This document shows positions 1 to 64,000 of a stretch of DNA of 64,000 nucleotides, piece after piece. Position numbers and translations under genes: made by a program. Each line of letters opens with the position of its first letter. Within the stretch, counting starts at the first letter, position 1. Location: NCBI GenBank assembly GCA_018969585.1, contig JAGWYB010000001.1, forward strand, positions 4,821 through 68,820, written 5' to 3'. The notes under the pieces were generated by a model. That model did no database searches and was not told the origin of the DNA. It worked only from the letters and a program-made list of their open reading frames with translations. The DNA comes from Actinomycetales bacterium (lineage in GTDB: Bacteria; Actinomycetota; Actinomycetes; Nanopelagicales; Nanopelagicaceae).

Positions 1-3000
1 CTCAAATGAACTTCTCTTGTTCCTGGGTGCGATCGGAGAATTTCCTTCATGCGGTCTACGACCGGAGGTGTACAGCGCTCTGCTTCGACGCGAATTATGT
101 ATGGCCCAATCGGAGCTTGATTTACATCGGGAATTGAAAGATCAATCGCAGTAATTCTTAGCGTTTCTTCTCGTTTATCAACTCGTCCTCTAATCGAGAC
201 AATTCTATCTTCGATCAGGTTTAAGGCGTGCTGTTGGTAAGAATTAGAGAAAAATAGAACGTCAACTGAGCCCTCTAAATCTTCAAGTGTGACAATCGCC
301 CATGTTGAACCTTGTCGACTAACTTTTCGCTGAACATTAGTAATTAACCCGGCGATCGTAAAAACACTTTCATGGCCGACGCTGTCATCAAGAAGTTGGC
401 TGATGGTTATATCTCTGGCATTTCTTAAAACGTGTTCGACACCCAAGAGCGGATGATCCGAGACATAAAGTCCGAGCATTTCTCTCTCGTAAGCAAGAAG
501 AAGCGACTTCTCCCATTCTTGATTTGGGATATCAAGCGCCACACCAGCGACCCCCGAAGTAATTTGGGTATTGCCGCCAAATAAATCGAATTGTCCAATT
601 GCTTCAGCTCTTTTCACTTCAGATACCGAATCAATTGCCTCTAGATAAACGCTCATCAGTCCTTGACGCGAATGTCCAAGTGAATCGAATGCGCCAGCTT
701 TAATCAAAGACTCGATGGTTTTCTTATTGCATACTGTTGCATCGACTTTCGCAAGAAAGTCTCCGAAGGATTCAAATCTTCCTTTTTCGTCTCGATTTCG
801 AGTAATAGAAGCTACGACGTTTTCGCCAACGTTTCTTATAGCCGCTAAACCAAACCGGATGTCGTTATTTCTAGGAGTGTATTCGGCATCTGATTCGTTT
901 ACATCGGGAGCGAGAACTTTAATTCCCATACGTCGGCATTCGCTCAGATATAAAGCGGTTTTCTCTTTATCGCTTTGTACGCTAGTGAGAAGCGCAGCCA
1001 TATATTCAGTTGGGTAATTTGCCTTCAAGTAAGCCGTCCAAAATGAAATTACTCCGTACCCGGCGCTATGCGCTCGATTGAAAGCGTAATCCGAGAACGG
1101 AATTAGAGTTTTCCATAATTCCTCAATAGCTCCGCTAGAAAATCCGTTTTTAGTCATGCCGGCTTCGAAGTGCACATATTCTTTATCAAGGATTTCTTTA
1201 TTCTTTTTTCCCATCGCCTTACGTAGAAGATCTGCTCGTGCAAGTGAAAAGCCAGCGACCTTTTGTGCGATGGCCATGACTTGTTCTTGATAGACAATTA
1301 GGCCGTACGTATCGTCAAGAATTTCACTCAGCGGTATTTGTAATTCCGGATGAATTGGTTCGATTCGCTTTCGCTTATTCTTTCGATCCGCATAATCATT
1401 ATGAGCGTTAACTCCCATCGGCCCCGGGCGATAGAGGGCGATCACAGCCGAGATGTCGGCGAAAGCGTCTGGGGCCATCGAGCGAAGTAAGGCTCTGATA
1501 GGAGCGCTATCTAATTGAAATACCCCTAATGTCTCCCCTCGGGAAAGTAATTCAAAGGTCTTTCCATCTGCAAGTTCTAACTCCTCAAGGACAACTTTCT
1601 TACCTCGATTCTTTTCGATGTTAGATATGCAGTCATCTAAAACAGAGAGATTTCGAAGTCCAAGGAAATCCATCTTTAGCAAACCAGTCGACTCACATGC
1701 GCTCATATCAAATTGAGTAATAGTGGCGCCATCAGTATCACGCCTATGAATTGGAATCACATCAAGAAGTGGTTCGCGACTTAAAATTACGCCAGCGGCA
1801 TGGACGCCTGGTTGGCGCTTAAGCCCTTCAATTCCGCGGGCCATATCCACAATTATTTTGGCATCGGAATCTTCTTCATATATGTTTCTAAACTCCTGAG
1901 CTTCTTGGAATCGTTCATGCTCCTTGTCAAATATTCCTGAGAGCGAAATGTCTTTGCCCATAATTGAAGGTGGAAGCGCCTTAGTTAATTTGTCACCGAG
2001 CGCGAATGGATAGCCCAGAACTCTTGTTGCATCTTTTATTGCTTGTTTTGATTTGATGGTATTAAAGGTGATGATCTGGGCAACTCGATCTTCACCATAC
2101 TTATCGATCGCATAGCGAATCATTTCGCTGCGGCGGCGCTCGTCGAAATCTAGATCAATATCGGGCATAGAAATTCGATCTGGATTAAGGAAACGCTCAA
2201 AGAGCAAGCCATGCACAATTGGATCGAGCGCAGTTATATCAAGTGAATAGGAAACTAGAGATCCTGCGGCAGAACCTCTACCGGGGCCAACTCTGATGCC
2301 AACTGATTTTGCGTGGGAAACTAAATCTGCCACGACGAGAAAATACCCAGCAAAACCCATCTTGGTCATAACTTCTAATTCGAAATCAAGCCGTTGTCGA
2401 TACTCTGGCGAAGGATTGGGTATCTTCTTTTCTAAACCTATTTTGGCTTGCTTTACTAGCCAAGAATTTTCATCTTCTCCGGAGGGTACCGGGAATTTCG
2501 GTAGCAGGTTTTCATTCTCGCGAAGTTTTACATTGCATCTCTCGGCTATCAGTAGAGTGTTATCGCAGGCAATTTCAACGTCTCTAAATAAATGACGCAT
2601 AGTTGCGGCGTCCTTTAAATAGAACTCATCGCTATCAAATTTGAATCTTTTTGGATCAGCCAGAGTGCTTCCGGAGCCAACTGAGAGAATTGCTTCGTGA
2701 TGACGGGCGTCGCCCTCGTATACATAATGAAGGTCATTAGTTGCTAGAAGTGGTATTCCAAGATCCTTGGAAAGTTGAAGTAATCCCTCTTTTACGCGCC
2801 GTTCAATTTCCAGACCGTGATCCATTAACTCAACAAAGTAGTTTCCTGAGCCGAATATTTCTAAGTACTTAGCCGCTGCAGCGCGGGCCTCGTTGTAGGC
2901 GCCCATCCGCAATCTAGTTTGGATTTCACCGCCGGGGCAACCAGTGGTTGCAATTAATCCCGATGAATATTTCTGGAGTAATTCCGCATCGATCCTTGGC

Positions 3001-3386
3001 TTGTAATAGAAACCTTCTAATGAGGCAAGCGAAGCTAATTTGAATAAGTTTGATAGACCAAGATTATTCTCAGCGAGAATTGTCATGTGGGTATATGCGC
3101 CTCCGCCTGAAACGTCATCCTCTCCGCCGTCTGCCCATTTGACTCGTTTCTTATCAAATCTAGATTCAGGAGCTACATATGCTTCGATTCCAATGATGGG
3201 TTTTACGCCTTCAGATTGCATTGATTTATAGAAATCAAAAGCGCCAAATACATTTCCGTGATCAGTAATCGCTATGGCGTTTCCGCCTTGTTTCTTTACT
3301 TCTTTCGCGAGTTGGTCGATTCGCGCAGCGCCATCGAGCATCGAATACTCGGTATGAACATGTAAATGCACGAATCCTTTGCTCAT
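1..3386 (-). CDS. dnaE: DNA polymerase III alpha subunit (DnaE1), C-terminus runs off the window
   Basis: It is absent from the ORF track because there is no stop codon in the window. The minus-strand frame from ATG 3386..3384 reads MSKGFVHLHVHTEYSMLDGA..., a PHP-domain N-terminus typical of DnaE, and stays open to position 1. The plus-strand ORFs at 715..3231 are short antisense artefacts. The lspA-rluD-dnaE neighbourhood is conserved in Actinobacteria. Confidence 0.85.
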   Translation of the reverse strand, partial: MSKGFVHLHVHTEYSMLDGAARIDQLAKEVKKQGGNAIAITDHGNVFGAFDFYKSMQSEGVKPIIGIEAYVAPESRFDKKRVKWADGGEDDVSGGGAYTHMTILAENNLGLSNLFKLASLASLEGFYYKPRIDAELLQKYSSGLIATTGCPGGEIQTRLRMGAYNEARAAAAKYLEIFGSGNYFVELMDHGLEIERRVKEGLLQLSKDLGIPLLATNDLHYVYEGDARHHEAILSVGSGSTLADPKRFKFDSDEFYLKDAATMRHLFRDVEIACDNTLLIAERCNVKLRENENLLPKFPVPSGEDENSWLVKQAKIGLEKKIPNPSPEYRQRLDFELEVMTKMGFAGYFLVVADLVSHAKSVGIRVGPGRGSAAGSLVSYSLDITALDPIVHGLLFERFLNPDRISMPDIDLDFDERRRSEMIRYAIDKYGEDRVAQIITFNTIKSKQAIKDATRVLGYPFALGDKLTKALPPSIMGKDISLSGIFDKEHERFQEAQEFRNIYEEDSDAKIIVDMARGIEGLKRQPGVHAAGVILSREPLLDVIPIHRRDTDGATITQFDMSACESTGLLKMDFLGLRNLSVLDDCISNIEKNRGKKVVLEELELADGKTFELLSRGETLGVFQLDSAPIRALLRSMAPDAFADISAVIALYRPGPMGVNAHNDYADRKNKRKRIEPIHPELQIPLSEILDDTYGLIVYQEQVMAIAQKVAGFSLARADLLRKAMGKKNKEILDKEYVHFEAGMTKNGFSSGAIEELWKTLIPFSDYAFNRAHSAGYGVISFWTAYLKANYPTEYMAALLTSVQSDKEKTALYLSECRRMGIKVLAPDVNESDAEYTPRNNDIRFGLAAIRNVGENVVASITRNRDEKGRFESFGDFLAKVDATVCNKKTIESLIKAGAFDSLGHSRQGLMSVYLEAIDSVSEVKRAEAIGQFDLFGGNTQITSGVAGVALDIPNQEWEKSLLLAYEREMLGLYVSDHPLLGVEHVLRNARDITISQLLDDSVGHESVFTIAGLITNVQRKVSRQGSTWAIVTLEDLEGSVDVLFFSNSYQQHALNLIEDRIVSIRGRVDKREETLRITAIDLSIPDVNQAPIGPYIIRVEAERCTPPVVDRMKEILRSHPGTREVHL

Positions 3387-3408
3387 GGGCGGTGAGATTA
3401 CTACCCGG

Positions 3409-4347
3409 CTAGGACGTTGCGGTTAAAATCGAAAGGGCGCGTTTTAGGTCCTCGGGGTACGGTGACGAGAGCGCAATTCGTTTGCCGCTAGTGGGTTGCA
3501 GAAAGGCCAATTCCATCGCGTGGAGCCAAGGTCGACGCAGCTCCAAACGATCGGCTAACACTGGATCTGCGCCATATGCCAGGTCGCCAACCAACGGATG
3601 GCGTAGCGCATTGAAGTGAACTCTGATCTGATGCGTTCTTCCAGTCTCAAGTTCGATTCTTAGCAAGCTAGTACCCGCTAGATATTCAATCAATTCGAAA
3701 TGGGTGATGCTGGGTTTCCCATCTGCAACCACAGCGAATCGATAATCTTCACGAGGATGTCTTCCAATAGGAGCATCAATAGTTCCTTCTGGCGGATCCA
3801 TATGCCCTTGAACTAATGCGTGATAAACCTTCTCAACTTTTCTCAATCTAAATTGATCTTTTAAATTGAGATATGCGTCCTCATTTTTTGCTACGACCAT
3901 TAGACCTGAAGTTCCTACATCGAGCCTTTGAACAATTCCTTTTCTCTCCTCCGATCCCGAGGTTGAGATTCTGCAACCCAGAGAGATGAGATCACCAAGA
4001 ACTGTCGGTCCCTGCCAACCAGGACTTGGGTGAGCTGCAGTGCCCACCGGTTTATCGACTACAACGACGTCGTCATCTTCGTAAACAACTTGAATAGATT
4101 CACTTGTTACCCTGGTGAAATCCAACGGATCAATGACCTCTGGTAACTTAACGTCGATTCTTTTACCCGCAATGACTCGATCAGATTTAGATAGCTGCGT
4201 TTTCCCTAATCGCACTCTGCCTGCATTTAATAAATCAGCCGCAGCGCTGCGAGATACCTCTAATAGTTTGGAAATTGCGATGTCTGCTCGCTCGCCGTTT
4301 AGTTCATCGGTAACTTCAACCGAGCGGTGTTCGCCCTCGCCGGTCAT
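3409..4347 (-). CDS. rluD: RluA-family 23S rRNA pseudouridine synthase (RluD-like)
   Basis: 312 aa with an S4-like N-terminus and the catalytic motif HRLDVGTSGLMVVAKN. Its start overlaps the lspA stop by 4 nt. Confidence 0.85.
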   Translation of the reverse strand: MTGEGEHRSVEVTDELNGERADIAISKLLEVSRSAAADLLNAGRVRLGKTQLSKSDRVIAGKRIDVKLPEVIDPLDFTRVTSESIQVVYEDDDVVVVDKPVGTAAHPSPGWQGPTVLGDLISLGCRISTSGSEERKGIVQRLDVGTSGLMVVAKNEDAYLNLKDQFRLRKVEKVYHALVQGHMDPPEGTIDAPIGRHPREDYRFAVVADGKPSITHFELIEYLAGTSLLRIELETGRTHQIRVHFNALRHPLVGDLAYGADPVLADRLELRRPWLHAMELAFLQPTSGKRIALSSPYPEDLKRALSILTATS

Positions 4348-4907
4348 CTCTCGACTCCCTGAGAGTCGCTTTCCCCACGGTTTTCACGATCATCGCGAAA
4401 CGGAATATTGAAGGTAGCGAGCAGGGCCAGGCTTATCCCAGCAATCACAATTGCGCTATCTGCAATATTGAAAGTTGGCCAATTGGGGAGTTCTATCCAA
4501 TCGATAACCTCTCCGCGCCATACGCCAGGCGGTCTAAATATTCGATCAAAGAGATTGCCGAGTACTCCACCCAACAACAGAGACATCGCTATTGCCCAGC
4601 GCAAACTCGTCACCTGGCGAATGAAATAGATTAATAATCCAGCGACTACCATCTTGAGCGTCGTGAGAATCAGGGTGGCTTCAGTCAATACGTTAAAAGC
4701 TGCACCTGAATTTGTAGAATAGGAAAACTTAAGGAATTCACCAATAACTTTTATATCCGGTGCATAACGTAGATACGTTTCAGCCCAATTCTTTGTGGCT
4801 AGATCTAGACCGAAGATTCCAGTCGAAACGATAATGAAATATCGACCTATCCGGGTATTGACCGAGGAAGTCAGCGGCGCTCTTCTTTCTGCTTGCAGAC
4901 CATACAT
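4344..4907 (-). CDS. lspA: Lipoprotein signal peptidase II
   Basis: 187 aa polytopic membrane protein with the conserved motifs NSGAAFN and FNIADSAI. The exact start is uncertain because the longest ORF overlaps the upstream gene by 37 nt. Confidence 0.85.
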   Translation of the reverse strand: MYGLQAERRAPLTSSVNTRIGRYFIIVSTGIFGLDLATKNWAETYLRYAPDIKVIGEFLKFSYSTNSGAAFNVLTEATLILTTLKMVVAGLLIYFIRQVTSLRWAIAMSLLLGGVLGNLFDRIFRPPGVWRGEVIDWIELPNWPTFNIADSAIVIAGISLALLATFNIPFRDDRENRGESDSQGVER

Positions 4908-5641
4908 AGCGTCGCTCTAGGGAAAACTTTTAACCTAGCCTTGCCAATTGGATTTCCACAATCTTCACATCGACCATAGGTCTTAGTATCAATTCTCTCA
5001 AGCGCTCTCTCAGTTTGTAAGACCATATCTCTAGCGTTATAAACCAAAGACATTTCATGTTCGCGCTCAAAAGTTTTAGTTCCAGCATCTGCTTGATCAT
5101 CGCCAGCGCCGACGCCTGATGCTTCTATTAGAGCGTCCATCTCGCTCTCAACTTCTGCCAACTCTTCTCTCAAACGAATCAAGTCTTTTGCCAATTCACT
5201 CCGAATCGCCTTTAGTTCCAGTGCAGTCCAATTTTCGGCACCTTCGCTAACAACTAGTGGGGCGGGCGCTGCCTTTATCGGTTTAAGTGGAGCAGGTTTT
5301 TTTCCAGGCTTAACTTTGCGGATGGGCGGTGGTAGCACCAAACGCTTCTCTTCGACAACTGCTATGTCGCTCGATTCGATTTCGGGTTTATAAACGGAGA
5401 TTGTTGTAGCACCTTTTGCAGTACTAGAGGTCAAGGCCGTTTTATGCTGTCCCTTGATAATTGAGGGCGCTGCCTTTTTAGCAGTTTTCAAGAGCGGTTT
5501 TTTAGGTTGAGTAGGTTTAGCAATCTTCTTTACGACTGGCTTCTTTGCGACTGGCTTCTTTACCGCAGCCTTCTTCGATTTAGGTGCTTGCTTTTTAGCA
5601 GCCTTGTTCGGACTTTTCTTCGAGGTTTTTTTTAAAGGCAC
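4871..5641 (-). CDS. DksA/TraR C4 zinc-finger protein with a Lys/Ala/Pro-rich histone-like N-terminal tail
   Basis: 256 aa. The N-terminal ~60 aa are KKxA/KKPV repeats. A central coiled-coil region follows (ELKAIRSELAKDLIRLREELAEVESEMDAL). The C-terminal zinc finger is CEDC-x17-CMVC. Confidence 0.75.
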   Translation of the reverse strand: MPLKKTSKKSPNKAAKKQAPKSKKAAVKKPVAKKPVVKKIAKPTQPKKPLLKTAKKAAPSIIKGQHKTALTSSTAKGATTISVYKPEIESSDIAVVEEKRLVLPPPIRKVKPGKKPAPLKPIKAAPAPLVVSEGAENWTALELKAIRSELAKDLIRLREELAEVESEMDALIEASGVGAGDDQADAGTKTFEREHEMSLVYNARDMVLQTERALERIDTKTYGRCEDCGNPIGKARLKVFPRATLCMVCKQKEERR

Positions 5642-5699
5642 AGCGCCGAAGGCTAGGGGTTCGCTAGCCCAATTGCCACTCGCCGCGGTTCTTGGATTA

Positions 5700-5890
5700 C
5701 AATTCGAGGACTTGCTTAAGAATACGCAGTGACCGGGCCATCACCCGAGAGCGTGTCGGAAGAAATGCGCCGAGAGGCCAAGTAGAGCCGACTGCAAGTT
5801 AGAGGTTCGCCGGAAGGTGAACAAGGTGGGTGGTACCGCGGTCATCGATCGCCCCTCCAATTCAGATCAAGAGATCGAACCGGAGGAATC
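5700..5890 (+). promoter_or_regulatory. T-box leader of ileS, probably the translational type
   Basis: The conserved T-box sequence GGTGGGTGGTACCGCG lies at 5825..5840. An anti-SD CCTCC at 5854..5858 can pair with the SD GGAGG at 5882..5886, just upstream of the GTG start at 5891. A candidate Ile specifier ATC is at 5750..5752. The 5-prime boundary is approximate. Confidence 0.7.
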
Positions 5891-8800
5891 GTGCCAGGCA
5901 AGTCGCCATATCAACCGCTTAGCCCTCAGATTGATCTGCCTGCGATTGAAAAATCAATTTTAGAGTTTTGGAAAAACGAAGATATTTTTCACAGAAGCGT
6001 GACTTCGCGCAGTGGCGGCGCATCGTGGACTTTTTATGAGGGTCCGCCAACTGCAAATGGAATGCCGGGTACTCACCATATTGAAGCGCGCGTGTTCAAA
6101 GATGTCTTTCCTCGTTTCCACACTATGAAAGGTAAGCATGTAATCCGAAAAGCTGGATGGGATTGTCATGGGCTTCCAGTTGAAATCGCAGTTGAGAAAG
6201 AATTGGGATTTTCCGGAAAAGGCGATATCGAGAAGTTTGGAATTGCTCAATTTAACGAAAAGTGTCGCGAATCCGTCCAGCGACATGTAGACGCATTTAC
6301 GGAAATGACCGAGCGAATGGGATTCTGGGTTGATTTTGATGAGGCTTATTGGACGATGTCGGATGAGTACATTGAAAGTGTTTGGTGGTCCCTAACAGAA
6401 ATTCATAAGAAGGGACTTTTAGTTCAAGATCATCGAGTTGCGCCCTACTGCCCAAGATGTGGGACTGGTCTCTCAGATCATGAACTTGCTCAGGGCTATG
6501 AAACTGTTACTGATCCTTCTGTTTATGTTCGCTTCCCCGTAACTTCAGGCGAATTAGCAGAACTACAAGCTAGTTTTCTGGTCTGGACAACGACTCCTTG
6601 GACTTTGGTCTCGAATACCGCAATTGCGGTAAATCCCGAAGTGACTTATTTAGTCGTACGAACTGCAGAAACCGAAAAACAGAAATCAGAAGTCCTAATA
6701 GTCGCAGAACCACTTGTGAACGTAGTAGGGCCAAATTATGAAGTGTTAAAACGATTGCCTGGAAAAGACTTGGAAAAAATTAATTATCAGAGACCATTCG
6801 ATATGGTTGAAATTCCTGAATCTCATTTCATCGTGCTTGCTGATTATGTAACAACCGAAGATGGAACTGGTTTGGTTCACCAATCACCTGCTTTTGGTGC
6901 CGACGACCTAGCAACTTGTCGAAGATACGGTCTACCAGTTGTGAATCCAGTGTCTGCAAGTGGTCATTTTGATTCCAAATTGCCGCTAATCGGAGATATG
7001 TTTTTCAAGGAAGCCGATAAGCCACTCGTAAGATCTCTGAAAGAGAGTGGAAAGCTATTCAAACAGCAGCCTTATGAGCACTCATACCCTCACTGCTGGA
7101 GATGCCACACCCCTCTGATTTATTACGCCCAACCATCTTGGTACATCAGAACTACGAAACTTAAAGACGAACTGCTACGAGAAAATGCCGCGACGGACTG
7201 GCATCCGGAAACCATTAAAACTGGGCGCTTTGGAGATTGGCTTAATAACAATGTCGACTGGGCGCTCTCCCGAAACCGCTATTGGGGCACGCCACTTCCT
7301 ATTTGGCGTTGCGAGGATGGACACGAGAAGTCGGTTCCTTCGCGAAGTGAACTTTCTAAATTAGCTGGAAGGGATTTAGCGGAGCTTGAATTACACCGTC
7401 CTTATGTAGATGAAGTTGTATTCAATTGTGACGAGTGTAAAAAAATAATGAAACGAACTCCCGAAGTTATAGATTGTTGGTACGACTCGGGCGCGATGCC
7501 ATTTGCGCAGTGGGGGTATCCGCACAAGGAAGGATCTGAGAAAAAGTTTAAAGATTCTTACCCTGCGGACTTTATTTGCGAAGCTATTGACCAGACCAGA
7601 GGCTGGTTTTACACGCTAATGGCAATTGGAACTATGGTTTTCGATAAATCATCATATAAAACCGTTCTCTGTCTCGGTCATATTCTTGATAAAGATGGTC
7701 GAAAGATGAGCAAACATCTTGGAAATGTATTGGAACCAATGCCATTGATGAATCGGCATGGAGCTGATGCCGTTCGCTGGTACATGCTCGCCTCAGGATC
7801 TCCATGGAGCGCGCGTAGAGTTGGGCACGAAATCATCTCTGAAGTCGTTAGAAAAACTCTTTTAACTTACTGGAATACCGTATCTTTTCTAGCGCTCTAC
7901 GCGAGTGCGTCCGACTTCGTGCCATCTGCTGTAGCGGCTCCAAAAGACCGACCTATGATGGATCGCTGGATACTAAGCGAACTAAACAGTGTCATTAAAT
8001 TAGTTGATAACTCTTACGAGAATTTTGATTCTCAAGGTGCTGGTGCAGCTCTCTCCCAGTTTATTGATGACTTATCCAATTGGTATGTGCGACGATCTCG
8101 ACGCCGCTTTTGGGATGGTGACCCAGCAGCGCTTGCCACACTGCACACATGTCTTGAGACAGTTACTTTACTGATGGCTCCGATGGTCCCATTTATCACT
8201 GAGCACGTATGGCAATCATTAAATCGCGTAGTAGATCCAAAACTTCCAGTATCAGTTCATCTCGCAGATTTTCCGATTTCTGATGAATCTCTAATTGACG
8301 AAAACTTATCTATGAACGTTTCCCTAGCGAGAAGGCTGGTCGAATTAGGACGCGCCGCTAGAGCTCAATCTCAACTTAAAGTCCGACAGCCGCTTTCGCG
8401 TGCTCTCATATCAGCAACCGGCTGGAAGGGACTTCCTAAGGAGTTGAAAGAACAAATTGCGGATGAATTGAACGTTGAACAATTAGATGACCTTGCTGGA
8501 GTGGGCAGCGAACTTGTGGACATCACCGTTAAAGCTAATTTCAAATCTCTAGGAAGCCGTTATGGCGCAACTGTGCAGGAGATAGCAAAGTCGATTGCGT
8601 CAGCTAATCCAGTAAATCTGGTTTCCTCAATTAGAAACCAGGGCGAGGCCGAAATCGTTGCTGCTGGAGAGTCATATCGGATTATCGAATCTGATCTGGT
8701 GATTACTGAGACTCCGAGATCGGGATGGTCAGTCGCATCTCATGCCGGCGAAAGCGTCGCCCTAGATCTCGCCTTAGATCAACGATTGATTGATAAAGGA

Positions 8801-9031
8801 GTAGTTCGCGAAGCAATTCGAGCAATTCAAGATGAGCGAAAGAGCTCTGGCTTTGAAGTTACGGACCGAATTCGCATCAAATGGAATAGCCGGCCGGAAT
8901 TTATATCCGCAATTAGTGGCGCAATCGATCACATAAAAGATGAAGTACTCGCGGTAGAGATGGAATTACGCCCAGAGCTTCCATTCGGAGTCGATGAATT
9001 AGGTTTAAAACTTGAACTTCGAATTAACTAA
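5891..9031 (+). CDS. ileS: Isoleucyl-tRNA synthetase
   Basis: 1046 aa with a GTG start, a class I HIGH-region (PGTHHIEARV) and a KMSKS motif (KMSKHLGN). Confidence 0.95.
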   Translation: MPGKSPYQPLSPQIDLPAIEKSILEFWKNEDIFHRSVTSRSGGASWTFYEGPPTANGMPGTHHIEARVFKDVFPRFHTMKGKHVIRKAGWDCHGLPVEIAVEKELGFSGKGDIEKFGIAQFNEKCRESVQRHVDAFTEMTERMGFWVDFDEAYWTMSDEYIESVWWSLTEIHKKGLLVQDHRVAPYCPRCGTGLSDHELAQGYETVTDPSVYVRFPVTSGELAELQASFLVWTTTPWTLVSNTAIAVNPEVTYLVVRTAETEKQKSEVLIVAEPLVNVVGPNYEVLKRLPGKDLEKINYQRPFDMVEIPESHFIVLADYVTTEDGTGLVHQSPAFGADDLATCRRYGLPVVNPVSASGHFDSKLPLIGDMFFKEADKPLVRSLKESGKLFKQQPYEHSYPHCWRCHTPLIYYAQPSWYIRTTKLKDELLRENAATDWHPETIKTGRFGDWLNNNVDWALSRNRYWGTPLPIWRCEDGHEKSVPSRSELSKLAGRDLAELELHRPYVDEVVFNCDECKKIMKRTPEVIDCWYDSGAMPFAQWGYPHKEGSEKKFKDSYPADFICEAIDQTRGWFYTLMAIGTMVFDKSSYKTVLCLGHILDKDGRKMSKHLGNVLEPMPLMNRHGADAVRWYMLASGSPWSARRVGHEIISEVVRKTLLTYWNTVSFLALYASASDFVPSAVAAPKDRPMMDRWILSELNSVIKLVDNSYENFDSQGAGAALSQFIDDLSNWYVRRSRRRFWDGDPAALATLHTCLETVTLLMAPMVPFITEHVWQSLNRVVDPKLPVSVHLADFPISDESLIDENLSMNVSLARRLVELGRAARAQSQLKVRQPLSRALISATGWKGLPKELKEQIADELNVEQLDDLAGVGSELVDITVKANFKSLGSRYGATVQEIAKSIASANPVNLVSSIRNQGEAEIVAAGESYRIIESDLVITETPRSGWSVASHAGESVALDLALDQRLIDKGVVREAIRAIQDERKSSGFEVTDRIRIKWNSRPEFISAISGAIDHIKDEVLAVEMELRPELPFGVDELGLKLELRIN

Positions 9032-9302
9032 GAATTCCAGTGAGTATCGAAATCGCAAAGAACAAGAGAATAAAAGATAAATCAAGGGCGACCGGCCCTA
9101 ATCGCAATGGCGGCACAAACCTTCGAACGAAGGAAAGTGGACGATCGGTAAGAGTGTAAATAATTTCAGCAAGAGGCATCAAAATGCCCCGTGGTCTCCA
9201 ATCGGGACGGAACATCCTGACGTAATCCAGAATTAATCGCGCAAAAAGCGCTAAGAGAAATATATTAAGTGCAAAAACGATCCAGCCAGTGATGTTGATC
9301 AA
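9024..9302 (-). CDS. yggT: YggT/YlmG family membrane protein
   Basis: 92 aa small hydrophobic protein directly downstream of sepF, which is the canonical dcw-distal position. Confidence 0.75.
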   Translation of the reverse strand: MINITGWIVFALNIFLLALFARLILDYVRMFRPDWRPRGILMPLAEIIYTLTDRPLSFVRRFVPPLRLGPVALDLSFILLFFAISILTGILS

Positions 9303-9304
9303 GA

Positions 9305-9751
9305 TTAGCTTTGATTAAACAGGCTTGCTTGCGCGGCGGCGCTCTTCTCTTCGCCACTTACAGTCACATTTGGAGGAGTTAATAAGAATACTTTCGAAGT
9401 TACTCGCTCAATCGTGCCTGCGTGGCCAAAAACGAGTCCCGAAGCAAAATCGATCAACCGTTTTCTCTCAGACTCTTCCATGTCACTAAGATTCATAATT
9501 ACCGGATTACCTTCGCGGTAATACTCACCGATTGCTCGGGCTTCGCTATAAAAACGAGGCGTGATGGTAACTATCCGATCCATACTCCCCTGAGGTTGCG
9601 GCAGAGCGCTCTGGGCAACACTTAATCTGGGTGTTGATGGTGTCGATGGTTTTGCGACTTTAACTGCCGGACGATCAATAGCAGGCGTTTGCGAACCATC
9701 ATCTTCAGTTAGACCGAGATAATTCGTCATTCTTCTCAGGGCGCTAGACAT
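9305..9751 (-). CDS. sepF: Cell division protein SepF
   Basis: 148 aa. It has an N-terminal amphipathic MSSALRRMTNYLGL segment, a disordered linker and a conserved C-terminal domain. It sits between yggS and yggT. Confidence 0.85.
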   Translation of the reverse strand: MSSALRRMTNYLGLTEDDGSQTPAIDRPAVKVAKPSTPSTPRLSVAQSALPQPQGSMDRIVTITPRFYSEARAIGEYYREGNPVIMNLSDMEESERKRLIDFASGLVFGHAGTIERVTSKVFLLTPPNVTVSGEEKSAAAQASLFNQS

Positions 9752-9760
9752 GGGTAAATT

Positions 9761-10438
9761 TTAGACTTTCCCGGAGCGGGTTCCGAGTATTGAGCTACCA
9801 ATTCGAAGATGTGTCGTTCCAAATTCCAGGGCTTGCTTGTAATCACCACTCATTCCGGCGGAAATGTAGGTAGCGCTAGGCGCCATCTGCTGGAGCTTTT
9901 CAGAGAGTCTTGCCAACTTCTCAAAGCCGGGGCGAGGGTCTCTATTCAACGGGGCGATACCCATTAAACCTACGATTTCAATAGATTGGAGTGATTGGAT
10001 CTCTGATACATAATCCGGCATATCTTCGGCAGCAATACCACTTCGACCTTCGCCTCTCTCATTCTCATCGAGGTTTATCTGAAGGAATACTCTCTGAATT
10101 TTTCCGAGACTCTGTGAGATTTCATTTATCTTTTTGGCGTGCTTTAGATCCTCAAGCGAATGAATGAAGTCACTCCAACCAACTAGTGACCTAAGTTTCT
10201 TGCTTTGTACTCTCCCTTGAAAGTGCCAGATTGCATCTTCAGGCATCAATTCCGATTTTTCTCGACCCTCTTCATCTCGATTTTCGCCAAATTCGCGCTC
10301 TCCAAGTTTATAGAGAATTTCTACATCTGAGAGTGGAAAAGTTTTAGTAACCACTATCAAAGTTACCTTTGGCGGGATTTGAGATCTGACTTCGCTTAGA
10401 TTTACCGCTAGCTCTTCCTCTCGACTCATGACAGCCAA
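9761..10438 (-). CDS. yggS: YggS/YlmE family pyridoxal-phosphate homeostasis protein
   Basis: 225 aa with a VVTKTFP segment (PLP lysine context) and a C-terminal SAGMSGDY...HLRIGS motif. It occupies the dcw-distal position. Confidence 0.85.
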   Translation of the reverse strand: MAVMSREEELAVNLSEVRSQIPPKVTLIVVTKTFPLSDVEILYKLGEREFGENRDEEGREKSELMPEDAIWHFQGRVQSKKLRSLVGWSDFIHSLEDLKHAKKINEISQSLGKIQRVFLQINLDENERGEGRSGIAAEDMPDYVSEIQSLQSIEIVGLMGIAPLNRDPRPGFEKLARLSEKLQQMAPSATYISAGMSGDYKQALEFGTTHLRIGSSILGTRSGKV

Positions 10439-11112
10439 ATTACACCTGCTTGTCTGCCTGTTATGCCATCTCTTCTATAGGAGAAATATCCAGGAGTATG
10501 CGAAACGCATATATTTGAAGTGCGGTGGTTTACTCCCGCTCTAGTTAACTTTGCGCTGACTCCAGCTGATACGTCTACGCACCTTTTTGTTTCATCACTT
10601 CCTGCAGTGGGCTCTGAGGCGACAACACTCCGATAACTATCTAAATCAACTTGATAACAGCTCTTACAGATAGCTGGTCCAATTTCAGCTTGTAAATCAT
10701 TCATAGAGAAACCATGGCTCTTGAAAGTCTCAAGAGTCGCCTCCACTACTCCGGCTATCAAGCCACGTCTTCCAACGTGCACAGCAGCGATTGCCCTTTG
10801 ACTAAACAGAAGAAGCGGAGTGCAGTCCGCAACTAATGTGACTAAGGCGATATTGCGAAGTTCTGTATAAAGCCCATCCGCAACAACTGGATTACCGGGA
10901 TCTGAATTATGATCAATAACTGCTATTTGGTTCCCGTGAACTTGATTCATATAGAAAATCTTTTCTGGGGATAATCCGATTTCATTAGCTAATTTTTTTC
11001 TATTTGCTTTAACTGAAACTTCGCTATCTCCTACATGGAGCGCAAGATTCTTCGATTCAAATGGGCCAATACTTGCCCCACCGAGACGATTGGTGAAGAG
11101 CGTCCTCGCCAT
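10426..11112 (-). CDS. pgeF: PgeF/YfiH (YlmD) family purine nucleoside phosphorylase / peptidoglycan editing factor
   Basis: 228 aa with the conserved NQVHG, VADCTPLL and AVHVGRRG motifs. It lies immediately downstream of ftsZ. Confidence 0.85.
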   Translation of the reverse strand: MARTLFTNRLGGASIGPFESKNLALHVGDSEVSVKANRKKLANEIGLSPEKIFYMNQVHGNQIAVIDHNSDPGNPVVADGLYTELRNIALVTLVADCTPLLLFSQRAIAAVHVGRRGLIAGVVEATLETFKSHGFSMNDLQAEIGPAICKSCYQVDLDSYRSVVASEPTAGSDETKRCVDVSAGVSAKLTRAGVNHRTSNICVSHTPGYFSYRRDGITGRQAGVIWLS

Positions 11113-11114
11113 TC

Positions 11115-12242
11115 CTACTTCATGAAATCTGGAACGTCGATATCGTCTTCGGCTACCAATTCTTCAAAAGTTATTCGACGTCTGGTTGTCTCAGGCACAT
11201 CCATAGCAACAGAGATCGGGTCATTTGACGGTATCGGATCGGCCTGTCCATTTAGGGAGGCAGAATTAAGAACTGGGACTGAAACGCGCTTCGGTACGCC
11301 ACCTTCGAAACCTGCGGCAATTACCGTGACTCGTACTTCATCTCCCAGCGAATCATCGATAACAGTTCCGAAAATTATGTTGGCATCTGGATGGGCGTAC
11401 TTGGCCACTAACTCTGCTGCTTCGCTGATCTCAAAGAGCCCTAAGTCAGAGCCACCGGCGATCGAAAGTAACACTCCGTGCGCACCCTCAATTGATGCCT
11501 CCAATAACGGTGAAGAGATTGCCAATTCAGCAGCTCTAGTTGCTCGTGCTTCTCCTCGCGCTGAACCAATTCCCATGAGCGCTGAACCTGCACCATCCAT
11601 AACGCTTTTCACATCAGCAAAATCTAAATTGATTAGACCAGGAGTTGTTATCAAATCAGTTATGCCTTGAACTCCCGAGAGTAGAACTTGGTCAGCAGTT
11701 CTAAACGCTTCGGGTGCAGAGATAGATCTATCTGAAATAGATAGAAGACGATCATTTGGAATTACGATTAAAGTATCAACTTCTTCTCGTAGTTCTTCAA
11801 TGCCAATTTCTGCTTGTGCAGTTCTACGCTTACCTTCAAAACTAAATGGCTTTGTAACAACACCAACAGTTAGCGCTCCAACGTTCTTCGCAATTCTTGC
11901 AACAATCGGGGCGCCTCCAGTTCCGGTTCCGCCTCCTTCGCCAGCGGTAACAAAAACCATATCTGAGCCACGAAGCACTTCCTCAATTTCTTCTGTGTGA
12001 TCAATCGCGGCTTGCTTTCCAATTTCAGGGTTTGCGCCAGCGCCAAGGCCGCGCGTTAATTTTCTGCCGATATCTAATTTGACATCAGCATCACTCATTA
12101 AAAGAGCTTGTGCATCGGTGTTTATTGCAATGAATTCAACGCCTTTTAAACCAGCATCGATCATTCGATTAACAGCGTTAACGCCGCCACCGCCAATGCC
12201 GACGACTTTAATTACCGCCAAATAATTTTGTGGTGTCGCCAT
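11115..12242 (-). CDS. ftsZ: Cell division GTPase FtsZ
   Basis: 375 aa with the tubulin signature [13 protein letters not shown] and the conserved C-terminal peptide [10 protein letters not shown]. Confidence 0.97.
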
Positions 12243-12371
12243 TTCTGCCTCTCTCCGACCCTAATTCTCAACTTTAGAGTTAGGGTTCCTATTTATAGTG
12301 CGCGCAAAAGTAGGCGGGCAAGGGTTAGGTATCAAACACCGACACGATAAATCTATAAGTAAAAAATGACT

Positions 12372-13082
12372 CTAAATTGCAATTGGCGAAAGTGGATTTG
12401 AAAGGTCAAAACTTTTGGCACTGCGATTCTCTTTCAACTCCAACAATCTATTTAATACTTCAAGCTTTAGATCTAGCTCTTTGACATTCCCCCAATAAAC
12501 CTCCAACCGTCGACTATCTAGGATGAGAGTTGAGGAGATATTCCCCCCGTTAGGGGCATTGATTCCAAGAATGGTCCACTCATTCAATTTGGCGACTAAA
12601 TCCCGGAGCGAACCCTTCAATTGATCGTCCTCGCTGCCCATGTTGATCTCGGGAAGTCCGGAGCCTTTCTTCAGTAATTCACTGACCTCAAGAAAGTTCG
12701 CCTCATCTTGATTGACGTAAATGACTGATAAGTCCTCAGCGAGAAATGGAATCTGGCCCGGCGCAGCGGTCCAGCTCGAATTCAATCTAGCCATAACAAC
12801 CTCGGGCTCAATTGCCAAAGTGACTTTTCCTGTAACAAAGTTCCGAGACAGGTCGACTTGGCTTGCCCAGGTCAGATTTCTCAATTTTCCATTTAGCTCG
12901 CGTCTATCAATTCGTGCTATTGGCTTGCCGACTTGCGAAGCTAAATCGAGCGTTTTTTCAATAACAGTCTTTCTATCTGGATTTTCATCAACGACTTCGA
13001 AACTCTTTACAGCAAATACATTTGTCCAACCCAGCACGTAAGCGAGGGCCGCAAATAACAGAGTGACAAGAATTCTTTTCAA
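12372..13082 (-). CDS. ftsQ: Cell division protein FtsQ (POTRA domain)
   Basis: 236 aa with a single N-terminal TM helix followed by a POTRA-like region. It lies between murC and ftsZ. Confidence 0.8.
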   Translation of the reverse strand: MKRILVTLLFAALAYVLGWTNVFAVKSFEVVDENPDRKTVIEKTLDLASQVGKPIARIDRRELNGKLRNLTWASQVDLSRNFVTGKVTLAIEPEVVMARLNSSWTAAPGQIPFLAEDLSVIYVNQDEANFLEVSELLKKGSGLPEINMGSEDDQLKGSLRDLVAKLNEWTILGINAPNGGNISSTLILDSRRLEVYWGNVKELDLKLEVLNRLLELKENRSAKSFDLSNPLSPIAI

Positions 13083-13083
13083 G

Positions 13084-14472
13084 TTATTGTCTCTGTAAAT
13101 TCTCTAGAATTAACGGAGCAAGTGCGGTCACATCCCCCGCCCCTAGCGTCAGGACTAAATCTCCTGGCTTGGCTTTATTGACAACTTGAGAAATCACATC
13201 GGGCATTGATGGTTCATAGGTAACGCTGCCGGGATCCATCCGGTGGGCTATTACAGCTGATGTTATTCCGGGAATTGGACTCTCATCAGCAGGATAAATC
13301 TCCAAAAGATAAGTGTGATCTGCTGCTGCCAATTCTCTTGCAAATTCTTCAGCAAACGCTTTCGTTCTAGAAAATCTATGCGGCTGAAAAACTGTTAATA
13401 CCTTGCCCGCGCCCGCAAAAGATCGAGCAGTTTCGATAGTGGCCTTGATCTCTGTTGGATGATGACCGTAATCATCTATAACTGTGACGCCATTTACTAC
13501 TCCGCGAATCTCAAATCTGCGTCGGGCGCCGCTAAATGAAGCTATGCCCTCAAGCAATTTATTTACCGGTGCGCCCAATTCAATGCCTGCCGCTATGGAA
13601 GCCGCTGCGTTTAAAAGATTATGTCGACCCGGTATAGCCAACTTCATCTCGCCTAAAACTCGACCGTTAAACGTTAGGCGCGCCATAGCACTTGTGGGAG
13701 CTAGATGAATTCGATCCAACAAAAGGTTTGGGTCTCCCTCGGTACCGTAGGTTATTACCTTTAAATTTGAATCAGAGATTTTTTCAATTAATCGCTTGGC
13801 GCCCGAGTCATCGCTACAAATCACTAAAAAGTCTTTGATAGTTCGACTGAATTCCGAAAACAGATTATCGATTTGGTCAAGATTTTCGAAGTTATCGACG
13901 TGGTCTAACTCGATATTTGTTATCACGGCGCCAGAGGGTCGATAGCTTGTGAAAGAACCATCCGATTCGTCGGCCTCGACCACGAAAATTTCACCGCTTC
14001 CATGATGAGCATTGGTGCCTGAATTTCTAATTGAGGCGCCAATTGCGAATGAGGGATCTAGTCCGCTGCGTTGTAAAGCAACGGTCAACATCGAGGTCGT
14101 TGTAGTTTTTCCATGGGTCCCCGCGACTGCAACGGATCTTTTGCCAATCAGAAGAGCAGCGAGAGCTTCCGCGCGACCAATAACTGGGATACCCAATTGA
14201 TTTGCAGCAATAATCTCCGGGTTTGAAGTGGGAATCGCACTGGAGCGAATTACAATCTCCGCTCCCTCTATGTTTGCAGGGTCATGTCCAATCTGAATTT
14301 TGAAGTCTAATGCGCGCAAACTATCTAACGTTGTGGAATCATGAAGATCGCTTCCAGATATTCTTGCCCCGCGAGCAGCCATCACTCGAGCAATCCCGCT
14401 CATTCCGGATCCACCAATGCCTACAAAATGAATTGAGATATCAGGAAGCCTTTTTGCCCAACTATTAGTCAT
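13084..14472 (-). CDS. murC: UDP-N-acetylmuramate--L-alanine ligase
   Basis: 462 aa with GIGGSGMSGIA and GTHGKTTTT motifs, in dcw order. Confidence 0.95.
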   Translation of the reverse strand: MTNSWAKRLPDISIHFVGIGGSGMSGIARVMAARGARISGSDLHDSTTLDSLRALDFKIQIGHDPANIEGAEIVIRSSAIPTSNPEIIAANQLGIPVIGRAEALAALLIGKRSVAVAGTHGKTTTTSMLTVALQRSGLDPSFAIGASIRNSGTNAHHGSGEIFVVEADESDGSFTSYRPSGAVITNIELDHVDNFENLDQIDNLFSEFSRTIKDFLVICSDDSGAKRLIEKISDSNLKVITYGTEGDPNLLLDRIHLAPTSAMARLTFNGRVLGEMKLAIPGRHNLLNAAASIAAGIELGAPVNKLLEGIASFSGARRRFEIRGVVNGVTVIDDYGHHPTEIKATIETARSFAGAGKVLTVFQPHRFSRTKAFAEEFARELAAADHTYLLEIYPADESPIPGITSAVIAHRMDPGSVTYEPSMPDVISQVVNKAKPGDLVLTLGAGDVTALAPLILENLQRQ

Positions 14473-15553
14473 GGGTTTTCTCTCGACTTTTTTCTTCGAT
14501 TAATACTTCTATGAGTCTAGCGATTTCTGAGGCGGCTCTGATATTTCTTCTCGTAGTTGAAAGCTTTTCGTGTTTTCTTGCGATGATTCCGGGAAGATTT
14601 TGGCGGAGCCAATCACCATTGAATGCTTCATCTGAAACAAGTACCGCATTTCCAGAATCAACAAGCTCCGAGGCGTTTTCAGCTTGTTCGCCATTTCCGT
14701 GTGGCAACGGGACCAAAATCGCAAATTTACCAACGGTAAGAAGTTCGGCGCATGTAACGGCACCACTGCGAGTGATTAGATAATCTGAAACATCATAAAT
14801 TGCGGGCATATCTTCAAAATAAGGCAGTGGAAAATAGTCGCTTTTGCGCTCTGGAAGCGGATTGTTTGGGCCAACCGCATGAATAATCTGGAGCCCTGTA
14901 ACACTTGGATTTTTAATGTAGTCGGAGATTGCGGAATTTATTCGACTCGAACCTTGTGAACCTCCAAAAACCGCAACAATCGGGCGACTGGGATCTAGTC
15001 CAAAACTATTTGCTCGCTCATTGCGCTTTATTGCTCCGCTCTCGGCGAGTTCGGAAATCCCAGTTCTAATCGGAATGCCAGTCAAAATTGACTCGGGCCA
15101 AATTGTCTTAACTCTAGAGAAATTAACCGCTACAACATCGGCAAACTTTCTACCTAATCGATTTGCCCATCCTGGTTTCGCATTTGCTTCGTGCACCACA
15201 ATTGGGATTGATTTCGACCAAGCAGCAAGATATGCCGCAGCACTAACGTAACCGCCGAATCCAATTACAGCATCAGTTTGCGCGAGTGCGCGTCTGGCTT
15301 GTTGAATCGCACTGATGAATTTAATTGGAAATAAAACCGATTCGATTGAAAATCTTCGTGGCAGCGTAACTTTTGGAATCGTTATAAGCCGATAACCTCG
15401 AGCAGGAACTAGCTTTGCTTCAATTCCATTGGCAGTACCTAGAAACAAGCATTCCCATTGACCCGGCAATTTTGAGATTTCATCTGCTACCGCCAGCGCA
15501 GGTTCGACATGTCCCGCGGTGCCTCCGCCAGCAAAAAGAATTTGTCTTTTCAT
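14465..15553 (-). CDS. murG: Undecaprenyldiphospho-muramoylpentapeptide beta-N-acetylglucosaminyltransferase
   Basis: 362 aa with the N-terminal GGGTAGHVEPALA motif, in dcw order. Confidence 0.95.
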   Translation of the reverse strand: MKRQILFAGGGTAGHVEPALAVADEISKLPGQWECLFLGTANGIEAKLVPARGYRLITIPKVTLPRRFSIESVLFPIKFISAIQQARRALAQTDAVIGFGGYVSAAAYLAAWSKSIPIVVHEANAKPGWANRLGRKFADVVAVNFSRVKTIWPESILTGIPIRTGISELAESGAIKRNERANSFGLDPSRPIVAVFGGSQGSSRINSAISDYIKNPSVTGLQIIHAVGPNNPLPERKSDYFPLPYFEDMPAIYDVSDYLITRSGAVTCAELLTVGKFAILVPLPHGNGEQAENASELVDSGNAVLVSDEAFNGDWLRQNLPGIIARKHEKLSTTRRNIRAASEIARLIEVLIEEKSREKTHD

Positions 15554-16710
15554 TATTTTACTTTACGGTTTCTAATCTCTTCAATGATTGCAGGATCTCG
15601 CTTCATAACTCCTAACACGTACCCAATTGCAAGAAAGGTCGAAATCAATGAAGACCCGCCATACGAAATTAATGGAAGTGTCACGCCTACGACAGGCATC
15701 AGACTGATTACGCTTCCAATATTCATCACTACCTGAATTGCAATCCATGATCCGATTCCGACAAGAACATATTTATCAAAAGGTTTATTTGCTCGAATAG
15801 CTACTCTAAAGATGGCAAGAATTAGTAGCGCGTAGAGCGAAAGTACGGCCAGAGTGCCCAAAAGCCCGAGCTCTTCGCCAATCACAGAAAATATGAAATC
15901 AGTATGTGCTTCAGGCAAGCTTCCCCACTTCTGTTTTCCTGAACCTAGACCGGTTCCAAATGCACCACCAGAAGCCAATCCCATAATGCTGTGAGCTTGC
16001 TGCCAACCAGCGCTCTTATAGTTTTCTTCCGAAAATGGGTTTGAGAATGCGGCAAATCGATTTAATCTTGTTTGATTCGAGGCAATCAAGATGATTGCAC
16101 CGATAATCAATACCGATGAAAGTAAAAGTATTCTTTTAATTGAAATCCCGGCAACAAAGAGAACTGATAGAAAAATACCACCTACGACTAAGGCAGTTCC
16201 CAGGTCTTTACCTACGAGAATCAGAGCCATGACAATTGCCATGCCTGGGAGAAGTTTTGGTAGTGGATTCACTGATTCTTGAAGATTACGCATCATCAAC
16301 GCGCACCAGAGAATCATGGCAAATTTCGCAAATTCACTAGGTTGAAGTGAGAATCCTCCGAATCCAATCCAGTTGGTATTGCCTCCGACACTTCTTCCAA
16401 TTCCAGGAACTTGAGGTAGAAGCAAGAAGAAAATGGAAGCAATGAGCGCTAATCGAGCCTGTGGTACCCAAAGTCGTTCCTTTAAATTCATCGCAAGCCA
16501 AGCCAGAAAAATTGATATTCCGAGATACACAACTTGGCGAATCGCAATAGCAAAAGAATTTCCTGACTCGTTCATTGCTCTCACAGAAGATGCGCTTAAC
16601 ACCATTACCACGCCAAATACTGAGAGAATTGAGACAGTCCCAAGAATTAGGTAGTAAGCAGATGCTGGTGTTGAAAAGAGAGATTTTGTTGTTCCACTTC
16701 TATTAGACAT
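15553..16710 (-). CDS. ftsW: SEDS-family peptidoglycan glycosyltransferase FtsW
   Basis: 385 aa polytopic protein with a C-terminal PLISYGGSS motif, in dcw order. Confidence 0.9.
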   Translation of the reverse strand: MSNRSGTTKSLFSTPASAYYLILGTVSILSVFGVVMVLSASSVRAMNESGNSFAIAIRQVVYLGISIFLAWLAMNLKERLWVPQARLALIASIFFLLLPQVPGIGRSVGGNTNWIGFGGFSLQPSEFAKFAMILWCALMMRNLQESVNPLPKLLPGMAIVMALILVGKDLGTALVVGGIFLSVLFVAGISIKRILLLSSVLIIGAIILIASNQTRLNRFAAFSNPFSEENYKSAGWQQAHSIMGLASGGAFGTGLGSGKQKWGSLPEAHTDFIFSVIGEELGLLGTLAVLSLYALLILAIFRVAIRANKPFDKYVLVGIGSWIAIQVVMNIGSVISLMPVVGVTLPLISYGGSSLISTFLAIGYVLGVMKRDPAIIEEIRNRKVK

Positions 16711-18064
16711 AAAGCGCCTCTTTAACTGCGGATGCGAAGCATTGGCCTCGATCTGCGTAATCCTTAAATTGATCCATCGATGCGCAAGCCGGCGCTAATA
16801 AAACTGTGTCCCCTGAAGCTGTCTGATGTTTTGCTACGCGAACTACTTCTCTCATAAGTTCCATTCCAGTTTTCCCGAGATTTATGGTCTCGAAGGGAAC
16901 GTTGGGAGCGTATTTCTGTAGCGCTGCCGCGATGAGAGGGGCATCTGTTCCAATCAGGATGGCGCTCTTGATGCGGCTAGAAGTCGATTTAATTAAATCA
17001 TCCATATCCGCACCTTTAGCAAGACCACCAGCAATCCAAATCGCTCTCTCTTGAGAAAATAAAGCAGCTTTAGCCGCGTGCGGATTGGTGGCTTTTGAAT
17101 CATCAATCCACTTAACTCCATCTTTTTCGACTACAACTTCCAATCTATGGTGATCCAAATGAAATGTTTTAAGTGATGAGGAAATCGCCTCGTGCTTTAC
17201 ACCAACAGAAAGTGCAAGTCCGGAGGCGGCCATGGCATTGGCAACATTATGAGGTATTGCAGGTTTTACATCCTGTAACTCAAAGATTACTTCTGCATCA
17301 CCTTTGGCAAAAGCTCTATCAACAATAAGTTCTTCCACTAAACCAATTTGGCCCAGTGCTGGAGTGCCGAGAGTGTAAGTGACCACTTGCTTATGCAAAT
17401 TGTTCAATCCAGATTTCACTGTAGTATCGTCAAAGTTAGCGATGAAGGTTTCACACATGTTCGCTATTCGGAATTTAGCCTTGGCGTACTCAGCAAATGA
17501 ACCATGCCAGTCAATATGATCTTCTGCGATGTTTAGTAGCGCTGAGGCTTTAAAAGTCGCCTCATGGCTCCAGCTGAGTTGAAAAGACGAAAGTTCAAGT
17601 ATCAAATGGGAATACTCCGATCCGGCAACGTTCGCGATCGCAGTGTCGCCGACGTTGCCACATGCTTTTGCGTCAATTTCACTCGCTCTAAGCATTGCTT
17701 CAGCCATCTGGACTGTGGTGGTTTTCCCATTTGTTCCAGTTAGAGATAACCAGATTTGATTAGGCCTTACCTCATTTTTTACACGCCAGGCAAAATCAAT
17801 TTCGGATAGCACTTCAATTCCTGCTTCTCTAACCGAGCGCACAAGTGGATTATCGAGTCGCCAACCCGGGGAAACTATCGCCAATCTCTGTTCAGAGAGT
17901 GAAATTCTCTCCAAGCTTCGAATAGCAGATCCAACTTCCTCTCTCTCGTCTATAACCTGCACCTTAGATCCAGCGTCCTTTAAGAATTCCGTGGCTGCAG
18001 TGCCGGTAACTCCAGCGCCAAATACCAGTGTTTTACTTCCCTTTAGCGATTCTAAAAATTTCAT
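16703..18064 (-). CDS. murD: UDP-N-acetylmuramoylalanine--D-glutamate ligase
   Basis: It carries GAGVTGTAA and GTNGKTTT motifs. I place the start at the internal ATG 18064 (MKFLESLKG...), which forms an ATGA overlap with the mraY stop. The 22 extra residues of the longest ORF lie inside mraY. Confidence 0.9.
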   Translation of the reverse strand: MKFLESLKGSKTLVFGAGVTGTAATEFLKDAGSKVQVIDEREEVGSAIRSLERISLSEQRLAIVSPGWRLDNPLVRSVREAGIEVLSEIDFAWRVKNEVRPNQIWLSLTGTNGKTTTVQMAEAMLRASEIDAKACGNVGDTAIANVAGSEYSHLILELSSFQLSWSHEATFKASALLNIAEDHIDWHGSFAEYAKAKFRIANMCETFIANFDDTTVKSGLNNLHKQVVTYTLGTPALGQIGLVEELIVDRAFAKGDAEVIFELQDVKPAIPHNVANAMAASGLALSVGVKHEAISSSLKTFHLDHHRLEVVVEKDGVKWIDDSKATNPHAAKAALFSQERAIWIAGGLAKGADMDDLIKSTSSRIKSAILIGTDAPLIAAALQKYAPNVPFETINLGKTGMELMREVVRVAKHQTASGDTVLLAPACASMDQFKDYADRGQCFASAVKEALYV

Positions 18065-19116
18065 GCACCAACCCACTGGGCATAAAAGAGTCCGAGTCCA
18101 GCTGCTACGCAGATTCCAGCAATAATCCAAAATCTAATTACGATTGTTACTTCACCCCAGCCAAGAAGTTCAAAATGATGTTGTAGCGGAGCCATTTTGA
18201 AAACTCTCTTACCTCCAGAGATTTTAAAGTAGCCAGTTTGAATAATTACCGAGAGTGTGATGATGACAAATAGACCGCCTAGCGGTATCAAAAGTAATTC
18301 CGTTCTCAGTGTCATTGCTAGTCCTGCTAGCGCGCCTCCGAGAGCGAGCGCTCCGGTATCGCCCATAAAAATTCGGGCAGGTGATGCATTCCACCAGAGA
18401 AATCCTGCACACGCGCCTGCAAGAGCTGCAGCAACTACAGCCATATCGAGAGGATCTCTTGTTACGTAACAATTTGAGACTGCTATTTCACATCGTTGAC
18501 CAAATTTCCAGACGCCTATCAAGACAAACGCCAGGAATGACATGATGGCAGCGCCCGTTGCCAATCCATCTAATCCATCAGTGAGATTTACACCGTTACT
18601 TGCACTAAGAACTAAAATTATTGCCCAAACGATCACCAGAATTAGAGCCATCTTTATTCCAGTATCTCTTACCGTCGATAAATATAGAGAACGCGGAGTA
18701 TTTCCAGATTCATCAGGAAACTGAGTTGCCAAGTAGCCAAATACTCCCGCTACTAGAGCTTGACCAAGAAGTTTCTCTCGAGCCCTTAATCCCAATGATC
18801 TCTGCTTGAAAACTTTAAGCCAATCATCCAGGAATCCAATCGCACCTAGCGCTATGACAAGTCCAAAGACTAAAAGTGCTGAAGTAGATAACGGCACATC
18901 TGTAACCAGGTGCGAAATCAAATAGCCAAGAATCGCTGTCAGAATCAAAACCACTCCACCCATTGTGGGAGTGCCGTGCTTAATTAAATGGCTCTTTGGG
19001 CCATCTTCACGAATCTGCTGGCCAAAACCTTTACGCGTAAGCACTTTAATAAAAACAGGTGTCAAGAGAAAACTTAATAAGAAGGCAATTGCGCCCGCAA
19101 TTAGAATTCCTCTCAT
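18061..19116 (-). CDS. mraY: Phospho-N-acetylmuramoyl-pentapeptide transferase
   Basis: 351 aa polytopic protein with TPTMGG and NLTDGLDGLA motifs. Confidence 0.95.
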   Translation of the reverse strand: MRGILIAGAIAFLLSFLLTPVFIKVLTRKGFGQQIREDGPKSHLIKHGTPTMGGVVLILTAILGYLISHLVTDVPLSTSALLVFGLVIALGAIGFLDDWLKVFKQRSLGLRAREKLLGQALVAGVFGYLATQFPDESGNTPRSLYLSTVRDTGIKMALILVIVWAIILVLSASNGVNLTDGLDGLATGAAIMSFLAFVLIGVWKFGQRCEIAVSNCYVTRDPLDMAVVAAALAGACAGFLWWNASPARIFMGDTGALALGGALAGLAMTLRTELLLIPLGGLFVIITLSVIIQTGYFKISGGKRVFKMAPLQHHFELLGWGEVTIVIRFWIIAGICVAAGLGLFYAQWVGA

Positions 19117-20543
19117 TTATTCTCTCCCTTTTCGTGAATATTCCAGTTCCCAACGTCACCTGATACGGAACCATAGTGGCGCTTTTCGATAAATTCGAGA
19201 GCGGCATTAGCTAATTGATCAAGTTTTTCAGCCCGAGAGCCCTTTATCAGGACAACATCGCCGGGTTCTATTCTGGATAGAAATTCTGTCGCTGAATTCC
19301 AATCGGAAACAGAACTAACTTGCGTACTTTTACTGGATAAATTTTCAGTAAATGATGGATCACCAATGGCAACTAAATTATCTAAGTTCGCATTTACTGC
19401 AAACTCGCCTATCTCCTTATGTAGCTTATTAGATTCTGAGCCCAACTCATGCATCTTGCCTAAGAATGCCCATGATCGGCCACCACTTTCTTGGGAAAGT
19501 TGCCTAAGAGTTTCAATTGCCGCCTTACAACTCTCAGGATTAGAGTTGTATGAATCATTTATCAGAGTGATTTCATTGATTTTATGGAGTTCCATCCGCC
19601 ACTTACTCTGTGCAGTGTGCTGAGAAAGCCCTTCTGCAACAAGCCGAAGATCTATTCCTAAAGAAATTGCCGCAGCTGCAGCCGCAAGAGCATTTGCAAT
19701 TTGATGTTCGCCAAGAATTTGCAGCTCGACACGCTCTCGACCTTGTTGTGCAACCAGATCAAAAGATGCGTACCCGCCTTTAATCTCAATATCCGCTGCC
19801 CGAATATCGCAATTAGGTTTTTCGCCGAAATGGATAACATTGAGACTTAAACCAGAGGCAAGGTTCGGAGTAAATTCATCATACGTTCCCAAAATTGCCG
19901 TTGCGCCAACTCTTAGACCCCGAATTAATTCTCCTTTAGTGCGCGCAATGTTTTCACGAGAGCCAAATTCACCTAGGTGAGCAAGGCCAACCTTTAGAAC
20001 GATGCCAACATCGGGCTGCGCTATCTGAGTTAGACGAGCGATATCTCCTTGATGACGAGCTCCCATCTCCAAAATGCAATAACGAGTTCTCGCATCTGCT
20101 CTTAGTAATGTAATTGGTACTCCGATCTCGTTGTTATACGAGCCAGGCGGGGCAATAGTCTCGCCGGATAGCGCGAGCACAGAGCGAAGTAAATCTTTTG
20201 TAGTTGTCTTTCCTTGTGATCCAGTTATCCCAATTACTTTGAGATCCTTGAGGGTTTCTCTCAAATAATTAGCAAGCTTAGAAATTGCCACTAAAACGTC
20301 TGGAACTAATATGTGGTCTCCCACGACTTCTTTAGAAGTTATCGACAGTATGGCGCCATGATTAATGGCATCCGAAACAAAGTCATGACCATCCTTAAAC
20401 TCACCTATCAGAGCTATGAAAACGTCACCTTTTTGAATCTCACGTGAATCAAACTCAAATTTTCCAGATATTAAAGTTTCAGGATTCCCAACCAGTTTTC
20501 CCTCAATAATTTTGGCAACGTCACCGGCCTTCATAGCAATCAT
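19113..20543 (-). CDS. murF: UDP-MurNAc-tripeptide--D-alanyl-D-alanine ligase
   Basis: 476 aa with the GSQGKTTTKD P-loop, in dcw order. Confidence 0.92.
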   Translation of the reverse strand: MIAMKAGDVAKIIEGKLVGNPETLISGKFEFDSREIQKGDVFIALIGEFKDGHDFVSDAINHGAILSITSKEVVGDHILVPDVLVAISKLANYLRETLKDLKVIGITGSQGKTTTKDLLRSVLALSGETIAPPGSYNNEIGVPITLLRADARTRYCILEMGARHQGDIARLTQIAQPDVGIVLKVGLAHLGEFGSRENIARTKGELIRGLRVGATAILGTYDEFTPNLASGLSLNVIHFGEKPNCDIRAADIEIKGGYASFDLVAQQGRERVELQILGEHQIANALAAAAAAISLGIDLRLVAEGLSQHTAQSKWRMELHKINEITLINDSYNSNPESCKAAIETLRQLSQESGGRSWAFLGKMHELGSESNKLHKEIGEFAVNANLDNLVAIGDPSFTENLSSKSTQVSSVSDWNSATEFLSRIEPGDVVLIKGSRAEKLDQLANAALEFIEKRHYGSVSGDVGNWNIHEKGENK

Positions 20544-22021
20544 CTGGCACCAATCGCTTCCATAAGTTCACTGCGATCGTTAAAAGGTTCTATTTTCCCA
20601 AGTATCTCTTGTCCATTTTCATGGCCTTTGCCAAGAACGATTATCAGATCGCCTGATTCAGCTATCTCCACAGCACGTCTAATCGCAGATTTTCGCTCAA
20701 CAATCAATTCCGCATCCTTCTTAAGCGTCAAGCCAGTAACCATTTCATCAATAATCTTTTCTGGAGATTCACTTCTTGGATTATCGCTAGTAAAGATTGG
20801 TATATCGCATCCACGATTTAAAGCAGAACCCATTGCGCCACGCTTCGTTCGATCGCGATCACCGCCACAGCCAAGAACGCCAATGATTCGCTTAGCGTTA
20901 ACGCCTTTGACGGCTTCAAGAACTCTCGCAACCGCATCCGGAGTATGGGCATAATCGACATATGCTTGAAACGGTTCGTCAATAACGAGTTCGAGGCGAC
21001 CAGGCGCGCCTTTTAATTGGGGAATTGCAAGTGTGACTATTGCTGCATCAATACCCGAATTAATTGCAATCGCAACAGCAAGGAGTAAATTTTCCAGATT
21101 AAATTCGCCGAGTAGGTTTGTCTCTGAATCAAATTGAACTCCATTAGGGCCAGAAATGCTAATCTGCCTTTTAGCGCCAGTTTCTTTAAGTATCTTTAAG
21201 TTCCAATCAGCATGTTCTTTAAGTGAAAGTTTTTCAAGTTTAATTCCTGCCTCTTCAGACATTCTGCGGCCGAAATTATTGTCTATATTGATAAATGCAT
21301 TGCTGGAGTACTTTTCAGTAAATAGTGAGCGCTTTGCTTGAAAGTAGTTTTCCATATTTCCGTGATAATCAAGGTGATCTTGCGTGAGGTTGGTAAAGCC
21401 GACCGAGGCAAAGTTAAGCCCGGAAACTCGATTCTGAGAGAGAGCATGACTACTAACTTCAATTGCGACGTGAGAGATTCTCGATTCTCTCATCTTTGCC
21501 AAGATTGAAACGATTTCGTCACCGCTCGGCGTTGTTTTTTGAGCTGGTATTTGCTCCCCTGCAATATCTATAGCGACGGTGCCAATTATGCCCGACTTGA
21601 GTCCAGCGAACTTGAAGATTTCCGATAACAAATAGGTCGTGGTGGTCTTTCCATTAGTTCCAGTGATGCCGAATAACGCCATAGATTTTGATGGAAAGTC
21701 ATAAAGCCAATCTGTAAGAGTTACAGGTAAATTCTGAAAATTCTCAACTTTGATTGAAGCTATTTTACTTCGTGCTATTTCAAAACCTGCCGAATCTGAA
21801 ATTACAGCCTTGGCTCCTTTGGAAATCGCCTGATCTAGGAATTCGATGCCATGGCGCATTGCGCCAGGTAAAGCAAGAAATAGATCTCCATTTTGTAAGT
21901 GTCGCGAGTCGCTGCAGATTCCAGTAATTTCAAATTCTTCATTAGAGAGATCGCCTCCATAAGCTAGGAAATCAGCGACTTCTTTAAGTCTTTTTGAAGA
22001 TTTTCCTAGCGGTCTAATCAT
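20540..22021 (-). CDS. murE: UDP-MurNAc-L-Ala-D-Glu--diamino acid ligase
   Basis: 493 aa with GTNGKTTTT and a C-terminal DNPRSE motif. Confidence 0.92.
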   Translation of the reverse strand: MIRPLGKSSKRLKEVADFLAYGGDLSNEEFEITGICSDSRHLQNGDLFLALPGAMRHGIEFLDQAISKGAKAVISDSAGFEIARSKIASIKVENFQNLPVTLTDWLYDFPSKSMALFGITGTNGKTTTTYLLSEIFKFAGLKSGIIGTVAIDIAGEQIPAQKTTPSGDEIVSILAKMRESRISHVAIEVSSHALSQNRVSGLNFASVGFTNLTQDHLDYHGNMENYFQAKRSLFTEKYSSNAFINIDNNFGRRMSEEAGIKLEKLSLKEHADWNLKILKETGAKRQISISGPNGVQFDSETNLLGEFNLENLLLAVAIAINSGIDAAIVTLAIPQLKGAPGRLELVIDEPFQAYVDYAHTPDAVARVLEAVKGVNAKRIIGVLGCGGDRDRTKRGAMGSALNRGCDIPIFTSDNPRSESPEKIIDEMVTGLTLKKDAELIVERKSAIRRAVEIAESGDLIIVLGKGHENGQEILGKIEPFNDRSELMEAIGAR

Positions 22022-23799
22022 GATTTTTTCTTCAATTCTCGTTCATCAAGAGCATAACTAGTACTTCGTTCCTCAGATGGGGCAATTCTTTGATCACGAA
22101 GCACAAAGCTCATTACCTCGCGAAATACTGGACCTCCTAAATAACCACCGTAATAAACTCCTTTTGGATCTTGGATAGTCACGCTTGCCACATATTTAGG
22201 GGCCTCGGCTGGCGCAAAGCCAATAAATGATGATGTGTAACCTCTGTAGCAGCCGCAGGAATCATCAATCCTTCTCGCCGTACCTGTCTTTCCAGCTACA
22301 CGGTAACCAGCAATTGCTGCTTGAGGAGCAGTTCCTGAACTTGAAACTACGCTCTCCATCATTAATCTAAGTTGAGTCGCCGTTTGAGAACTTATTATCC
22401 GTTCACTTTTTCCATTTTCGTTTGGCGAAAAACGACCACCTGCATCTGTAGTTCCTGCAATTAAAGTAGGAGCAACCCTAACTCCATCATTCGCAATTGT
22501 TGCAAAGACTGAAGTGGCCTGCATCGCTGTTAAAGAGTAGCCCTGGCCAAATGCGACCGTTGGCGCGGTTGTTCCAGACCATTGCGAAACATCCAAGAGT
22601 TTTCCAGATTCTTCTCCAGGCAAGCCGGAGCCTGTCTTATTTGCGATGCCAAATTTCTTTAGATAGTCGTGTAATTTTTCGTGAGAAATCATCTCTCCCA
22701 CTTTTATTGACGCCACGTTACTTGACTGAGCCAAAGCACCGGTCAACGTAAGTTTCAAAACTGGATGAGGATCATGATCATGGAAAACTTTGTCATATCG
22801 CTTTATTCTGTCAGGAACCGTAAGCACTGATTCTGGTGAAACTTTACCTTCCTCCATTGCGGCTGCGAATGTTATGACTTTTCCAGTCGATCCGGGTTCG
22901 TAGACTTCCTGAACAGAAGGATTCTGCCAGCTCCGTGAATCGACACCTTTAGTCTTTCCCGGTTCAAAAGTTGGATATGTCGCGTGTGCCAATATCGCAC
23001 CAGTTGCTGGATCCATAACGATCACTGTTCCCGATTGCGCCCGAGCTTTAGTTACAGCTTTACGTATTTCGCGTTGGGCAATCCACTGAATATCGCGATC
23101 AATCGTCAAGCGAATTGTGTCACCGCGCTTCTCCTCCACGGTTATTTTTTGGGTGCCTGGAATTATGGTGCCGGCAGCATTGGCATATGTATATTCACCA
23201 TTTACTCCAGAAAGTGTTGAATTCATTGCATATTCAAGTCCTGCGGCACCTGACCCGGACTGGTTTACAAATCCAATTACCGCAGCGGCAAGACCTCCTT
23301 GAGGATATTCGCGTGCGTAAATTCGCTCGGCAAAGAATCCAGCTAATTCGTTGGCATAGCCTCCGTCTTTTTTCGAAACCTCGTCGTTATATTGGGAAAT
23401 CGCCTCTTGAAGTTTTCTCCATACTGCAGGTTGCACGCTTTGGCTAATTACGACGTATCTTCTATCTCCAATCAACTTGCTCTCTAAGAAGCTTTTATCC
23501 ATATTTAGAATCGGAGCCGCAATAGCGGCAAGTTTGCCTGGAAAATCAACGATAGCTTGATCTACCAAGATACGATAAGCGGTCACGCTTCTTGCAAACT
23601 CAACTCCGTTAACATCTGTTATCGAGCCTCTTGGCGCCAAAATAATTGATTTTTTTGCCAATTCGAGATCAGCTTTGCTTGCATAACCTGCTGCTCTAAC
23701 TGCTTGAACATCAATTAATCTGATTGAAAATGTAACTAATAGAACTAAAGAAACTGCAACTAGATATCGAATGCGCTTTTCGAATATTCCAGTAGCCAT
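22018..23799 (-). CDS. ftsI: Class B penicillin-binding protein (division transpeptidase FtsI)
   Basis: 593 aa with an N-terminal TM helix and the SxxK (STGK), SSN and KTGT motifs. Confidence 0.9.
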   Translation of the reverse strand: MATGIFEKRIRYLVAVSLVLLVTFSIRLIDVQAVRAAGYASKADLELAKKSIILAPRGSITDVNGVEFARSVTAYRILVDQAIVDFPGKLAAIAAPILNMDKSFLESKLIGDRRYVVISQSVQPAVWRKLQEAISQYNDEVSKKDGGYANELAGFFAERIYAREYPQGGLAAAVIGFVNQSGSGAAGLEYAMNSTLSGVNGEYTYANAAGTIIPGTQKITVEEKRGDTIRLTIDRDIQWIAQREIRKAVTKARAQSGTVIVMDPATGAILAHATYPTFEPGKTKGVDSRSWQNPSVQEVYEPGSTGKVITFAAAMEEGKVSPESVLTVPDRIKRYDKVFHDHDPHPVLKLTLTGALAQSSNVASIKVGEMISHEKLHDYLKKFGIANKTGSGLPGEESGKLLDVSQWSGTTAPTVAFGQGYSLTAMQATSVFATIANDGVRVAPTLIAGTTDAGGRFSPNENGKSERIISSQTATQLRLMMESVVSSSGTAPQAAIAGYRVAGKTGTARRIDDSCGCYRGYTSSFIGFAPAEAPKYVASVTIQDPKGVYYGGYLGGPVFREVMSFVLRDQRIAPSEERSTSYALDERELKKKS

Positions 23800-24201
23800 T
23801 TACTCACTAACCTTCTTCGTAACTTCAGGTTGTAGCAAAATGAACTTGGTTTTCTTATTTTCGACCATTCCTAGCGCGATTGCTTTGCGAGCAAGATTCT
23901 CTGGATCTGAAATCCGAGCTATTTCTCTAAGTGCAGCTTCACGGTCTTCAGCTAATGCGACGGCCTCTAATTTGAGGTTTTTTATCTTTACCGCATCACT
24001 GCCCAGCAAGATATTGATTCCTAGTAAACCAAGAAGCCCAATTACAAGAATTGCACCTATGACCCCGTAAAAAATGCGATCACTGGCTCGCTGGCCAGAT
24101 ACGGGTCGAAGTTCTGGGACTAATTTAAGAATTGCTCTCGAGGACTTCTCAGCAAAAACTCGCCGAGAGCGAGTTATCGGAGCGGTTAATGGAAGCGCCA
24201 T
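23800..24201 (-). CDS. FtsL-like small bitopic division protein
   Basis: 133 aa with one TM helix followed by a short coiled-coil-like segment. It lies between rsmH and ftsI and shares a TAATG overlap with rsmH. The call rests on position and topology, not on sequence motifs. Confidence 0.6.
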   Translation of the reverse strand: MALPLTAPITRSRRVFAEKSSRAILKLVPELRPVSGQRASDRIFYGVIGAILVIGLLGLLGINILLGSDAVKIKNLKLEAVALAEDREAALREIARISDPENLARKAIALGMVENKKTKFILLQPEVTKKVSE

Positions 24202-25157
24202 TAGATCGCTATCCGTTCAATTGCGCGAAGACGAACTGATTGAGATCTCGGATTTCGAGATAACTCGAATTCGTCCGGCGTTTCGCTGCCGTTGAAAACC
24301 AATTTAAATTTCGCCTTATGTTCTTTTAGCTCGATGGGAAGTCCCACAGGAGATTGAGACTTAGTGACTTCTGCAAAAGCTTGCTTTACGATTCGATCTT
24401 CAAGAGATTGAAAAGACATCACAACCATTCGACCATGTAGTTCAATGCAATTAATCGCTTGTGGTATCGCTCGCTTCAAAATTTCCAGTTCTTGATTAAC
24501 TTCGATCCGAATTGCTTGGAACGTACGCTTAGCTGGATTCCCGCCCATCCTTCGAGCTGGAGCGGGGATGCTGTCCTTCACGATTTCAGCGATTTGTGCT
24601 GTGTTCTCTAATTTTCGGGTTCCACGTGCTTTAACTATATTTTTGGCAATTCGATTGGCGAACCGCTCTTCGCCGTAAACTTTGATGATTCGAGTTAATT
24701 CTTCTTGCGAATATTCATTAATTACAGATGAAGCGGTAACGGATTTGGATTTATCCATCCTCATATCAAGAGGCGCTGCTTTCGAATAGGAAAAACCGCG
24801 CTCCAAATCATCTAATTGGAGTGAAGAAACGCCAAGATCAAAGAGGATTCCCGCTACACCTTGGATTCCCATCTCGGATAAGAGAGTTGGAATCTGGTCA
24901 TAAACTGCGTGAAAAAAATTGACTCGGGAAGAAAATTGAGAAAGGCGTTCTTTAGATCTTTCTAGTGCGCTCTGATCTCTATCGATTCCAATTAGTCGTA
25001 TGTTGGGAAATCTCTCGAGCAGCGCTTCTGCATGCCCACCAAGACCAATAGTTGCATCGACAACAACTGCTTCATCTCGATTTTCTAGAGCAGGAGTGAG
25101 AAGTGCTACGCAACGATCTAGCATCACAGGTAGGTGTTGGACTTGATCTTTTTTCAT
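24201..25157 (-). CDS. rsmH: 16S rRNA (cytosine1402-N4)-methyltransferase
   Basis: 318 aa with DATIGLGGH and FDLGVSSLQLD motifs. Confidence 0.95.
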   Translation of the reverse strand: MKKDQVQHLPVMLDRCVALLTPALENRDEAVVVDATIGLGGHAEALLERFPNIRLIGIDRDQSALERSKERLSQFSSRVNFFHAVYDQIPTLLSEMGIQGVAGILFDLGVSSLQLDDLERGFSYSKAAPLDMRMDKSKSVTASSVINEYSQEELTRIIKVYGEERFANRIAKNIVKARGTRKLENTAQIAEIVKDSIPAPARRMGGNPAKRTFQAIRIEVNQELEILKRAIPQAINCIELHGRMVVMSFQSLEDRIVKQAFAEVTKSQSPVGLPIELKEHKAKFKLVFNGSETPDEFELSRNPRSQSVRLRAIERIAI

Positions 25158-25284
25158 AACATCCCTTGTTTAGGTTCCCTCTGCTCTGGTCACCGCCGGC
25201 CGACGGATGCTGGGGGTCGAGCGGCACCGGGGAAGAGGCGCCGCTCGGGCTGAAGGTCGGCGGTGGCCAGAGAAGAGGGAGCTC
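25158..25284 (-). promoter_or_regulatory. GC-rich structured spacer between mraZ and rsmH, candidate mraW RNA motif
   Basis: This spacer is much more GC-rich than its flanks. The minus-strand RNA folds into one long imperfect hairpin with three stems. The outer stem is CCCUCUUCUCUGG/CCAGAGCAGAGGG with 1 mismatch. The middle stem is CACCGCCG/CGGCGGUG. The apical stem is 10 bp, GAGCGGCGCC/GGUGCCGCUC, closing an 8-nt loop. Confidence 0.6.
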
Positions 25285-25716
25285 TTAAAACAGCCCCGGG
25301 AACACCTCCTCTGAAACTTCGGCAAAACCTTTTTCACGATCTTTGAGGTAGCTCTTCCAAGATTTCGCATCCCAGATTTCAACTCTGGTATTTGCTCCAA
25401 TTACTATGCAATCGCGCTCAAGATTTGCGTATTCGCGAAGTCCATTAGGAATCATCACTCGCCCTTGTTTATCCGGGATTTCGTCGTGTGCACCGGCGAA
25501 CATCACACGCATGTAGTCACGTGCGGTTTTCTGAGTTAGCGGCGCCTGTCGAAGTTGTTCAGTTATTCGTGCAAATTCAGTTCCTGGAAATACATAGAGA
25601 CATCGCTCTTGCCCTTTAGTAATAACAAGGCCGCTTGCTAATTCATCACGGAATTTGGCGGGAAGAATCAACCGCCCTTTTTCATCCAAACGAGGTTCAT
25701 GGGTACCCAAAAACAT
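25285..25716 (-). CDS. mraZ: Transcriptional regulator MraZ
   Basis: 143 aa with two SpoVT/AbrB-like repeats ([13 protein letters not shown] and [13 protein letters not shown]). It is the first gene of the dcw cluster. Confidence 0.95.
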
Positions 25717-25760
25717 ATGAACCTCCCCAAGCTTGCGAGACCCCCGTCCCGCTCAATTCC

Positions 25761-25810
25761 CCACTTTACTCCCTTTTACTCCATTTTCAACCACCCTCCT
25801 CCATTTATCG
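25761..25810 (-). promoter_or_regulatory. Five 10-nt phased direct repeats, candidate MraZ operator / Pmra region
   Basis: The plus strand reads ccactttact/cccttttact/ccattttcaa/ccaccctcct/ccatttatcg. On the mraZ strand each unit ends in (A/G)(T/G)GG: AAGTGG, AAAGGG, AAATGG, GGGTGG, AAATGG. The array lies about 45 nt upstream of the mraZ start. Confidence 0.5.
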
Positions 25811-25835
25811 CTTCAAACCGGTATTTCTCTAGAAA

Positions 25836-25865
25836 TGAAAAAAGCCCGCCGAAGCGGGCTTTTTA
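25836..25865 (-). terminator. Rho-independent terminator after the DUF3040-like gene
   Basis: A perfect 7-bp GC-rich stem AGCCCGC/GCGGGCT closes a 4-nt loop. On the minus strand it is followed by a T-run, and it begins about 14 nt after the stop codon at 25879. Confidence 0.8.
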
Positions 25866-25878
25866 AAGGCTTTTTTGA

Positions 25879-26220
25879 TTAATCTGGATTTCTGCGATCC
25901 CAACGCTCCTCAAAACGGGCGCTCCACTTTGATCCAGTTTTTGGGGTCCGTGTTCGAGCCATTAATCCCCCAAGGTTTGAGAGAGCCAAAACCGCTCCGC
26001 CTAGAGCTATAGCGAAGCCAAAGACTCCAAGGAGAGGCGTTTTCCCAACCAAGCCGGCTAGTAGCACGAATAGACCGGCGACTATCAAGAGAAAGCCGAT
26101 AACCGCCCGAGAGCGGTTAGGTGTCTTTCCGTTAAAGGTGGAGATCAGCCGCGGGTCGTCTGCGGCAAGGGCCTCTTCCATCTCGGCCAGTAGGCGCTTT
26201 TCATGATCAGATAAAGGCAT
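25879..26220 (-). CDS. DUF3040-like small membrane protein
   Basis: 113 aa with an N-terminal LSDHEKRLLAEMEEALAADDP motif followed by two TM helices. A gene of this type commonly sits upstream of mraZ in Actinobacteria. Confidence 0.7.
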   Translation of the reverse strand: MPLSDHEKRLLAEMEEALAADDPRLISTFNGKTPNRSRAVIGFLLIVAGLFVLLAGLVGKTPLLGVFGFAIALGGAVLALSNLGGLMARTRTPKTGSKWSARFEERWDRRNPD

Positions 26221-26283
26221 AACCAGAGAATAGTAGAAGGGGCTACCCGGCGAAAGTCGAATTGGATATCTGCTCCTGCAAAC

Positions 26284-27471
26284 TCACTGAGAGCTATCTT
26301 CTATCAGCCGAGCGGGTTGAACCGAGCCATGGCCGAAGCGAGCGATGGCTCGATCGATTGCAACCTGCGCTTCCCGCCAACCTCGATCACGGCTTCCCAG
26401 CTCTAGTTGTTCGACCGCTCCATCTTCATCGACGAGCTGATCTAGGCCAATTCCGAGGAGCCTAATCCGCGAGCCAGTTAAATTTAAAGATTTATACAAC
26501 TCTCTTGAGATTTCAAAAACTTCACGCATCCCATTTATTGGCAAAGGTAAGGTTCGTGACTTAGTGAGATTTGTGAAGTCAGAAAATCGCACCTTGAGCG
26601 TAATTGTTCGCGCTCTAAGCAAACGTTTACGCAGACGCTGAGTAACTCGTTCTGCAAGGCGCAACAATTCACGTTCTATATCCTCACTATCTTCTAAATC
26701 GTAAGAAAAAGTTTCGGCTGCGCTGATGCTTTTTTCTGGAGCATCAACGACAACTTCACGAAAATCCCTACCCCAAGCCAATTCGTATAGGGCTTCACCT
26801 GAAATGTCACCGAGCGCCCTTTTTAAAGTATTTAATGGGGTATTTGCAATATCTGCAACAGTTCTTAAGCCGAGTTGCTTTAACGTTTCTCCAGTTTTTG
26901 GCCCTACTCCCCACAGCTCTGTTACCGGAAGTGGATGGAGAAAAGTTAATACTCGGTCTCGTTGAATTTCGAGCATTCCATCCGGTTTACACCTACCTGA
27001 GGCTAGCTTTGCTATGAATTTAGATGATGCAATTCCAACGGAGCAGGTTATTTTTTCTTCATCTCTAACTCGCTCTCTGATTGAATTTGCGATATCGCGC
27101 CCATTTCCGAAAATACGGAGTGCACCACTCACATCAAGGAAGGCTTCATCTAGCGAAAGTGGCTCCACGTAAGGTGTAAATTGAAAAAATATCTCCATCA
27201 CCCTTCGAGAAACTTCCGAGTAGCGATCATGGTCTGGTGGGATAAAGACTGCAGTTGGCGCCATCCGTTGTGCCTGAATTACGGGCATAGCGGCACGGAT
27301 ACCAAACTTCCTGGCTGCGTAATTTGCTGAAAGAACCACCCCGCGAGCTCCCGCCCCAACAACCAGTGGTTTGCCTTTATGTTCTGGGTAGTCGAGCTCA
27401 GAGACCGATGCGAAGAAAGCATCCATGTCGACATGGAGAATCGTTGACTCTTCTCGCCTCATATCACTCAC
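26284..27471 (-). CDS. dinB: DNA polymerase IV (Y-family, catalytic residues intact)
   Basis: 395 aa with HVDMDAFFASV, SLDEAFLDVSG and SVGIASSKFIAKLASG motifs. A QLELGS segment sits at the position of a beta-clamp-binding motif. The start overlaps the dnaE2 stop by 8 nt. Confidence 0.88.
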   Translation of the reverse strand: MSDMRREESTILHVDMDAFFASVSELDYPEHKGKPLVVGAGARGVVLSANYAARKFGIRAAMPVIQAQRMAPTAVFIPPDHDRYSEVSRRVMEIFFQFTPYVEPLSLDEAFLDVSGALRIFGNGRDIANSIRERVRDEEKITCSVGIASSKFIAKLASGRCKPDGMLEIQRDRVLTFLHPLPVTELWGVGPKTGETLKQLGLRTVADIANTPLNTLKRALGDISGEALYELAWGRDFREVVVDAPEKSISAAETFSYDLEDSEDIERELLRLAERVTQRLRKRLLRARTITLKVRFSDFTNLTKSRTLPLPINGMREVFEISRELYKSLNLTGSRIRLLGIGLDQLVDEDGAVEQLELGSRDRGWREAQVAIDRAIARFGHGSVQPARLIEDSSQ

Positions 27472-30400
27472 AAGCAGCGAGATTACGCCACTGGGTATAA
27501 GCGTTAAATAGGTCCCAAGCTCCGGTAGCTTGTAGGGAAAGACCCCGAGGTCCAGTACGTCTAATGGCTCCCCTGACTAATAAGAGCGAAGAACTTCTCA
27601 AAACTTTTGCATAACTATTTTGAGCATCTTCAAAAAAAGTAGAGTCATTACATCCATAGCCATCATCTAAGGTTAGAAACATAACTCGCTTCCCCGAGCG
27701 AATCGGAGGAGTTTGTAGAGCTACTTTTACTCCAGCTACTAGTACCTCGCTCTTTGATCTATGTTGGCGGAGCTGGTCAGAGCGGACTGCGCCTATAGCA
27801 TTTAAAAACTCTGAGTAGAACTCAATCATGTGGTGCGAGACATCCATATTTAAATAAGCAATCTCATTTTCTACTAGCTCATTTCTTCTTAAATCAGGTA
27901 GCCCAGTTTTCTCTAAAGGTGGGGTTAGATTGAATGTAAGTTGTGAGCTGGCGATACTTTTTTTCTGGCTAGAACGAGACCAGCGGTATAGATCATTTAA
28001 GTGAAGTAGCAGATCGCGACGGTTTAACTTTCCTCCGTAAAGCGAGTCAAAAGCGCCTACCATCAGTAAAGCTTCTGTTGTTGGCTTGCTAGAACCCGAG
28101 CGATCGACAAAATCCGGAAGGTCTATAAATGGCCTAGCGCTAATTATGGAGTCAATCTCGGAATCTGTTATTCCAGAGAGATCTTTAAGAGATATTCGAA
28201 TAGCCCCGGCATCAACTCGATAAGTTCGATCGGATAAATTCACATCTAAAGGAGCTATTGCTACTCCGCATCTTCTAGCTTCATCTAGCATCAATCGTTT
28301 CGGGTACATACCCGGTTCATGAGTGAGAATCCCAGCAAAGAAGGCTGCTGGGTAGTGCTTCTTCAACCAAGCTGATTGATAGGTAGGAAGAGCAAAAGCG
28401 GCTGCATGCGCTTTGCAGAAACCAAATGATGCGAAGGCGCGTAATACTTCCCAAACTTCAGTTACAACTTTTAATGGATAACCCAATTTGGTGGCTGCCG
28501 GAAAGAACCAATCACAGACTGCTTGTTGACCATCTCGATCACCGAGAGCGCGTCGCTTCTCATCAGCTTGCGCCAATGAGATTCCGGTTAGTCGGGCGAT
28601 TATCTCTATTACTTGTTCATGGAATACGACTACACCCTCGGTTTCACGCAGAATTGGCTCTAAATCTTGGTGGATTATCGAACGTACTTTCCAGCCTTGG
28701 CGAGCATTTAAAAAGGGAGTAATCATGTCGCTCTTCATCGGACCTGGGCGAAAGAGCGAAATATCGATTATCAAATCGGTGAAAGTTTCTGGAGCAAATT
28801 TTCCTACGAGTTCACGCTGTCCCGGGCTTTCAATTTGGAATAAGCCTAAGGTATTAGTTGAGCGTATTAATTCAAAAGTTGGATTATCGTCAAGTGGTAT
28901 CGAATCAATATCTATCTTTTTTAAATCAACTCTTTCTATTTCTTTGACGGCGTAAGCAAGGCTTGACTGCATTCGAACTCCGAGAATATCTAGCTTTAAT
29001 AGCCCAATTGCTTCTACATCATCTTTATCCCAGGGAATCATTGGGTAGCCACTGGCATTTTTTTCAACCGGTGCGCGATCGTAAAGAGTTATATCAGAGA
29101 GAACTACGGCACAAGGATGCATGGCAAGATTTCTAGGAAGACCATCTAGTCGCTGCGCAAGTCCAACGGCCATCTTCCAGATAGGAGAGGTTAGATTTAG
29201 ATTACGTAATTCGGGTAAATCGTTAAGTGATTTACTAATATTTCTAGCTCTTATATGAGGTAGCGATTTTGCAACTAAATCAACCTCCATCGGCGGAAGT
29301 GATAGCGCGGCTCCGACATCGCGAATTGCATGTCTTGCTCTGTAGGTATCAAACATTGCGACTGTTGCGGTTCGATCTTTATAGCTTTCAAATACTTGAT
29401 CGTAAATCTCAAGTCGACGAGCAGATTCGACATCGATATCGATATCAGGAAGGGCATTCCTTAACGGTGAGCAGAAGCGCTCCATCAAAAGTCCAAGAGA
29501 AAGTGGCTCGACCCCAGATATACCCAGCAAATGACAGATAAGCGAACCTGCACCACTGCCGCGAGCTGCAACTCTTATCCCACTTGTTCTAGCTTTATCG
29601 GTTATAGCGGCGACTGTTAAGAAATATGACTCATAACCCAGTTGATTGACTATTGCCAACTCTTTTTCAAGTCTTGTTAAAACTGCGGAGCGATTAGAGA
29701 TATCTGGATATTTATTAGATATTTCAGCATGAGCGCGCTCTTTAAGAATTCGCGCTAACTCGATCTGATCTCTAGCGCCAGATAGAAAAGGTTCTGGTAG
29801 ATGGATGGAGCCAATTCCAATGTCATCTGCTGGGGATAGTTGGGCTGATTGGGCCCACTCCTGGGTAGTTTTAATTAGTTTTCTACCATCCCTATCTCCA
29901 GCAGCTCTTGCGATTATTTCGGCTATTTGGAACATTTCAGCGCTATCTTTTAAAAAGGCTTCGGCATTTTTACGCTCTACTACATTTTTATGGAGTGGTA
30001 ATAAATTTCGAGAAGCGTCAAGAATATCTGCGATAGGGGCATCGCTACGCTCCTTCATTCTTACGGCATTAGTCAATAAAGCGGGAATCTCATTAGACCT
30101 AGCAAATCCGAGCATGCGAGCTGCGTGAGCGGAAGATCTATACCCTAATTTATCTAAGTGAGACACACACTCAATGGCTTGTGATTTGAAAATATCTCTA
30201 GTTCTATTGAATAACGCTAATGCTCTATCTTCTCTATGGGATGCGATTGATCTGCTTATATCTGAGTTAGGTCCTAATAACGCTAATATATTTTTGGTAT
30301 CTTCATGATTCTCTTCAAAAATTTGATAGTTAGCGGTTCCCGATTTCTTAACCGCAGTCATAAGCCTTACTAGAGATTGCCAGTTACCTGGTGTTGCGAG

Positions 30401-30634
30401 CAAAGTAATTCGAGATTGGTTCTCGTACTCGACATCAACTCCGATGATGGGTGATATCGAATTTTCTTTACAACTAACTACAAATTTAATTGCGCCAGCT
30501 AAAGTGTCGCGATCAGTCAAAGCTATCGAGTTCATATTTAACTCCGCAGCTTTTTCGACCATCGCTTCCGGGAGGGTCGTCCCATATTTAAAGGAGTAGC
30601 CACTTGCTAGGTGTAGATGGGTGAAGCTCATCAT
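27464..30634 (-). CDS. dnaE2: Error-prone DNA polymerase III alpha-type subunit (DnaE2)
   Basis: 1056 aa. It has a PHP N-terminus (FTHLHLASGYSF), is shorter than the DnaE1 at the left window edge, and sits in a LexA-box operon with a Y-family polymerase. Confidence 0.85.
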   Translation of the reverse strand: MMSFTHLHLASGYSFKYGTTLPEAMVEKAAELNMNSIALTDRDTLAGAIKFVVSCKENSISPIIGVDVEYENQSRITLLATPGNWQSLVRLMTAVKKSGTANYQIFEENHEDTKNILALLGPNSDISRSIASHREDRALALFNRTRDIFKSQAIECVSHLDKLGYRSSAHAARMLGFARSNEIPALLTNAVRMKERSDAPIADILDASRNLLPLHKNVVERKNAEAFLKDSAEMFQIAEIIARAAGDRDGRKLIKTTQEWAQSAQLSPADDIGIGSIHLPEPFLSGARDQIELARILKERAHAEISNKYPDISNRSAVLTRLEKELAIVNQLGYESYFLTVAAITDKARTSGIRVAARGSGAGSLICHLLGISGVEPLSLGLLMERFCSPLRNALPDIDIDVESARRLEIYDQVFESYKDRTATVAMFDTYRARHAIRDVGAALSLPPMEVDLVAKSLPHIRARNISKSLNDLPELRNLNLTSPIWKMAVGLAQRLDGLPRNLAMHPCAVVLSDITLYDRAPVEKNASGYPMIPWDKDDVEAIGLLKLDILGVRMQSSLAYAVKEIERVDLKKIDIDSIPLDDNPTFELIRSTNTLGLFQIESPGQRELVGKFAPETFTDLIIDISLFRPGPMKSDMITPFLNARQGWKVRSIIHQDLEPILRETEGVVVFHEQVIEIIARLTGISLAQADEKRRALGDRDGQQAVCDWFFPAATKLGYPLKVVTEVWEVLRAFASFGFCKAHAAAFALPTYQSAWLKKHYPAAFFAGILTHEPGMYPKRLMLDEARRCGVAIAPLDVNLSDRTYRVDAGAIRISLKDLSGITDSEIDSIISARPFIDLPDFVDRSGSSKPTTEALLMVGAFDSLYGGKLNRRDLLLHLNDLYRWSRSSQKKSIASSQLTFNLTPPLEKTGLPDLRRNELVENEIAYLNMDVSHHMIEFYSEFLNAIGAVRSDQLRQHRSKSEVLVAGVKVALQTPPIRSGKRVMFLTLDDGYGCNDSTFFEDAQNSYAKVLRSSSLLLVRGAIRRTGPRGLSLQATGAWDLFNAYTQWRNLAACE

Positions 30635-30921
30635 TAAGCGGGTCTAGATGTGGGGCGGATTCGCCAGATTGGATTTGCTGGATCGGTTATCTCTTCGCGT
30701 TCAATTTCAAAGGTTGAAATAGCGCCCAATGGAGCTGCTTCTACCCGCCAGAGAATTCTTGAGCCATCATCTGGGCGATAGAAGCCATCGCTAGCTCTAT
30801 TCCACCAAGCTCCTGACTCGCGCCAAGAAGAGAGAACTGCATGGATGCGAAATCGTCTACCGCGGAAGGTGAACTCGATTGGTTCGCCCCCGGATAGATA
30901 TATATTTGGTCTTTCGAACAT
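30634..30921 (-). CDS. Small Trp/Arg-rich hypothetical protein, first gene of the dnaE2 operon
   Basis: 95 aa (…SSWRESGAWWNRA…ILWRVEA…IWRIRP…). Its stop shares an ATGA overlap with the dnaE2 start, and its start codon lies inside the LexA box. I recognise no motif in it. Confidence 0.6.
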   Translation of the reverse strand: MFERPNIYLSGGEPIEFTFRGRRFRIHAVLSSWRESGAWWNRASDGFYRPDDGSRILWRVEAAPLGAISTFEIEREEITDPANPIWRIRPTSRPA

Positions 30922-30929
30922 TTGTTCGA
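30914..30929. promoter_or_regulatory. LexA SOS box (TCGAAC-N4-GTTCGA)
   Basis: The sequence is an exact palindrome, TCGAACATTTGTTCGA, matching the actinobacterial/Gram-positive SOS-box consensus. It covers the ATG (30921..30919) of the 95-aa ORF. Confidence 0.85.
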
Positions 30930-31043
30930 ACCTTAGCGAGAGCTACCGACTAACTGCAAACCTCGCGTGTCCTGCCTCGAAATTAGTTGAATTTTCAATT
31001 ATCTAACATATACTTCCCCGGTCCGCTTAATCGAAAGGGAAAA

Positions 31044-31457
31044 ATGGATATCGTCTTAATTATCGGTCGCGTGCTATTTGCGCTGATCTTCATCAACTCA
31101 GGAATCGCACATATCACCAAGCTGCAAGCTATGACTGGCTACGCTCAATTTAAGAAAGTGCCAGCTCCTAAGCTCTCAGTAATCGTAACTGGATTGATGC
31201 TCATTATCGGAGGTCTATATATCGCTCTCGGCGTTTACGCAGACCTTGGCGCAATTCTGATTGCACTCTTCCTAGTCCTATCTGCATTCAAAATGCATGA
31301 TTTCTGGACAATTCAAGATGCCCAAGCCAAGCAAGGTGAGACCATTAATTTCTTCAAAAATCTCTCACTTGCAGGCGCAGCTCTAATCATATTTGTAATG
31401 GTTGGCACCGGAGTCGATTTCGGCCCAAGCATTACTGATGGATTCTTTAACCTCTAA
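31044..31457 (+). CDS. DoxX family membrane protein
   Basis: About 137 aa from ATG 31044, preceded by an AAAGGGA Shine-Dalgarno sequence. It has four TM segments (MDIVLIIGRVLFALIFINSGIAH...). The longer TTG-initiated ORF from 30987 is less likely. Confidence 0.7.
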   Translation: MDIVLIIGRVLFALIFINSGIAHITKLQAMTGYAQFKKVPAPKLSVIVTGLMLIIGGLYIALGVYADLGAILIALFLVLSAFKMHDFWTIQDAQAKQGETINFFKNLSLAGAALIIFVMVGTGVDFGPSITDGFFNL

Positions 31458-31470
31458 ATCATCACCAAAG

Positions 31471-31510
31471 ACCGGCCTTGGTAGCGATGCCAAGGCCGGT
31501 ATCTTTATTT
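31471..31510 (+). terminator. Perfect 11-bp GC-rich hairpin plus T-rich tail after doxX
   Basis: The stem ACCGGCCTTGG/CCAAGGCCGGT closes an 8-nt loop and is followed by ATCTTTATTTA. It ends 1 nt before the ATG of the next gene. Confidence 0.65.
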
Positions 31511-31511
31511 A

Positions 31512-32255
31512 ATGGAAATCCTGGTTGCTGCTTTATGCGGCGCTGTAATCGGCTTAATACTTGGGCTGGTTGGTGCGGGCGGATCGATGATCGCAGTACC
31601 AATGCTTATTTATATCTTTAGCTTTTCTCCCGTACAGGCAACCACCGCATCACTACTCATAGTTTTTGCCGGTGCAGCAGCTGGCCTTTCCTCAAAATTT
31701 AAAAACGGAGATGTCCTGGTTAGAGATGGACTAGTTATTTGGTTCTTTGGTCTCACCACAAACTTTGCAGGTGCTTATTTCCTTCCGCAACTTCCTGAGA
31801 CATTAATTCTTACCGGATTTTCTCTAGTTCTGATCAGCGCAGGCGCTTCCATATTGTTAAAACAAGTTTCCCAGCGCGAAGAGCGACGGATGTCCATTTT
31901 CGCTTTAATCGCTTTATCCCTTCTCATAGGAGCTATGACCGGGCTCTTTGGAATCGGTGGTGGATTCGTCGCCATCCCTATCCTGATTCTTTTCTACAAC
32001 GTATCGCCTAATAAGGCGGCTGGCACCTCGCTCTTTATCATCATGATAAATACCTTGACCGGATTTATTGCACATGCGCGACATTGGGAAGAGGTCCAGT
32101 GGTCTTTACCAATAACAATTGCAATCTTCGCGCTACTTACTAGCCGGATGGCTGCGCAACAAAGCAAGCGCTTTGAAGCCGCCACCCTTAAGCGTTGGTT
32201 TGCGGGAACAGTTTTTGCAATAGCGATTTTCACTTTGCTTGAAACTTGGACCTAG
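31512..32255 (+). CDS. TauE/SafE family sulfite/anion exporter
   Basis: 247 aa polytopic protein with two internal GxGGGxxxxP-type repeats (GAGGSMIAVP and GIGGGFVAIP). Confidence 0.75.
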   Translation: MEILVAALCGAVIGLILGLVGAGGSMIAVPMLIYIFSFSPVQATTASLLIVFAGAAAGLSSKFKNGDVLVRDGLVIWFFGLTTNFAGAYFLPQLPETLILTGFSLVLISAGASILLKQVSQREERRMSIFALIALSLLIGAMTGLFGIGGGFVAIPILILFYNVSPNKAAGTSLFIIMINTLTGFIAHARHWEEVQWSLPITIAIFALLTSRMAAQQSKRFEAATLKRWFAGTVFAIAIFTLLETWT

Positions 32256-32264
32256 AATTTAGCT

Positions 32265-32753
32265 ATGGAAGGAATCCTCGAAAAATCGGCAGTTAAGCGG
32301 GCTCAGTCAGCTATCTCTGAACTTGGAATGAAAGGTGAGATTAAGATTCTTTCCGAGAGCGCACGCACTGCTCTTGATGCAGCGACTGCGCTAGGAGTTG
32401 AGGTCGGCCAGATTGCATCTTCGCTGGTATTTAAATTACCTAGCGGCGAGCCTATTCTGGTGATTACTTCCGGTCGCCATCGAGTTGATACTGGTTTAGT
32501 GGCTCGACTCGTTGAAGTTACATCTCTATCAAGAGCTGATGCCGATTTTGTTAAAGAATTCTCCGGATACTCAGTTGGTGGCGTTGCCCCTATCGGTTGG
32601 ATCAATAGAGCAAAGGAAATAATTATTGATAAGGCGCTATCAGATTACGAAGTAGTCTGGGCGGCTGCAGGTCATCCACACGCGGTTTTCCCAACAAGTT
32701 TTTCTGAGTTACAGAAAGTTACCTTGGGTCGAGTTGAAGTAGTAGGTGACTAA
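32265..32753 (+). CDS. YbaK/EbsC-type aminoacyl-tRNA deacylase domain protein
   Basis: 162 aa with a KSLVFK-like segment (SSLVFKL) and a GGVAPIG motif typical of the YbaK/ProX editing domain. Confidence 0.65.
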   Translation: MEGILEKSAVKRAQSAISELGMKGEIKILSESARTALDAATALGVEVGQIASSLVFKLPSGEPILVITSGRHRVDTGLVARLVEVTSLSRADADFVKEFSGYSVGGVAPIGWINRAKEIIIDKALSDYEVVWAAAGHPHAVFPTSFSELQKVTLGRVEVVGD

Positions 32754-33544
32754 TGCAGAGACTTAGCCATGTTATTGAAGGTGAAGGCGATCCACTACTT
32801 CTTATCCACGGAATGGGATCAGCAAGTACTGCTTGGAAATTGGTAAAACCAGAATTAAAGAGAGATTACAAAGTAATTACCGTAGATTTGCCGGGACACG
32901 GTGAAACTCCGCTCCTTGAAGGTTCTGCTATGGATCCCAATAGTTTGGCTCGCTACGTGCTACATGAAATGAGCGAATTAGGAATTGAAAAATTTGATGT
33001 TTGCGGGAACTCCCTTGGTGGCTGGGTTGCTCTTGAACTAGCTTGTCTTGCGCCAAATCGTATTAACTCTGTTATTGGACTTGCTCCAGCTGGTCTATGG
33101 CTACACCCTTATAACGTGCGTTATCCAGCGACTGCCCTGGCGCGGTTTCTCGCGAAATACACCGCGAGGATTGCTCCGGCCGCGCTCAATTTTGAATGGG
33201 CGCGCGCATTGGGATTCTGGGATGTGAGCCCTAGGTGGAAAGATTTTTCCTACGAACTCTGTCTTGATGCCGTTGAAGCAATGGGAAAAGCTGATGGCTA
33301 TTACCCTGCCTGGGATGGCATGTTGATGAAACGCTTCGATGGAAAAATCTCGAGCGAAATTCCAGTAACAATAATTTTTGGTGACACCGACCGTACCCTG
33401 CCAGCCACAAATTGTCAGGAGCGTTCCGTTGCGCCATCTCACGCAAAGTGGATTGTCTTTCCTGAAACGGGCCACGCGCCAATGTGGGATTCGCCTAGCG
33501 ATGTTGTTGCCGCCATACGTCAGACGACTCGTATTCGAAAATGA
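32753..33544 (+). CDS. Alpha/beta-fold hydrolase
   Basis: 263 aa with an HGMGS oxyanion region, the nucleophile elbow GNSLGG and a C-terminal GHAPMWD histidine motif. It is coupled by TAATG and ATGA overlaps to the genes on either side. Confidence 0.8.
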   Translation: MQRLSHVIEGEGDPLLLIHGMGSASTAWKLVKPELKRDYKVITVDLPGHGETPLLEGSAMDPNSLARYVLHEMSELGIEKFDVCGNSLGGWVALELACLAPNRINSVIGLAPAGLWLHPYNVRYPATALARFLAKYTARIAPAALNFEWARALGFWDVSPRWKDFSYELCLDAVEAMGKADGYYPAWDGMLMKRFDGKISSEIPVTIIFGDTDRTLPATNCQERSVAPSHAKWIVFPETGHAPMWDSPSDVVAAIRQTTRIRK

Positions 33545-34206
33545 TTACTCGAATATATTTTTGGAGCATTCCAAAGCGAAATCTGTTATGGGCAGTACTT
33601 CGAATGTGGTTAAACCGTAGACCTTTGAAAAATAATCCCAATATCAAATTTTGGAAGTTATTAGGTACAGGTAAAGGTTTAACATTTACCCCTCGAGACG
33701 CGGACCCAACACGATGGGGATTGCTGGTTGTGCTGGATGAGAAATCGCTAAGTGATTTCGAAAATTCTTCAGTAATCAATTCATGGAATAAACGAGCCAC
33801 TTCAAGATTTTCTGCCACGCTCCGCTGTATCTCTGTTCATGGAACGTGGTCTAGAAAAAAACCTTTCGCTCACGAAGTCGATCCTAGAGAATGGCAAGGA
33901 CGAGTAGCCGCTATCACAAGAGCGCGGATTAGATTTAGGAAGAACTTTATTTTTTGGAGAGCAGTTCCACCGGTAACTAATAGCCTGCTATCGGCTCCAG
34001 GATTAATTCGGGCCATCGGCATTGGCGAAGCCCCCATTGGATTACAAGGAACTTTTTCTCTCTGGACAGATCCACTAGCAATTAGCTCTTTTGCCTATCG
34101 CGGCGAAGCCCATAAAGAGGCAATTTCGGCAACGGCTCGAGAAAGATGGTATGCAGAAGAACTCTTTGGCAGGTTCGCAGTAATAGAGTCGAGCGGAGAG
34201 TTCTAG
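33541..34206 (+). CDS. CrtA-like (spheroidene monooxygenase / carotenoid 2-hydroxylase family) protein
   Basis: 221 aa. The N-terminal third (FWKLLGTGKGLTFTP...WGLLVV) resembles my recollection of CrtA proteins, and the gene is the first of a carotenoid-tailoring operon. The family assignment is from memory, not from a search. Confidence 0.5.
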   Translation: MITRIYFWSIPKRNLLWAVLRMWLNRRPLKNNPNIKFWKLLGTGKGLTFTPRDADPTRWGLLVVLDEKSLSDFENSSVINSWNKRATSRFSATLRCISVHGTWSRKKPFAHEVDPREWQGRVAAITRARIRFRKNFIFWRAVPPVTNSLLSAPGLIRAIGIGEAPIGLQGTFSLWTDPLAISSFAYRGEAHKEAISATARERWYAEELFGRFAVIESSGEF

Positions 34207-34229
34207 TCAGACTAGGGCAGACTTAGCCC

Positions 34230-35036
34230 ATGTCGATACGGAATTTCCGACCGCCAAGAGATTTACGGCGTCGTATCACTCCAATTCAAAGTGCTATTTC
34301 GATAGCCGTATTAACCGTAGCTATCGCACTACAAATCTCATATCCGCTTCTCAAAGACGAGCCGTTACGTTTGGTGACAATTGCCTTTGTTTACTGGGCC
34401 GCTGGCGCCATGTTATTGCACGCTCTTTTTGCTTACCGAATCGGATTCGCAGTTCGATTTCTCTTGATCACATTCACTTACTCTCTCATCATTGAGCAGA
34501 TTGGCTTTAGAACTACTTGGCCGTTCGGAGCGTATGAATATTCTGGATCTCTGGGATATCAAATATTTGGCGTGCCTTTAGTAGTGCCATTTGCTTGGGT
34601 AATGATGGCTTATCCACTATTTATCGCCGCTCGCCGAATTGCTCCGAAATGGGTTTTTCTGGTCGGAGGTTACGGTTTAATGTCGTGGGATCTATTTCTA
34701 GATCCGTTAATGGTCTCTGCTGGGCGTTGGACTTGGGAAATCACGGGCCGCACTGTTCCTTTTCAACCTGAAATTCCTCTTTCGAACACACTTGGCTGGT
34801 TTTTAACTGGAATGGGATTGATGGCAATTCTCGATCGTTTAATTCAGAAAGAAAGAAGGTCAGTCGGCGTAAGCAGAGCGATACCAGAAATTTTTCTATT
34901 CTGGAGCTGGGTAAGTGGCGTTATCGGGAATCTATTCTTTTTCGATCGGCCAGGTGTAGCTCTAATTGGTGGAATCGCTCTAGGAATAATTGTTTTTTGG
35001 TATTTCTTAGCAGTGAAATTTGGACGAAGTGATTAA
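34230..35036 (+). CDS. Carotenoid biosynthesis membrane protein (CruF-like 1,2-hydratase family)
   Basis: 268 aa polytopic protein with Trp-rich loops (SWDLFLDPLMVSAGRWTWE). It lies between the CrtA-like and glycosyltransferase genes. Confidence 0.5.
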   Translation: MSIRNFRPPRDLRRRITPIQSAISIAVLTVAIALQISYPLLKDEPLRLVTIAFVYWAAGAMLLHALFAYRIGFAVRFLLITFTYSLIIEQIGFRTTWPFGAYEYSGSLGYQIFGVPLVVPFAWVMMAYPLFIAARRIAPKWVFLVGGYGLMSWDLFLDPLMVSAGRWTWEITGRTVPFQPEIPLSNTLGWFLTGMGLMAILDRLIQKERRSVGVSRAIPEIFLFWSWVSGVIGNLFFFDRPGVALIGGIALGIIVFWYFLAVKFGRSD

Positions 35037-36127
35037 TGTTCTATTTCATTTTTATTTGGGCCCCAACCGCCTTTATTACTTTGATGCTGATCATCACGAC
35101 TTACAATTTTTTCACAATAAGAAGACCTCGCCAAACTGATAAATCAATTTCACAGAAAGTATCTATATTGATACCTATGCGAAATGAACAACATAATGCT
35201 CAAGATTCAGTATCTTCAGCGCTAAGTCAGAAACTGCTTCCAAAACTTGAAATTATTGTTCGTGATGATCAATCTACCGATAAGACTCTTAGTATTTTGC
35301 AACAATTCAGCGACAATCGATTATCGGTTCAAACAGGAAATCTTCTTCCAAGTGGATGGCTCGGAAAGCCCTACGCGATGGCGGAGTTAGCGAATGCAGC
35401 ACAAGGTGAGTATTTGATATTTTTGGATGCAGATGTCCGGTTGACTCCAAATGCTGTTGCAGACTCCATTTCTTTATTAGAGGAGTTAAATCTTGATTAT
35501 TTATCTCCTTATCCAAGACAGTTAGTTGGTGATTGGCTCAGCGGTCTGGTTCAGCCGCTACTGCAGTGGTCCTGGTTTTCGACCCTACCGATTCGCGGAA
35601 ACGAGCGCAGTCTTCGGCGATCTATCGTTGTTGCCAACGGACAATTCTTCATCGTCAGACGTTCCGCCTATTTTGCTGTTGCGGGTCACTCAAGCATTCG
35701 AAGCGAGGTAATCGACGATCTCGAGCTTGCTCGACTACTTCGTAGGAATGGTTATCGAGGTAGCGTCGTTGATGGATCAAGTATTGCTACCTGCTTAATG
35801 TACGAAAATTTTAATCAATTGTTAGAAGGCTACTTAAAGTCACAATGGCGAGCATTTGGCTCAATCTCAGGGGCCATTTTTGCAATTCTATTTCTTACTC
35901 TTACTTCAATCGCACCGGCTGTATTGGCGATATCTGGAAATATCTGGGCTGCGGTTGCGACTTTTGGAATCATAATTACTCGACTACTTGCAGCCTGGAA
36001 AACTCGATCAATAGCTTGGAGCTCCTTCTTGCATCCCCTTTCAATTTCAATTTGGATTTTTATCATCATCTCCTCATTGGTGCTAAAACAAAGAGGAAAA
36101 CTTTTTTGGCGAGGCCGCCCAATATGA
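35036..36127 (+). CDS. Family 2 glycosyltransferase (carotenoid glycosyltransferase candidate, CruC/CrtQ-like)
   Basis: 363 aa with a GT2 core (VSILIPMRNE, a DxD motif in FLDADV, NGQFFIVRR) followed by C-terminal TM helices. TAATG and ATGA overlaps couple it to both neighbours. Confidence 0.7.
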   Translation: MFYFIFIWAPTAFITLMLIITTYNFFTIRRPRQTDKSISQKVSILIPMRNEQHNAQDSVSSALSQKLLPKLEIIVRDDQSTDKTLSILQQFSDNRLSVQTGNLLPSGWLGKPYAMAELANAAQGEYLIFLDADVRLTPNAVADSISLLEELNLDYLSPYPRQLVGDWLSGLVQPLLQWSWFSTLPIRGNERSLRRSIVVANGQFFIVRRSAYFAVAGHSSIRSEVIDDLELARLLRRNGYRGSVVDGSSIATCLMYENFNQLLEGYLKSQWRAFGSISGAIFAILFLTLTSIAPAVLAISGNIWAAVATFGIIITRLLAAWKTRSIAWSSFLHPLSISIWIFIIISSLVLKQRGKLFWRGRPI

Positions 36128-37662
36128 AGCACCATCGCAAAAGCACCTCCCCAAAAAAAGTCGTTGTAATTGGCGCAGGTATGGCTGGATTGGCGTGCGC
36201 TGCCAGACTTGCAAAATTGGGGCATGAAGTGAAAATCTTTGAAGCAAGCGATCAAGTTGGTGGAAAATGCCGGACACTTTGGATTGAAGGATTTGGTTTC
36301 GATATTGGACCTTCTCTTTTAACGCTTCCGGCTGTGTACAAAGATTTGTTTCTTAAGACGGGTGGCCCGTCAGATTTAATTTCTGATCTAGAACCAGTCA
36401 ATCCTGCCTTCGCTTACCATTTCACAAATGGGAAGGTAATTCGTTTTCCAAATCTCTCTCATTCGGGTGTTGTCGATTCAATAAGTAAAGAACTTGGTAA
36501 TGAACAAGGAGCAGTTTGGGATCGATTATTAAAGCGGGCTGAATCAATGTGGGATGCTTCGAGAGAGGACTTCATTGAAGGTGAATTACGTAGCATCTGG
36601 CCTTTCCTTCAAAGAAAGAATCTGCTGCGCGACATAAAAACCATTGCGCCTTGGCTCTCGCTTCGCAAATTGACTAAACAAGAAGGCGCCGGGGATGAAA
36701 TTTCAAAGATAGTTGATAGATACGCAACCTATACTGGATCTGACCCCAGAAAAGTTCCTGCGGTATTACTGACTATCGCATTTGTTGAAGAAGCATTCGG
36801 AGCCTGGCATATCAAAGGTGGACTAGGTCGCCTTCCTATTGCATTGGCCGAACGAGTAAAGAAACTTGGCGGATCAATAAGTCTTAATTCTCCAGTAAAA
36901 GAATTAGTTTTAAGAAATGGCAGAGTGAGTGGAATTGTTCTCGAGAGTAACGAGACTATTGATGCTGAAATTGTAATTTCTAACGTTGATTCTGAGATTT
37001 TGTATAACAAACTTATTCCGAGGGGCGCCTCAAAACTCAAGACCAGATCCGAACGCAAATCAATCTCTAGATCTACGAGATCATTTTCAGGCTTTAGTCT
37101 CTTACTTGCGCTTGATGGAAGATCAGATGTAAATCATCATACGGTTCTCTTTCCAGAAAATTATGATTCGGAATTCGATTCGTTATTCAGAGATAAAATT
37201 CCACCGGCTGATCCAGCGATTTATATATGTAATCCAGAAGATCCGACACTCGTTCCCGGTAAGAACTTGGAGTCTTGGTTCGTGTTGGTAAACGCTCCCC
37301 TGCATGACCCAAAAAGTGGATTTGATTGGAATAGTCCTGGAGTGAAGAAGCAATACGCAGATTTAATTCTTTCAAAAATCGAAGAACGTGGAATCTCTGT
37401 ACGAAGTCGAATTCGGTTTATGAAGATTAGGACTCCGTATGATTTGGAAATTGAGAGCCGTGCTCCGGGAGGATCTATTTACGGGCCTTCAAGCAACGGG
37501 TCTCGTTCAGCATTCCTGAGGGCTAAGAATCGAAGTGCCATTCCAGGGTTATATTGCGTTGGCGGCTCTGCACATCCTGGCGGAGGATTACCGCTAGTTG
37601 CAATCAGCGCAGAGATTGTCGCAAATGCAATCTCAGAACAAGAAACAAACGAAGTGAACTAG
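36124..37662 (+). CDS. CrtI-family carotenoid desaturase (CrtD-like)
   Basis: I place the start at ATG 36124 (MKHHRKSTSPKKVVVIGAGMAGLACAARL...), which gives an FAD-binding GxGxxG N-terminus. The C-terminus carries GLYCVGGSAHPGGGLP. The 605-aa ORF in the track is an in-frame upstream extension through the GT gene. Confidence 0.8.
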   Translation: MKHHRKSTSPKKVVVIGAGMAGLACAARLAKLGHEVKIFEASDQVGGKCRTLWIEGFGFDIGPSLLTLPAVYKDLFLKTGGPSDLISDLEPVNPAFAYHFTNGKVIRFPNLSHSGVVDSISKELGNEQGAVWDRLLKRAESMWDASREDFIEGELRSIWPFLQRKNLLRDIKTIAPWLSLRKLTKQEGAGDEISKIVDRYATYTGSDPRKVPAVLLTIAFVEEAFGAWHIKGGLGRLPIALAERVKKLGGSISLNSPVKELVLRNGRVSGIVLESNETIDAEIVISNVDSEILYNKLIPRGASKLKTRSERKSISRSTRSFSGFSLLLALDGRSDVNHHTVLFPENYDSEFDSLFRDKIPPADPAIYICNPEDPTLVPGKNLESWFVLVNAPLHDPKSGFDWNSPGVKKQYADLILSKIEERGISVRSRIRFMKIRTPYDLEIESRAPGGSIYGPSSNGSRSAFLRAKNRSAIPGLYCVGGSAHPGGGLPLVAISAEIVANAISEQETNEVN

Positions 37663-38242
37663 AAGCTTGTAAAGCGAGCATCAAATAAGCGATTACAGAG
37701 ATGTAGTCGAAGGCAACGATGTCGAGAGCGCGTAAAAATATTGCGATGAAGATAAGTGAAGCTCTAACAGGGCGCTCAGACCAAGTAACAATTATTATCT
37801 CCGTTACGCCAAGGCTGTTTGATCTCGCCCTCATGTACTCCTGTAGGTATGCCGCTAGCCAAATTATCAAGATCGGCTGCCAAGGGGCTCCGATAATATA
37901 TAGTCCTAAAAGCCAGAAAACTTCAACAATTCGATCTGCGACGGAATCGAGAAGCGCTCCGTATTTAGTAGTTTTTTCGCCAATAATCGCAACTGATCCA
38001 TCAATTCCATCGAGTAATAGTGACAAGATCAGAAAAAGAAGTGCCCAATTTGATTTAGCTGACAGTAAGAATGCCGCTCCAAAAACTACCGAAATATATG
38101 AAAGTGTATTCGGGGTAACTCTTAGTTTGACTAGCGGTAGCGATATCCAATAACTAATGGAAAGCCAAACTTTGACAATTCCTTTAACTTGAGCGCTGCC
38201 ATGCAGTTCGCTCCATTTATTGAAGAAATCCTCTATTTTCAT
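37604..38242 (-). CDS. CDP-alcohol phosphatidyltransferase family protein
   Basis: 212 aa polytopic protein with the motif DGIDGSVAI-x10-GALLDSVAD. This is a variant of DGxxAR...GxxxDxxxD in which Ile replaces the Arg. Its 3-prime end overlaps the CrtD-like gene by 59 nt in convergent orientation. Confidence 0.75.
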   Translation of the reverse strand: MKIEDFFNKWSELHGSAQVKGIVKVWLSISYWISLPLVKLRVTPNTLSYISVVFGAAFLLSAKSNWALLFLILSLLLDGIDGSVAIIGEKTTKYGALLDSVADRIVEVFWLLGLYIIGAPWQPILIIWLAAYLQEYMRARSNSLGVTEIIIVTWSERPVRASLIFIAIFLRALDIVAFDYISVIAYLMLALQASSSLRLFLVLRLHLRQSLR

Positions 38243-39084
38243 CGCAAACCTATTCTCTTAACGATTTCAATAGTTGAGCTAGCCGAATTCATAGTATAAA
38301 AATGAAGTCCCGGCACTCCGGCATCCATCAAATCTGAGCATAATTTAGTTGCTAAATCAATTCCAATCTCCCTAACCATCTCCACATTTTCAGAAACTGG
38401 TGTTAGTTTTTCGACTATACTGTTGGGAATTTCAGTTCCACTCAACTGAGCCATACGGTTTAGCTGTTTAAAGTTGGTTATTGGAAGAATTCCAGCAATT
38501 AAAGTTAGTTTGGATCCAGCGGCTTCAAGCGCTTCTTTTAGCTTTATGTATTTAGAGACTGAAAAAAAGAATTGCGTAGTAGCAAAAGTTGCGCCTCGAC
38601 GCTCTTTTTCTAGCAATACCTTTATATCTTCTTGGAGACTAGAAGAAGCTGGGTGACCATCCGGGAATGCAGCTACACCAACCTCAAAGTTTTTTTGGTG
38701 AGCAATTGAAACCAATTCATCGGAATGATCTAGTCCTCCTGGAGTAGGAATCCACTTTGCACTTGGTCCGCCCTCTGGATCGCCTCGCAAAGCGAGTATC
38801 GATTTGATTCCGGACTCGGTATAACTATCTAAAATGGCCTCTAATTCGAACCTGGTTGCTCCGACACATGTCAGGTGAGCAACTGTCGGAATGCCCGTAC
38901 GCTTTGTAATTTCTCCAGTTACTTTTACAGTTCGATCGCGAGCGCTTCCGCCAGCTCCATATGTAACCGATACAAAATCTGGTTCATATTGTGCGAGCGA
39001 GGTGAGCGCTTTCCAGAGTCTCTCCTCCCCCTCGCCATCGCGAGGTGGGAAGAATTCCAGGGAAAAAGGGGGCGTTACTCTCAC
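38239..39084 (-). CDS. metF: Methylenetetrahydrofolate reductase
   Basis: 281 aa with a GTG start and FSLEFFPP, VTYGAGGS and LRGDP motifs. Confidence 0.88.
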   Translation of the reverse strand: MRVTPPFSLEFFPPRDGEGEERLWKALTSLAQYEPDFVSVTYGAGGSARDRTVKVTGEITKRTGIPTVAHLTCVGATRFELEAILDSYTESGIKSILALRGDPEGGPSAKWIPTPGGLDHSDELVSIAHQKNFEVGVAAFPDGHPASSSLQEDIKVLLEKERRGATFATTQFFFSVSKYIKLKEALEAAGSKLTLIAGILPITNFKQLNRMAQLSGTEIPNSIVEKLTPVSENVEMVREIGIDLATKLCSDLMDAGVPGLHFYTMNSASSTIEIVKRIGLR

Positions 39085-39106
39085 GAGTTGAGGGTACCGT
39101 TACGCC

Positions 39107-40171
39107 GTGCCGAGTACCTCTTTAAACTCTGTCAGAACTGAAATTGAAGATTCCCTCTCTTTTTTTGTGAAGGGTAAGGCGGAAAAGCTCAACAATATTG
39201 ATGAATACCTGCAACCGATAAGTAAATCATTATCTGAATACATTTTGGCTGGAGGGAAACGATTTAGACCTGTCTTTGCCTACTTGGGTTTTCTAGGAGC
39301 TGGCGGAGCTGCAGATCCAAAGATAGCCAGAGCCTGCGCGGCTCTTGAGTTAGTTCACGTTTGTGCACTTATCCATGATGATCTAATGGATGGTTCAGAT
39401 ACTAGAAGAAATCGCCAATCAATTCATCGAGAATTTCAGAACTATCACGACGAAGCCAAATATTTTGGAAGCTCTGAAAATTATGGAGCATCCGTGGCAA
39501 TTTTGCTGGGAGATCTTTCCCTTGTTTGGAGCGACGAATTGCTTTTCTCTTCAGGAATTGCCACGGAACAACTTAATCAAGCTCTTCCAATTTTTTACGA
39601 TATGCGTGAAGAGTTAATGGCGGGACAGTATTTAGATGTTCTAGAGAGTGTAATCGGCAAATCGAGTAAATCGCGTTCCTCGAAAATTGCTCAACTAAAA
39701 TCTGGTAAATATTCGATTGAAAGACCCCTCCAATTTGGAGCTGCGCTTTCGGGAGCTAATCCAAAACTGCTTGATGACTTTTCAAAGTTTGGCCTTGCCC
39801 TTGGAGAGGCTTTCCAACTTCGAGATGACCTTCTCGGTATTTTTGGTGAGCCAAATGTCACCGGTAAGCCGAGCGGTGATGATATTCGAGAGGGTAAGCG
39901 AACCCTCTTAATTGCTCTGACTCTAGAGAGGTGTAATGAACCAGAGCGTCGCCTGCTCGAAAAATCTCTTGGGGAAAAGACCTTAGATAACTCCGCAATC
40001 GCTGAAATTCAGGAGTTGATTTCAAGATGCGGAGCCAAGGGCGAGTGCGAGAGACTTATAGCCGAGCTCTTTGATCAGTCTATGGAAAATCTAGAGAAGT
40101 CAGATTGCATTGACGAGATTAAAGCTTTACTCGCAGAAATGGCCAAGGCCGCGACCCAGAGGGAGAAGTAA
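39107..40171 (+). CDS. crtE: Polyprenyl (geranylgeranyl) diphosphate synthase
   Basis: 354 aa with a GTG start, the first Asp-rich motif LIHDDLMDGSDTRR and the second, FQLRDDLLG. It lies immediately upstream of crtI-crtB. Confidence 0.85.
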   Translation: MPSTSLNSVRTEIEDSLSFFVKGKAEKLNNIDEYLQPISKSLSEYILAGGKRFRPVFAYLGFLGAGGAADPKIARACAALELVHVCALIHDDLMDGSDTRRNRQSIHREFQNYHDEAKYFGSSENYGASVAILLGDLSLVWSDELLFSSGIATEQLNQALPIFYDMREELMAGQYLDVLESVIGKSSKSRSSKIAQLKSGKYSIERPLQFGAALSGANPKLLDDFSKFGLALGEAFQLRDDLLGIFGEPNVTGKPSGDDIREGKRTLLIALTLERCNEPERRLLEKSLGEKTLDNSAIAEIQELISRCGAKGECERLIAELFDQSMENLEKSDCIDEIKALLAEMAKAATQREK

Positions 40172-40176
40172 ACAAG

Positions 40177-41661
40177 ATGCGCACTGTGACCGGCCCAACT
40201 GAGAAAGTTGTGATTGTTGGCGCTGGCCTCGCTGGATTGAGCGCCGCCATAAGATTGCTTGGAGCAGGTCGCGATGTAACTATCTTGGAACGAGAATCAT
40301 TTCCAGGCGGAAGAAATGGTCTACTAACTAAATCCGGATATGCATTTGATACCGGTCCAACGGTTCTGACTATGCCCTCGCTAATAGAAGATGTCATGGC
40401 ATCGGTTGGGGAGAATTTAGCTGACTGGTTAACTCTAATGCCGTTACAACCTCTTTATCGAGCTTTCTATAGCGATGGCAGCACAATGGATGTGCACTCC
40501 AACACTGAAGAAATGGAGGCGGAAATTGCCAGAGTAATTGGTGGCGACGAAGCTGCTGGCTATAGAAAATATGTTGATTTCGTAACGAAGTTATATAAGT
40601 ACGAAATGAATGACTTTATTGATAAGAATATTGATACGCCATTTGATCTACTTACACCTAATTTAGCGCGATTAATTGCTATCGGGGGATTTCGAAGGCT
40701 TGCTCCAAAAGTTGCACAGTTCTTAAAAGATCCTAGAACTCAAAGAATCTATTCTTTCCAGGCCATGTACGCAGGCGTTTCACCTCAACAAGCCCTTGCC
40801 ATCTATGCCGTTATTGCATATATGGATGCGGTTAACGGAGTCTTCTTTCCTAAAGGTGGTATGCACGCAGTGCCGCGAGCCCTAGCAGCAATAGCAACTA
40901 AACATGGCGCCAAAATTCATTATAAATCTAAAGTTACTCGACTCGAAAAACGTGGTAAGCGAGTAGTCGCTGCAATTACGGAAGATGGCACTCGATATGA
41001 ATGTGATGTTGCCATACTAAATCCCGACTTGCCTGTTGCTTATACCGAGTTACTTGAAAGACCATTGCGGCGAATAAAGAAGTTAGAGTATTCACCTTCA
41101 TGCGCCGTTCTTTTGGCGGGATCAAAAAAGAAATATTCGCACATCGCGCATCACAATATTCATTTTGGTGATTCCTGGGATGGCGTTTTTGAAGAGTTAA
41201 TTGATAAGAAGAAACTTATGAGCGATCCCAGTCTCCTAGTGACTGTTCCCAGCAAAGACGATAGTTCTTTGGCTCCAAAAGATCGTGAAAGTTATTACGT
41301 ATTATTTCCTACGCCAAACTTAAGCGCGAATATCGATTGGAAAACCGAATCTTTAAGATATCGCGATGAAATGGTGCGGGTCTTGGAAACTCGAGGTTAT
41401 GAGGGTTTTGGAGATGCGATTGAAGTAGAGCATCTAACTACGCCGCTGGAATGGGAGGAGATGGGGCTTGAGATGGGTGCTCCTTTTGCTAGCGCTCATA
41501 CATTCACGCAAACCGGACCATTCAGGCCAAATAACTTAGCTCGCGGTTTCGAAAATGTAGTTTTCACTGGCAGCGGAACACAACCAGGTGTCGGCGTTCC
41601 CATGGTGATAATTTCAGGAAAGTTAGCCGCAGAACGCATACTCGGTGCGAAGCGTGGATGA
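40177..41661 (+). CDS. crtI: Phytoene desaturase
   Basis: 494 aa with the N-terminal VVIVGAGLAGLSAA motif and a C-terminal FTGSGTQPGVGVPMV segment. Confidence 0.9.
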   Translation: MRTVTGPTEKVVIVGAGLAGLSAAIRLLGAGRDVTILERESFPGGRNGLLTKSGYAFDTGPTVLTMPSLIEDVMASVGENLADWLTLMPLQPLYRAFYSDGSTMDVHSNTEEMEAEIARVIGGDEAAGYRKYVDFVTKLYKYEMNDFIDKNIDTPFDLLTPNLARLIAIGGFRRLAPKVAQFLKDPRTQRIYSFQAMYAGVSPQQALAIYAVIAYMDAVNGVFFPKGGMHAVPRALAAIATKHGAKIHYKSKVTRLEKRGKRVVAAITEDGTRYECDVAILNPDLPVAYTELLERPLRRIKKLEYSPSCAVLLAGSKKKYSHIAHHNIHFGDSWDGVFEELIDKKKLMSDPSLLVTVPSKDDSSLAPKDRESYYVLFPTPNLSANIDWKTESLRYRDEMVRVLETRGYEGFGDAIEVEHLTTPLEWEEMGLEMGAPFASAHTFTQTGPFRPNNLARGFENVVFTGSGTQPGVGVPMVIISGKLAAERILGAKRG

Positions 41662-42562
41662 ACTCACTTCTGCAGGAATAACTGATTCTGAACTTAGAAA
41701 ATCCTATTTGGAGTGTAAACGACTAAATTCGCTTCACGGCAAAACATACTTCCTGGCTACATTGCTGTTACCTAAAGCTAAGAGACCTTTTGTGCATTCA
41801 CTGTATGGCTTCGCCAGATACGCAGATGAAATTGTAGACGCAATGGATCCCCAGAGATCGCCGGCCTCGCGTCGAGAAGAACTTGAACAGTGGAGTTGGA
41901 AGATGCTCCAAGATATTAAGCGTGGCGAGAGCGAAGATTTAATTGGAATGGCGCTCGTGGATACGGTTAAACGTTTTGATATTTCGATTTCATACTTCGA
42001 GGCATTCTTGCACTCTATGGCCATGGATCTAGAAGTTAATGAATACTCGAACTATGAAGCTTTGATGGAGTACGTCTACGGTTCTGCCGCGGTAATTGGA
42101 CTTCAAATGCTCCCCATACTTGGCTTTGAGCAAAGTCACGAACAGGAATCAAAAAATGCAGCACAAAATTTAGGAATTGCCTTTCAGCTTGCAAATTTCA
42201 TTCGAGATATCGGTGAAGATTTGGATCGAGGTCGAATTTATCTCCCGCTAGATGAGTTAAAGAGTTTTGGTGTCGATAGAGAGAAGCTGGAGAGGAGGGT
42301 TCTGACTGAAGAGATTTCTCATGCTATTAAATTCCAAATTTCAAGGGTGCGAGATCTGCAGAGTAAAGCTGCGATTGGAATTCAGTATCTAGAAGAAAGT
42401 TCTCAACCTTGCATCGAAGCAGCCAGCGAGTTGTATTGTGGAATTGTCGATGAAGTTGAAAATATCGATTATCAAGTTTTTGCAAAGAGAGCCAAAACTT
42501 CTACGCTGCGTCGATTAAAAGTTGCGCTTCCCGCTTGGGCAAGAGCAATTGCGGCACGCTAG
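41645..42562 (+). CDS. crtB: Phytoene synthase
   Basis: 305 aa with YGFARYADEIVD and FQLANFIRDIGEDLDRGRIYLP motifs. The GTG start overlaps the end of crtI. Confidence 0.9.
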   Translation: MRSVDELTSAGITDSELRKSYLECKRLNSLHGKTYFLATLLLPKAKRPFVHSLYGFARYADEIVDAMDPQRSPASRREELEQWSWKMLQDIKRGESEDLIGMALVDTVKRFDISISYFEAFLHSMAMDLEVNEYSNYEALMEYVYGSAAVIGLQMLPILGFEQSHEQESKNAAQNLGIAFQLANFIRDIGEDLDRGRIYLPLDELKSFGVDREKLERRVLTEEISHAIKFQISRVRDLQSKAAIGIQYLEESSQPCIEAASELYCGIVDEVENIDYQVFAKRAKTSTLRRLKVALPAWARAIAAR

Positions 42563-42864
42563 TCTCGCTGAACACCTCGCCGTCCCCAGTAAATCCAAAG
42601 GGACATAGTTAAAGTAACCATTGAAAAACCAAAAAATAGATCCTCGACGGGGGCAGACGCAATTCGTAGTCCAATGATGACTGATTCGTTATATGTAAGA
42701 ATTCCTCTTGAAGTAAGCCACCAATTAGTTATCAATTGAAAAAATAGAATAATCGAGTAGGCGGTCCAAAAACCTTTTCTTGTAGTCAAACGGGTTCTCA
42801 GAACTAGATAGTCAATCAATAGAACTAGAAAGACCGAAAGAATAGCTAACTGTGTATACGTCAC
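42559..42864 (-). CDS. crtYd: Lycopene cyclase domain protein (heterodimeric cyclase subunit)
   Basis: 101 aa with three TM helices, coupled by an ATGA-type overlap to the preceding small cyclase-domain gene. Confidence 0.75.
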   Translation of the reverse strand: MTYTQLAILSVFLVLLIDYLVLRTRLTTRKGFWTAYSIILFFQLITNWWLTSRGILTYNESVIIGLRIASAPVEDLFFGFSMVTLTMSLWIYWGRRGVQRD

Positions 42865-43217
42865 GCTTCGTCACCAAATTTCCAGTGTCGCTTCTGAGTA
42901 CGAACAGCTTCTATCGTCAAGAGTGAAGCTAGCGGTACAACAATGAAGAATAAGAATTCCTCTAACGGGATTCCCTTGGGTCCAAAAATTCCCACAACCT
43001 GCTCTTTATCAAACCACCAATGCCCGCTTACAACGGCGTAGTAATCCCAAACTAAGAAAATTATTGCTGTGGGGATAATGGATAGTACGGCCCTTTTCAA
43101 TCTGCGAAGAACTCCCACCTTAAGAAAAATTTCAAGCCAGATAGATCCCACCACAGTGAAAAGGAGCATTGCAAAGTAAGAGAATTTCAGCACGCCGTAT
43201 GCTAACCTTCGAATCAA
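42861..43217 (-). CDS. crtYc: Lycopene cyclase domain protein (heterodimeric cyclase subunit)
   Basis: 118 aa with three TM helices and a PLEEFLFF motif typical of CrtYc/CrtYd-type cyclase halves. Confidence 0.75.
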   Translation of the reverse strand: MIRRLAYGVLKFSYFAMLLFTVVGSIWLEIFLKVGVLRRLKRAVLSIIPTAIIFLVWDYYAVVSGHWWFDKEQVVGIFGPKGIPLEEFLFFIVVPLASLLTIEAVRTQKRHWKFGDEA

Positions 43218-43298
43218 TCGGGAGCCAAAAGTTGGCTGAGAGGACCTTCGGGTCGACCGTTAGACCAGTTTGATAATGCGAATTGGAAAGGATAAAAA

Positions 43299-43880
43299 AT
43301 GATCACAATTTTTAATGCGTGGAATTATGAAGTTACTTTGCTGGAGTTTATCTCCGTCGTAACTTCTCTAATTGCGGTTTATCTGGGGGCTCGAGGGGTT
43401 CGAATCGCCTGGCCTTGGTGGATCTTAAGTAGCGCTTTATACGCAATCTTCTTCCTGCAAGTTGACCTATTCGCAAGTGCGCTTCTACAACTGATATTTA
43501 TTGCCGCAGCTATCTGGGGATTATTTGGCTGGAAGGCCACGGGTGTGGAGCCGCGATCGATGACTTGGCTGGAGCGAGTTCTCTGGTTAGGTGCGCTCAT
43601 TATTCTTTGGACGGCTACGGCTCCCATACTCGAAGAAGTTGGGGCTGCAGCTTCTTGGCCTGATTCGCTGTTGCTCGTATCGAGCGCCATTGCGCAAATT
43701 TTGATGGTACTTCAGCGAAATGAAACTTGGATCTTATGGATTCTCATCGATACTTTCGGAACTTGGCACTATTTCCGTCAAGATCTCTTCTTTACTAGTT
43801 TGTTGTATTTTGTTTTCACGCTAATTGCGATTTATGGACTAGTGCGCTGGCGAAGCAGGTCTAGATGGCAAAATCCTTAG
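43299..43880 (+). CDS. pnuC: PnuC-family nicotinamide riboside (or related vitamin) transporter
   Basis: 193 aa polytopic protein with Trp-rich helices (AWPWWILSS, WILWILID). Confidence 0.8.
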   Translation: MITIFNAWNYEVTLLEFISVVTSLIAVYLGARGVRIAWPWWILSSALYAIFFLQVDLFASALLQLIFIAAAIWGLFGWKATGVEPRSMTWLERVLWLGALIILWTATAPILEEVGAAASWPDSLLLVSSAIAQILMVLQRNETWILWILIDTFGTWHYFRQDLFFTSLLYFVFTLIAIYGLVRWRSRSRWQNP

Positions 43881-44431
43881 ACGAACTTTTGCAATTAATC
43901 ACCAAACAACCTCCGCTGAACAAGAAGTCTTACTTGATATCTATTGATGGCCCTGCTGGGGCTGGAAAAACTACTTTAGCCGCTCGAATTAGTAGCTCTT
44001 GGAAGCAAGGCAAAGTCCATACGATTCATATGGATGATATTTATGATGGTTGGGAAAATGCTCTCACGGAAACTTTGACGCGAACTCTAGAGAATCAGAT
44101 ATTAAGACCGCTACACCTCGGAAAGCGAGCTTCGCTAAGAAAATTCAATTGGCTGACCTCAAGTTTTGGAGATTTTTATCAAATACCAGATGCGAATCTC
44201 TACTTGTTTGAGGGTGTCGGAAGCGCTCAAAAAGTGACTCGAAAATACCTGGATCAAATTATTTGGATCGATATTGATCAAGAAGTTGGGTTACAGCGCG
44301 TGCTTCGTCGAGATGGCGATTATCTTGAGAATGAAATGAGAATCTGGCAACAGCGAGAACTATCCCACTTTGAACTCGAAAACACTCGAGATTGTGCCAC
44401 CTTCCGCTTCGATGGGAACTTCTTCATCTAA
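43865..44431 (+). CDS. Small P-loop kinase, uridine kinase / Nrk1-like
   Basis: 188 aa with the Walker A motif IDGPAGAGKTTLA followed by HMDDIYDGW (compare the xDDFY motif of Udk/Nrk kinases). The start overlaps the end of pnuC by 16 nt. Confidence 0.6.
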   Translation: MAKSLDELLQLITKQPPLNKKSYLISIDGPAGAGKTTLAARISSSWKQGKVHTIHMDDIYDGWENALTETLTRTLENQILRPLHLGKRASLRKFNWLTSSFGDFYQIPDANLYLFEGVGSAQKVTRKYLDQIIWIDIDQEVGLQRVLRRDGDYLENEMRIWQQRELSHFELENTRDCATFRFDGNFFI

Positions 44432-44440
44432 AATCCTCGT

Positions 44441-46336
44441 GTGTCCGATCTGACTGGCGAAGTAATTGATGGCCGATATAAATTGAATCGGATAGTCGCA
44501 TCTGGCGGTATGGCAACTATCTACGCAGCCACAGATCTTCGACTAGACCGCGTAATTGCGGTAAAAATTATGCATCCGCATTTAGCGCAGGATGAAAAAT
44601 TCGTAGAAAGATTTATCAGAGAAGCTAAAGCTGCTGCCGCGCTTTCGCATCCAAACATCGTCGCAGTGCTTGATCAGGGTTGGAATCAAGGCGGAACGCC
44701 ATGTGTTTTTATCGTTATGGAATTAGTCGAAGGCGCAACTCTCAGGGATTACATATTCGAACAAGGAGCGACAACACTAACTAGTGCTCTACAAATGATA
44801 ATTCCAGTAGCCAGCGCGCTATCGGCTGCACATCGAATGGGAATTGTTCACCGCGATATAAAACCTGAAAATATTCTGGTTTCAAATGAAGGTCGAATTA
44901 AGATTGCGGACTTTGGCTTAGCCAGAGGTGCGCTACTCGGGACAACGATGACTGCTGAGTCCAGCGTTATTTTGGGAAGCGTTTCTTACCTTTCACCGGA
45001 ACAAGTACAGCGCGGAGTCGCCGATGCTCGAAGTGATATTTACTCGCTTGGGATTGTGCTCTTCGAATTACTTACTGGCCAGAAGCCCTATCAAGGCGAA
45101 GATCCCGTACAGATTGCGATTAGACATGTAAATGAAAGAGTACCTGCGCCTTCGACGATTAACAGCAACATACCAATAGAGATTGATGATCTGGTGCTTA
45201 GAGCAACTAATTCAGATCCAGATAAACGACCGGCAGACGGAACTGTGCTACTTGAAGAATTGCGCAAACTTTCTGAGAAAATTGATCCGCGTAAACGTCA
45301 ACTTAGTCTCGAACTAGATTTACCTCCTGCTCCACTTAAACAGCCGGTCAAGGAAAAAGAACGGAAGAAGAAGTCGCGAAATGCGGAATCAACTCAGATA
45401 GAGAGTGAGAACGAAGTGAAGCGAGAGAAAACTGGCAATACGAAACGAATCTCCAATCGAGTCCGAAGAAATCGACGGATAGCTCTTCTATTACTCATCT
45501 CTCTAGTCGGTATTGGTTGGTACGCATTTGCTGGTCCCGGATCCAAAATAGTTGTACCTTCTTTGGCTGGTGCCACCGTTAAAGAGGCTAAAACAGTTCT
45601 TGGAAATTTAGGACTGACTTTGAAGATTGGTTCTGAAGAATTTAGTGAAGATATCCCAGAGGGCAGAATTATCAAGTCTGACCCTGCTGGTGGTGGTCGT
45701 GTTGACGATGGTGGTGAAGTCACCGTTTTCACCTCTAAAGGTAAAGAACGAATTCTAATCCCAAATTTAATCGGACTGACTCCAGATGACGCTCAAGCAT
45801 TGCTCGAGGAGAACAATTTAAACGTAAGTGAAATTACTGAAGATTTTTCAGGCGAAATCACAACGGGACTTGTTATTAGGTCTACTCCGACCCAAGGCGA
45901 GAGAGTTAAACGCGATTCAAATGTAATCTTGGTTATATCTAAAGGTGTAGAGAAATTAGAAGTTATTGACTATAAAGGCAAGAGTGGCGAGCAAGCATTG
46001 AACGAACTCTCAGATATTGGGTTTGAAGTCGATACAAAGTATGTTTTTAGTGAAGATTTTCCCGCCGGCGCAGTAATCTCCCAAAACCCGATTTCCGGAG
46101 TAGCGGATAAAGGTAGTCAAGTAACGTTGTTTGTCTCAAAAGGAACCGAATTTGTATTTATTCCAAATGTATTTGCACTGAGCGAAATTAAGGCAGTTAC
46201 TGCTCTTGAGGATCAAAGCCTAAGAGTAAGCGTAAAGAAGGTTGGTACTAAGAAGGAGAAATTTGTAACTAATATCTCGCCCAAGGTAGGCAGTAAAGTT
46301 AAACGAGGTTCAAAAGTCACCATCACTGTAGGGTGA
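44441..46336 (+). CDS. Ser/Thr protein kinase with four PASTA repeats (PknB/PknL family)
   Basis: 631 aa with a GTG start and Hanks kinase motifs (VAVKIM, HRDIKPEN, DFGLA). A single TM helix is followed by four ~65-aa repeats, the first three ending in xSKG and the last in TITVG at the C-terminus. Confidence 0.9.
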   Translation: MSDLTGEVIDGRYKLNRIVASGGMATIYAATDLRLDRVIAVKIMHPHLAQDEKFVERFIREAKAAAALSHPNIVAVLDQGWNQGGTPCVFIVMELVEGATLRDYIFEQGATTLTSALQMIIPVASALSAAHRMGIVHRDIKPENILVSNEGRIKIADFGLARGALLGTTMTAESSVILGSVSYLSPEQVQRGVADARSDIYSLGIVLFELLTGQKPYQGEDPVQIAIRHVNERVPAPSTINSNIPIEIDDLVLRATNSDPDKRPADGTVLLEELRKLSEKIDPRKRQLSLELDLPPAPLKQPVKEKERKKKSRNAESTQIESENEVKREKTGNTKRISNRVRRNRRIALLLLISLVGIGWYAFAGPGSKIVVPSLAGATVKEAKTVLGNLGLTLKIGSEEFSEDIPEGRIIKSDPAGGGRVDDGGEVTVFTSKGKERILIPNLIGLTPDDAQALLEENNLNVSEITEDFSGEITTGLVIRSTPTQGERVKRDSNVILVISKGVEKLEVIDYKGKSGEQALNELSDIGFEVDTKYVFSEDFPAGAVISQNPISGVADKGSQVTLFVSKGTEFVFIPNVFALSEIKAVTALEDQSLRVSVKKVGTKKEKFVTNISPKVGSKVKRGSKVTITVG

Positions 46337-46340
46337 GCGG

Positions 46341-47192
46341 GTGAATACACCTCGTATCGGAGCACATGTCCCAACCTCTGGTGGCATGGCCAAGCGTTCA
46401 ATTGAATACGCAAAAGTTATTGAAGCTGAGGCTATTCAAGTTTTCACATCAAATCCCAGGGGTTGGGCAATGCCTGAACCCAATCGTGAAGCTGATCAGA
46501 AATTTATTGAACTATCCGCTGAACTTGATATTGAAACTTATGTGCATGCCCCATTTTTGATTAATTTGGGATCCCCCACATTGAGCACCTACGAGAATTC
46601 GCTTGCCTCAACTCAATATTCACTAAAACGTGGAAGTGAAATCAGCGCAAAAGGCGTAGTAGTGCACACCGGTTCGGCAGTCGACGAGAATCATGTGAAA
46701 AAGGCTTGGCAACAGATCAAAAAAGGCGTGCTGCCAATTTTGAACAAATTGAAAGATTCAGATCCTTGGTTGCTACTTGAACCAACTGCCGGTCAAGGAC
46801 AATCTCTGGTAAGAAAACTTGAGGATCTAAAAAATTATTTTGATGCACTCGACTGGCATCCAAAAGTAGGGGTATGTCTCGATACCTGTCACGTCTTTGC
46901 CGCAGGGCATGACATCAAAACTGCTGGCGGCATGAAGGCTACTGTGGACCTCTTGGTGGAAGTTGTCGGAGCAGAGAGAATACAGTTGATCCACGCTAAT
47001 GACTCAATGGATGTTCTTGGATCATTAAAAGATCGCCATCAAAATATCGGAGAGGGTGAGATTGGTAAGCGACCTTTCGAAGAATTATTGGCTCACCCGG
47101 CAATTGTTAATGCTCCATTAATATTGGAAACTCCTGGAGAAGAGCCTGAGCACGGTCGAGAAGTTAAACTTCTAAAGAAGATGAGAAAATAG
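46341..47192 (+). CDS. nfo: Deoxyribonuclease IV (endonuclease IV)
   Basis: 283 aa with a GTG start and the metal-binding motifs HAPFLINL, VVHTGS, CLDTCH and HANDS. Confidence 0.9.
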   Translation: MNTPRIGAHVPTSGGMAKRSIEYAKVIEAEAIQVFTSNPRGWAMPEPNREADQKFIELSAELDIETYVHAPFLINLGSPTLSTYENSLASTQYSLKRGSEISAKGVVVHTGSAVDENHVKKAWQQIKKGVLPILNKLKDSDPWLLLEPTAGQGQSLVRKLEDLKNYFDALDWHPKVGVCLDTCHVFAAGHDIKTAGGMKATVDLLVEVVGAERIQLIHANDSMDVLGSLKDRHQNIGEGEIGKRPFEELLAHPAIVNAPLILETPGEEPEHGREVKLLKKMRK

Positions 47193-48062
47193 ATGTTGGT
47201 TTTGGCGCCATGGGCACTTCTAGCTGTAGCAGCGGTATGGGGTATTTCTTTCGTTTGGATGAAAGATATTTTAGATCAACAAGATGTATTCAGTTTCTTG
47301 TTCTGTAGATTTATTTTTGCTTCACTAATCATGATTTTAGTACGCCCAGCTGCATTCAAAAAAATGAATTGGAAATTGGTTTCTCGAGGTTCGCTTGCTG
47401 GACTTGCGCTTGGCTCAGGATACATTTTTCAAACTCTAGGTCTTGAAAGAACCACGCCAGCAATTACTGGTTTTGTTACAGGTCTTTACGTTGTGTTTAC
47501 CCCATTGATTGGATTAATTGTTTTTCGTGATCACATCACTCGATTGGCTTGGTTTTATATAGCTCTGGCAACAATCGGTCTTGGAGTGCTTTCGATTTCA
47601 GGCTGGTCCATCGGAGTTGGTGAACTTTTTGTTTTAGTTTCAGCAATTCTCTTCGCAATACATATAATTCTGCTAAGTAGATGGAGTAAGAATTTTGATA
47701 CTTATCTACTTACATTTACTCAGCTTTTCACATGCGCAGTTGTGGCCGGGATACCCGCCGCAATTAATGGATTTACCCCACCGCCGGATCAACAAACGTG
47801 GAGCGTTATTGCGTTTACCGCGATATTTGCAACTTTCCTAGCCTTCATTGTTCAGACCTGGTCTCAAGCAAGAATTTCGGCGGTGAAGGTTGCTGTAATT
47901 CTCACAACGGAAGTTGTTTTTGCTGCATTGTTCTCAGTGCTCTTGGGCGTGGAGCCGTTGACCTTGCGAATCATAATTGGCGGTTCTCTTATTCTTATTG
48001 CAATGATTATGATTGTTCAACCTAGAGTTTCACCACCAAAAGATGGCATACTGCAAACATGA
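47193..48062 (+). CDS. EamA/DMT family transporter
   Basis: 289 aa with ten predicted TM helices arranged as two EamA-like halves. Confidence 0.75.
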   Translation: MLVLAPWALLAVAAVWGISFVWMKDILDQQDVFSFLFCRFIFASLIMILVRPAAFKKMNWKLVSRGSLAGLALGSGYIFQTLGLERTTPAITGFVTGLYVVFTPLIGLIVFRDHITRLAWFYIALATIGLGVLSISGWSIGVGELFVLVSAILFAIHIILLSRWSKNFDTYLLTFTQLFTCAVVAGIPAAINGFTPPPDQQTWSVIAFTAIFATFLAFIVQTWSQARISAVKVAVILTTEVVFAALFSVLLGVEPLTLRIIIGGSLILIAMIMIVQPRVSPPKDGILQT

Positions 48063-49108
48063 TTGTTGATCTTCGCTCAGATACGGTAACCCAGCCATCT
48101 CCAGCTATGAGAGAAGCCATCGCCTCAGCCAAAGTTGGGGACGATGTTTATGGCGATGATCCGACAGTTAATCTTTTGGAGGAAAAGATTGCTCATCTTT
48201 TCGGAAAAGATGCAGCTGTATTTACTCCAACGGGTTCTTTAGCAAATCAACTTGGCATAAGAACTTTGGTTAAGCCTGGCGAAGAGTTAATTTGTGAGGC
48301 AAATTCACATATAGTAAGGGCTGAATTAGGCGCAGCTGCGACCTTTAGTGGAATTACAACTAGAACATGGACAGATCCTCACGGAAAAATATCCGCAAAC
48401 CGAGCGATTGATATTGCTCGACCAAGTTCAGGTCCCTATCTCGTCTCAACGACCGCTGTTGCTGTGGAAAATACTCACAATTTTGGCGGCGGTACTATTC
48501 AAGATATTTCAGAAATAAAGGCTTTGCGAGAATGGTCGGAGCCGCTTGGAGTAAAGCTCCACTTAGATGGTGCCCGAATCTGGAACGCACATGTTTCCAG
48601 TGGAGTATCTCTCGCTGAATATGGAAGATACTTCGACACTTTAAGTGTCTGTTTATCAAAAGGCCTAGGCGCACCAATTGGCTCATTGATGATCTCCGAC
48701 AAGGAGAGAGTTGCTGAAGCAAGAGTTTGGCGCAAGCGATACGGAGGCGGAATGCGCCAGGTTGGAATCATCGCAGCTGCCGGTCTATTTGCTCTTGAAA
48801 ACAATATTTCGCGATTAGCCGAAGATCATCGTAGAGCTAAGAATCTCGCGGATGCCTGTCACGAGGTGGCTCCAAATGTTATTGATCCTGAGAGAGTGTC
48901 AACGAATATCGTTGGGCTTGAACTTCTCGGAGCTAATATCTCAGCAGCAGAATTTGTTACGCAAGCAAGAGCAGAAGGTGTTTGGATGGCTGCACTCGGG
49001 CCTACTTATGTAAGAATGGTTACGCATCTTGATGTTGATGATTCTGGAATTGAATTCGCAAAAAAAGTATTACGTGATTTACTGCAACGCGCCTTCGTGT
49101 CTAAGTAG
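48059..49108 (+). CDS. ltaE: Low-specificity L-threonine aldolase
   Basis: 349 aa with DLRSDTVT at the N-terminus and the PLP-lysine region CLSKGLGAPIGS. Confidence 0.85.
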   Translation: MIVDLRSDTVTQPSPAMREAIASAKVGDDVYGDDPTVNLLEEKIAHLFGKDAAVFTPTGSLANQLGIRTLVKPGEELICEANSHIVRAELGAAATFSGITTRTWTDPHGKISANRAIDIARPSSGPYLVSTTAVAVENTHNFGGGTIQDISEIKALREWSEPLGVKLHLDGARIWNAHVSSGVSLAEYGRYFDTLSVCLSKGLGAPIGSLMISDKERVAEARVWRKRYGGGMRQVGIIAAAGLFALENNISRLAEDHRRAKNLADACHEVAPNVIDPERVSTNIVGLELLGANISAAEFVTQARAEGVWMAALGPTYVRMVTHLDVDDSGIEFAKKVLRDLLQRAFVSK

Positions 49109-49573
49109 CCATTCCTTGGCTTTTAATCCGTACGCATAATTTCCAAGATTGCCTCCGGTCTTTACAATTCGATGACACGGCACAACTAGCGCTACAAGAT
49201 TTCTTGCGCAAGCGCTGCCAGCCGCTCGCACTGCATCAGGAGATCCGGCCTTTTTTGCCAACTCGGCATAGGAAATCAATTTTCCAGGAGAAACTTTTCG
49301 CATCGCTTTCCAGGCTGATTGCGAGAACCTCTCCCCTGGTTGCTTTACCGAAATTCCGTTCAATGCCTTTAAATCACCATCAAAATAATCATCTAGAAGG
49401 TCGGAAATAACAGAAATTCTCTTTTGAGATTGAACCGAAATTGATTGATCACGTTTATCTAGGCGCTTAATTAGTTCATCAAAACTACTAAAACCGGCAG
49501 CCAGTAGATATTGGTCGTGCGAAATTAAATGCAAACTACCGATGGGAGTCTTATAAATAGATTTGGTAAGCAC
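49079..49573 (-). CDS. ogt: Methylated-DNA--protein-cysteine methyltransferase
   Basis: 164 aa with the active-site motif VPCHRIV. Its 3-prime end overlaps ltaE by 30 nt in convergent orientation. Confidence 0.88.
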   Translation of the reverse strand: MLTKSIYKTPIGSLHLISHDQYLLAAGFSSFDELIKRLDKRDQSISVQSQKRISVISDLLDDYFDGDLKALNGISVKQPGERFSQSAWKAMRKVSPGKLISYAELAKKAGSPDAVRAAGSACARNLVALVVPCHRIVKTGGNLGNYAYGLKAKEWLLRHEGALQ

Positions 49574-49597
49574 TGCGAAGTCTTATTCCTGGATCAA

Positions 49598-50941
49598 CTA
49601 TCTTTTTCCGTCTCGCAGCATTTCTGCTACCAAGAAAGCTAGTTCCAGCGACTGAGTATGATTGAGTCGCGGATCGCATGCAGACTCATAACGCGTCGCT
49701 AGATCTTCATGTGAAATATCCATTCCACCGCCAACACATTCCGTTACATCATCACCAGTTAGCTCTACATGAATTCCGCCTGGATGCGTGCCGAGTTTAT
49801 GATGAACTTCAAAGAATCCTTTCACCTCGTTCATCACGTCATCAAAACTTCGAGTTTTGTAACCCGTTGGCGCTTCATATGTATTTCCATGCATGGGATC
49901 GCATACCCAAAGGACAGTTCTTCCACTTTTCTTTACGGACTCAACAATTGGGGGCAGGGCAGTTCGAATGTTCTTGGCTCCCATTCGAATTATAAAGGTT
50001 AATCTCCCGGGTTCTTCCTCAGGATTCAAAGTTTCGATAAGGGCCAATGCATCAGCTGGGGAAGTTTTTGGCCCAATCTTTACCCCAATTGGATTTCGTA
50101 TTTTCTTTGCAAAATCAATATGCGCACCATCAAGTTGTCTTGTGCGCTCTCCAATCCAAAGAAAGTGGGCTGAGACATCGTATGGTTGGTCGGATCTTGA
50201 ATCTATGCGAGTTAGCGCCTTTTCGTACTCAAGAATTAAGGCTTCATGTGACGAATAAAAATCAACTGTTTTGAATTCTTCCGGATTAACTCCCGCCGAT
50301 TTCATGAACTCAAGAGCGCGTCCTATTTCTTTGGCAAGCGCCTCATATCTAGAGCCAATTTCCGAATCTCTGACGAATCCCTTGTTCCATTCATGAACCA
50401 GCCTTAAATCTGCGAAACCACCTTGAGTAAATGCCCGCACTAAATTTAAAGTCGCTGAGGAGGTGTGATAAACCTTAAGTAATCGAGAAGGATCGGGAGT
50501 CCTTGATTCTTTTGTGAATTTCAGGTCGTTAACAGCATCCCCTCGATACGCAGGTAACTCAATTTCGCCACGTTTTTCGGTGTCATTACTTCGTGGTTTC
50601 GCAAACTGACCTGCCATTCGACCAACCTTGATTACAGGCATACTTGCTCCATACTGAAGCACCGCGGCCATCTGAAGTATCGTCTTTATTCGATTTCTGA
50701 TTGAGTCAGCAGTAGCCGCAGCAAATGTTTCAGCGCAGTCGCCACCTTGCAACCAAAACGCCGCTCCCGAAGCTGCTTGCGCAATTTTGCTCTTTAAGTT
50801 GTCACATTCGCCAGCAAATACGAGTGGCGGCAATGTTCTAAGTTCAGTAACTACTTGAGCCAATTTCTCACGATCTGGCCACGCAGGTTGTTGCGCGATA
50901 GCAAGAGAGTTATTAAAGAGACTCTCCACTGAATTACTCAT
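49598..50941 (-). CDS. aroG: Class II 3-deoxy-7-phosphoheptulonate (DAHP) synthase
   Basis: 447 aa, the length expected for the class II (plant/actinobacterial) enzymes, with motifs GDCAE, KPRS and DPMHGNT. Confidence 0.88.
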   Translation of the reverse strand: MSNSVESLFNNSLAIAQQPAWPDREKLAQVVTELRTLPPLVFAGECDNLKSKIAQAASGAAFWLQGGDCAETFAAATADSIRNRIKTILQMAAVLQYGASMPVIKVGRMAGQFAKPRSNDTEKRGEIELPAYRGDAVNDLKFTKESRTPDPSRLLKVYHTSSATLNLVRAFTQGGFADLRLVHEWNKGFVRDSEIGSRYEALAKEIGRALEFMKSAGVNPEEFKTVDFYSSHEALILEYEKALTRIDSRSDQPYDVSAHFLWIGERTRQLDGAHIDFAKKIRNPIGVKIGPKTSPADALALIETLNPEEEPGRLTFIIRMGAKNIRTALPPIVESVKKSGRTVLWVCDPMHGNTYEAPTGYKTRSFDDVMNEVKGFFEVHHKLGTHPGGIHVELTGDDVTECVGGGMDISHEDLATRYESACDPRLNHTQSLELAFLVAEMLRDGKR

Positions 50942-50982
50942 GGCGCAAGAGTAGAGAGGTTTGAGGGGCTCTCGCTACGGAA

Positions 50983-52008
50983 TTACCCAAAGAAGACTTC
51001 GGCTTCTGCGAGCAGGCTTGGATCTACAGTCTTGAGCTTTTCAGTTGCAGATGCCAACGGCACTCTTTCAATTTTCGTGCCGTGAAGAGCAACCATCTTG
51101 CCCCAATCTCCTTCATGAGCCGCGGTTATCGCGTGGATTCCAAATCGAGTGGCTAAAACTCGATCAAAAGCAGTTGGAGTTCCACCTCTCTGGATATGTC
51201 CCAAGATTGAGGTTCTGGCTTCCGTGCCAGTCCTAGATTCAATTTCTTTAGCAAGCCATTCTCCAATTCCGGAGAGCTTTACATGTCCAAACGAATCAAG
51301 AGTTCCGTCTTTGGTGACTATGGTTCCATCTTTAGGTAAAGCTCCTTCGGCAACGACGATTATCGGAGCATAGGATTGTTCAAATCTAGATTCAACGTAC
51401 TTGCAAACTTTTTCAATATCAAATGGGACTTCCGGAATTAAAATGCAAGAAGCGCCTCCTGCCATTCCGGAATGCAGTGCAATCCAACCGGCATGTCTTC
51501 CCATTACCTCAACAATTAGAGCGCGATGATGTGATTCGGCTGTTGTGTGTAATCTATCTATAGCTTCAACAGCAATATTAACGGCGGTATCGAAACCAAA
51601 TGTGTAATCTGTGTTGTTTAAATCATTATCGATAGTTTTTGGTACACCAATCACTTTGACTCCAAGAGCATCTAATTTCGTGGCAACGCCCAACGTATCT
51701 TCTCCTCCGATAGCAATAAGTGCATCCACATTCATCTTCGCTAAATTCTCTTTTATCCGCTCCACTCCGTTTTCAATTTTGAATGGATTTGTGCGGGATG
51801 AGCCAAGAATTGTGCCGCCTCTTGGGAGAATTCCGCGGGTTGCCTTGATGTTGAGGGGCATAGTTAATCCTTCAAGAGGGCCCTTCCATCCATCCCTAAA
51901 ACCAATGAACTCGTATCCGTACTCTTTTTCACCTTTACGAACTACGGCTCTGATAACAGCATTAAGACCAGGGCAATCTCCACCGCCAGTAAGGACACCA
52001 AATCGCAT
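50983..52008 (-). CDS. pfkA: 6-phosphofructokinase (actinobacterial type; phosphoryl donor uncertain)
   Basis: 341 aa with GGGDCPGLNAVIR, GGEDTLG and PKTIDNDL motifs. Confidence 0.88.
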   Translation of the reverse strand: MRFGVLTGGGDCPGLNAVIRAVVRKGEKEYGYEFIGFRDGWKGPLEGLTMPLNIKATRGILPRGGTILGSSRTNPFKIENGVERIKENLAKMNVDALIAIGGEDTLGVATKLDALGVKVIGVPKTIDNDLNNTDYTFGFDTAVNIAVEAIDRLHTTAESHHRALIVEVMGRHAGWIALHSGMAGGASCILIPEVPFDIEKVCKYVESRFEQSYAPIIVVAEGALPKDGTIVTKDGTLDSFGHVKLSGIGEWLAKEIESRTGTEARTSILGHIQRGGTPTAFDRVLATRFGIHAITAAHEGDWGKMVALHGTKIERVPLASATEKLKTVDPSLLAEAEVFFG

Positions 52009-52082
52009 TAGATTTCTCCGACTCTTGAGCTTGTGATCATCATCGATCCAGCACGCAATTCTAGCAAGGTCGGACTACTCTT

Positions 52083-53579
52083 TTGGCGATGGCCAAGACT
52101 CTCGTTTATGTAGCGCACGACAATTTGAATCGAAATAAGGGCGCATTAGCAGGCGCACGACCAGAAACCCACGCAATTGTATTTGTAGAAAGCCAGCGCG
52201 TGCTTAATGGGGCGAGGTGGAATCGGCAACGCCTATTCTTTCTATTATCTGCCGCACGACATTTTGCCGAAGAACTCAAAGATGAAGGTTTTGAAGTCAC
52301 TTACTTGAAAGACAAGGACACTGCATCTGGAATTCAAAGTATCTCGAAAAATTACGAAGAAGTTATCTCAGTAGAGCCATCTTCATACAGGCTGTCGAAA
52401 TCACTCTCTGATATTGGAGTCCGATTTATCCCTAATGATTTTTTCTTGACTCCCCGAGCACTTTTTGAGCAATGGTCAAAAAGTCAGAAAAGCTTGAAAA
52501 TGGAGAATTTTTATCGCTGGCAGAGACAGAGACTTGGCATTCTGATTTCGAATGGAGAGCCCGTAGGGGGAAGATGGAATTACGATGATGAAAACCGGGA
52601 GCCGCCCCCAAAATCAGAATACCGCTGGCCCACTTATCCAAGTCACGAGAGAGACAGTATTGATGAAGAAGTGATCTCTGAATTAAGCAATTTGAATCTT
52701 AGTGGGGCTCTCGATGAGGCCGTGTGGGGCACTTCAAGAAAGGCTGCTTTAGCTCAACTGAAAAGTTTTCTTAAAAAATCATTTAAAGATTTTGGCCCGT
52801 TTGAAGATGCGATGACGGTCAAATCTTGGTCTTTACATCACTCTCTCCTAAGTCCTTATCTTAATAATGGACTCTTAACTCCTGATGAAGTCATCCGCGA
52901 AGCTCTAAAAGAGTTTGATAAAGGGAATATTCCACTGGCATCTTGCGAGGGATTTATTAGACAGATAATAGGTTGGCGAGAGTACATAAACGGTCTTTAC
53001 TGGATTTTTGGCGAAAATTATCGAGAAAGTAACTTCCTTGAATCAAAAAATCCACTTCTGCCACTATTCGAAAATTCTCAATCGACAAAGATGAAATGTG
53101 TTTCCGAGACAATTTCGGGGGTAGAAAAGCGCGGATGGGTACATCACATTCCTCGATTGATGATTTTAAGTAATCTCGCAGCACTCTGCGATGTATCGCC
53201 TGTTGAATTGTTAGTGTGGATGAGAAATAATTTTATTGATGCTGCTGATTGGGTAATGGTTCCAAATGTAATTGGGATGAGCATGCATGCAGACGGTGGC
53301 AGAATGTCGACGAAGCCCTACATTGCTGGTGGAGCCTATATCTCACGTATGTCCGACTACTGTGGAGATTGCGCATACAATCCGAAAACTAGAATTGAGG
53401 ATGATTCTTGCCCGTTTACAACGCTTTACTGGCACTATCTGCACAGAAATCGCGATCGATTTAAAAAGAACCACCGTATGTTTCAGCAGTTGAATGGAAT
53501 GAAGAAATTGAAAGATATTGATGAGACCATTAAGCGAGGCGATTTTCTAATTGAAGGGCTACTTGCTGGGGAAATTTAG
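52083..53579 (+). CDS. Cryptochrome/photolyase-family protein of the Fe-S (FeS-BCP, (6-4) photolyase-like) class
   Basis: 498 aa. The N-terminus has the photolyase-related (COG3046-like) organisation. The C-terminal half carries four Cys spaced C-x87-C-x2-C-x12-C (KCVSE ... [18 protein letters not shown]). Confidence 0.75.
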
Positions 53580-54799
53580 GGAGTTACTACTTCTCCTTTA
53601 CCAACAACAATAATTCCGCCCTCAGAAACTGTAAATCGCTCTCTATCTCTCTCAACGTCAAAACCAATTTCGGCCCCAGGTTCAATAATCACGTTCTTAT
53701 CCAAAATAGCGCTTTTAACTTTAGCTTTTTCGCCAATTCGAACAGATGGCATCAAAACAGATCCCTCTATAACTGCATCTTTTCCAACTAGAACATCATA
53801 CGAAGCAACTGTATTACTCAAGACTCCACCAGCAATAATTGATCCAGCTCCAACTATCGAATCAAATGCCCGTCCATTCTCTGAAAATTTTGCCGGAGGC
53901 AAAGAGGGCGGATTGGTGAGAATTGGCCAATTTCTGTTGTATAAATTAAATATCGGATGGACTGATACGAGATCCATATGAGCCTCATAGTACGAATCAA
54001 TAGTTCCTACATCACGCCAATACCCTTTATCACGAGCCGTCTCGCCAGGCACAATATTGTTGGCGAAATCGTAAGCCTTTGCTACCCCATCTTTGGTCAT
54101 CATCGGAATTATGTTGGAACCTAAATCATGTCTACTTTCGATATTTTGCGAATCATCAATTAATGCACTCTCAAGTGCGTCTCGGCGAAAAATATAATTT
54201 CCCATTGATACTAGTGACCAATCCGGGTTTCCCGGCATTCCCGGCGGATTCGCCGGTTTTTCGTGAAAAGCTTTTATAGTCATTCCATCTTCTGCTAATT
54301 CAATAACGCCAAAATCGCTAGCCGATTTCCGTGGCACTCTAATCGCAGCAACGGTAACGCCAGCGCCAGTTTGTAAATGCTGTTGATACATCTGATCCGG
54401 GTTCATTCGATATACGTGGTCTGCACCAAAAACTAGAATATGTTTTGGATTTTCATCTTGAATTAGATTGAAGTTTTGAAGGATTGCATCAGCGCTGCCC
54501 GTGTACCATCTTGGACCTAACCTCTGTTGTGCTGGAACAGGTGTGATGTAGTTTCCTAGAAGTGTGGACATTCGCCAAGTTGTTGTGATGTGTCTATCTA
54601 ATGAATGTGACTTGTATTGAGTTAGAACCGCGATACGAAGGAAGCCCGCATTAACAAGATTGGAGAGGACAAAATCTACTAATCTATAAGCCCCGCCAAA
54701 TGGAACCGCAGGTTTTGCTCGGTCGGCGGTCAAAGGCATTAATCGTTTTCCTTCACCACCCGCAAGAACTATGCCGAGTGGAAGATCAAGCCGCGCCAT
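53576..54799 (-). CDS. glgC: Glucose-1-phosphate adenylyltransferase
   Basis: It carries [16 protein letters not shown] and KPAVPFGG motifs. I place the start at the internal ATG 54799 ([15 protein letters not shown]...). The 23 extra N-terminal residues of the longest ORF would run into glgA. Confidence 0.9.
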
Positions 54800-54821
54800 G
54801 GCTGAACGATACTCTTGGCAT

Positions 54822-55991
54822 ATGCCGCTGGATAGCCAATCGAAATTAAATATCGCGATTGTGACCAAGGAATGGCCTCCTGAAATTTATGGAGGAGCCG
54901 GAGTGCATGTCATTAATCTGGTCGAGTCACTCAAAAAGTTTTCAGATACCAAGGTCCGTGTTCACTGCTTTGGTTCAGAGCGCACAGATGCCAGCGCATA
55001 TCAACTCTCTCCTGCCTTAGAGAATCTCAATAGCGCTATGAAAACTTTGCTACTTGATATGGATATTGCTGAAAAATTGGCAAATGTTGATCTAGTTCAT
55101 TCCCATACCTGGTATGCAAATTTCACCGGATTTCTCGCTGCTAAAATTTTTGAAATACCCCACGTTATTACCTCGCATTCCCTCGAACCGCTCCGACCAT
55201 GGAAGGCAGACCAGCTTGGAGGTGGATATTCAATTTCAAGTTGGATTGAGCAAATTTCATATGAACATGCCGAAAGGATTATTGCGGTTAGCGATGCAGT
55301 CCGTGCTGATATTTTGAAGGTTTACCCAAAGATTTCTCAAGAACGAATTGTCACAATTCGAAACGGAATAGATACCGACGTTTTCAGACCAATTAGAAAT
55401 AATGAAATTATCAATCTACATAACATTAAGGATAAATTTGCAATGTTTGTCGGGCGAATAACTCGCCAGAAAGGTCTTATTCATCTGCTTCGGAGTTGGA
55501 AGAATATCCCTAAAGAATTCGGATTAGTGATTGCAGCAACAAACGCTGATGAGCCTCAGATCTTCGAAGAGGTTCAAGAACTAATCATTGAACTTCAGAA
55601 AGAGCGAGAGAATGTAATCTGGATTAGAGAAAAGTTGCCACAAAAGGACTTGATTGCTCTTCTTACTCATGCAGAACTCTTCGTATGTCCATCTGTATAT
55701 GAACCGCTGGGAATAGTAAATCTCGAAGCGATGGCATGCGAGACCGCTGTTGTGGCAACCGCGGTCGGCGGCATTCCAGAAGTAGTTACTGACGGTTTAA
55801 CAGGAATCTTGATAAATCAATCGAACTCGGATGAAGAATTTGAACGATCCCTAAGCGCTGGAATCCTAAAAATTATGAGTGACTCAAGTCTCGCGGAAAG
55901 CTTAGGCAAGAATGGAAGAATTCGTGCGGTTTCTGAATTCAGTTGGGATAAGGTAGCAGCACAAACAATTGACTTATATCGGAGTATTTGA
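54822..55991 (+). CDS. glgA: Glycogen synthase (GT4, actinobacterial GlgA type)
   Basis: It carries [10 protein letters not shown] and [16 protein letters not shown] motifs. I place the start at ATG 54822 ([17 protein letters not shown]...). Alternative in-frame ATGs occur at 54798 and 54771. Confidence 0.85.
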
Positions 55992-56869
55992 TGTCGCGTC
56001 GCGGTTGGCTTCTATTCTCGCTTGTCGGGGTACTTTGGGGTGTTCCCTATCTGTTTATGAAGGTGGCAGTAGAAGAACTATCCATCGCAGTAATTGTTTT
56101 TGGGCGATTAGCCATAGGGGCAGCGCTTCTTATTCCGATCTCGATCCATCAAGGCGCTTTTCGGAATATCCGGCCTCATATGAAATATATTCTCTTTTAC
56201 GCAATTTTAGAGATGGTTATTCCATGGACTCTGATCACAAATGCCCAAAGAGACTTGTCATCCGGAGTTGTTGCGCTACTTGTAGCCACCGTTCCGATTT
56301 GGGCTACGTTATTTGCCCATCACACCGGTGACTCCACTGCTGCTCATCGAATAAGAATCGTTGGAATAGCAATTGGCTTAGTGGGAATAGTATTAATCGT
56401 CGGAATAGAGAGCGTTTCTGATTTCAGCAACGCCTGGGCACTTCTACAAGTTCTAATTGCCGCAGCAGCATATGCGTGGGCAACAAACATGATATCTCGA
56501 AAAGTAACTGATGTGCCAGGTGTAGCAATCAATGGCATCGCAATGACTATTGCCGCCTTTCTATTCGCGCCATTTGCTTTAATAAATGCTCCAGATATTG
56601 CTCCATCGTTAAACGCAATCATGGCAACCGTTGGACTCGGAGTTCTCAGTAGCGGAATTGCATTCTGGGTATTCTTCATCGTGCTAGACGAAATTGGTCC
56701 AGCTAGAGCATCTTTAGTTGTATATCCAAATACGGCAGTTGCGGTCTTACTGGGTGTCGTTTTATTGAATGAGCCAATCACGCTAGCGATTTTGATTGGC
56801 TTACCCCTTGTTTTAATTGGCTCCTTCTTCGCAAGTAGAAAACCTAAGAGCGCTACATTCGCATCTTAG
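55988..56869 (+). CDS. EamA/DMT family transporter
   Basis: 293 aa with ten TM helices. An ATGA overlap couples it to glgA. Confidence 0.75.
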   Translation: MMSRRGWLLFSLVGVLWGVPYLFMKVAVEELSIAVIVFGRLAIGAALLIPISIHQGAFRNIRPHMKYILFYAILEMVIPWTLITNAQRDLSSGVVALLVATVPIWATLFAHHTGDSTAAHRIRIVGIAIGLVGIVLIVGIESVSDFSNAWALLQVLIAAAAYAWATNMISRKVTDVPGVAINGIAMTIAAFLFAPFALINAPDIAPSLNAIMATVGLGVLSSGIAFWVFFIVLDEIGPARASLVVYPNTAVAVLLGVVLLNEPITLAILIGLPLVLIGSFFASRKPKSATFAS

Positions 56870-57777
56870 TTTTGAATAAACCCTAGTTTCTGGAGCGCCT
56901 TCGAATCTTTTTGCCAATTTTCAATAACTTTTACGTGAAGCGATAGGAATACCTTTTTGTCGAGAAATTTCTCAATTTCGATTCGAGCGTTTGTTCCAAT
57001 CTCCTTGAGATTAGAGCCACCTTTACCAATTAAAATCGCTTTTTGGCTATCTCTTTCAACGATGATTGAGGCGTGGATATCAGTCAGATTCTTATCGGTT
57101 CTTTCACTTAGATCGTCAACTTCTACCGCCACAGAATGAGGAACTTCTTCTCTAAGGTTTGCGATGGCTGATTCCCTAATGAGTTCAGCTATCGAAATCA
57201 ATTTATCTTGATCTGAAAACATATCTGATGGATAGAACGCAGGACCAGTTTCAGCATGCTTAACAAGAAGATCAATTAGTAGTTGGATCTGTTCGTCAGT
57301 GAACGCAGATACTGGGACAATCTCGTCCCACGAAAACCCCGCTTTTTCGGCTAACTCTTGGGCGACAACTAATTGCTTTGCGAGATCTTGTTTGTTAACC
57401 ATATCCACCATGGTTATCGCGCAGATCCTCTTAATCGAACGCTGTGCTGCTATCTGTCGCGCGATGTAAAGGTCTCCCGAGCCAATCGTCTCAATTGCTG
57501 GTAGACATTGAACAACGATATCGACATCTTTGATGCTGCTATCAACCACCTGATTTAGAGTTGTTCCCAACGATGTCTTAGCTTTATGAAGTCCAGGAGT
57601 GTCTATAAAAATAAGTTGGTAATCCTTATCCGTGAGGATTCCTCTTATAGCTAATCGTGTTGTGTTGGGATGATGAGACGTGATGGATATCTTCTTACCG
57701 ACCAAGGTATTTAAAAGTGTTGACTTTCCCGTATTGGGGCGACCCACGATTGAAATGAAAGCTGATTTATGAGGCAT
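56866..57777 (-). CDS. era: GTPase Era
   Basis: 303 aa with G1 (GRPNTGKST), G3 (DTPG) and a C-terminal KH domain (KGGSNLKEIG). Confidence 0.92.
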   Translation of the reverse strand: MPHKSAFISIVGRPNTGKSTLLNTLVGKKISITSHHPNTTRLAIRGILTDKDYQLIFIDTPGLHKAKTSLGTTLNQVVDSSIKDVDIVVQCLPAIETIGSGDLYIARQIAAQRSIKRICAITMVDMVNKQDLAKQLVVAQELAEKAGFSWDEIVPVSAFTDEQIQLLIDLLVKHAETGPAFYPSDMFSDQDKLISIAELIRESAIANLREEVPHSVAVEVDDLSERTDKNLTDIHASIIVERDSQKAILIGKGGSNLKEIGTNARIEIEKFLDKKVFLSLHVKVIENWQKDSKALQKLGFIQN

Positions 57778-58642
57778 TTAAGCAAAGGGTACATGGTTTA
57801 TTAGATAGGAATTCCATCGCATCCGCTACAGATGTCACAATTTCTGCGCATCTCTCACCTATTAGTCGATGGCAGCCATCACTGGAAGGCGAATTTATCG
57901 GTCCTGGCACAGCGAGAACTATCCTAAGAAGTTCTGCCGCGTCGCGAGCCGTTCTTAATGAACCACTTCGGAAAGCAGCCTCAACCACGATTGTGGCTTT
58001 AGCTAATGCGGCAATCAATCGATTCCGAGTAAGAAATCTCTCTGGGCGGGCACGCTCGGTTGGCATAACTTCTGAGATCAATGCACCATTTTCTAGTATT
58101 TCATCGAACAATCTTTCGTTTCCGGCTGGATAACTAACGGAAATTCCTGATGCTAAAACTGCGATGGTTCTTCCCTCTGCTGCTAAGGCGCCGCGGTGGG
58201 CGTGAGTGTCGATTCCGTAAGCTCCACCGCTAATTATTGTGACGCCACGATCGACAAAACCAGAGGCAAATTCGCTCGCAATTCTTGCGCCATAAGTAGT
58301 CGGATTTCGCGTTCCAACTATCGCTACCGAATTACAGTTTTCTATATTGCCACGAATAATTAATCCAATAGGTGGAACGAGAAGATCTCGAATTTGATGA
58401 GGCCAAGCTTCATCCTCTTCTGTGATGAATACCCCTTTGGACTCAAGAATCTCGCTAGCCAAGCTTTCGACCGGCGTCTTTAAGCGCTCTCGAATCTTCA
58501 TGGCGGAGCGGCGTTTCCATTCGAAATTTTGATCTAGTAAATTTTCCAATACTTGTTCCGCTCCATTTTTTGCTATCTCATCCAACCAATATTTATCGCC
58601 AGGTTCAATCGCATGAAACAGGCGTAGCTTTGTGAGATTCAT
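57767..58642 (-). CDS. dprA: DNA-processing protein DprA
   Basis: 291 aa with the Rossmann-like core GGAYGIDTHAHRGAL. Confidence 0.85.
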   Translation of the reverse strand: MNLTKLRLFHAIEPGDKYWLDEIAKNGAEQVLENLLDQNFEWKRRSAMKIRERLKTPVESLASEILESKGVFITEEDEAWPHQIRDLLVPPIGLIIRGNIENCNSVAIVGTRNPTTYGARIASEFASGFVDRGVTIISGGAYGIDTHAHRGALAAEGRTIAVLASGISVSYPAGNERLFDEILENGALISEVMPTERARPERFLTRNRLIAALAKATIVVEAAFRSGSLRTARDAAELLRIVLAVPGPINSPSSDGCHRLIGERCAEIVTSVADAMEFLSNKPCTLCLNAS

Positions 58643-60156
58643 TCGCTATCGATTCCAGTGCGCAGATTTAACGCGCGCTCTATCGCAGACCTATCGGGAC
58701 TGCTCTCGCCAGACAGATCGGAGATACTCCAAGCAGTTCGAAGAATTCGATGATAACCCCGTGCGCTTATTACTTCTCTATCGAATAACTCATTCAATAA
58801 AGACATCGCCTCTCGTTTCGCTCGATATCTAGTTCTAAGTAAATGCGGAGGTATCTGAGAATTTGTTTTAAAGTTTTCACCTATAAATCGCTCAGCTGCA
58901 ATTTTGCGAGCATTAAGAACGCGATTTCTGACGATTTCACTCGACTCTTTTGATTCCGACACTAATTCAGTTCGAGTTGGAGCTTCTACTTTGATTCTGA
59001 TATCGATTCGATCAAGAAGTGGACCTGAGAGCCTTCCCAGATACCTTCTTATCTGATGTGACGAACATTCACAGTTTCGTCCTCTCCCTGAAAACTTTCC
59101 GCAAGGGCAAGGATTTGCTGCTAAAACCAGAATAAATTTCGCCGGATAGTTTGCGCTCTGATTTGCTCTAGAAATACCTATCGCGCCTGACTCCATTGGC
59201 TGTCTTAGCGCATCCAAAATTCCCACGGAGCATTCCGTTGCTTCATCAATGAATAGCACGCCGTTATGTGCGAGCGAACAGGCGCCCGGCTTTATTGAGT
59301 TAGATCCGCCTCCTACCAAAGCTGGAATAGTTGTTGAGTGATGAGGCGAAATAAATGGAGGTTCGTAACTTATGGCTTCGCGAGGATTTAATTTACCTGC
59401 AATCGAATGTATCCCCGCTACCTCAATCGCCTCAGATTCAGTCAATGGCGGAAGAATTGTAGGAAGCCGTTCTGCCAACATAGTTTTACCGGTTCCTGGA
59501 GCGCCAATCAACAAGATGTTGTGACAACCTGCGGCCGCAACTCCCAGAGCAAATTTTGCTTCTTCCTGGCCAGCTACTTCAGAGAAATCTTTCGTACGCT
59601 CACTTCTCTTTAAATCAATTAACGTTGGATTCTCAAAAGTCTGTGTACCGCTGAGATATGCGATAACACTCTTTAGGTCTGGAAGCGCAATGGCATTCAT
59701 CTCTTTGAGAATCTTGGCTTCACCATATGAATCTTGAGGAACAATTACGCTCTGAAATCCATGATGCATCGCTGAGATCAACATCGGCAGCAGTCCCCTG
59801 ATTGGACGTAATCCACCTTCAAGTGAGAGCTCGCCAATAAATAGGGTCCCAATCGTGCGCTTCTCTTCAATCTGAGCGGTTGCCATCAAGATTGCCAATG
59901 CGATTGGTAAATCAAAAGCAGATCCGCTTTTTGGAAGCCAGGCTGGAGAAAGAGAAACAGTTAATTTCTTATTTGGCCAATTAAAACCACTATTCAAAAT
60001 TGCAGCTCGGATTCGCTCTCTCGCCTCGCTTAACGTGGCATCCGGAAGTCCAAGAAGAGAGTAAGAGGGCAATCCATTTGATACATCTACCTCGATATCT
60101 ATCAATGAACCGGACAAGCCTGAGAGGGTGATTCCCTGCAGTTTTGCAAGCGTCAA
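58639..60156 (-). CDS. comM: YifB/ComM family Mg-chelatase-like ATPase
   Basis: 505 aa with an N-terminal Lon-protease-like domain, the Walker A motif GAPGTGKTM, and a cysteine cluster CPCGKFSGRGRNCEC. Confidence 0.88.
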   Translation of the reverse strand: MTLAKLQGITLSGLSGSLIDIEVDVSNGLPSYSLLGLPDATLSEARERIRAAILNSGFNWPNKKLTVSLSPAWLPKSGSAFDLPIALAILMATAQIEEKRTIGTLFIGELSLEGGLRPIRGLLPMLISAMHHGFQSVIVPQDSYGEAKILKEMNAIALPDLKSVIAYLSGTQTFENPTLIDLKRSERTKDFSEVAGQEEAKFALGVAAAGCHNILLIGAPGTGKTMLAERLPTILPPLTESEAIEVAGIHSIAGKLNPREAISYEPPFISPHHSTTIPALVGGGSNSIKPGACSLAHNGVLFIDEATECSVGILDALRQPMESGAIGISRANQSANYPAKFILVLAANPCPCGKFSGRGRNCECSSHQIRRYLGRLSGPLLDRIDIRIKVEAPTRTELVSESKESSEIVRNRVLNARKIAAERFIGENFKTNSQIPPHLLRTRYRAKREAMSLLNELFDREVISARGYHRILRTAWSISDLSGESSPDRSAIERALNLRTGIDSE

Positions 60157-60524
60157 GAAATACCTTTTCTATAATCTAAAGTTATTTCGCCAGAACGAGA
60201 GATGATTACTCCGGCAGAGTCGATCCGATATGGATTCCCTAGTCGTAAATTGGTGGCTAGCCAAGCAAGGGCTAGTTTTTGAATTCGAAAAAGTTTTTTC
60301 CGATCAATACTTTCAAGGGGATCACCAAAAGCGATACTGGTACGAGTCTTAACTTCTACAAAAATGATTAACCCATTTTGATCCCTAGCCACAATATCAA
60401 GTTCACCTTCTCGAACTCGCCAATTTCGAGACATAATCTGGTATCCAATTTTTGTAAGGTAGTCCGCTACGAATTGTTCGCCGTTCTCACCTAATTTGGA
60501 TGCTTTGGGTGTCAGAGCCACCAC
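60153..60524 (-). CDS. yraN: YraN family (UPF0102) endonuclease-like protein
   Basis: 123 aa with the motif GELDIVARD...FVEVKTR. Confidence 0.8.
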   Translation of the reverse strand: MVALTPKASKLGENGEQFVADYLTKIGYQIMSRNWRVREGELDIVARDQNGLIIFVEVKTRTSIAFGDPLESIDRKKLFRIQKLALAWLATNLRLGNPYRIDSAGVIISRSGEITLDYRKGIS

Positions 60525-60577
60525 AGCAAACTAGACTCAAAATATTGACTATTTAAAGCTAAATAATTATCTGTGGA

Positions 60578-61174
60578 TTAAAGAAATTTAGCGATATTTG
60601 AGTAGCTTCTTCGGTGGATACTCGATACTCCTAATTCTCGCAAAGCAGTATCGTGGGCCGCTGTTGCATATCCTTTATGCTCCGATAGACGATAGCCTGG
60701 AAATTCTCGATCTAGTTCGGTCATCAATCTATCGCGATGCACTTTAGCAATTATGGAAGCCGCGGAAATTGATAATGCGACTTGATCACCTTTCCATACA
60801 GCTAAATTTGCAATACTCAATCCCGGAACTTCGTAGCCATCAGTCAGAACATAATCTGGTTGTACAGATAGCGAATTTATTGCTCGCCGCATGCCTTCAA
60901 TGTTGCACTTATGCAGCCCTTTCTCATCAATTTCGAAAGGTGAAATCTCAATTATTGAATAGGATATTGAGTTATCCAATATTTGTGGAAACAGTTTCTC
61001 ACGCTTAGCGGGCGATAGTTCTTTAGAATCTCTAACTTCCTCTAACGAGGAATTTTCCAAGTCCGCAAGAATTACGGCGGCTACGACAAGTGGCCCGGCG
61101 CAAGCACCACGGCCGGCTTCATCTACGCCGGCAATTCTCTTAATGCCCGATTTTTGGAGTTTTTTATCAATCAC
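60578..61174 (-). CDS. rnhB: Ribonuclease HII
   Basis: 198 aa with GVDEAGRGACAGP and DSKELS motifs. Confidence 0.92.
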   Translation of the reverse strand: MIDKKLQKSGIKRIAGVDEAGRGACAGPLVVAAVILADLENSSLEEVRDSKELSPAKREKLFPQILDNSISYSIIEISPFEIDEKGLHKCNIEGMRRAINSLSVQPDYVLTDGYEVPGLSIANLAVWKGDQVALSISAASIIAKVHRDRLMTELDREFPGYRLSEHKGYATAAHDTALRELGVSSIHRRSYSNIAKFL

Positions 61175-61842
61175 TTAGTTAATGGAATTTTTGCTAAATC
61201 AGAGCCGCGTTCGATTAATCCAAAATTTGAAATAGGCCAGATAACTACGACAGCTTTTCCTGTGACGCGGCTCAAGGGCACCATTCCCTTGTTGGGGTCA
61301 TCGGTGTGGAATCGCGAATCTGCACTGGCTCCCCGGTGATCTCCCATGACCCAGACGAAATCCTTTGGAACTTTGACATCAAATTTCATTTCAGAGGCTG
61401 CGTCTCCAGGATAAATATATGGTTCGTTCACCGGAACTCCATTTATCTCTAGTTTCCCTTCGGTATTGCAACAGACAACTCGATCTCCACCGACTCCAAT
61501 GATGCGTTTAATCAAGAATTGTTTGGCTGGATCTGGAAGCACGCCGACGAAAACTAGTGAATCCTTAATAACCTTACCGAGCCCAGCACTTTCCTCGGTA
61601 ACTGGTGGTAACCAATCCGCCGGATCTCGGAAAACAACTACATCGCCGCGTTTTACCTCACTGAAAAGTGCGCCGAACTTATTAACACCTACGCGATCAT
61701 TTACGAGCAAGGTGTTTTCCATGGAGCCAGATGGGATATAGAAGAATTGGATAAGAAATGTCTTAATTATTATGGAGAGAATTAGCGCCGATACAACCAG
61801 AATCGGAAGTTCGCGAAGGGTGGAACCTTTGCGAGAGGCCAT
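61171..61842 (-). CDS. lepB: Signal peptidase I
   Basis: 223 aa with an N-terminal TM helix, the catalytic Ser box IPSGSMENTL, the Lys box KRIIGVGGD, and GDHRGASADSR. Confidence 0.92.
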   Translation of the reverse strand: MASRKGSTLRELPILVVSALILSIIIKTFLIQFFYIPSGSMENTLLVNDRVGVNKFGALFSEVKRGDVVVFRDPADWLPPVTEESAGLGKVIKDSLVFVGVLPDPAKQFLIKRIIGVGGDRVVCCNTEGKLEINGVPVNEPYIYPGDAASEMKFDVKVPKDFVWVMGDHRGASADSRFHTDDPNKGMVPLSRVTGKAVVVIWPISNFGLIERGSDLAKIPLTK

Positions 61843-61845
61843 TAC

Positions 61846-62322
61846 TTAAGCTTGGGTTTTCTCTTCAGATTCAGGAGCAACTTCGGCTGTATCGATTACT
61901 TCTGCAGGTGTCGACTGATTCGAATCAATTGCAGAATTTTCGGATGGGCTATCAGAATAAATCGTTTCTAGATCAGCTCCGCCGCGACGCTCACGAATTT
62001 TAGCTGCCTTACCTCGCAGATCACGGAGATAATAAAGTTTTGATCGGCGAACTTCGCCTTTGCGCACTAGTTCAATTTTCTCAATAACCGGAGCGTGAAC
62101 CGGAAAGACGCGTTCTACTCCGACACCGTAAGAGATTTTTCTGACTGTAAAAGTTTCGCGGATGCCAGAACCTTTTCGAGAAATGACTAACCCTTGGAAG
62201 ACCTGGATACGACTCTTGTTTCCTTCAATAACTCGAACATGAACCTTCAACTCATCGCCGGGTCGGAAATTAGGGATGTCTTTGCGGAGCGATGTTGCAT
62301 CAACCGCGTCAAGTACGTTCAT
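61846..62322 (-). CDS. rplS: 50S ribosomal protein L19 with an acidic C-terminal extension
   Basis: 158 aa. The core ([26 protein letters not shown]...) matches L19. About 40 extra Ser/Glu/Asp/Ala-rich residues follow it. Confidence 0.92.
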
Positions 62323-62386
62323 GGCTATTTCCTTACAGTTGGTCTTGGGCTAACCGCCGTATCCTGCCATAAGGCACCACTAAGCG

Positions 62387-63202
62387 CTAAATCGCCTTGA
62401 TCCAGCGCCCATCCGTAATCAATTCCTGGCCTAATTCGCGATAAAGGGTAGGACCAGCGACCAGAACAAAGTTCTGTGCTCCGCTAGGAATTAAAGGTAC
62501 GGCTAGAAAATTAGCTCCAGCTTCACGCGCTATTAATCCAGCTGCAGCAAAATCCCATTCATATACACCAGCTTCATAATAGGCATCGAGCACCCCCGAA
62601 GCCACCAAACAGATATCTACAGCGCACGCACCTAATCTTCTTATGTCGCGTATTCTCTTTATTAAATTGCTAAAAAATTCACCTTGCGCAAATCTCGATT
62701 CCAAATCATATGAAAATCCGGTTCCAACTAAAGATTTAGAAAGCGGAATAGGTTCATTGCATTTTATGGCTTCGCCATTGCATTCTGCACCTTGATGGAG
62801 CACCGCGCTCCACGTTTTGCCCAGTGTTGGAGCATGAACAACTCCAACGACTACCTTATCGCCTTGTTTAATTGCGATACTTATGCACCATCCAGGAACG
62901 CCATAAAGATAATTTACGGTTCCATCAATTGGGTCTACGACCCAAGTAAATTCACTTGATCCACTCTTAGTAGCACCCTCTTCACCTAGAATTGAATCGT
63001 CTGGACGTATTTTTTTGATTCGATTTGTTATTAATTCTTCACTCGCCTGGTCCATCTGTGTTGCGAAGTCCAAAGCTCCACTCTTCTCCGAAAGATCAAA
63101 TTTTTTGGGTCTTTCTGACAATAAGTCACCAGCTTCGCAGGCGATTTTTAGGGCAAGATTTCTTAATTCGATCAGTTCGGTCATATCCGAATCTAAGCAC
63201 AA
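62387..63202 (-). CDS. Inositol monophosphatase family protein
   Basis: 271 aa with LGEEG and WVVDPIDGTVNY metal-binding motifs. The start could instead be the Met at residue 7. Confidence 0.85.
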   Translation of the reverse strand: MCLDSDMTELIELRNLALKIACEAGDLLSERPKKFDLSEKSGALDFATQMDQASEELITNRIKKIRPDDSILGEEGATKSGSSEFTWVVDPIDGTVNYLYGVPGWCISIAIKQGDKVVVGVVHAPTLGKTWSAVLHQGAECNGEAIKCNEPIPLSKSLVGTGFSYDLESRFAQGEFFSNLIKRIRDIRRLGACAVDICLVASGVLDAYYEAGVYEWDFAAAGLIAREAGANFLAVPLIPSGAQNFVLVAGPTLYRELGQELITDGRWIKAI

Positions 63203-63216
63203 GTAGACTTCTCAAA

Positions 63217-64000
63217 ATGCAACACAACTACCGAAGACTTTTTAGCGTTCCTGGTGGTTGGAAGTTTTCATTTGCGGCATTTATTCTGCGATTACCAATA
63301 TCGATGCTTTATTTGGCGATGGTTCTTTTTGTGGTCGCAGAAACCAACTCTTACTCCATGGCAGGCGCTTTATCCATGGCTGCCTCAATTGTGATTTCAA
63401 TTGCAGCTCCACTTTGGTCAAGGGCTGCAGACCAATATGGACAGACGCGAATACTTAAGATTACCGCTCCATTACATATATTTTTTATGGCAGCTTTCGT
63501 TATATTGTTGAAATCTGATGCGCCAACAATCTTATGGTTTACCAGCGCATTGCTGTTTGAGTCTTTTGTAATTGGCTCGGGTCAAATGGTTAGGCGTCGT
63601 TGGATTTACGCCATCGGAGAAAAGGACAAAGTTCTTACCGATACAGCCTATTCATTTGAAGCCTTTGTTGACGAAGTAATTTTTACTTCAGGCCCAGTGC
63701 TGGCAACTTTACTTGCCGCATACTTCGCTCCTGAATACGCCATTTTTGCCGCAATGTTTTTTGTGGCTACGGGGGCTTACCTTTTCGCAAGACAAAGAGC
63801 TAGTGAACCAAAGCCGCATCCAAGAAATCCAGAAGCAGATCATTCACTACTCATAAAGGAAAGATTTGTACAGGCAGTCTTTCTTCCGCTCGTTCTCTGT
63901 GGATCTTTTTTTAGCGCCGCAGGTTTAGTAATAGTCGGTTACGCCGATGAGTTTGGTGAGCGTGAATTCAGCGGACTTTTAGTTGCTATCTGGTCTCTAG
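63217..64000 (+). CDS. MFS-type transporter, C-terminus runs off the window
   Basis: The open frame from ATG 63217 (MQHNYRRLFSVPGGWKFSFAAFILRLPISMLYLAMVLFV...) continues to the window end through successive hydrophobic helices. It is absent from the ORF track because there is no stop codon. Confidence 0.65.
   Translation, partial: MQHNYRRLFSVPGGWKFSFAAFILRLPISMLYLAMVLFVVAETNSYSMAGALSMAASIVISIAAPLWSRAADQYGQTRILKITAPLHIFFMAAFVILLKSDAPTILWFTSALLFESFVIGSGQMVRRRWIYAIGEKDKVLTDTAYSFEAFVDEVIFTSGPVLATLLAAYFAPEYAIFAAMFFVATGAYLFARQRASEPKPHPRNPEADHSLLIKERFVQAVFLPLVLCGSFFSAAGLVIVGYADEFGEREFSGLLVAIWSL

Follow-up and report, generated by a model that had tools for sequence, protein, structure and literature searches.

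A putative SOS operon of a Candidatus Nanopelagicaceae actinobacterium is probably a member of the predicted DnaE2B-PolY-ImuB-C-RecA mutasome variant

Three tightly coupled minus-strand genes, imuB-C, dnaE2 and polY, lie in this order in the 64-kb stretch of DNA that we analysed (the window), which derives from an actinobacterium of low GC content that belongs to Candidatus Nanopelagicaceae (acI). Sequence comparisons indicate that this putative SOS (LexA-repressed) operon probably belongs to the computationally predicted DnaE2B-PolY-ImuB-C-RecA mutasome variant. The operon is real and well conserved, but its wiring has previously been catalogued by computation: a 2019 paper (NAR; PMC6511836) covers variants that have no ImuA but retain PolY (active or inactive), standalone ImuB-C and/or DnaE2, and the combination of DnaE2B, active PolY, ImuB-C and RecA was described and modelled in 2026, in Actinobacteria only (NAR; PMC12926913). 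The module was first taken to be novel, which fails since its type is already found in these two papers. The locus thus adds no new kind of system; it contributes a well-conserved example from a minimal-polymerase lineage, with the first start codon lying within the operator and a probable leaderless mRNA.

The first gene, imuB-C (30634..30921, minus strand), encodes a 95-aa protein, and the second, dnaE2 (27464..30634, minus strand), a 1056-aa DnaE of the DnaE2B group. The third, polY (26284..27471, minus strand), is of the Pol IV/PolY-core type and encodes 395 aa from a GTG at 27471 or 392 aa from an ATG at 27462. The original prediction joined the first two genes through a shared ATGA; the coupling stands, but the genes have one base in common within TAATG instead. 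Similarly, the proposed 8-nt overlap of dnaE2 and polY holds for the GTG start only, the ATG beginning 1 nt past the dnaE2 stop, and the coupling is tight whichever start applies. The genes neighbouring the triplet, as assigned by Pfam, are DoxX, TauE and DUF3040-mraZ, and lexA is not adjacent. The DUF3040 gene (25879..26220, minus strand) is possibly part of the operon and would then close the transcription unit: its synteny with the triplet is kept in relatives, and no strong terminator was found between it and polY. A hairpin resembling an intrinsic terminator, with an 11-bp stem and a T run, lies at 25839..25864 on the minus strand.

A putative LexA operator, TCGAAC-AAAT-GTTCGA, is located at 30914..30929 and agrees with the mycobacterial SOS box, TCGAAC-N4-GTTCGA. 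This confirms the perfect box reported earlier; it is the sole exact match in the 64 kb, and none of 100 shuffled sequences gave any. The box had been placed ahead of the first gene, which is not the case, as the imuB-C ATG (30919-30921) sits within it. A -10-like hexamer, TAAGGT (TANNNT), abuts the box at 30930..30935 on the minus strand and may serve as the promoter element. This arrangement is conserved among related loci, the operator being perfect in 78 of 85 and carrying at most two mismatches in 83 of 85, with an in-frame ATG within the box in 79 of 85. In each of the 78 related loci where the box is perfect, a TANNNT hexamer occupies the equivalent place, in versions that include TAAGGT, TATTTT, TAGAGT, TAGTAT and TAGGGT. 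Since the ATG lies inside the operator and directly past the TANNNT hexamer, a leaderless, LexA-occluded transcript is suggested. The perfect and conserved box at the operon start also points to SOS (LexA) control, as in the canonical ImuA(')-ImuB-DnaE2 mutasome. Relative to the reference system of Tessaracoccus lapidicaptus, the placing of the start codon inside the operator is documented here, and we found no description of it in the literature consulted.

PolY matches the Pfam families IMS, IMS_HHH and IMS_C and exceeds the cut-offs of two NCBIfam Pol IV models, PRK03858 (369.7 bits, cut-off 367) and PRK02406 (345.4 bits, cut-off 256). Its Y-family catalytic signature is intact, as originally claimed: residues D15, D17, F20, R54, D108, E109 and K162 presumably correspond to D8, D10, F13, R49, D103, E104 and K157 of E. 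coli DinB. These catalytic residues are kept in 69-70 of 71 relatives. Judged from its residues, PolY is of the Pol IV type, with its catalytic site intact and the steric-gate residue kept, and the view that an active Y-family partner occupies the place of ImuB is borne out. PolY scores 337 bits against the PolY of the reference system, compared with 249 bits for an msDinB3-like protein, 241 bits for the Caulobacter PolY-core and 28.5 bits for Mycobacterium tuberculosis (Mtb) ImuB. Specifically, its full-length alignment with T. lapidicaptus PolY (VEP41451) shows 46% identity and continues through the C-terminal tail. A canonical dead ImuB with a fused ImuB-C was considered and ruled out by the kept PolY residues, the separate 95-aa ORF and the 28.5 bits against Mtb ImuB.

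The C-terminal part of PolY holds two further elements. The E. coli Pol IV C-terminal clamp motif is QLVLGL, and a similar candidate beta-clamp-binding motif, QLELGS, was indeed found at the predicted position (residues 355-360; 26392..26409, minus strand), with QLxL in 64 of 71 relatives. A RecA-NT-like tail, which the earlier analysis had overlooked, follows at residues 364-390 (26302..26382, minus strand; GWREAQVAIDRAIARFGHGSVQPARLI). This tail is conserved in relatives and can be aligned to the corresponding tail in T. lapidicaptus PolY, for which a RecA-bound model has been published. In hhalign against full-length RecA it matched only RecA residues 11-27, weakly (probability 14%, E 0.002), and an HMM of the tail motif matched RecA only at N-terminal residues 8-37, again weakly (E-values of at least 1). 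The likeness to RecA-NT is therefore weak but positionally consistent. DUF4113 was not found in the tail by Pfam. In the published reading of such tails, RecA takes the place of ImuA.

ImuA and ImuB themselves are absent from the window, as had been proposed: tblastn found no ImuA, ImuB or RecA homologue in the 64 kb, nor ImuA or ImuB in 84 related loci, with queries including Mtb ImuA' and Pseudomonas aeruginosa ImuA. According to published tables, six complete Nanopelagicaceae genomes contain exactly DnaE1, DnaE2B, PolA1 and one PolY-core; since PolY-core is the sole Y-family member in these genomes, they have no ImuB. Genomes with DnaE2B are also stated to be without imuA and imuB (PMC12926913). 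The proposal that the DnaE2 module is wired unlike ImuA'-ImuB-DnaE2 is supported.

The triplet was found intact, with its gene order, in 64 of the 70 loci holding enough sequence. An unlikely alternative is that two separate damage-tolerance units share one promoter, a DnaE2-ImuB-C dimer and an ordinary Pol IV with or without RecA binding, so that no four-part complex forms. In PMC12926913 the DnaE2B-ImuB-C dimer (Arthrobacter alpinus) and the PolY-RecA dimer appear as separate system types, and PolY appears, from its sequence, fully competent alone. In some relatives dnaE2 or polY is broken, or just two of the three genes are there, so either the parts are not strictly interdependent or the assemblies are erroneous. 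One relative (L071) keeps ImuB-C and PolY with dnaE2 nearly all deleted, and another (L007) keeps ImuB-C and DnaE2 with no polY adjacent. The latter locus, however, continues into metabolic genes with no relation to the operon and could reflect a rearrangement or faulty binning. Against two independent units also stand the order and close coupling kept in those 64 loci, the fact that PolY is nearest to the PolY of the four-part reference system and not to a generic DinB, and the published AlphaFold-Multimer tetramers of the DnaE2B-PolY-ImuB-C-RecA type from other species, which reached high confidence (ipTM ~0.84-0.87; PMC12926913). We favour membership in the four-part DnaE2B-PolY-ImuB-C-RecA variant.

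The 1056-aa DnaE contains the Pfam PHP, DNA_pol3_alpha, finger, HHH_6 and OB domains. With truncated reference sequences for comparison, the first 420 aa reach 224 and 213 bits for actinobacterial DnaE2B, compared with 114-145 bits against DnaE2A/DnaE2X references and 105 bits against a spirochaete DnaE2B. By these N-terminal comparisons the protein groups with actinobacterial DnaE2B, not with A or X. The catalytic motif PDIDID (residues 396-401; 29432..29449, minus strand) and KLDILG, the motif with the third catalytic Asp (residues 547-552; 28979..28996, minus strand), are both present in all 73 full-length relatives, and with its aspartates kept the polymerase active site is, as read from the sequence, intact. 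A candidate internal beta-clamp-binding motif is QLTFNL (residues 898-903; 27926..27943, minus strand), and 57 of the 73 relatives have a Q[LF]x[FLM]x[FL] motif at this position. Among NCBIfam models, the DnaE1 model PRK05673 outscores the error-prone model (632 versus 596 bits, both under their cut-offs), which would fit a DnaE1-like replicative paralogue in place of a translesion DnaE2. We regard this as very improbable: the gene lies behind a LexA box in tight coupling with ImuB-C and PolY, the N-terminus is clearly nearest to DnaE2B, and the complete genomes of the family hold a separate DnaE1 plus one DnaE2B. Moreover, the gene is broken in several relatives, a disruption that an essential replicase would not tolerate.

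The 95-aa protein was originally called an orphan and a possible new accessory factor, and both descriptions are refuted. It matches Pfam DUF6504 with 42.1 bits (cut-off 24.2, E 1.1e-10), carries the pattern of this family, WRGR...W.E.G.WW...WRVEA...W, and has 80 close relatives; a profile of the protein finds matches in 234 clusters (50% identity). W33, W39 and W40 are invariant in 48 diverse DUF6504 members. All four published standalone ImuB-C proteins that we tested match DUF6504, and BLASTP aligns the 95-aa protein with T. lapidicaptus ImuB-C (VEP41449; E 7e-7, 28% identity). Furthermore, hhalign places the profile of the 95-aa family on residues 244-333 of Thermogutta ImuB1 (probability 92%, E 5e-7); DUF6504 itself gives no score on the fused ImuB1, so the link between them is made by profile comparison only. 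The AlphaFold2 model of the protein is mainly beta (pLDDT 76). As judged from these matches, the 95-aa protein is homologous to the ImuB C-terminal domain and constitutes a standalone version of it. Since it falls into DUF6504 with the ImuB-C proteins and its profile aligns to a true ImuB C-terminus, ImuB is split and not missing, and the part of ImuB that was modelled to hold DnaE2 is kept as a separate gene. Although NCBIfam is without a model for the protein, neither a PDB sequence match nor a significant fold match was obtained, and a literature search did not find DUF6504 by name, the idea of a novel factor unrelated to Imu proteins in a previously unseen design is very improbable and is refuted by this family membership shared with published ImuB-C proteins, by the VEP41449 and ImuB1 alignments, and by the earlier description of the module type in PMC6511836 and PMC12926913.

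Based on these features, all of them conserved in the lineage, the four-part variant would operate as follows. In the undamaged cell, LexA would cover both the transcription start and the translation start of the leaderless mRNA and block both. Upon damage, activated RecA would lead to LexA self-cleavage, and derepression would allow the three translationally coupled genes to be made in fixed proportion. ImuB-C may bind the PHP domain of DnaE2, by analogy with the fused domain in ImuA-ImuB-DnaE2 models, while PolY would anchor the proteins on the beta clamp and hold, through its RecA-NT-like tail, a RecA protomer standing in for ImuA. The assembled complex would then carry out error-prone lesion bypass. 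Since both polymerases look active, a hypothetical division of labour is plausible, in which PolY inserts opposite the lesion and DnaE2 extends.

In freshwater bacterioplankton, acI/Nanopelagicaceae bacteria rank with the most abundant groups, and their habitat is sunlit. As only four DNA polymerases are kept in the published tables, the operon would be the entire damage-induced mutagenesis apparatus. The predicted system type raises the question why an active Y-family polymerase is combined with an active DnaE2, and what role ImuB-C has. We tentatively propose, though we consider it unlikely, that a single leaderless, LexA-occluded operon provides the whole translesion capacity of these 1.2-1.4 Mb genomes, and that PolY and DnaE2, held by ImuB-C, the clamp and RecA, form an obligatory inserter/extender pair. 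If true, this pair would be a bacterial counterpart of eukaryotic two-polymerase bypass, and PolY would not be a passive ImuB-like scaffold.

The closest known system is that of T. lapidicaptus (VEP41449-41451 plus RecA), with which the operon has in common its gene products and the order ImuB-C, DnaE2B, PolY. PolY is alike including its C-tail, the two ImuB-C proteins fall into one Pfam family, the DnaE N-terminus is nearest to this group, and the host is an actinobacterium of a lineage that, by the published tables, has no ImuB. Unlike the reference, the host genome here is low-GC and streamlined, and the operon presumably holds its only Y-family polymerase and only DnaE2. The canonical mutasome of M. 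tuberculosis, Caulobacter and Pseudomonas shares LexA control, a DnaE2-type polymerase, an ImuB-C domain and a Y-family scaffold bearing a clamp motif, here a candidate one, together with a RecA-NT-like motif that is putative here. In contrast to it, the Y-family protein here is intact and encoded downstream of dnaE2, ImuB-C is a separate gene, DnaE2 is of group B and not A, and neither ImuA nor ImuA' was found in the window and related loci. In the literature consulted, the only split-ImuB cassette backed by genetics is that of Deinococcus deserti, which is induced through RecA/LexA and whose ImuY and DnaE2, along with RecA, are required for UV mutagenesis. It likewise has DnaE2, SOS control, no ImuA and an ImuB that is split into a Y-family protein and a standalone ImuB-C, but its ImuY is predicted to be inactive, its operon includes lexA, and its gene order differs. 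UmuD-containing systems resemble the present one in having a Y-family polymerase under LexA control, a small accessory subunit rich in beta structure and a RecA protomer, which here would be engaged through the RecA-NT-like tail, whereas ImuB-C is unrelated to UmuD and gives no sign of accessory self-cleavage, and an extra C-family polymerase is present here. Finally, the PolY-ImuB-C-RecA type, exemplified by the damage-inducible lexA-imuB-C-polY operon of Geobacter that forms one transcription unit (PMC6511836), also couples an active PolY to a standalone ImuB-C, but it is without DnaE2 and occurs in delta-proteobacteria. The relative L071, having lost dnaE2, resembles this two-gene state.

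The three minus-strand genes are closely spaced, and the cassette's anatomy stands as first predicted: ORF calls place a 95-aa ORF at 30634-30921, a 1056-aa dnaE2 ORF at 27464-30634 and a 395-aa polY ORF at 26284-27471. The stop of the 95-aa gene and the dnaE2 start have one base in common (TAATG), rather than the ATGA proposed earlier. The 8-nt overlap described between dnaE2 and the downstream polymerase gene holds for the PolY start GTG 27471 and disappears with the alternative start ATG 27462, one base past the dnaE2 stop; whichever start is used, the three reading frames are closely coupled. We discounted plus-strand ORFs inside dnaE2 and polY as shadow ORFs of the genes on the opposite strand. 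Scanning the window with Rfam and for tRNAs gave no matches. The G+C content of the window is ~44-47%, and the operon lies upstream of a DUF3040-mraZ-mraW-ftsI cell-division cluster of a kind typical of Actinobacteria. The sources of the small protein's close relatives are named 'Candidatus Nanopelagicaceae' and 'Actinobacteria', which points to an acI-type freshwater actinobacterium. The DUF3040 gene (25879-26220) sits just upstream of the mraZ promoter region; a strong terminator-like hairpin (25839-25864, 11-bp stem and T run) follows this gene rather than polY, so the DUF3040 gene may be co-transcribed with the SOS operon.

The 95-aa protein, originally regarded as an orphan, belongs to a known family. 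It matches Pfam DUF6504 (E 1.1e-10, 42.1 bits against a cut-off of 24.2), and has 80 close relatives of 55-84% identity; none of the NCBIfam models searched matched it. A profile from a narrow alignment of its relatives (A1) retrieved 234 clusters at 50% identity, nearly all of 80-130 aa, and no fused ImuB is among the 150 listed of these 234 matches. The single long match, P0195 (690 aa), was dismissed, its Pfam matches being unrelated and weak. Forty-eight diverse members share the pattern P..F.WRGR...V...L..W.E.G.WW ... WRVEA ... W. A literature search with the name 'DUF6504' found no paper; the link to ImuB-C was made not by name, but through the sequences of standalone 'ImuB-C' proteins in the supplement of PMC12926913. 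All four published ImuB-C proteins tested (Tessaracoccus lapidicaptus VEP41449, Alicyclobacillus ACV58046, Kyrpidia ADG05749 and QBR94233) score above the DUF6504 threshold, and the window protein is 28% identical to VEP41449 (E 7e-7), a homology that likewise refutes orphan status. Pfam DUF6504 gave no score on the fused Thermogutta ImuB1; hhalign placed the family profile on residues 244-333 of this 334-aa protein (probability 92%, E 5e-7), which corresponds to the ImuB C-terminal domain. Modelled with AlphaFold2 (pLDDT 76), the 95-aa protein has six strands and one short helix. A PDB sequence search with the protein returned no match and a Foldseek search with the model nothing significant (best E 0.87, TM <0.5), in agreement with the description of ImuB-C as a β-barrel without close known relatives (PMC12926913). 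Among the 84 related loci that we compared with the window (L001-L084), a deeper Nanopelagicales branch (L066-L084, e.g. L074:6918-7243) has an ImuB-C N-terminal extension of ~25-35 residues (MFENxxPAQE...RAQVSQV) between the initial MFE and the conserved domain.

The 1056-aa protein shows the Pfam domains of a DnaE, namely PHP, polymerase, finger, HhH and OB. In NCBIfam it scores 632 bits with the DnaE1 model and 596 bits with the error-prone model, both below their cut-offs. Compared with the actinobacterial DnaE2B proteins of T. lapidicaptus and Streptomyces alboniger, its first 420 residues score 224 and 213 bits; DnaE2A, DnaE2X and spirochaete DnaE2B references give 105-145 bits. These N-terminal scores, together with the separate DnaE1 in published genomes of the family, led us to reject a DnaE1 identity. 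Both catalytic motifs, PDIDID and KLDILG, occur in the window protein and in 73/73 full-length relatives. The PHP domain keeps His-x-His at residues 6-8 and, by eye, reads SFKYG in place of the usual S-F-L-D-G (window 30577-30619, residues 6-20); the actinobacterial DnaE2B references read SFQYG and SERYG, and Mtb DnaE2A SFLDG. The PHP metal site may thus be incomplete. A segment QLTFNL (27926-27943, residues 898-903) resembles an internal β-clamp-binding motif, so both polymerases of the operon might bind the clamp; the motif is matched in 57/73 relatives, in many as QL[TS][FLM]G[FL]. The window DnaE2B passes the generic TIGR00594 superfamily model alone, and not the DnaE1 equivalog or 'error-prone DNA polymerase' cut-offs, so pipelines likely call it 'DNA polymerase III subunit alpha'; the 95-aa gene is likely annotated 'hypothetical protein', a pattern already visible in its relatives' source names.

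The 395-aa PolY passes the curated DNA polymerase IV models of NCBIfam and keeps the equivalents of E. coli DinB D8, D10, F13, R49, D103, E104 and K157. Among the references, the T. lapidicaptus PolY matches it best (46% identity over residues 11-393, 337 bits), and Mtb ImuB gives 28.5 bits. The tail consists of QLELGS and then GWREAQVAIDRAIARFGHGSVQPARLI, both conserved in the relatives as well as in the reference PolY; no DUF4113 came up when the tail was scanned with Pfam. Against full-length RecA, hhalign aligned the tail to RecA residues 11-27 alone (E 0.002, probability 14%). A tail motif HMM was additionally searched against ~7,900 decoy ORFs plus nine RecA sequences: its top non-self match is a RecA and five RecAs rank in the top 20, each match being individually insignificant, and the best stretch in every matching RecA lies within N-terminal residues 8-37. 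These searches point weakly to a RecA-NT motif, which we take as likely because the tail is homologous to that of the reference PolY.

Tblastn of the window with Mtb ImuA', Mtb ImuB, P. aeruginosa ImuA and a RecA found nothing, and in the related loci the same queries gave weak Y-family similarity to polY alone, which bears out the earlier statement that no ImuA or ImuB accompanies the cassette. The published feature table includes six complete genomes from Nanopelagicaceae, four of Planktophila and two of Nanopelagicus; for each it gives DnaE1, DnaE2B, PolA1 and a single Y-family protein of the PolY-core class, exactly four polymerases in all, leaving no room for ImuB. According to PMC12926913, imuA and imuB are missing from genomes with DnaE2B. 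Standalone ImuB-C proteins were reportedly first noted in 2013 (PMC3765255). Variants of ImuA-ImuB-DnaE2 without ImuA, having active or inactive PolY, standalone ImuB-C and/or DnaE2, were reported in 2019; a RecA-NT-like motif is common to all of them, and RecA is proposed there to take the place of ImuA (PMC6511836). T. lapidicaptus exemplifies the putative DnaE2B-PolY-ImuB-C-RecA mutasome type, for which AlphaFold-Multimer tetramer models are given (PMC12926913). The window operon shows the standalone ImuB-C, the group B DnaE2 and the apparently active PolY that define this type; the RecA-NT motif is likely but weakly supported. Compared with the canonical ImuA'-ImuB-DnaE2 cassette, it fails the defining features, so the predicted non-canonical wiring holds; the design, however, is not new, since the same type is already described in PMC6511836 and PMC12926913, and the novelty of the operon is low. 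What remains of interest is that the host lineage has a minimal set of polymerases and that the operator is placed in the start codon.

To assess conservation, one genome per GTDB species was scanned from a second narrow alignment (A3); the diverse DUF6504 alignment (A2) was without a conserved stretch. The scan gave 490 stretches that encode small-protein relatives; the 80 best were analyzed together with four loci found earlier and the window (n = 85). The best 80 of 490 are all Nanopelagicales-like and, A3 being narrow, carry no information on distant taxa. Within this range, the 95-aa ORF and the gene order are conserved, with the intact triplet in the same order in 64/70 loci with enough downstream sequence. 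About 1/10 of the related species-level loci have a disrupted cassette. Specifically, dnaE2 is frameshifted or partly deleted in L001, L013, L042 and L079, and nearly all deleted in L071 (7246-7563), where a 105-aa remnant lies between imuB-C and polY; polY is frameshifted in L052, and in L007 (10455-13630) unrelated S-Me-THD-like and hydantoinase genes follow dnaE2 instead. These disruptions could mean that genes are decaying in streamlined genomes, or that metagenome-assembled genomes were misassembled or misbinned.

A perfect TCGAAC-N4-GTTCGA, the mycobacterial SOS-box consensus, lies at 30914-30929. It is the sole exact match in the window, and 0/100 shuffles of the sequence contained one; at two mismatches, the count in the window is not above chance. 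The box is thus as perfect as predicted, but rather than simply preceding the genes it contains the imuB-C ATG (30919-30921). Of the 85 loci, 78 have a perfect box and 83 one with at most two mismatches; in 79 an in-frame ATG occupies box positions 9-11. A TANNNT hexamer adjoins the box in 78/78 loci with a perfect box, its last base 8 nt upstream of the A of the ATG; in the window the whole arrangement spans 30914-30935, and it recurs among L001-L084. Leaderless transcripts are common in Actinobacteria, and the 8-nt spacing fits one, which suggests that the imuB-C mRNA is leaderless with LexA covering its start. The conserved N-terminus Met-Phe-Glu is encoded by the half-site GTTCGA; it is dictated by the operator, a side effect of this design.

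From the observed parts, their conserved order and the operator, we infer a mechanism in which LexA would repress the leaderless transcript and, after damage, the three products would be made in coupled amounts. ImuB-C would bind DnaE2, PolY would connect the assembly with both the clamp and RecA, and the assembly would carry out error-prone bypass. For the canonical mutasome, the published model has ImuB-C in contact with the DnaE2 PHP domain (PMC12926913). In the Deinococcus deserti split-ImuB cassette, RecA is needed for induction, and DnaE2 with ImuY, a Y-family protein predicted inactive, for UV mutagenesis. The main rival, in which PolY and DnaE2-ImuB-C are separate units with a common promoter, strikes us as improbable, and a single assembly is preferred.

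In a more distant relative (L004:8921-9797), an identical LexA box (TCGAACATATGTTCGA) occurs twice, at imuB-C and again 28 nt before dnaE2. A further 105-aa ORF, unmatched in Pfam, lies between these two genes.

Follow-up and report, generated by a model that had tools for sequence, protein, structure and literature searches.

A free-standing ImuB C-terminal domain protein at the head of a dnaE2 cassette in a streamlined actinobacterium

What is a protein of 95 amino acids doing in the place that canonical mutasome cassettes give to ImuA'? The question arises from a stretch of 64,000 nucleotides, here called the window, from an Actinomycetales bacterium (GCA_018969585.1, JAGWYB010000001.1:4821-68820). 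A small open reading frame on its minus strand, at 30634-30921, is followed by dnaE2, the gene for an accessory DNA polymerase, with the stop codon of the first and the start codon of the second sharing the four letters ATGA. A reading of the sequence alone had taken the product for an orphan, rich in tryptophan and arginine and without any motif that could be placed, and had put it forward as a new accessory factor of the mutasome. The reading frame and the protein quoted for it are exactly right: translation gives 95 residues with 5 Trp, 14 Arg, no Lys and 13 Asp plus Glu, and a pI of 8.4. There is more to say about the orphan status and the novelty.

The frame is a genuine gene on which purifying selection acts strongly. 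Homologues with 55-84% identity come back from a word-indexed protein search in 80 clusters, of which one bears the name Candidatus Nanopelagicaceae bacterium. In a genome search the gene (imuB-C in what follows) turned up in 23 of the genus's 24 other genomes, the sole miss being a genome that is 69% complete, and it lies directly upstream of dnaE2 at all 12 of the genus loci that were fetched. Pairs of orthologues with unsaturated dS give dN/dS values of 0.02-0.14. Taken together, the clusters, the genomes, the constant linkage to dnaE2 and the low dN/dS make imuB-C more than a chance ORF, and the conservation in relatives on which the sequence-only reading staked its proposal is there. The tally for the genus, and that for the class given below, include four unpublished genomes (G038, G046, G051 and G058); no locus and no specific claim is based on these four. 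Metagenomes of freshwater, aquatic and aquaculture origin from five studies, dated 2020-2025, also contain DNA nearly identical to 25800-31100 of the window (sampled-word share 0.91-0.93).

The protein has many relatives. Residues 12-86 match the Pfam family DUF6504 (PF20114) with 42.1 bits and E 1.1e-10, where the curated cut-off is 24.2 bits, and each of the 80 close homologues either has the PF20114 domain or is itself a fragment. An exhaustive profile search collects 1304 representative relatives at E <= 0.001, the best 150 of which are all standalone proteins of 89-198 aa. Neither the orphan status nor the lack of a placeable motif survives this. The repeated W-R elements are real and conserved: W33, W39, W40 and W86 are invariant across the genus and high-GC actinomycetes, and R55, W58 and E61 nearly so. 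They are no trait of an orphan; they are the signature of the DUF6504 family. Within that family the protein is divergent, with 25-31% identity to high-GC members and a Pfam score of 42 bits, as against 50-80 bits elsewhere. DUF6504 exceeds the cut-off in 89 of 151 sampled genomes of the class. Second matches in three large actinomycete genomes (G112, G066 and G131), looked at in case they were ImuB fusions, have neighbours without any Pfam match. Among 14 control genomes DUF6504 matched one, that of Caulobacter vibrioides, a bearer of the canonical imuAB-dnaE2 operon.

There is a good deal known about what DUF6504 is. ImuB-C, the C-terminal domain of ImuB, was defined in 2013 by Aravind and co-workers, who described standalone copies, SOS-associated ones included, beside the genes for DinB, DnaE2 and UmuC (PMC3765255). 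The marks by which they recognized it, a C-terminal Trp, basic residues and no catalytic pattern, are all found in the 95-aa protein. The connection to ImuB can be drawn from canonical imuA-imuB-dnaE2 cassettes, gathered from proteobacterial plasmids with a DnaE2 protein as query. PF20114 follows the IMS domains in the ImuB of Methylosinus pOB3b2 (507 aa; 429-504, 29.0 bits) and in that of Rhizorhabdus p2 (518 aa; 437-512, 30.3 bits), and it matches the C-termini of the Paracoccus and Sinorhizobium ImuB proteins below cut-off. When the imuB-C family profile is aligned by hhalign to a profile of six ImuB C-termini, the probability is 90.4% (E 1.4e-6) over the first 49 columns only; against a single ImuB C-terminus it is 34.7%. 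By these comparisons the 95-aa protein is a standalone member of the ImuB-C/DUF6504 family.

Two further observations concern the fused form. The full-length ImuB (IMS plus DUF6504) of Rhizorhabdus dicambivorans p2 lies between imuA and dnaE2 (L047:1030-2586) under the RefSeq/PGAP name 'DUF6504 family protein', which hides that it is ImuB. Word-indexed searches for longer proteins, from a single sequence and from a profile, returned no fusion of IMS with DUF6504, which is weak evidence; what came back was DUF6504 with N-terminal extensions or with HEPN_SAV_6107.

How, then, does the protein compare with ImuA'? ImuA and ImuA' have a RecA-like fold and about 200-250 aa; this product has 95 aa, is predicted to be all-beta, and matches no RecA or ImuA profile in Pfam or NCBIfam. 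The likeness to ImuA' that the sequence-only reading saw holds for position, that of a first gene with an SOS box and coupled to dnaE2, and fails for homology, which is to the C-terminal domain of ImuB. Its guess of a beta-rich protein is supported by an AF2 model (24-row alignment, pLDDT 79) with six strands and one short helix. Foldseek finds nothing for this model in the PDB at E <= 0.001 (best E 0.34), VIA-align in its wide setting reaches at most Z 6.5, for cystatin-like chains, a value inside the noise range, and a search of the PDB by sequence yields nothing below E 0.7. Remote homology, which had been suggested as a check, is thus visible in the profile alignment to ImuB C-termini and not in any convincing structural relative. 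The lack of such a relative in the PDB accords with the description of ImuB-C in print as a barrel with a new fold (PMC12926913), one that is not an SH3-like barrel (PMC12926913). UmuD' of Pol V and YolD/YqjX are analogous as small, beta-rich, SOS-induced subunits of RecA-dependent translesion polymerases; they are unrelated to ImuB-C in sequence, and the fold searches of the model (Foldseek and VIA-align, with weak matches overall) gave no match to SH3, UmuD or YolD.

The ATG of imuB-C (30919-30921) lies inside a LexA (SOS) box, the perfect palindrome TCGAACATTTGTTCGA at 30914-30929, which is the sole perfect instance of TCGAAC-N4-GTTCGA in the 1.1-Mb assembly and is identical in 12 of 12 genus loci. 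With the start codon inside the box, the invariant N-terminus of the genus, Met-Phe-Glu, is the operator read as codons. Copies of the box with 1-2 mismatches occur upstream of lexA (two) and immediately in front of recA, taken as its longest ORF (G000:C31:91943-91958, which is outside the window; L036:1339 and 1397; L035:2485), and so far as these motifs tell, the streamlined genome has an apparently very small SOS regulon. From the operator alone I infer that the cassette is SOS-induced. The claim that imuB-C is the first gene, SOS-controlled and coupled to dnaE2, agrees with a box lying over its ATG, so far as control can be predicted, and with the ATGA overlap.

A promoter-like pair of hexamers can be read next to the box on the minus strand: TTGCAG (30954-30959) and TAAGGT (30930-30935), separated by an 18-nt spacer. 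A consensus promoter scan does not list the site; the hexamers TTGnnn and TAnnnT keep their spacing to the SOS box across the genus loci. The distance from the end of the -10-like hexamer to the ATG is 8 nt, which suggests that the imuB-C mRNA is leaderless or nearly so, with LexA sitting on the start site. Contigs from metatranscriptomes, DNA carry-over not being excluded, fall on the cassette in four libraries from three studies. Two of them, X15 (30143-30986) and X16 (30517-30908), bridge the junction of imuB-C and dnaE2; the contigs carry no information on start, strand or membership in a single transcript. Within one study, two runs have contigs ending at 30908 and at 30914, just past the ATG on the imuB-C side, and those of a third run reach 30986.

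Downstream of imuB-C come two polymerase genes on the same strand. The first, dnaE2 (27464-30634), encodes a DnaE2B-type accessory C-family polymerase of 1056 aa, with Pfam domains PHP, DNA_pol3_alpha, finger, HHH_6 and OB, that is 43-60% identical to the dnaE2 product of the same cassette in other Actinomycetes. It overlaps by 8 nt the gene for a Pol IV-like Y-family polymerase of 395 aa (26284-27471; Pfam IMS, IMS_HHH and IMS_C), which scores 369.6 bits against the NCBIfam model of DNA polymerase IV, over the cut-off of 367, and whose catalytic motifs are intact (DMD in VDMDAFFASV, SLDE in SLDEAF). The C-terminal tail of this enzyme holds a RecA-NT-like motif, EAQVAIDRAIARFGHGSV (26320-26373, minus strand), found by local alignment to the bacterium's own RecA. 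Against the N-terminal oligomerisation motif of that RecA, EKQKALDTALAQIERQFGKGSV, the tail scores a modest 40; shuffles give 22.7 +/- 4.0, and 6 of 2000 reach 40. The tail also resembles that of the PolY of Tessaracoccus lapidicaptus (NAR 2026 supplement).

After the Y-family gene, by 63 nt, begins a gene for a DUF3040 protein of 113 aa (25879-26220, minus strand; E 1.2e-22), and beyond it is the strongest intrinsic-terminator-like hairpin downstream of the cassette (25839-25864, minus strand), with an 11-bp stem and a T run, which is a possible end of the transcription unit. The DUF3040 gene, which ends at the hairpin, may share the transcription unit of the cassette.

Is this set of genes a mutasome without ImuA and ImuB? 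The genome itself, a 1.1-Mb assembly that is 81% complete, has in profile searches one RecA, a LexA and a single IMS match, and each of five relatives that are 96-100% complete likewise has a single IMS match. No ImuB was found in the 81% of the genome at hand, where the sole Y-family gene is catalytically intact. In that genome and the five relatives the ImuA model matches nothing except RecA, and that below cut-off; the model is narrow, staying below cut-off even in Caulobacter, so the absence of ImuA has to be read as 'not found with this query'. Subject to that reading, the cassette has what defines the module, an accessory DnaE2 in a genome without ImuA and ImuB. That DnaE2 is the accessory enzyme is a matter of comparison with a second DnaE of 1179 aa on the same contig, which matches DNA_pol3_alpha with 322.6 bits, as against 241.3 for DnaE2. 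The stronger match is the reason to take the 1179-aa protein as DnaE1, likely the replicative enzyme. In the window it lies at about 1659-2462 (minus strand) and the flanks of that segment, some 28 kb from dnaE2.

Such modules have been described. ImuB-C in DnaE2 modules lacking ImuA and ImuB was reported by Timinskas and Venclovas in 2019 (PMC6511836) and again in 2026 (PMC12926913), when they named the type 'DnaE2B-PolY-ImuBC-RecA' and found it in Actinobacteria only (PMC12926913). In their genome table, one DnaE2B and one PolY-core are entered for Ca. Planktophila species as well as for Ca. Nanopelagicus hibericus (PMC12926913). The representative of the type is the module of T. lapidicaptus (VEP41449, which is the ImuB-C, with VEP41450, VEP41451 and VEP38936), and for it AF3 models, and models only, gave a 'good tetramer' (PMC12926913).

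The likeness of the present cassette to that module is extensive. The ImuB-C proteins have 95 aa here and 99 aa there, and share the signature F/W-R-G-R ... W-x-E-x-G-x-W-W ... W-R-V-E-A ... C-terminal W; the high-GC rows of the family alignment share the motifs of VEP41449 too (NAR 2026 supplement). Both modules have DnaE2 without ImuA or ImuB, an active-type PolY (395 aa in both) with a RecA-NT tail, and control by a LexA box (predicted here), and both belong to the class Actinomycetes. There are differences too. Identity to the high-GC members is some 25-31%; the N-terminus here is the operator-encoded Met-Phe-Glu, where the counterpart begins R-R-Y-D-D-P; the ImuB-C of the genus has an extra tail, I-R-P-T-S-R-P-A; and the host genome is streamlined, at 1.1-1.5 Mb.

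The canonical ImuA(ImuA')-ImuB-DnaE2 system (M. tuberculosis Rv3394c, Caulobacter, Pseudomonas) shares with the cassette a homologous C-terminal domain and the association with DnaE2 and SOS; in that system it is joined to a catalytically dead Y-family domain and cooperates with ImuA, whereas here it stands alone. A third arrangement is the two-gene DnaE2B-ImuBC module of the Arthrobacter alpinus type. As here, the DUF6504 gene is immediately upstream of a dnaE2-like gene; unlike here, no Y-family polymerase follows. Arthrobacter sp. YA7-1 carries a mobile copy of this module on the conjugative plasmid pYA7-1a (L042 2707-6996), where PGAP annotates the small gene as 'DUF6504 family protein' and where a convergent gene for an SRAP (SOS-response-associated) peptidase, and no Y-family polymerase, adjoins the module.

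How widely does the order of genes hold? A wider set comprises 18 loci: some belong to the genus, some to a second genus of its family, and the others to about a dozen further families of Actinomycetes. Box, imuB-C, dnaE2 and Y-family polymerase come in that order in the 12 genus loci and the 18 wider loci, as far as each stretch reaches, save for one wider locus with no Y-family polymerase after dnaE2. All 18 wider loci have a GAAC-N4-GTTC box in front of the cassette.

One gene sets the loci apart. Between imuB-C and dnaE2, 10 of the 12 loci outside the Nanopelagicaceae have a gene for HEPN_SAV_6107 (PF18726), recognized at 125 bits in both of the ORFs scanned (L020:6115-6762 and L023:6244-6771) and by matching gaps in L016-L019, L021, L022, L024 and L029. 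The cassettes of the Nanopelagicaceae loci, and those of L028 and L030, showed no such gene, and none turned up in the window or in the bacterium's own genome at 81% completeness, a difference from most high-GC loci. A 2013 survey of HEPN proteins gives no gene context for HEPN_SAV_6107, and the main text of the 2026 polymerase survey does not mention HEPN (PMC12926913). Perhaps HEPN_SAV_6107 is a fourth part of the module that has been overlooked. With no HEPN gene in the Nanopelagicaceae cassette, its stoichiometry or partners could differ.

I propose that the product of imuB-C is probably a small subunit, without catalytic function, in a mutasome of the DnaE2B-PolY-ImuBC-RecA type that is induced by the SOS response and dispenses with ImuA and ImuB. 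In this model, DNA damage would cause LexA to leave its box, and the three overlapping genes would be expressed together. [quoted passage not shown] Acting in trans, ImuB-C would take over the job that ImuB's own C-terminal domain performs in cis in the canonical system of ImuA', ImuB and DnaE2. Its most likely role would be that of a small adaptor on DnaE2 that joins the PolY-RecA part to it. From the way start and stop codons overlap, translation would seem to be coupled and the components made in matched amounts.

The step on which this model turns is the binding of ImuB-C to DnaE2. I infer it from published AlphaFold models and from yeast two-hybrid data on the fused domain of M. tuberculosis. 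In the AF3 model of the M. tuberculosis proteins ImuB-C lies on the PHP domain of DnaE2 (PMC12926913), and the C-terminal region of ImuB, which is essential, binds DnaE2 and ImuA' (quoted in PMC6511836). Predictions of the complex of the present ImuB-C with residues 1-330 of DnaE2 scored 0.00, 0.43 and 0.00 in separate runs, which speaks neither for nor against binding.

A different view is that ImuB-C is chiefly a DNA-binding sensor that recognizes damaged DNA or stalled primer termini and guides the polymerases to them, rather than an adaptor on DnaE2. A role in lesion sensing or recruitment was proposed when the domain was defined (PMC3765255), and standalone ImuB-C has also been recorded with Ku/ligase and photolyase operons lacking DnaE2 (PMC3765255). 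The composition of the protein can be argued either way: it is Arg-rich and mildly basic (pI 8.4, no Lys), and its invariant positions are Trp, Arg and Glu with no catalytic pattern, yet 14 Arg set against 13 Asp plus Glu leave a small net charge. Foldseek and VIA-align brought up no nucleic-acid-binding fold that is known, and the documented partners of the fused domain are proteins, DnaE2 and ImuA' (PMC6511836). I consider the sensor unlikely as the chief role, a live idea still and a weaker one than the adaptor, with which it is compatible.

Small genes with SOS boxes in Actinobacteria are often regulators. Could imuB-C be another, a checkpoint protein, a division inhibitor, or an inhibitor or chaperone that keeps DnaE2 inactive until it is wanted, unconnected with polymerase assembly and merely sharing the operon? 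It does occupy the first position, predicted to be the one most tightly controlled by LexA. Against this stand its homology to the C-terminal domain of ImuB, its strict linkage to dnaE2 across many families and an overlap with it that suggests translational coupling, and the idea is an improbable one. The shortness of 30634-30921 might also bring to mind an ORF arisen by chance in dnaE2's 5' leader, but the probability of that is negligible, the conservation data having already refuted it through dN/dS of 0.02-0.14, 1304 representative relatives at E <= 0.001, the match to a Pfam family and the confident prediction of an all-beta fold.

An adaptor subunit of the mutasome is what is left as the best reading, given the homology to ImuB-C, the order of the cassette and the LexA box, and to that extent the sequence-only reading was right in calling the protein a mutasome accessory factor. 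It was wrong in calling the factor new, ImuB-C having been published as a standalone protein in 2013 and within DnaE2 modules in 2019 and 2026. A confident match to a known family with an unrelated role was to have undone the proposal; the match is confident, and the role proposed for the family is the same one. The family, the type of operon, the model of the complex and the coverage of the host lineage are all in print already: the finding is real but known.

What does the cassette mean for the bacteria that carry it? On the practical side, imuB-C ORFs annotated 'hypothetical protein' can be given the name 'ImuB-C (DUF6504) family mutasome subunit' instead. A genome of about 1.1-1.5 Mb has kept this cassette of 4.6 kb under purifying selection, which is an argument for regarding the small subunit as indispensable for DnaE2 to function. 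More tentatively, and with somewhat less than an even chance of being right, the acI/Nanopelagicaceae cassette might be regarded as the minimal natural form of a split mutasome: three overlapping genes, with no HEPN, ImuA or other Y-family polymerase, and with the operator in the first codons of an mRNA that probably has no leader. If ImuB-C does bridge PolY-RecA to DnaE2, the cassette would be the simplest system for reconstituting a translesion machine made of two polymerases. And if the model is true, then UV-induced mutation in a highly abundant lineage of freshwater bacteria would come mainly from these three genes.

What the first reader, a model, noticed from the sequence alone, without database searches (positions are those of the whole stretch)
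33541..37662. Second carotenoid operon predicting a myxol-like monocyclic carotenoid glycoside
Four + strand genes are tightly packed. The last three share TAATG/ATGA overlaps, and the first is ATGA-coupled to the upstream hydrolase. They are a CrtA-like protein, a CruF-like membrane protein, a GT2 glycosyltransferase and a CrtI-family (CrtD-like) desaturase.

In characterised pathways CruF adds water across the 1',2' bond of the open end of gamma-carotene or lycopene. CrtD introduces the 3',4' double bond. CrtA-type enzymes oxygenate C-2; in Flavobacterium they act as a 2'-hydroxylase for myxol. CruC/CrtQ-type GT2 enzymes glycosylate the tertiary hydroxyl.

Together with the nearby crtE-I-B and crtYc/Yd genes, this predicts a monocyclic, hydroxylated and glycosylated xanthophyll of the myxoxanthophyll, salinixanthin or deinoxanthin type. 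Such a product would differ from the plain beta-carotene/retinal route. Pigments of that type act as light-harvesting antennae on xanthorhodopsin-type proton pumps, so this operon is a candidate antenna-pigment pathway. No rhodopsin, blh, crtZ or crtO/crtW gene lies in this window.
Basis: partly seen in the sequence, partly recalled or inferred. Interest (0 to 1): 0.65.

Follow-up and report, generated by a model that had tools for sequence, protein, structure and literature searches.

The report
Known acI carotenoid-glycoside ("actinoxanthin") operon
This is the second carotenoid operon already described in freshwater acI Actinobacteria, predicted but never shown to make a deoxymyxol-type glycoside, so the gene calls are right but it is a rediscovery and the antenna idea stays untested.

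Summary
Four + strand genes lie at 33541-37662: a CrtA-like protein (221 aa), CruF (268 aa), a family-2 glycosyltransferase (GT2, 363 aa) and a CrtD-like desaturase (512 aa, ATG at 36124).

The window comes from a Nanopelagicaceae (acI) actinobacterium. The same array, with an ATGA-coupled alpha/beta-hydrolase in front and crtE-I-B plus crtYc/Yd behind, recurs in 23 acI genome loci.

Dwulit-Smith et al. 2018 (bioRxiv 10.1101/367102) already described exactly this operon. They proposed gamma-carotene as the starting point for a hydroxylated, desaturated, glycosylated and acylated product, "actinoxanthin", as a possible actinorhodopsin antenna. No later experimental work turned up in the library.

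This analysis adds three points:
- **Last gene.** It is CrtD-like, not a CrtO ketolase: 294 bits against 65 bits, and Frankiales relatives carry a separate CrtO-like gene.
- **Hydrolase.** Its overlap with crtA and its Ser-Asp-His triad are conserved across acI.
- **Ring chemistry.** The window has no ketolase, ring hydroxylase, rhodopsin or blh gene. The predicted beta-ring is therefore unsubstituted, which does not fit known antenna-binding rules.

The product is best predicted as a deoxymyxol (plectaniaxanthin)-type glycoside, possibly acylated, rather than the salinixanthin or deinoxanthin type.

Verdict: already known, low interest.

The parts
31471..31500 (+). Terminator-like hairpin (13-bp stem, 8 G-C pairs, T-rich tail) that closes the upstream DoxX gene. 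It marks the likely 5' limit of the + strand gene run.
31512..32255 (+). TauE/SafE-family membrane protein (247 aa). It is the first gene of the co-directional run. Whether it belongs to the carotenoid unit is uncertain.
   Evidence: PF01925, 149 bits. Syntenic in acI loci.
32265..32753 (+). YbaK/aminoacyl-tRNA-editing-domain protein (162 aa), TAATG-coupled to the hydrolase gene. Membership is uncertain.
   Evidence: PF04073, 82.6 bits. Junction read. In acI loci L014, L015, L017 and L021 it is separated from the hydrolase by 0.4-1.4 kb.
32753..33544 (+). Alpha/beta-hydrolase (263 aa), the 'acI-acyltransferase' of the published operon. It is the inferred acyl-transferase or esterase acting on the carotenoid glycoside.
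   Evidence: PF12697/PF00561. The ATGA overlap with crtA-like is kept in 20 of 23 acI loci. Ser87 (GNSLG), Asp211 and His241 are conserved in all 25 homologues aligned at those positions; the Ser87 region is missing from one partial sequence of the 26.
33541..34206 (+). CrtA-like carotenoid C-2(') oxygenase (221 aa).
   Evidence: NF045923: E 3.7e-47, 160.5 bits, full length, below the cut-off of 300. 5647 homologues, some named spheroidene monooxygenase in Nanopelagicaceae MAGs. AlphaFold2 model with tandem ferredoxin-like/ABM fold.
34230..35036 (+). CruF-family carotenoid 1',2'-hydratase (268 aa, membrane protein).
   Evidence: PF04240, 109.7 bits. TIGR03460, 96.8 bits, below its cut-off. Five hydrophobic segments.
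35036..36127 (+). GT2 glycosyltransferase (363 aa), CruG-like, membrane-anchored.
   Evidence: PF00535, 73.8 bits. The best NCBIfam match is CruG, 109 bits, against a cut-off of 600. LDAD motif at residue 130; N- and C-terminal hydrophobic segments.
36124..37662 (+). CrtI-family, CrtD-like 1-hydroxycarotenoid 3',4'-desaturase (512 aa).
   Evidence: TIGR02734, 296.7 bits, above its cut-off. CrtD model NF045637, 293.8 bits. CrtO model, only 65 bits. 44% identical to the CrtD-like genes of L034 and L037, and 25% identical to the L037 CrtO-like gene.
39107..42562 (+). crtE (39107-40171), crtI (40177-41661) and crtB (41645-42562): the lycopene operon that supplies the substrate.
   Evidence: acI CrtE, CrtB and CrtI were shown to make lycopene in E. 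coli (10.1101/367102).
42559..43217 (-). crtYd (42559-42864) and crtYc (42861-43217): heterodimeric lycopene cyclase that supplies gamma- and beta-carotene.
   Evidence: PF18916 and TIGR03462.

Best explanation
The region is the 'actinoxanthin' operon of a freshwater acI (Nanopelagicaceae) actinobacterium. Its genes, in order, are an alpha/beta-hydrolase, crtA-like, cruF, a CruG-like GT2 and crtD-like. They are probably transcribed as one unit, just upstream of the lycopene operon crtE-I-B and the cyclase genes crtYc/Yd.

**Inferred mechanism.**
1. CrtE, CrtB and CrtI make lycopene.
2. CrtYc/Yd closes one end to give gamma-carotene.
3. CruF adds water across the 1',2' bond of the open end.
4. 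The CrtD-like flavoenzyme introduces the 3',4' double bond, giving 1'-hydroxytorulene.
5. The CrtA-like oxygenase hydroxylates C-2', giving deoxymyxol (plectaniaxanthin).
6. The membrane-anchored GT2 glycosylates one of the two open-end hydroxyls.
7. The Ser-Asp-His hydrolase-fold protein probably acylates the sugar.

The window encodes no ring ketolase or ring hydroxylase, so the beta-ring should stay unsubstituted.

**Likely cellular role.** A membrane-embedded photoprotective or antioxidant xanthophyll is the most likely role. A rhodopsin-antenna role is possible but not favoured.

**Shown here.** Gene identities at family level, the junctions, the lineage and the conserved synteny.

**Inferred.** Every catalytic step, the order of the steps, the product and its role.
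For: - **Gene families:**
- **Junctions:**
- **Lineage:** the closest genome loci are Ca. Nanopelagicaceae MAGs, with CrtA-like 85-88% identical.
- **Synteny:** hyd-crtA-cruF-GT2-crtD, then CDP-OH transferase (-) and MTHFR (-), then crtE-I-B, then crtYd/Yc (-). This holds in 23 acI loci, including Ca. Planktophila.
- **Hydrolase coupling:** the hyd/crtA 4-nt overlap is kept in 20 of 23 acI loci, and the catalytic triad is conserved.
- **Gene calls:** independent calls of 263/221/268/363/512 aa in four of the public assembly contigs that carry the identical CrtA-like protein, which is indexed in 174 blocks of the collection.
- **CrtD, not CrtO:** 293.8 bits against 65 bits for the window protein. 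A genuine CrtO-like paralogue in L037 scores 240.8 bits against 86 bits, and pairwise identities agree.
- **Published description (10.1101/367102):** the same operon and pathway, with metatranscriptome reads spanning the intergenic regions from the acyltransferase gene through crtD.
- **Experimental precedent (PMC11855829):** CrtY+CruF+CrtD+CrtA-OH convert lycopene to deoxymyxol in E. coli.
- **CrtA-like fold:** a tandem ferredoxin-like/ABM monooxygenase-type fold (pLDDT 83). It resembles cofactor-independent and haem enzymes.
Against: - No enzyme of this operon has been assayed, from acI or from this window.
- The CrtA, CruF-equivalog, CruG and CrtD matches are all below NCBIfam equivalog cut-offs, so substrate and regiospecificity are not established.
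- Actinobacterial CrtA-like proteins score about 160 bits on the purple-bacterial ketolase model, and Bacteroidota homologues score 221 bits. Sequence therefore does not separate hydroxylase from ketolase.
- An alpha/beta-hydrolase is not the known carotenoid-glycoside acyltransferase type. By my own recollection, CruD is unrelated.
- acI needs beta-carotene for retinal, so the flux that leaves as gamma-carotene is unknown.
- The pigment has never been isolated. The library search for 'actinoxanthin' found only the 2018 paper.
Confidence: 0.75

Rival explanations
1. Same operon, different chemistry at C-2'. The CrtA-like enzyme would act as a 2-ketolase, as in purple bacteria. The product would be a 1'-hydroxy-2'-keto-3',4'-didehydro-gamma-carotene derivative glycosylated on the tertiary 1'-OH.
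For: The only curated model that matches is the Rhodobacter spheroidene monooxygenase (ketolase), NF045923. Sequence does not discriminate hydroxylase from ketolase.
Against: The only non-phototroph CrtA homologues tested, from Flavobacterium P99-3 and Nonlabens, are 2'-hydroxylases (PMC11855829). The GT2 resembles CruG, a 2'-O-glycosyltransferase, which needs a 2'-OH. The paper states that CrtA ketolases are found only in purple bacteria.
Confidence: 0.15
2. The operon works mainly on acyclic lycopene rather than gamma-carotene. It would modify one or both open ends to give acyclic hydroxy or glycosylated carotenoids, while the cyclase serves only retinal synthesis.
For: The figure legend of PMC11855829 lists hydroxylycopene among the E. 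coli products. CrtA-CruF-GT2-CrtD modules also occur in other Actinomycetota loci where no cyclase was found within the fetched flanks, for example L025, L030 and L031.
Against: crtYc/Yd sit next to the cluster in every complete acI locus. The published model starts from gamma-carotene.
Confidence: 0.15
3. The product is a dedicated light-harvesting antenna for actinorhodopsin, as the first reader and Dwulit-Smith et al. suggested.
For: acI actinorhodopsins have the Gly that opens the fenestration (10.1101/367102). A native carotenoid of the luna-1 actinobacterium Ca. Aquiluna binds its actinorhodopsin and speeds the initial pumping rate (PMC8113403).
Against: No rhodopsin lies in the window. 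The window holds no ketolase or ring hydroxylase gene. The 4-keto group is crucial for binding in XR and GR, and beta-carotene with an unsubstituted ring does not bind the xanthorhodopsin Kin4B8. The Gly is necessary but not sufficient.
Confidence: 0.15
4. The 512-aa CrtI-family protein is a CrtO-type beta-ring ketolase, the alternative raised by Dwulit-Smith et al. That would give a salinixanthin-like 4-keto product.
For: CrtI-family members are hard to assign by homology, and the authors left this open.
Against: The window protein scores 65 bits on the CrtO model and 293.8 bits on the CrtD model. Frankiales-type relatives carry both a CrtO-like gene (240.8 bits on CrtO) and an orthologue of the window gene in the same position. 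The window protein is 44% identical to that orthologue and 25% identical to the CrtO-like gene.
Confidence: 0.05

Closest known systems
acI 'actinoxanthin' operon (acyltransferase-crtA-cruF-cruG-crtD) of Dwulit-Smith et al. 2018 (bioRxiv 10.1101/367102; they note it was first mentioned in their reference 3)
   Same: Same lineage (Nanopelagicaceae/acI). Same five genes in the same order. Same position upstream of crtE-I-B, with crtYd tail-to-tail with crtB. Same predicted pathway and the same antenna hypothesis.
   Different: Nothing essential. This window is another genome of the lineage, with 50-90% protein identity to other acI loci. Here the hydrolase-crtA overlap is seen in all acI groups sampled, whereas the paper cites it only for acI-C. 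The CrtD/CrtO ambiguity is resolved towards CrtD.
Myxol pathway of Flavobacteriia (Flavobacterium P99-3; Nonlabens spongiae, PMC11855829)
   Same: The CrtY + CruF + CrtD + CrtA-OH enzyme set acts on the open end of gamma-carotene. In E. coli this set was shown to give deoxymyxol.
   Different: The flavobacterial cluster has CrtZ, which gives 3-OH and hence myxol, and no glycosyltransferase or hydrolase. Its cyclase is a single CrtY rather than CrtYc/Yd. The acI CrtA-like protein is only 36-37% identical to the two Bacteroidota homologues that were sampled.
Myxoxanthophyll pathway of cyanobacteria (CruF, CrtD, CruG; Synechococcus PCC 7002)
   Same: A CruF-family hydratase and a GT2 whose best curated match is CruG, the 2'-O-glycosyltransferase. 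The product is a monocyclic carotenoid glycoside.
   Different: The cyanobacterial CruF, CruG and CrtD equivalog models are all missed by a wide margin: 48.6 of 400, 109 of 600 and 75.5 of 550 bits. By my own recollection, cyanobacteria have no CrtA-type 2'-hydroxylase and do hydroxylate the ring with CrtR.
Salinixanthin / xanthorhodopsin antenna system of Salinibacter ruber
   Same: A monocyclic carotenoid acyl-glycoside made with a CruF-type hydratase, a glycosyltransferase and an acyltransferase, in an organism with a xanthorhodopsin-family pump.
   Different: Salinixanthin carries a 4-keto ring (CrtO) that is essential for binding. No ketolase is present here. The putative acyltransferase is an alpha/beta-hydrolase. 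No rhodopsin is nearby.

Membership tests
acI actinoxanthin operon (Dwulit-Smith 2018) | Contiguous genes for acyltransferase (alpha/beta-hydrolase), crtA, cruF, cruG and crtD on one strand | tested here: met
   junctions
acI actinoxanthin operon (Dwulit-Smith 2018) | Located upstream of the crtE-I-B lycopene operon, with crtYd tail-to-tail with crtB | tested here: met
   the same layout in 23 acI loci
acI actinoxanthin operon (Dwulit-Smith 2018) | Host is an acI / Nanopelagicaceae actinobacterium | tested here: met
   The closest genome loci are Ca. Nanopelagicaceae MAGs at 85-88% identity, and Ca. Planktophila at 53%. G+C is about 44%. The backbone is actinobacterial, with a dcw cluster and a PASTA kinase.
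acI actinoxanthin operon (Dwulit-Smith 2018) | Co-transcription from the acyltransferase gene through crtD | not testable with these tools
   Only the published metatranscriptome of genome ME885 bears on this. Here there are overlapping or 23-nt junctions, and no strong terminator-like site inside the array.
CrtA spheroidene monooxygenase family (NCBIfam NF045923) | Score at or above the equivalog cut-off (300 bits) | tested here: not met
   160.5 bits, E 3.7e-47, aligned over 208 of 226 model positions. It is a homologue, not an equivalog.
CrtA-OH carotenoid 2'-hydroxylase (Flavobacterium P99-3 type) | Hydroxylates C-2' of 1'-hydroxytorulene | not testable with these tools
   No reference sequence or model was available. 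Bacteroidota homologues are 36-37% identical. The activity is known only from PMC11855829 and its reference 19.
CruF / Caroten_synth (Pfam PF04240) | Pfam gathering score | tested here: met
   109.7 bits against 25
CruF gamma-carotene 1'-hydroxylase equivalog (NF045693) and bisanhydrobacterioruberin hydratase (TIGR03460) | Equivalog cut-offs (400 and 154.7 bits) | tested here: not met
   48.6 and 96.8 bits
CruG 2'-O-glycosyltransferase (NF045692) | Equivalog cut-off (600 bits) | tested here: not met
   109.2 bits; it is still the best of 23 NCBIfam matches. General GT2 membership (PF00535) is met, and the LDAD motif is present.
CrtI family (TIGR02734) | Subfamily cut-off (238.1 bits); N-terminal GxGxxG; C-terminal GG-rich motif | tested here: met
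   296.7 bits. GAGMAG at residue 17 and GGSAHPGGG at residue 480.
CrtD 1-hydroxycarotenoid 3,4-desaturase (NF045637, NF042421) | Equivalog cut-offs (580 and 500 bits) | tested here: not met
   293.8 and 233.8 bits. After the CrtI-family model these are the best specific models, and both are higher than the window's own CrtI scores on them (265.8 and 204.6).
CrtO beta-carotene ketolase (NF045689) | Similarity to the CrtO model | tested here: not met
   65 bits against a cut-off of 1000. A CrtO-like control from L037 gives 240.8 bits.
Xanthorhodopsin-type carotenoid antenna system | Rhodopsin with a fenestration Gly, plus a carotenoid carrying a 4-keto or 3-hydroxy ring | tested here: not met
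   Within the window there is no rhodopsin motif and no ketolase or ring hydroxylase among the 45 ORFs scanned. The rest of the genome was not available.

The most novel reading that the evidence does not exclude
The acI product, a deoxymyxol-type acyl-glycoside with an unsubstituted beta-ring, might still bind actinorhodopsin or the acI heliorhodopsin and transfer energy. That would reveal a third carotenoid-binding mode that needs neither a 4-keto nor a 3-hydroxy ring. The alpha/beta-hydrolase, and perhaps the YbaK-like editing-domain protein coupled to it, would then be a new type of carotenoid-glycoside acyltransferase system.
Probability: 0.1. Interest if true: 0.7.

Novelty: already known. 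Interest (0 to 1): 0.2.

Why it matters
acI Actinobacteria can make up as much as half of the cells in lake surface waters (10.1101/367102). Whether their second carotenoid branch only protects them from light, or also feeds light energy into actinorhodopsin, therefore bears on freshwater energy budgets.

That question was posed in 2018 and is still open. This window does not make it more testable than the published genomes do. It adds another syntenic example. It also adds two modest refinements: the last gene is a desaturase rather than a ketolase, and the predicted ring is unsubstituted, which weakens the antenna idea.

Tried and rejected
- **Sequence search of solved structures** with a CrtA-like profile found nothing meaningful (E 0.34).
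- **Rfam scan** of the whole window found no riboswitch or other RNA family that could point to regulation.
- **Promoter scan** found fewer sigma-70-like sites than the shuffled controls (6 against 21.2). It was not informative for operon starts.
- **Separating hydroxylase from ketolase** by scoring Bacteroidota and actinobacterial CrtA homologues on the one curated CrtA model was inconclusive.
- **Looking for an alternative acyltransferase** in the gaps of non-acI loci. The L034 247-aa ORF and two L037 ORFs matched no NCBIfam family and may be spurious ORFs in high-GC DNA.
- **Literature searches** for later experimental work on 'actinoxanthin' or acI/Planktophila carotenoid glycosides found none in the library.
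- **CrtO-ketolase reading of the 512-aa gene** was considered and rejected.
- **Non-carotenoid role for the GT2 and hydrolase** (cell-envelope genes adjacent by chance) was considered and rejected. They are start/stop-coupled to carotenoid genes across the family.
- **CruC versus CruG** could not be tested, because no CruC reference was at hand.

Full report
**1. What is in the sequence**

The region holds four + strand ORFs: 33541-34206 (221 aa), 34230-35036 (268 aa), 35036-36127 (363 aa), and a CrtI-family ORF ending at 37662.

The junctions read directly from the DNA are as follows:
- ATGA between the upstream hydrolase and the 221-aa gene.
- A 23-nt spacer before the 268-aa gene.
- TAATG between the 268-aa and 363-aa genes.
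- ATGA between the 363-aa gene and ATG 36124 of the last gene.

Starting at 36124, the last product is 512 aa. That is also the length given by independent gene calls on four public assembly contigs that carry the identical 221-aa protein.

**2. Family assignments**

| Protein | Match | Score | Curated cut-off |
|---|---|---|---|
| 268 aa | Pfam Caroten_synth/CruF (PF04240) | 109.7 bits | 25 |
| 363 aa | GT2 (PF00535) | 73.8 bits | 23.3 |
| 363 aa | NCBIfam CruG, 2'-O-glycosyltransferase (best of 23) | 109 bits | 600 |
| 512 aa | crtI_fam (TIGR02734) | 296.7 bits | 238.1 |
| 512 aa | CrtD (NF045637) | 293.8 bits | 580 |
| 512 aa | CrtO ketolase (NF045689) | 65 bits | 1000 |
| 221 aa | Spheroidene monooxygenase CrtA (NF045923) | 160.5 bits, E 3.7e-47 | 300 |

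- The 221-aa protein has no Pfam family. Its match to the CrtA model runs end to end.
- Family-level membership is therefore met for CruF, GT2 and CrtI. The CrtA and CrtD labels rest on clear homology that falls short of equivalog level.
- Sequence features expected of active enzymes are present:
  - GAGMAG and GGSAHPGGG in the desaturase.
  - LDAD in the GT2.
  - GNSLG, Asp211 and His241 in the hydrolase.

**3. Context**

- Downstream lie a convergent CDP-alcohol phosphatidyltransferase gene and an MTHFR gene on the - strand. After them come crtE, crtI and crtB on the + strand, and crtYd/crtYc on the - strand.
- Upstream, the co-directional run continues through the alpha/beta-hydrolase (32753-33544), a YbaK-like editing-domain gene (32265-32753, TAATG-coupled) and a TauE gene (31512-32255).
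- That run begins immediately after a strong terminator-like hairpin at 31471-31500.
- The rest of the window is mostly housekeeping genes: the dcw cell-division cluster, a PASTA kinase, DAHP synthase, PFK and others.
- No RYxDW rhodopsin motif occurs in any of the six frames. No blh, crtZ, crtW or crtO family was found among the 45 ORFs scanned.

**4. Where it comes from and how conserved it is**

- A scan of one genome per species found 38 loci with a CrtA-like relative. The closest, at 85-88% identity, are Ca. Nanopelagicaceae or Actinomycetota MAGs. Ca. Planktophila is at 53%.
- A tblastn synteny script showed the full array in 23 acI loci. The array is TauE, YbaK-like, hydrolase, crtA, cruF, GT2, crtD, then CDP-OH transferase (-) and MTHFR (-), then crtE-I-B, then crtYd/Yc (-).
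- The 4-nt hydrolase/crtA overlap is kept in 20 of the 23 loci. The GT2/crtD overlap and the short crtA/cruF spacer are also typical.
- The YbaK-like gene is separable. In four acI loci, 0.4-1.4 kb is inserted between it and the hydrolase.
- More distant Actinomycetota keep a crtA ... cruF-GT2-crtD module. These are Frankiales MAGs, Quadrisphaera and uncultured lineages.
- In three of those loci (L030, L031, L037) an extra CrtI-family gene lies between crtA and cruF. In L037 that gene scores 240.8 bits on the CrtO model and 86 bits on CrtD.

**5. It is already described**

Dwulit-Smith et al. (bioRxiv 10.1101/367102, 2018) report the following for acI clades A, B and C:
- Metatranscriptome reads span its intergenic regions.
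- The proposed pathway runs from gamma-carotene through desaturation (CrtD), two hydroxylations (CrtA, CruF), glycosylation (CruG) and acylation, to a product they name actinoxanthin.
- That product is suggested either as an actinorhodopsin antenna or as a photoprotectant.

They state that the gene group had already been noted in an earlier genome paper, their reference 3. Searches for later experimental work found none in the library.

**6. What the present analysis adds**

- **(a) The last gene is a desaturase, not a ketolase.** The 2018 paper left open whether it is CrtD or a CrtO ketolase. Three lines of evidence favour CrtD:
  - The scores are 293.8 bits on CrtD and 65 bits on CrtO.
  - Related Actinomycetota carry both a CrtO-like gene and a positional orthologue of the window gene.
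  - Pairwise identities are 44% to that orthologue and 25% to the CrtO-like gene.
- **(b) The predicted ring is unsubstituted.**
  - The acI operon has no ketolase, and the window has no ring hydroxylase, so the predicted beta-ring is unsubstituted.
  - The best-supported product is a deoxymyxol (plectaniaxanthin)-type glycoside, possibly acylated. It is not of the salinixanthin or deinoxanthin type.
  - The chemistry has direct precedent. Nonlabens CrtY+CruF+CrtD+CrtA-OH convert lycopene in E. coli through 1'-OH-gamma-carotene and 1'-OH-torulene to deoxymyxol (PMC11855829).
- **(c) The hydrolase belongs to the operon.** The conserved overlap and the conserved Ser-Asp-His triad support this. 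They do not show whether it is an acyltransferase or an esterase.
- **(d) Fold of the CrtA-like protein.**
  - It models confidently (pLDDT 83, pTM 0.83) as two ferredoxin-like halves.
  - Foldseek matches anthrone-oxidase-like and ABM monooxygenases. By TM-score the best matches are the haem enzymes aldoxime dehydratase (TMq 0.55-0.58) and HmoB.
  - His191 is invariant and His100 nearly so among the acI homologues.
  - This fits an oxygenase. It does not decide between a hydroxylase and a ketolase, and neither does scoring on the single curated CrtA model.

**7. The antenna hypothesis**

- **In favour.**
  - acI actinorhodopsins have the fenestration Gly.
  - A native carotenoid of the luna-1 actinobacterium Ca. 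Aquiluna binds its actinorhodopsin (PMC8113403).
- **Against.**
  - In xanthorhodopsin and Gloeobacter rhodopsin the 4-keto group is crucial for binding.
  - In Kin4B8 the 3-hydroxy group matters, and beta-carotene does not bind.
  - The product predicted from this window has neither group.

A ring-modifying enzyme elsewhere in the genome cannot be excluded. I therefore rate photoprotection or membrane function as the more likely role and an antenna role at about 0.15.

**8. Verdict**

The whole picture has been in the literature since 2018 for this very lineage. Novelty: already known. Interest: low (0.2).

Noticed in passing
window 31471-32753: The + strand run that contains the operon starts right after a strong terminator-like hairpin (31471-31500), with a TauE/SafE gene and a YbaK/tRNA-editing-domain gene. 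The YbaK-like gene is TAATG-coupled to the hydrolase. It also sits directly upstream of crtA in non-acI Actinomycetota loci (L026, L033, L037). In four acI loci, however, 0.4-1.4 kb is inserted after it.
   Followed up: partly
window 37604-37662 and 42559-42562: There are two convergent gene overlaps. The 3' end of crtD-like overlaps the 3' end of the - strand CDP-alcohol phosphatidyltransferase gene by 59 nt. crtB and crtYd overlap tail-to-tail by 4 nt. Neither overlap leaves room for an intergenic terminator.
   Followed up: no
L037:11186-12751 (also L030 and L031, about 11.9-12.7 kb): Frankiales-type relatives carry an extra CrtO-like ketolase gene between crtA and cruF (240.8 bits on the CrtO model). 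Those lineages may make a 4-keto version of the pigment, and acI lacks that gene.
   Followed up: partly
window 52083-53579: A 498-aa ORF matches DPRP, the deoxyribodipyrimidine photolyase-related (cryptochrome/photolyase-like) family. It is a second light-related gene in the window, and it is not linked to the carotenoid genes.
   Followed up: no
window 33541-34206: The CrtA-like protein has no Pfam family at the thresholds used. Its model is a tandem ferredoxin-like (ABM-type) fold resembling haem and cofactor-free oxygenases. His191 is invariant and His100 nearly invariant in 26 acI homologues. A few database relatives carry a precomputed PF11695 hit.
   Followed up: partly
window 33541-34206 / L039-L042: The identical 221-aa protein is indexed in 174 blocks of public assemblies. 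The organism is therefore an abundant, repeatedly sampled population.
   Followed up: no
window 9761-25157 and 38239-46336: The carotenoid genes are embedded in a conserved actinobacterial backbone: the dcw cell-division cluster, then MTHFR, a polyprenyl synthase and a PASTA Ser/Thr kinase. The crtE product's best curated match is a mycobacterial farnesyl/geranyl diphosphate synthase model (291.7 bits, below its cut-off). The 236-aa ORF at 12372-13082 inside the dcw cluster has no Pfam hit at E<=1e-5.
   Followed up: no
L034:6135-6878 and L033, about 12.8-13.4 kb: In Quadrisphaera and one uncultured Actinomycetota locus, about 0.5-0.8 kb lies between GT2 and crtD. The 247-aa ORF there matches no NCBIfam family. 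It could be an extra pathway gene or a spurious ORF in high-GC DNA.
   Followed up: partly
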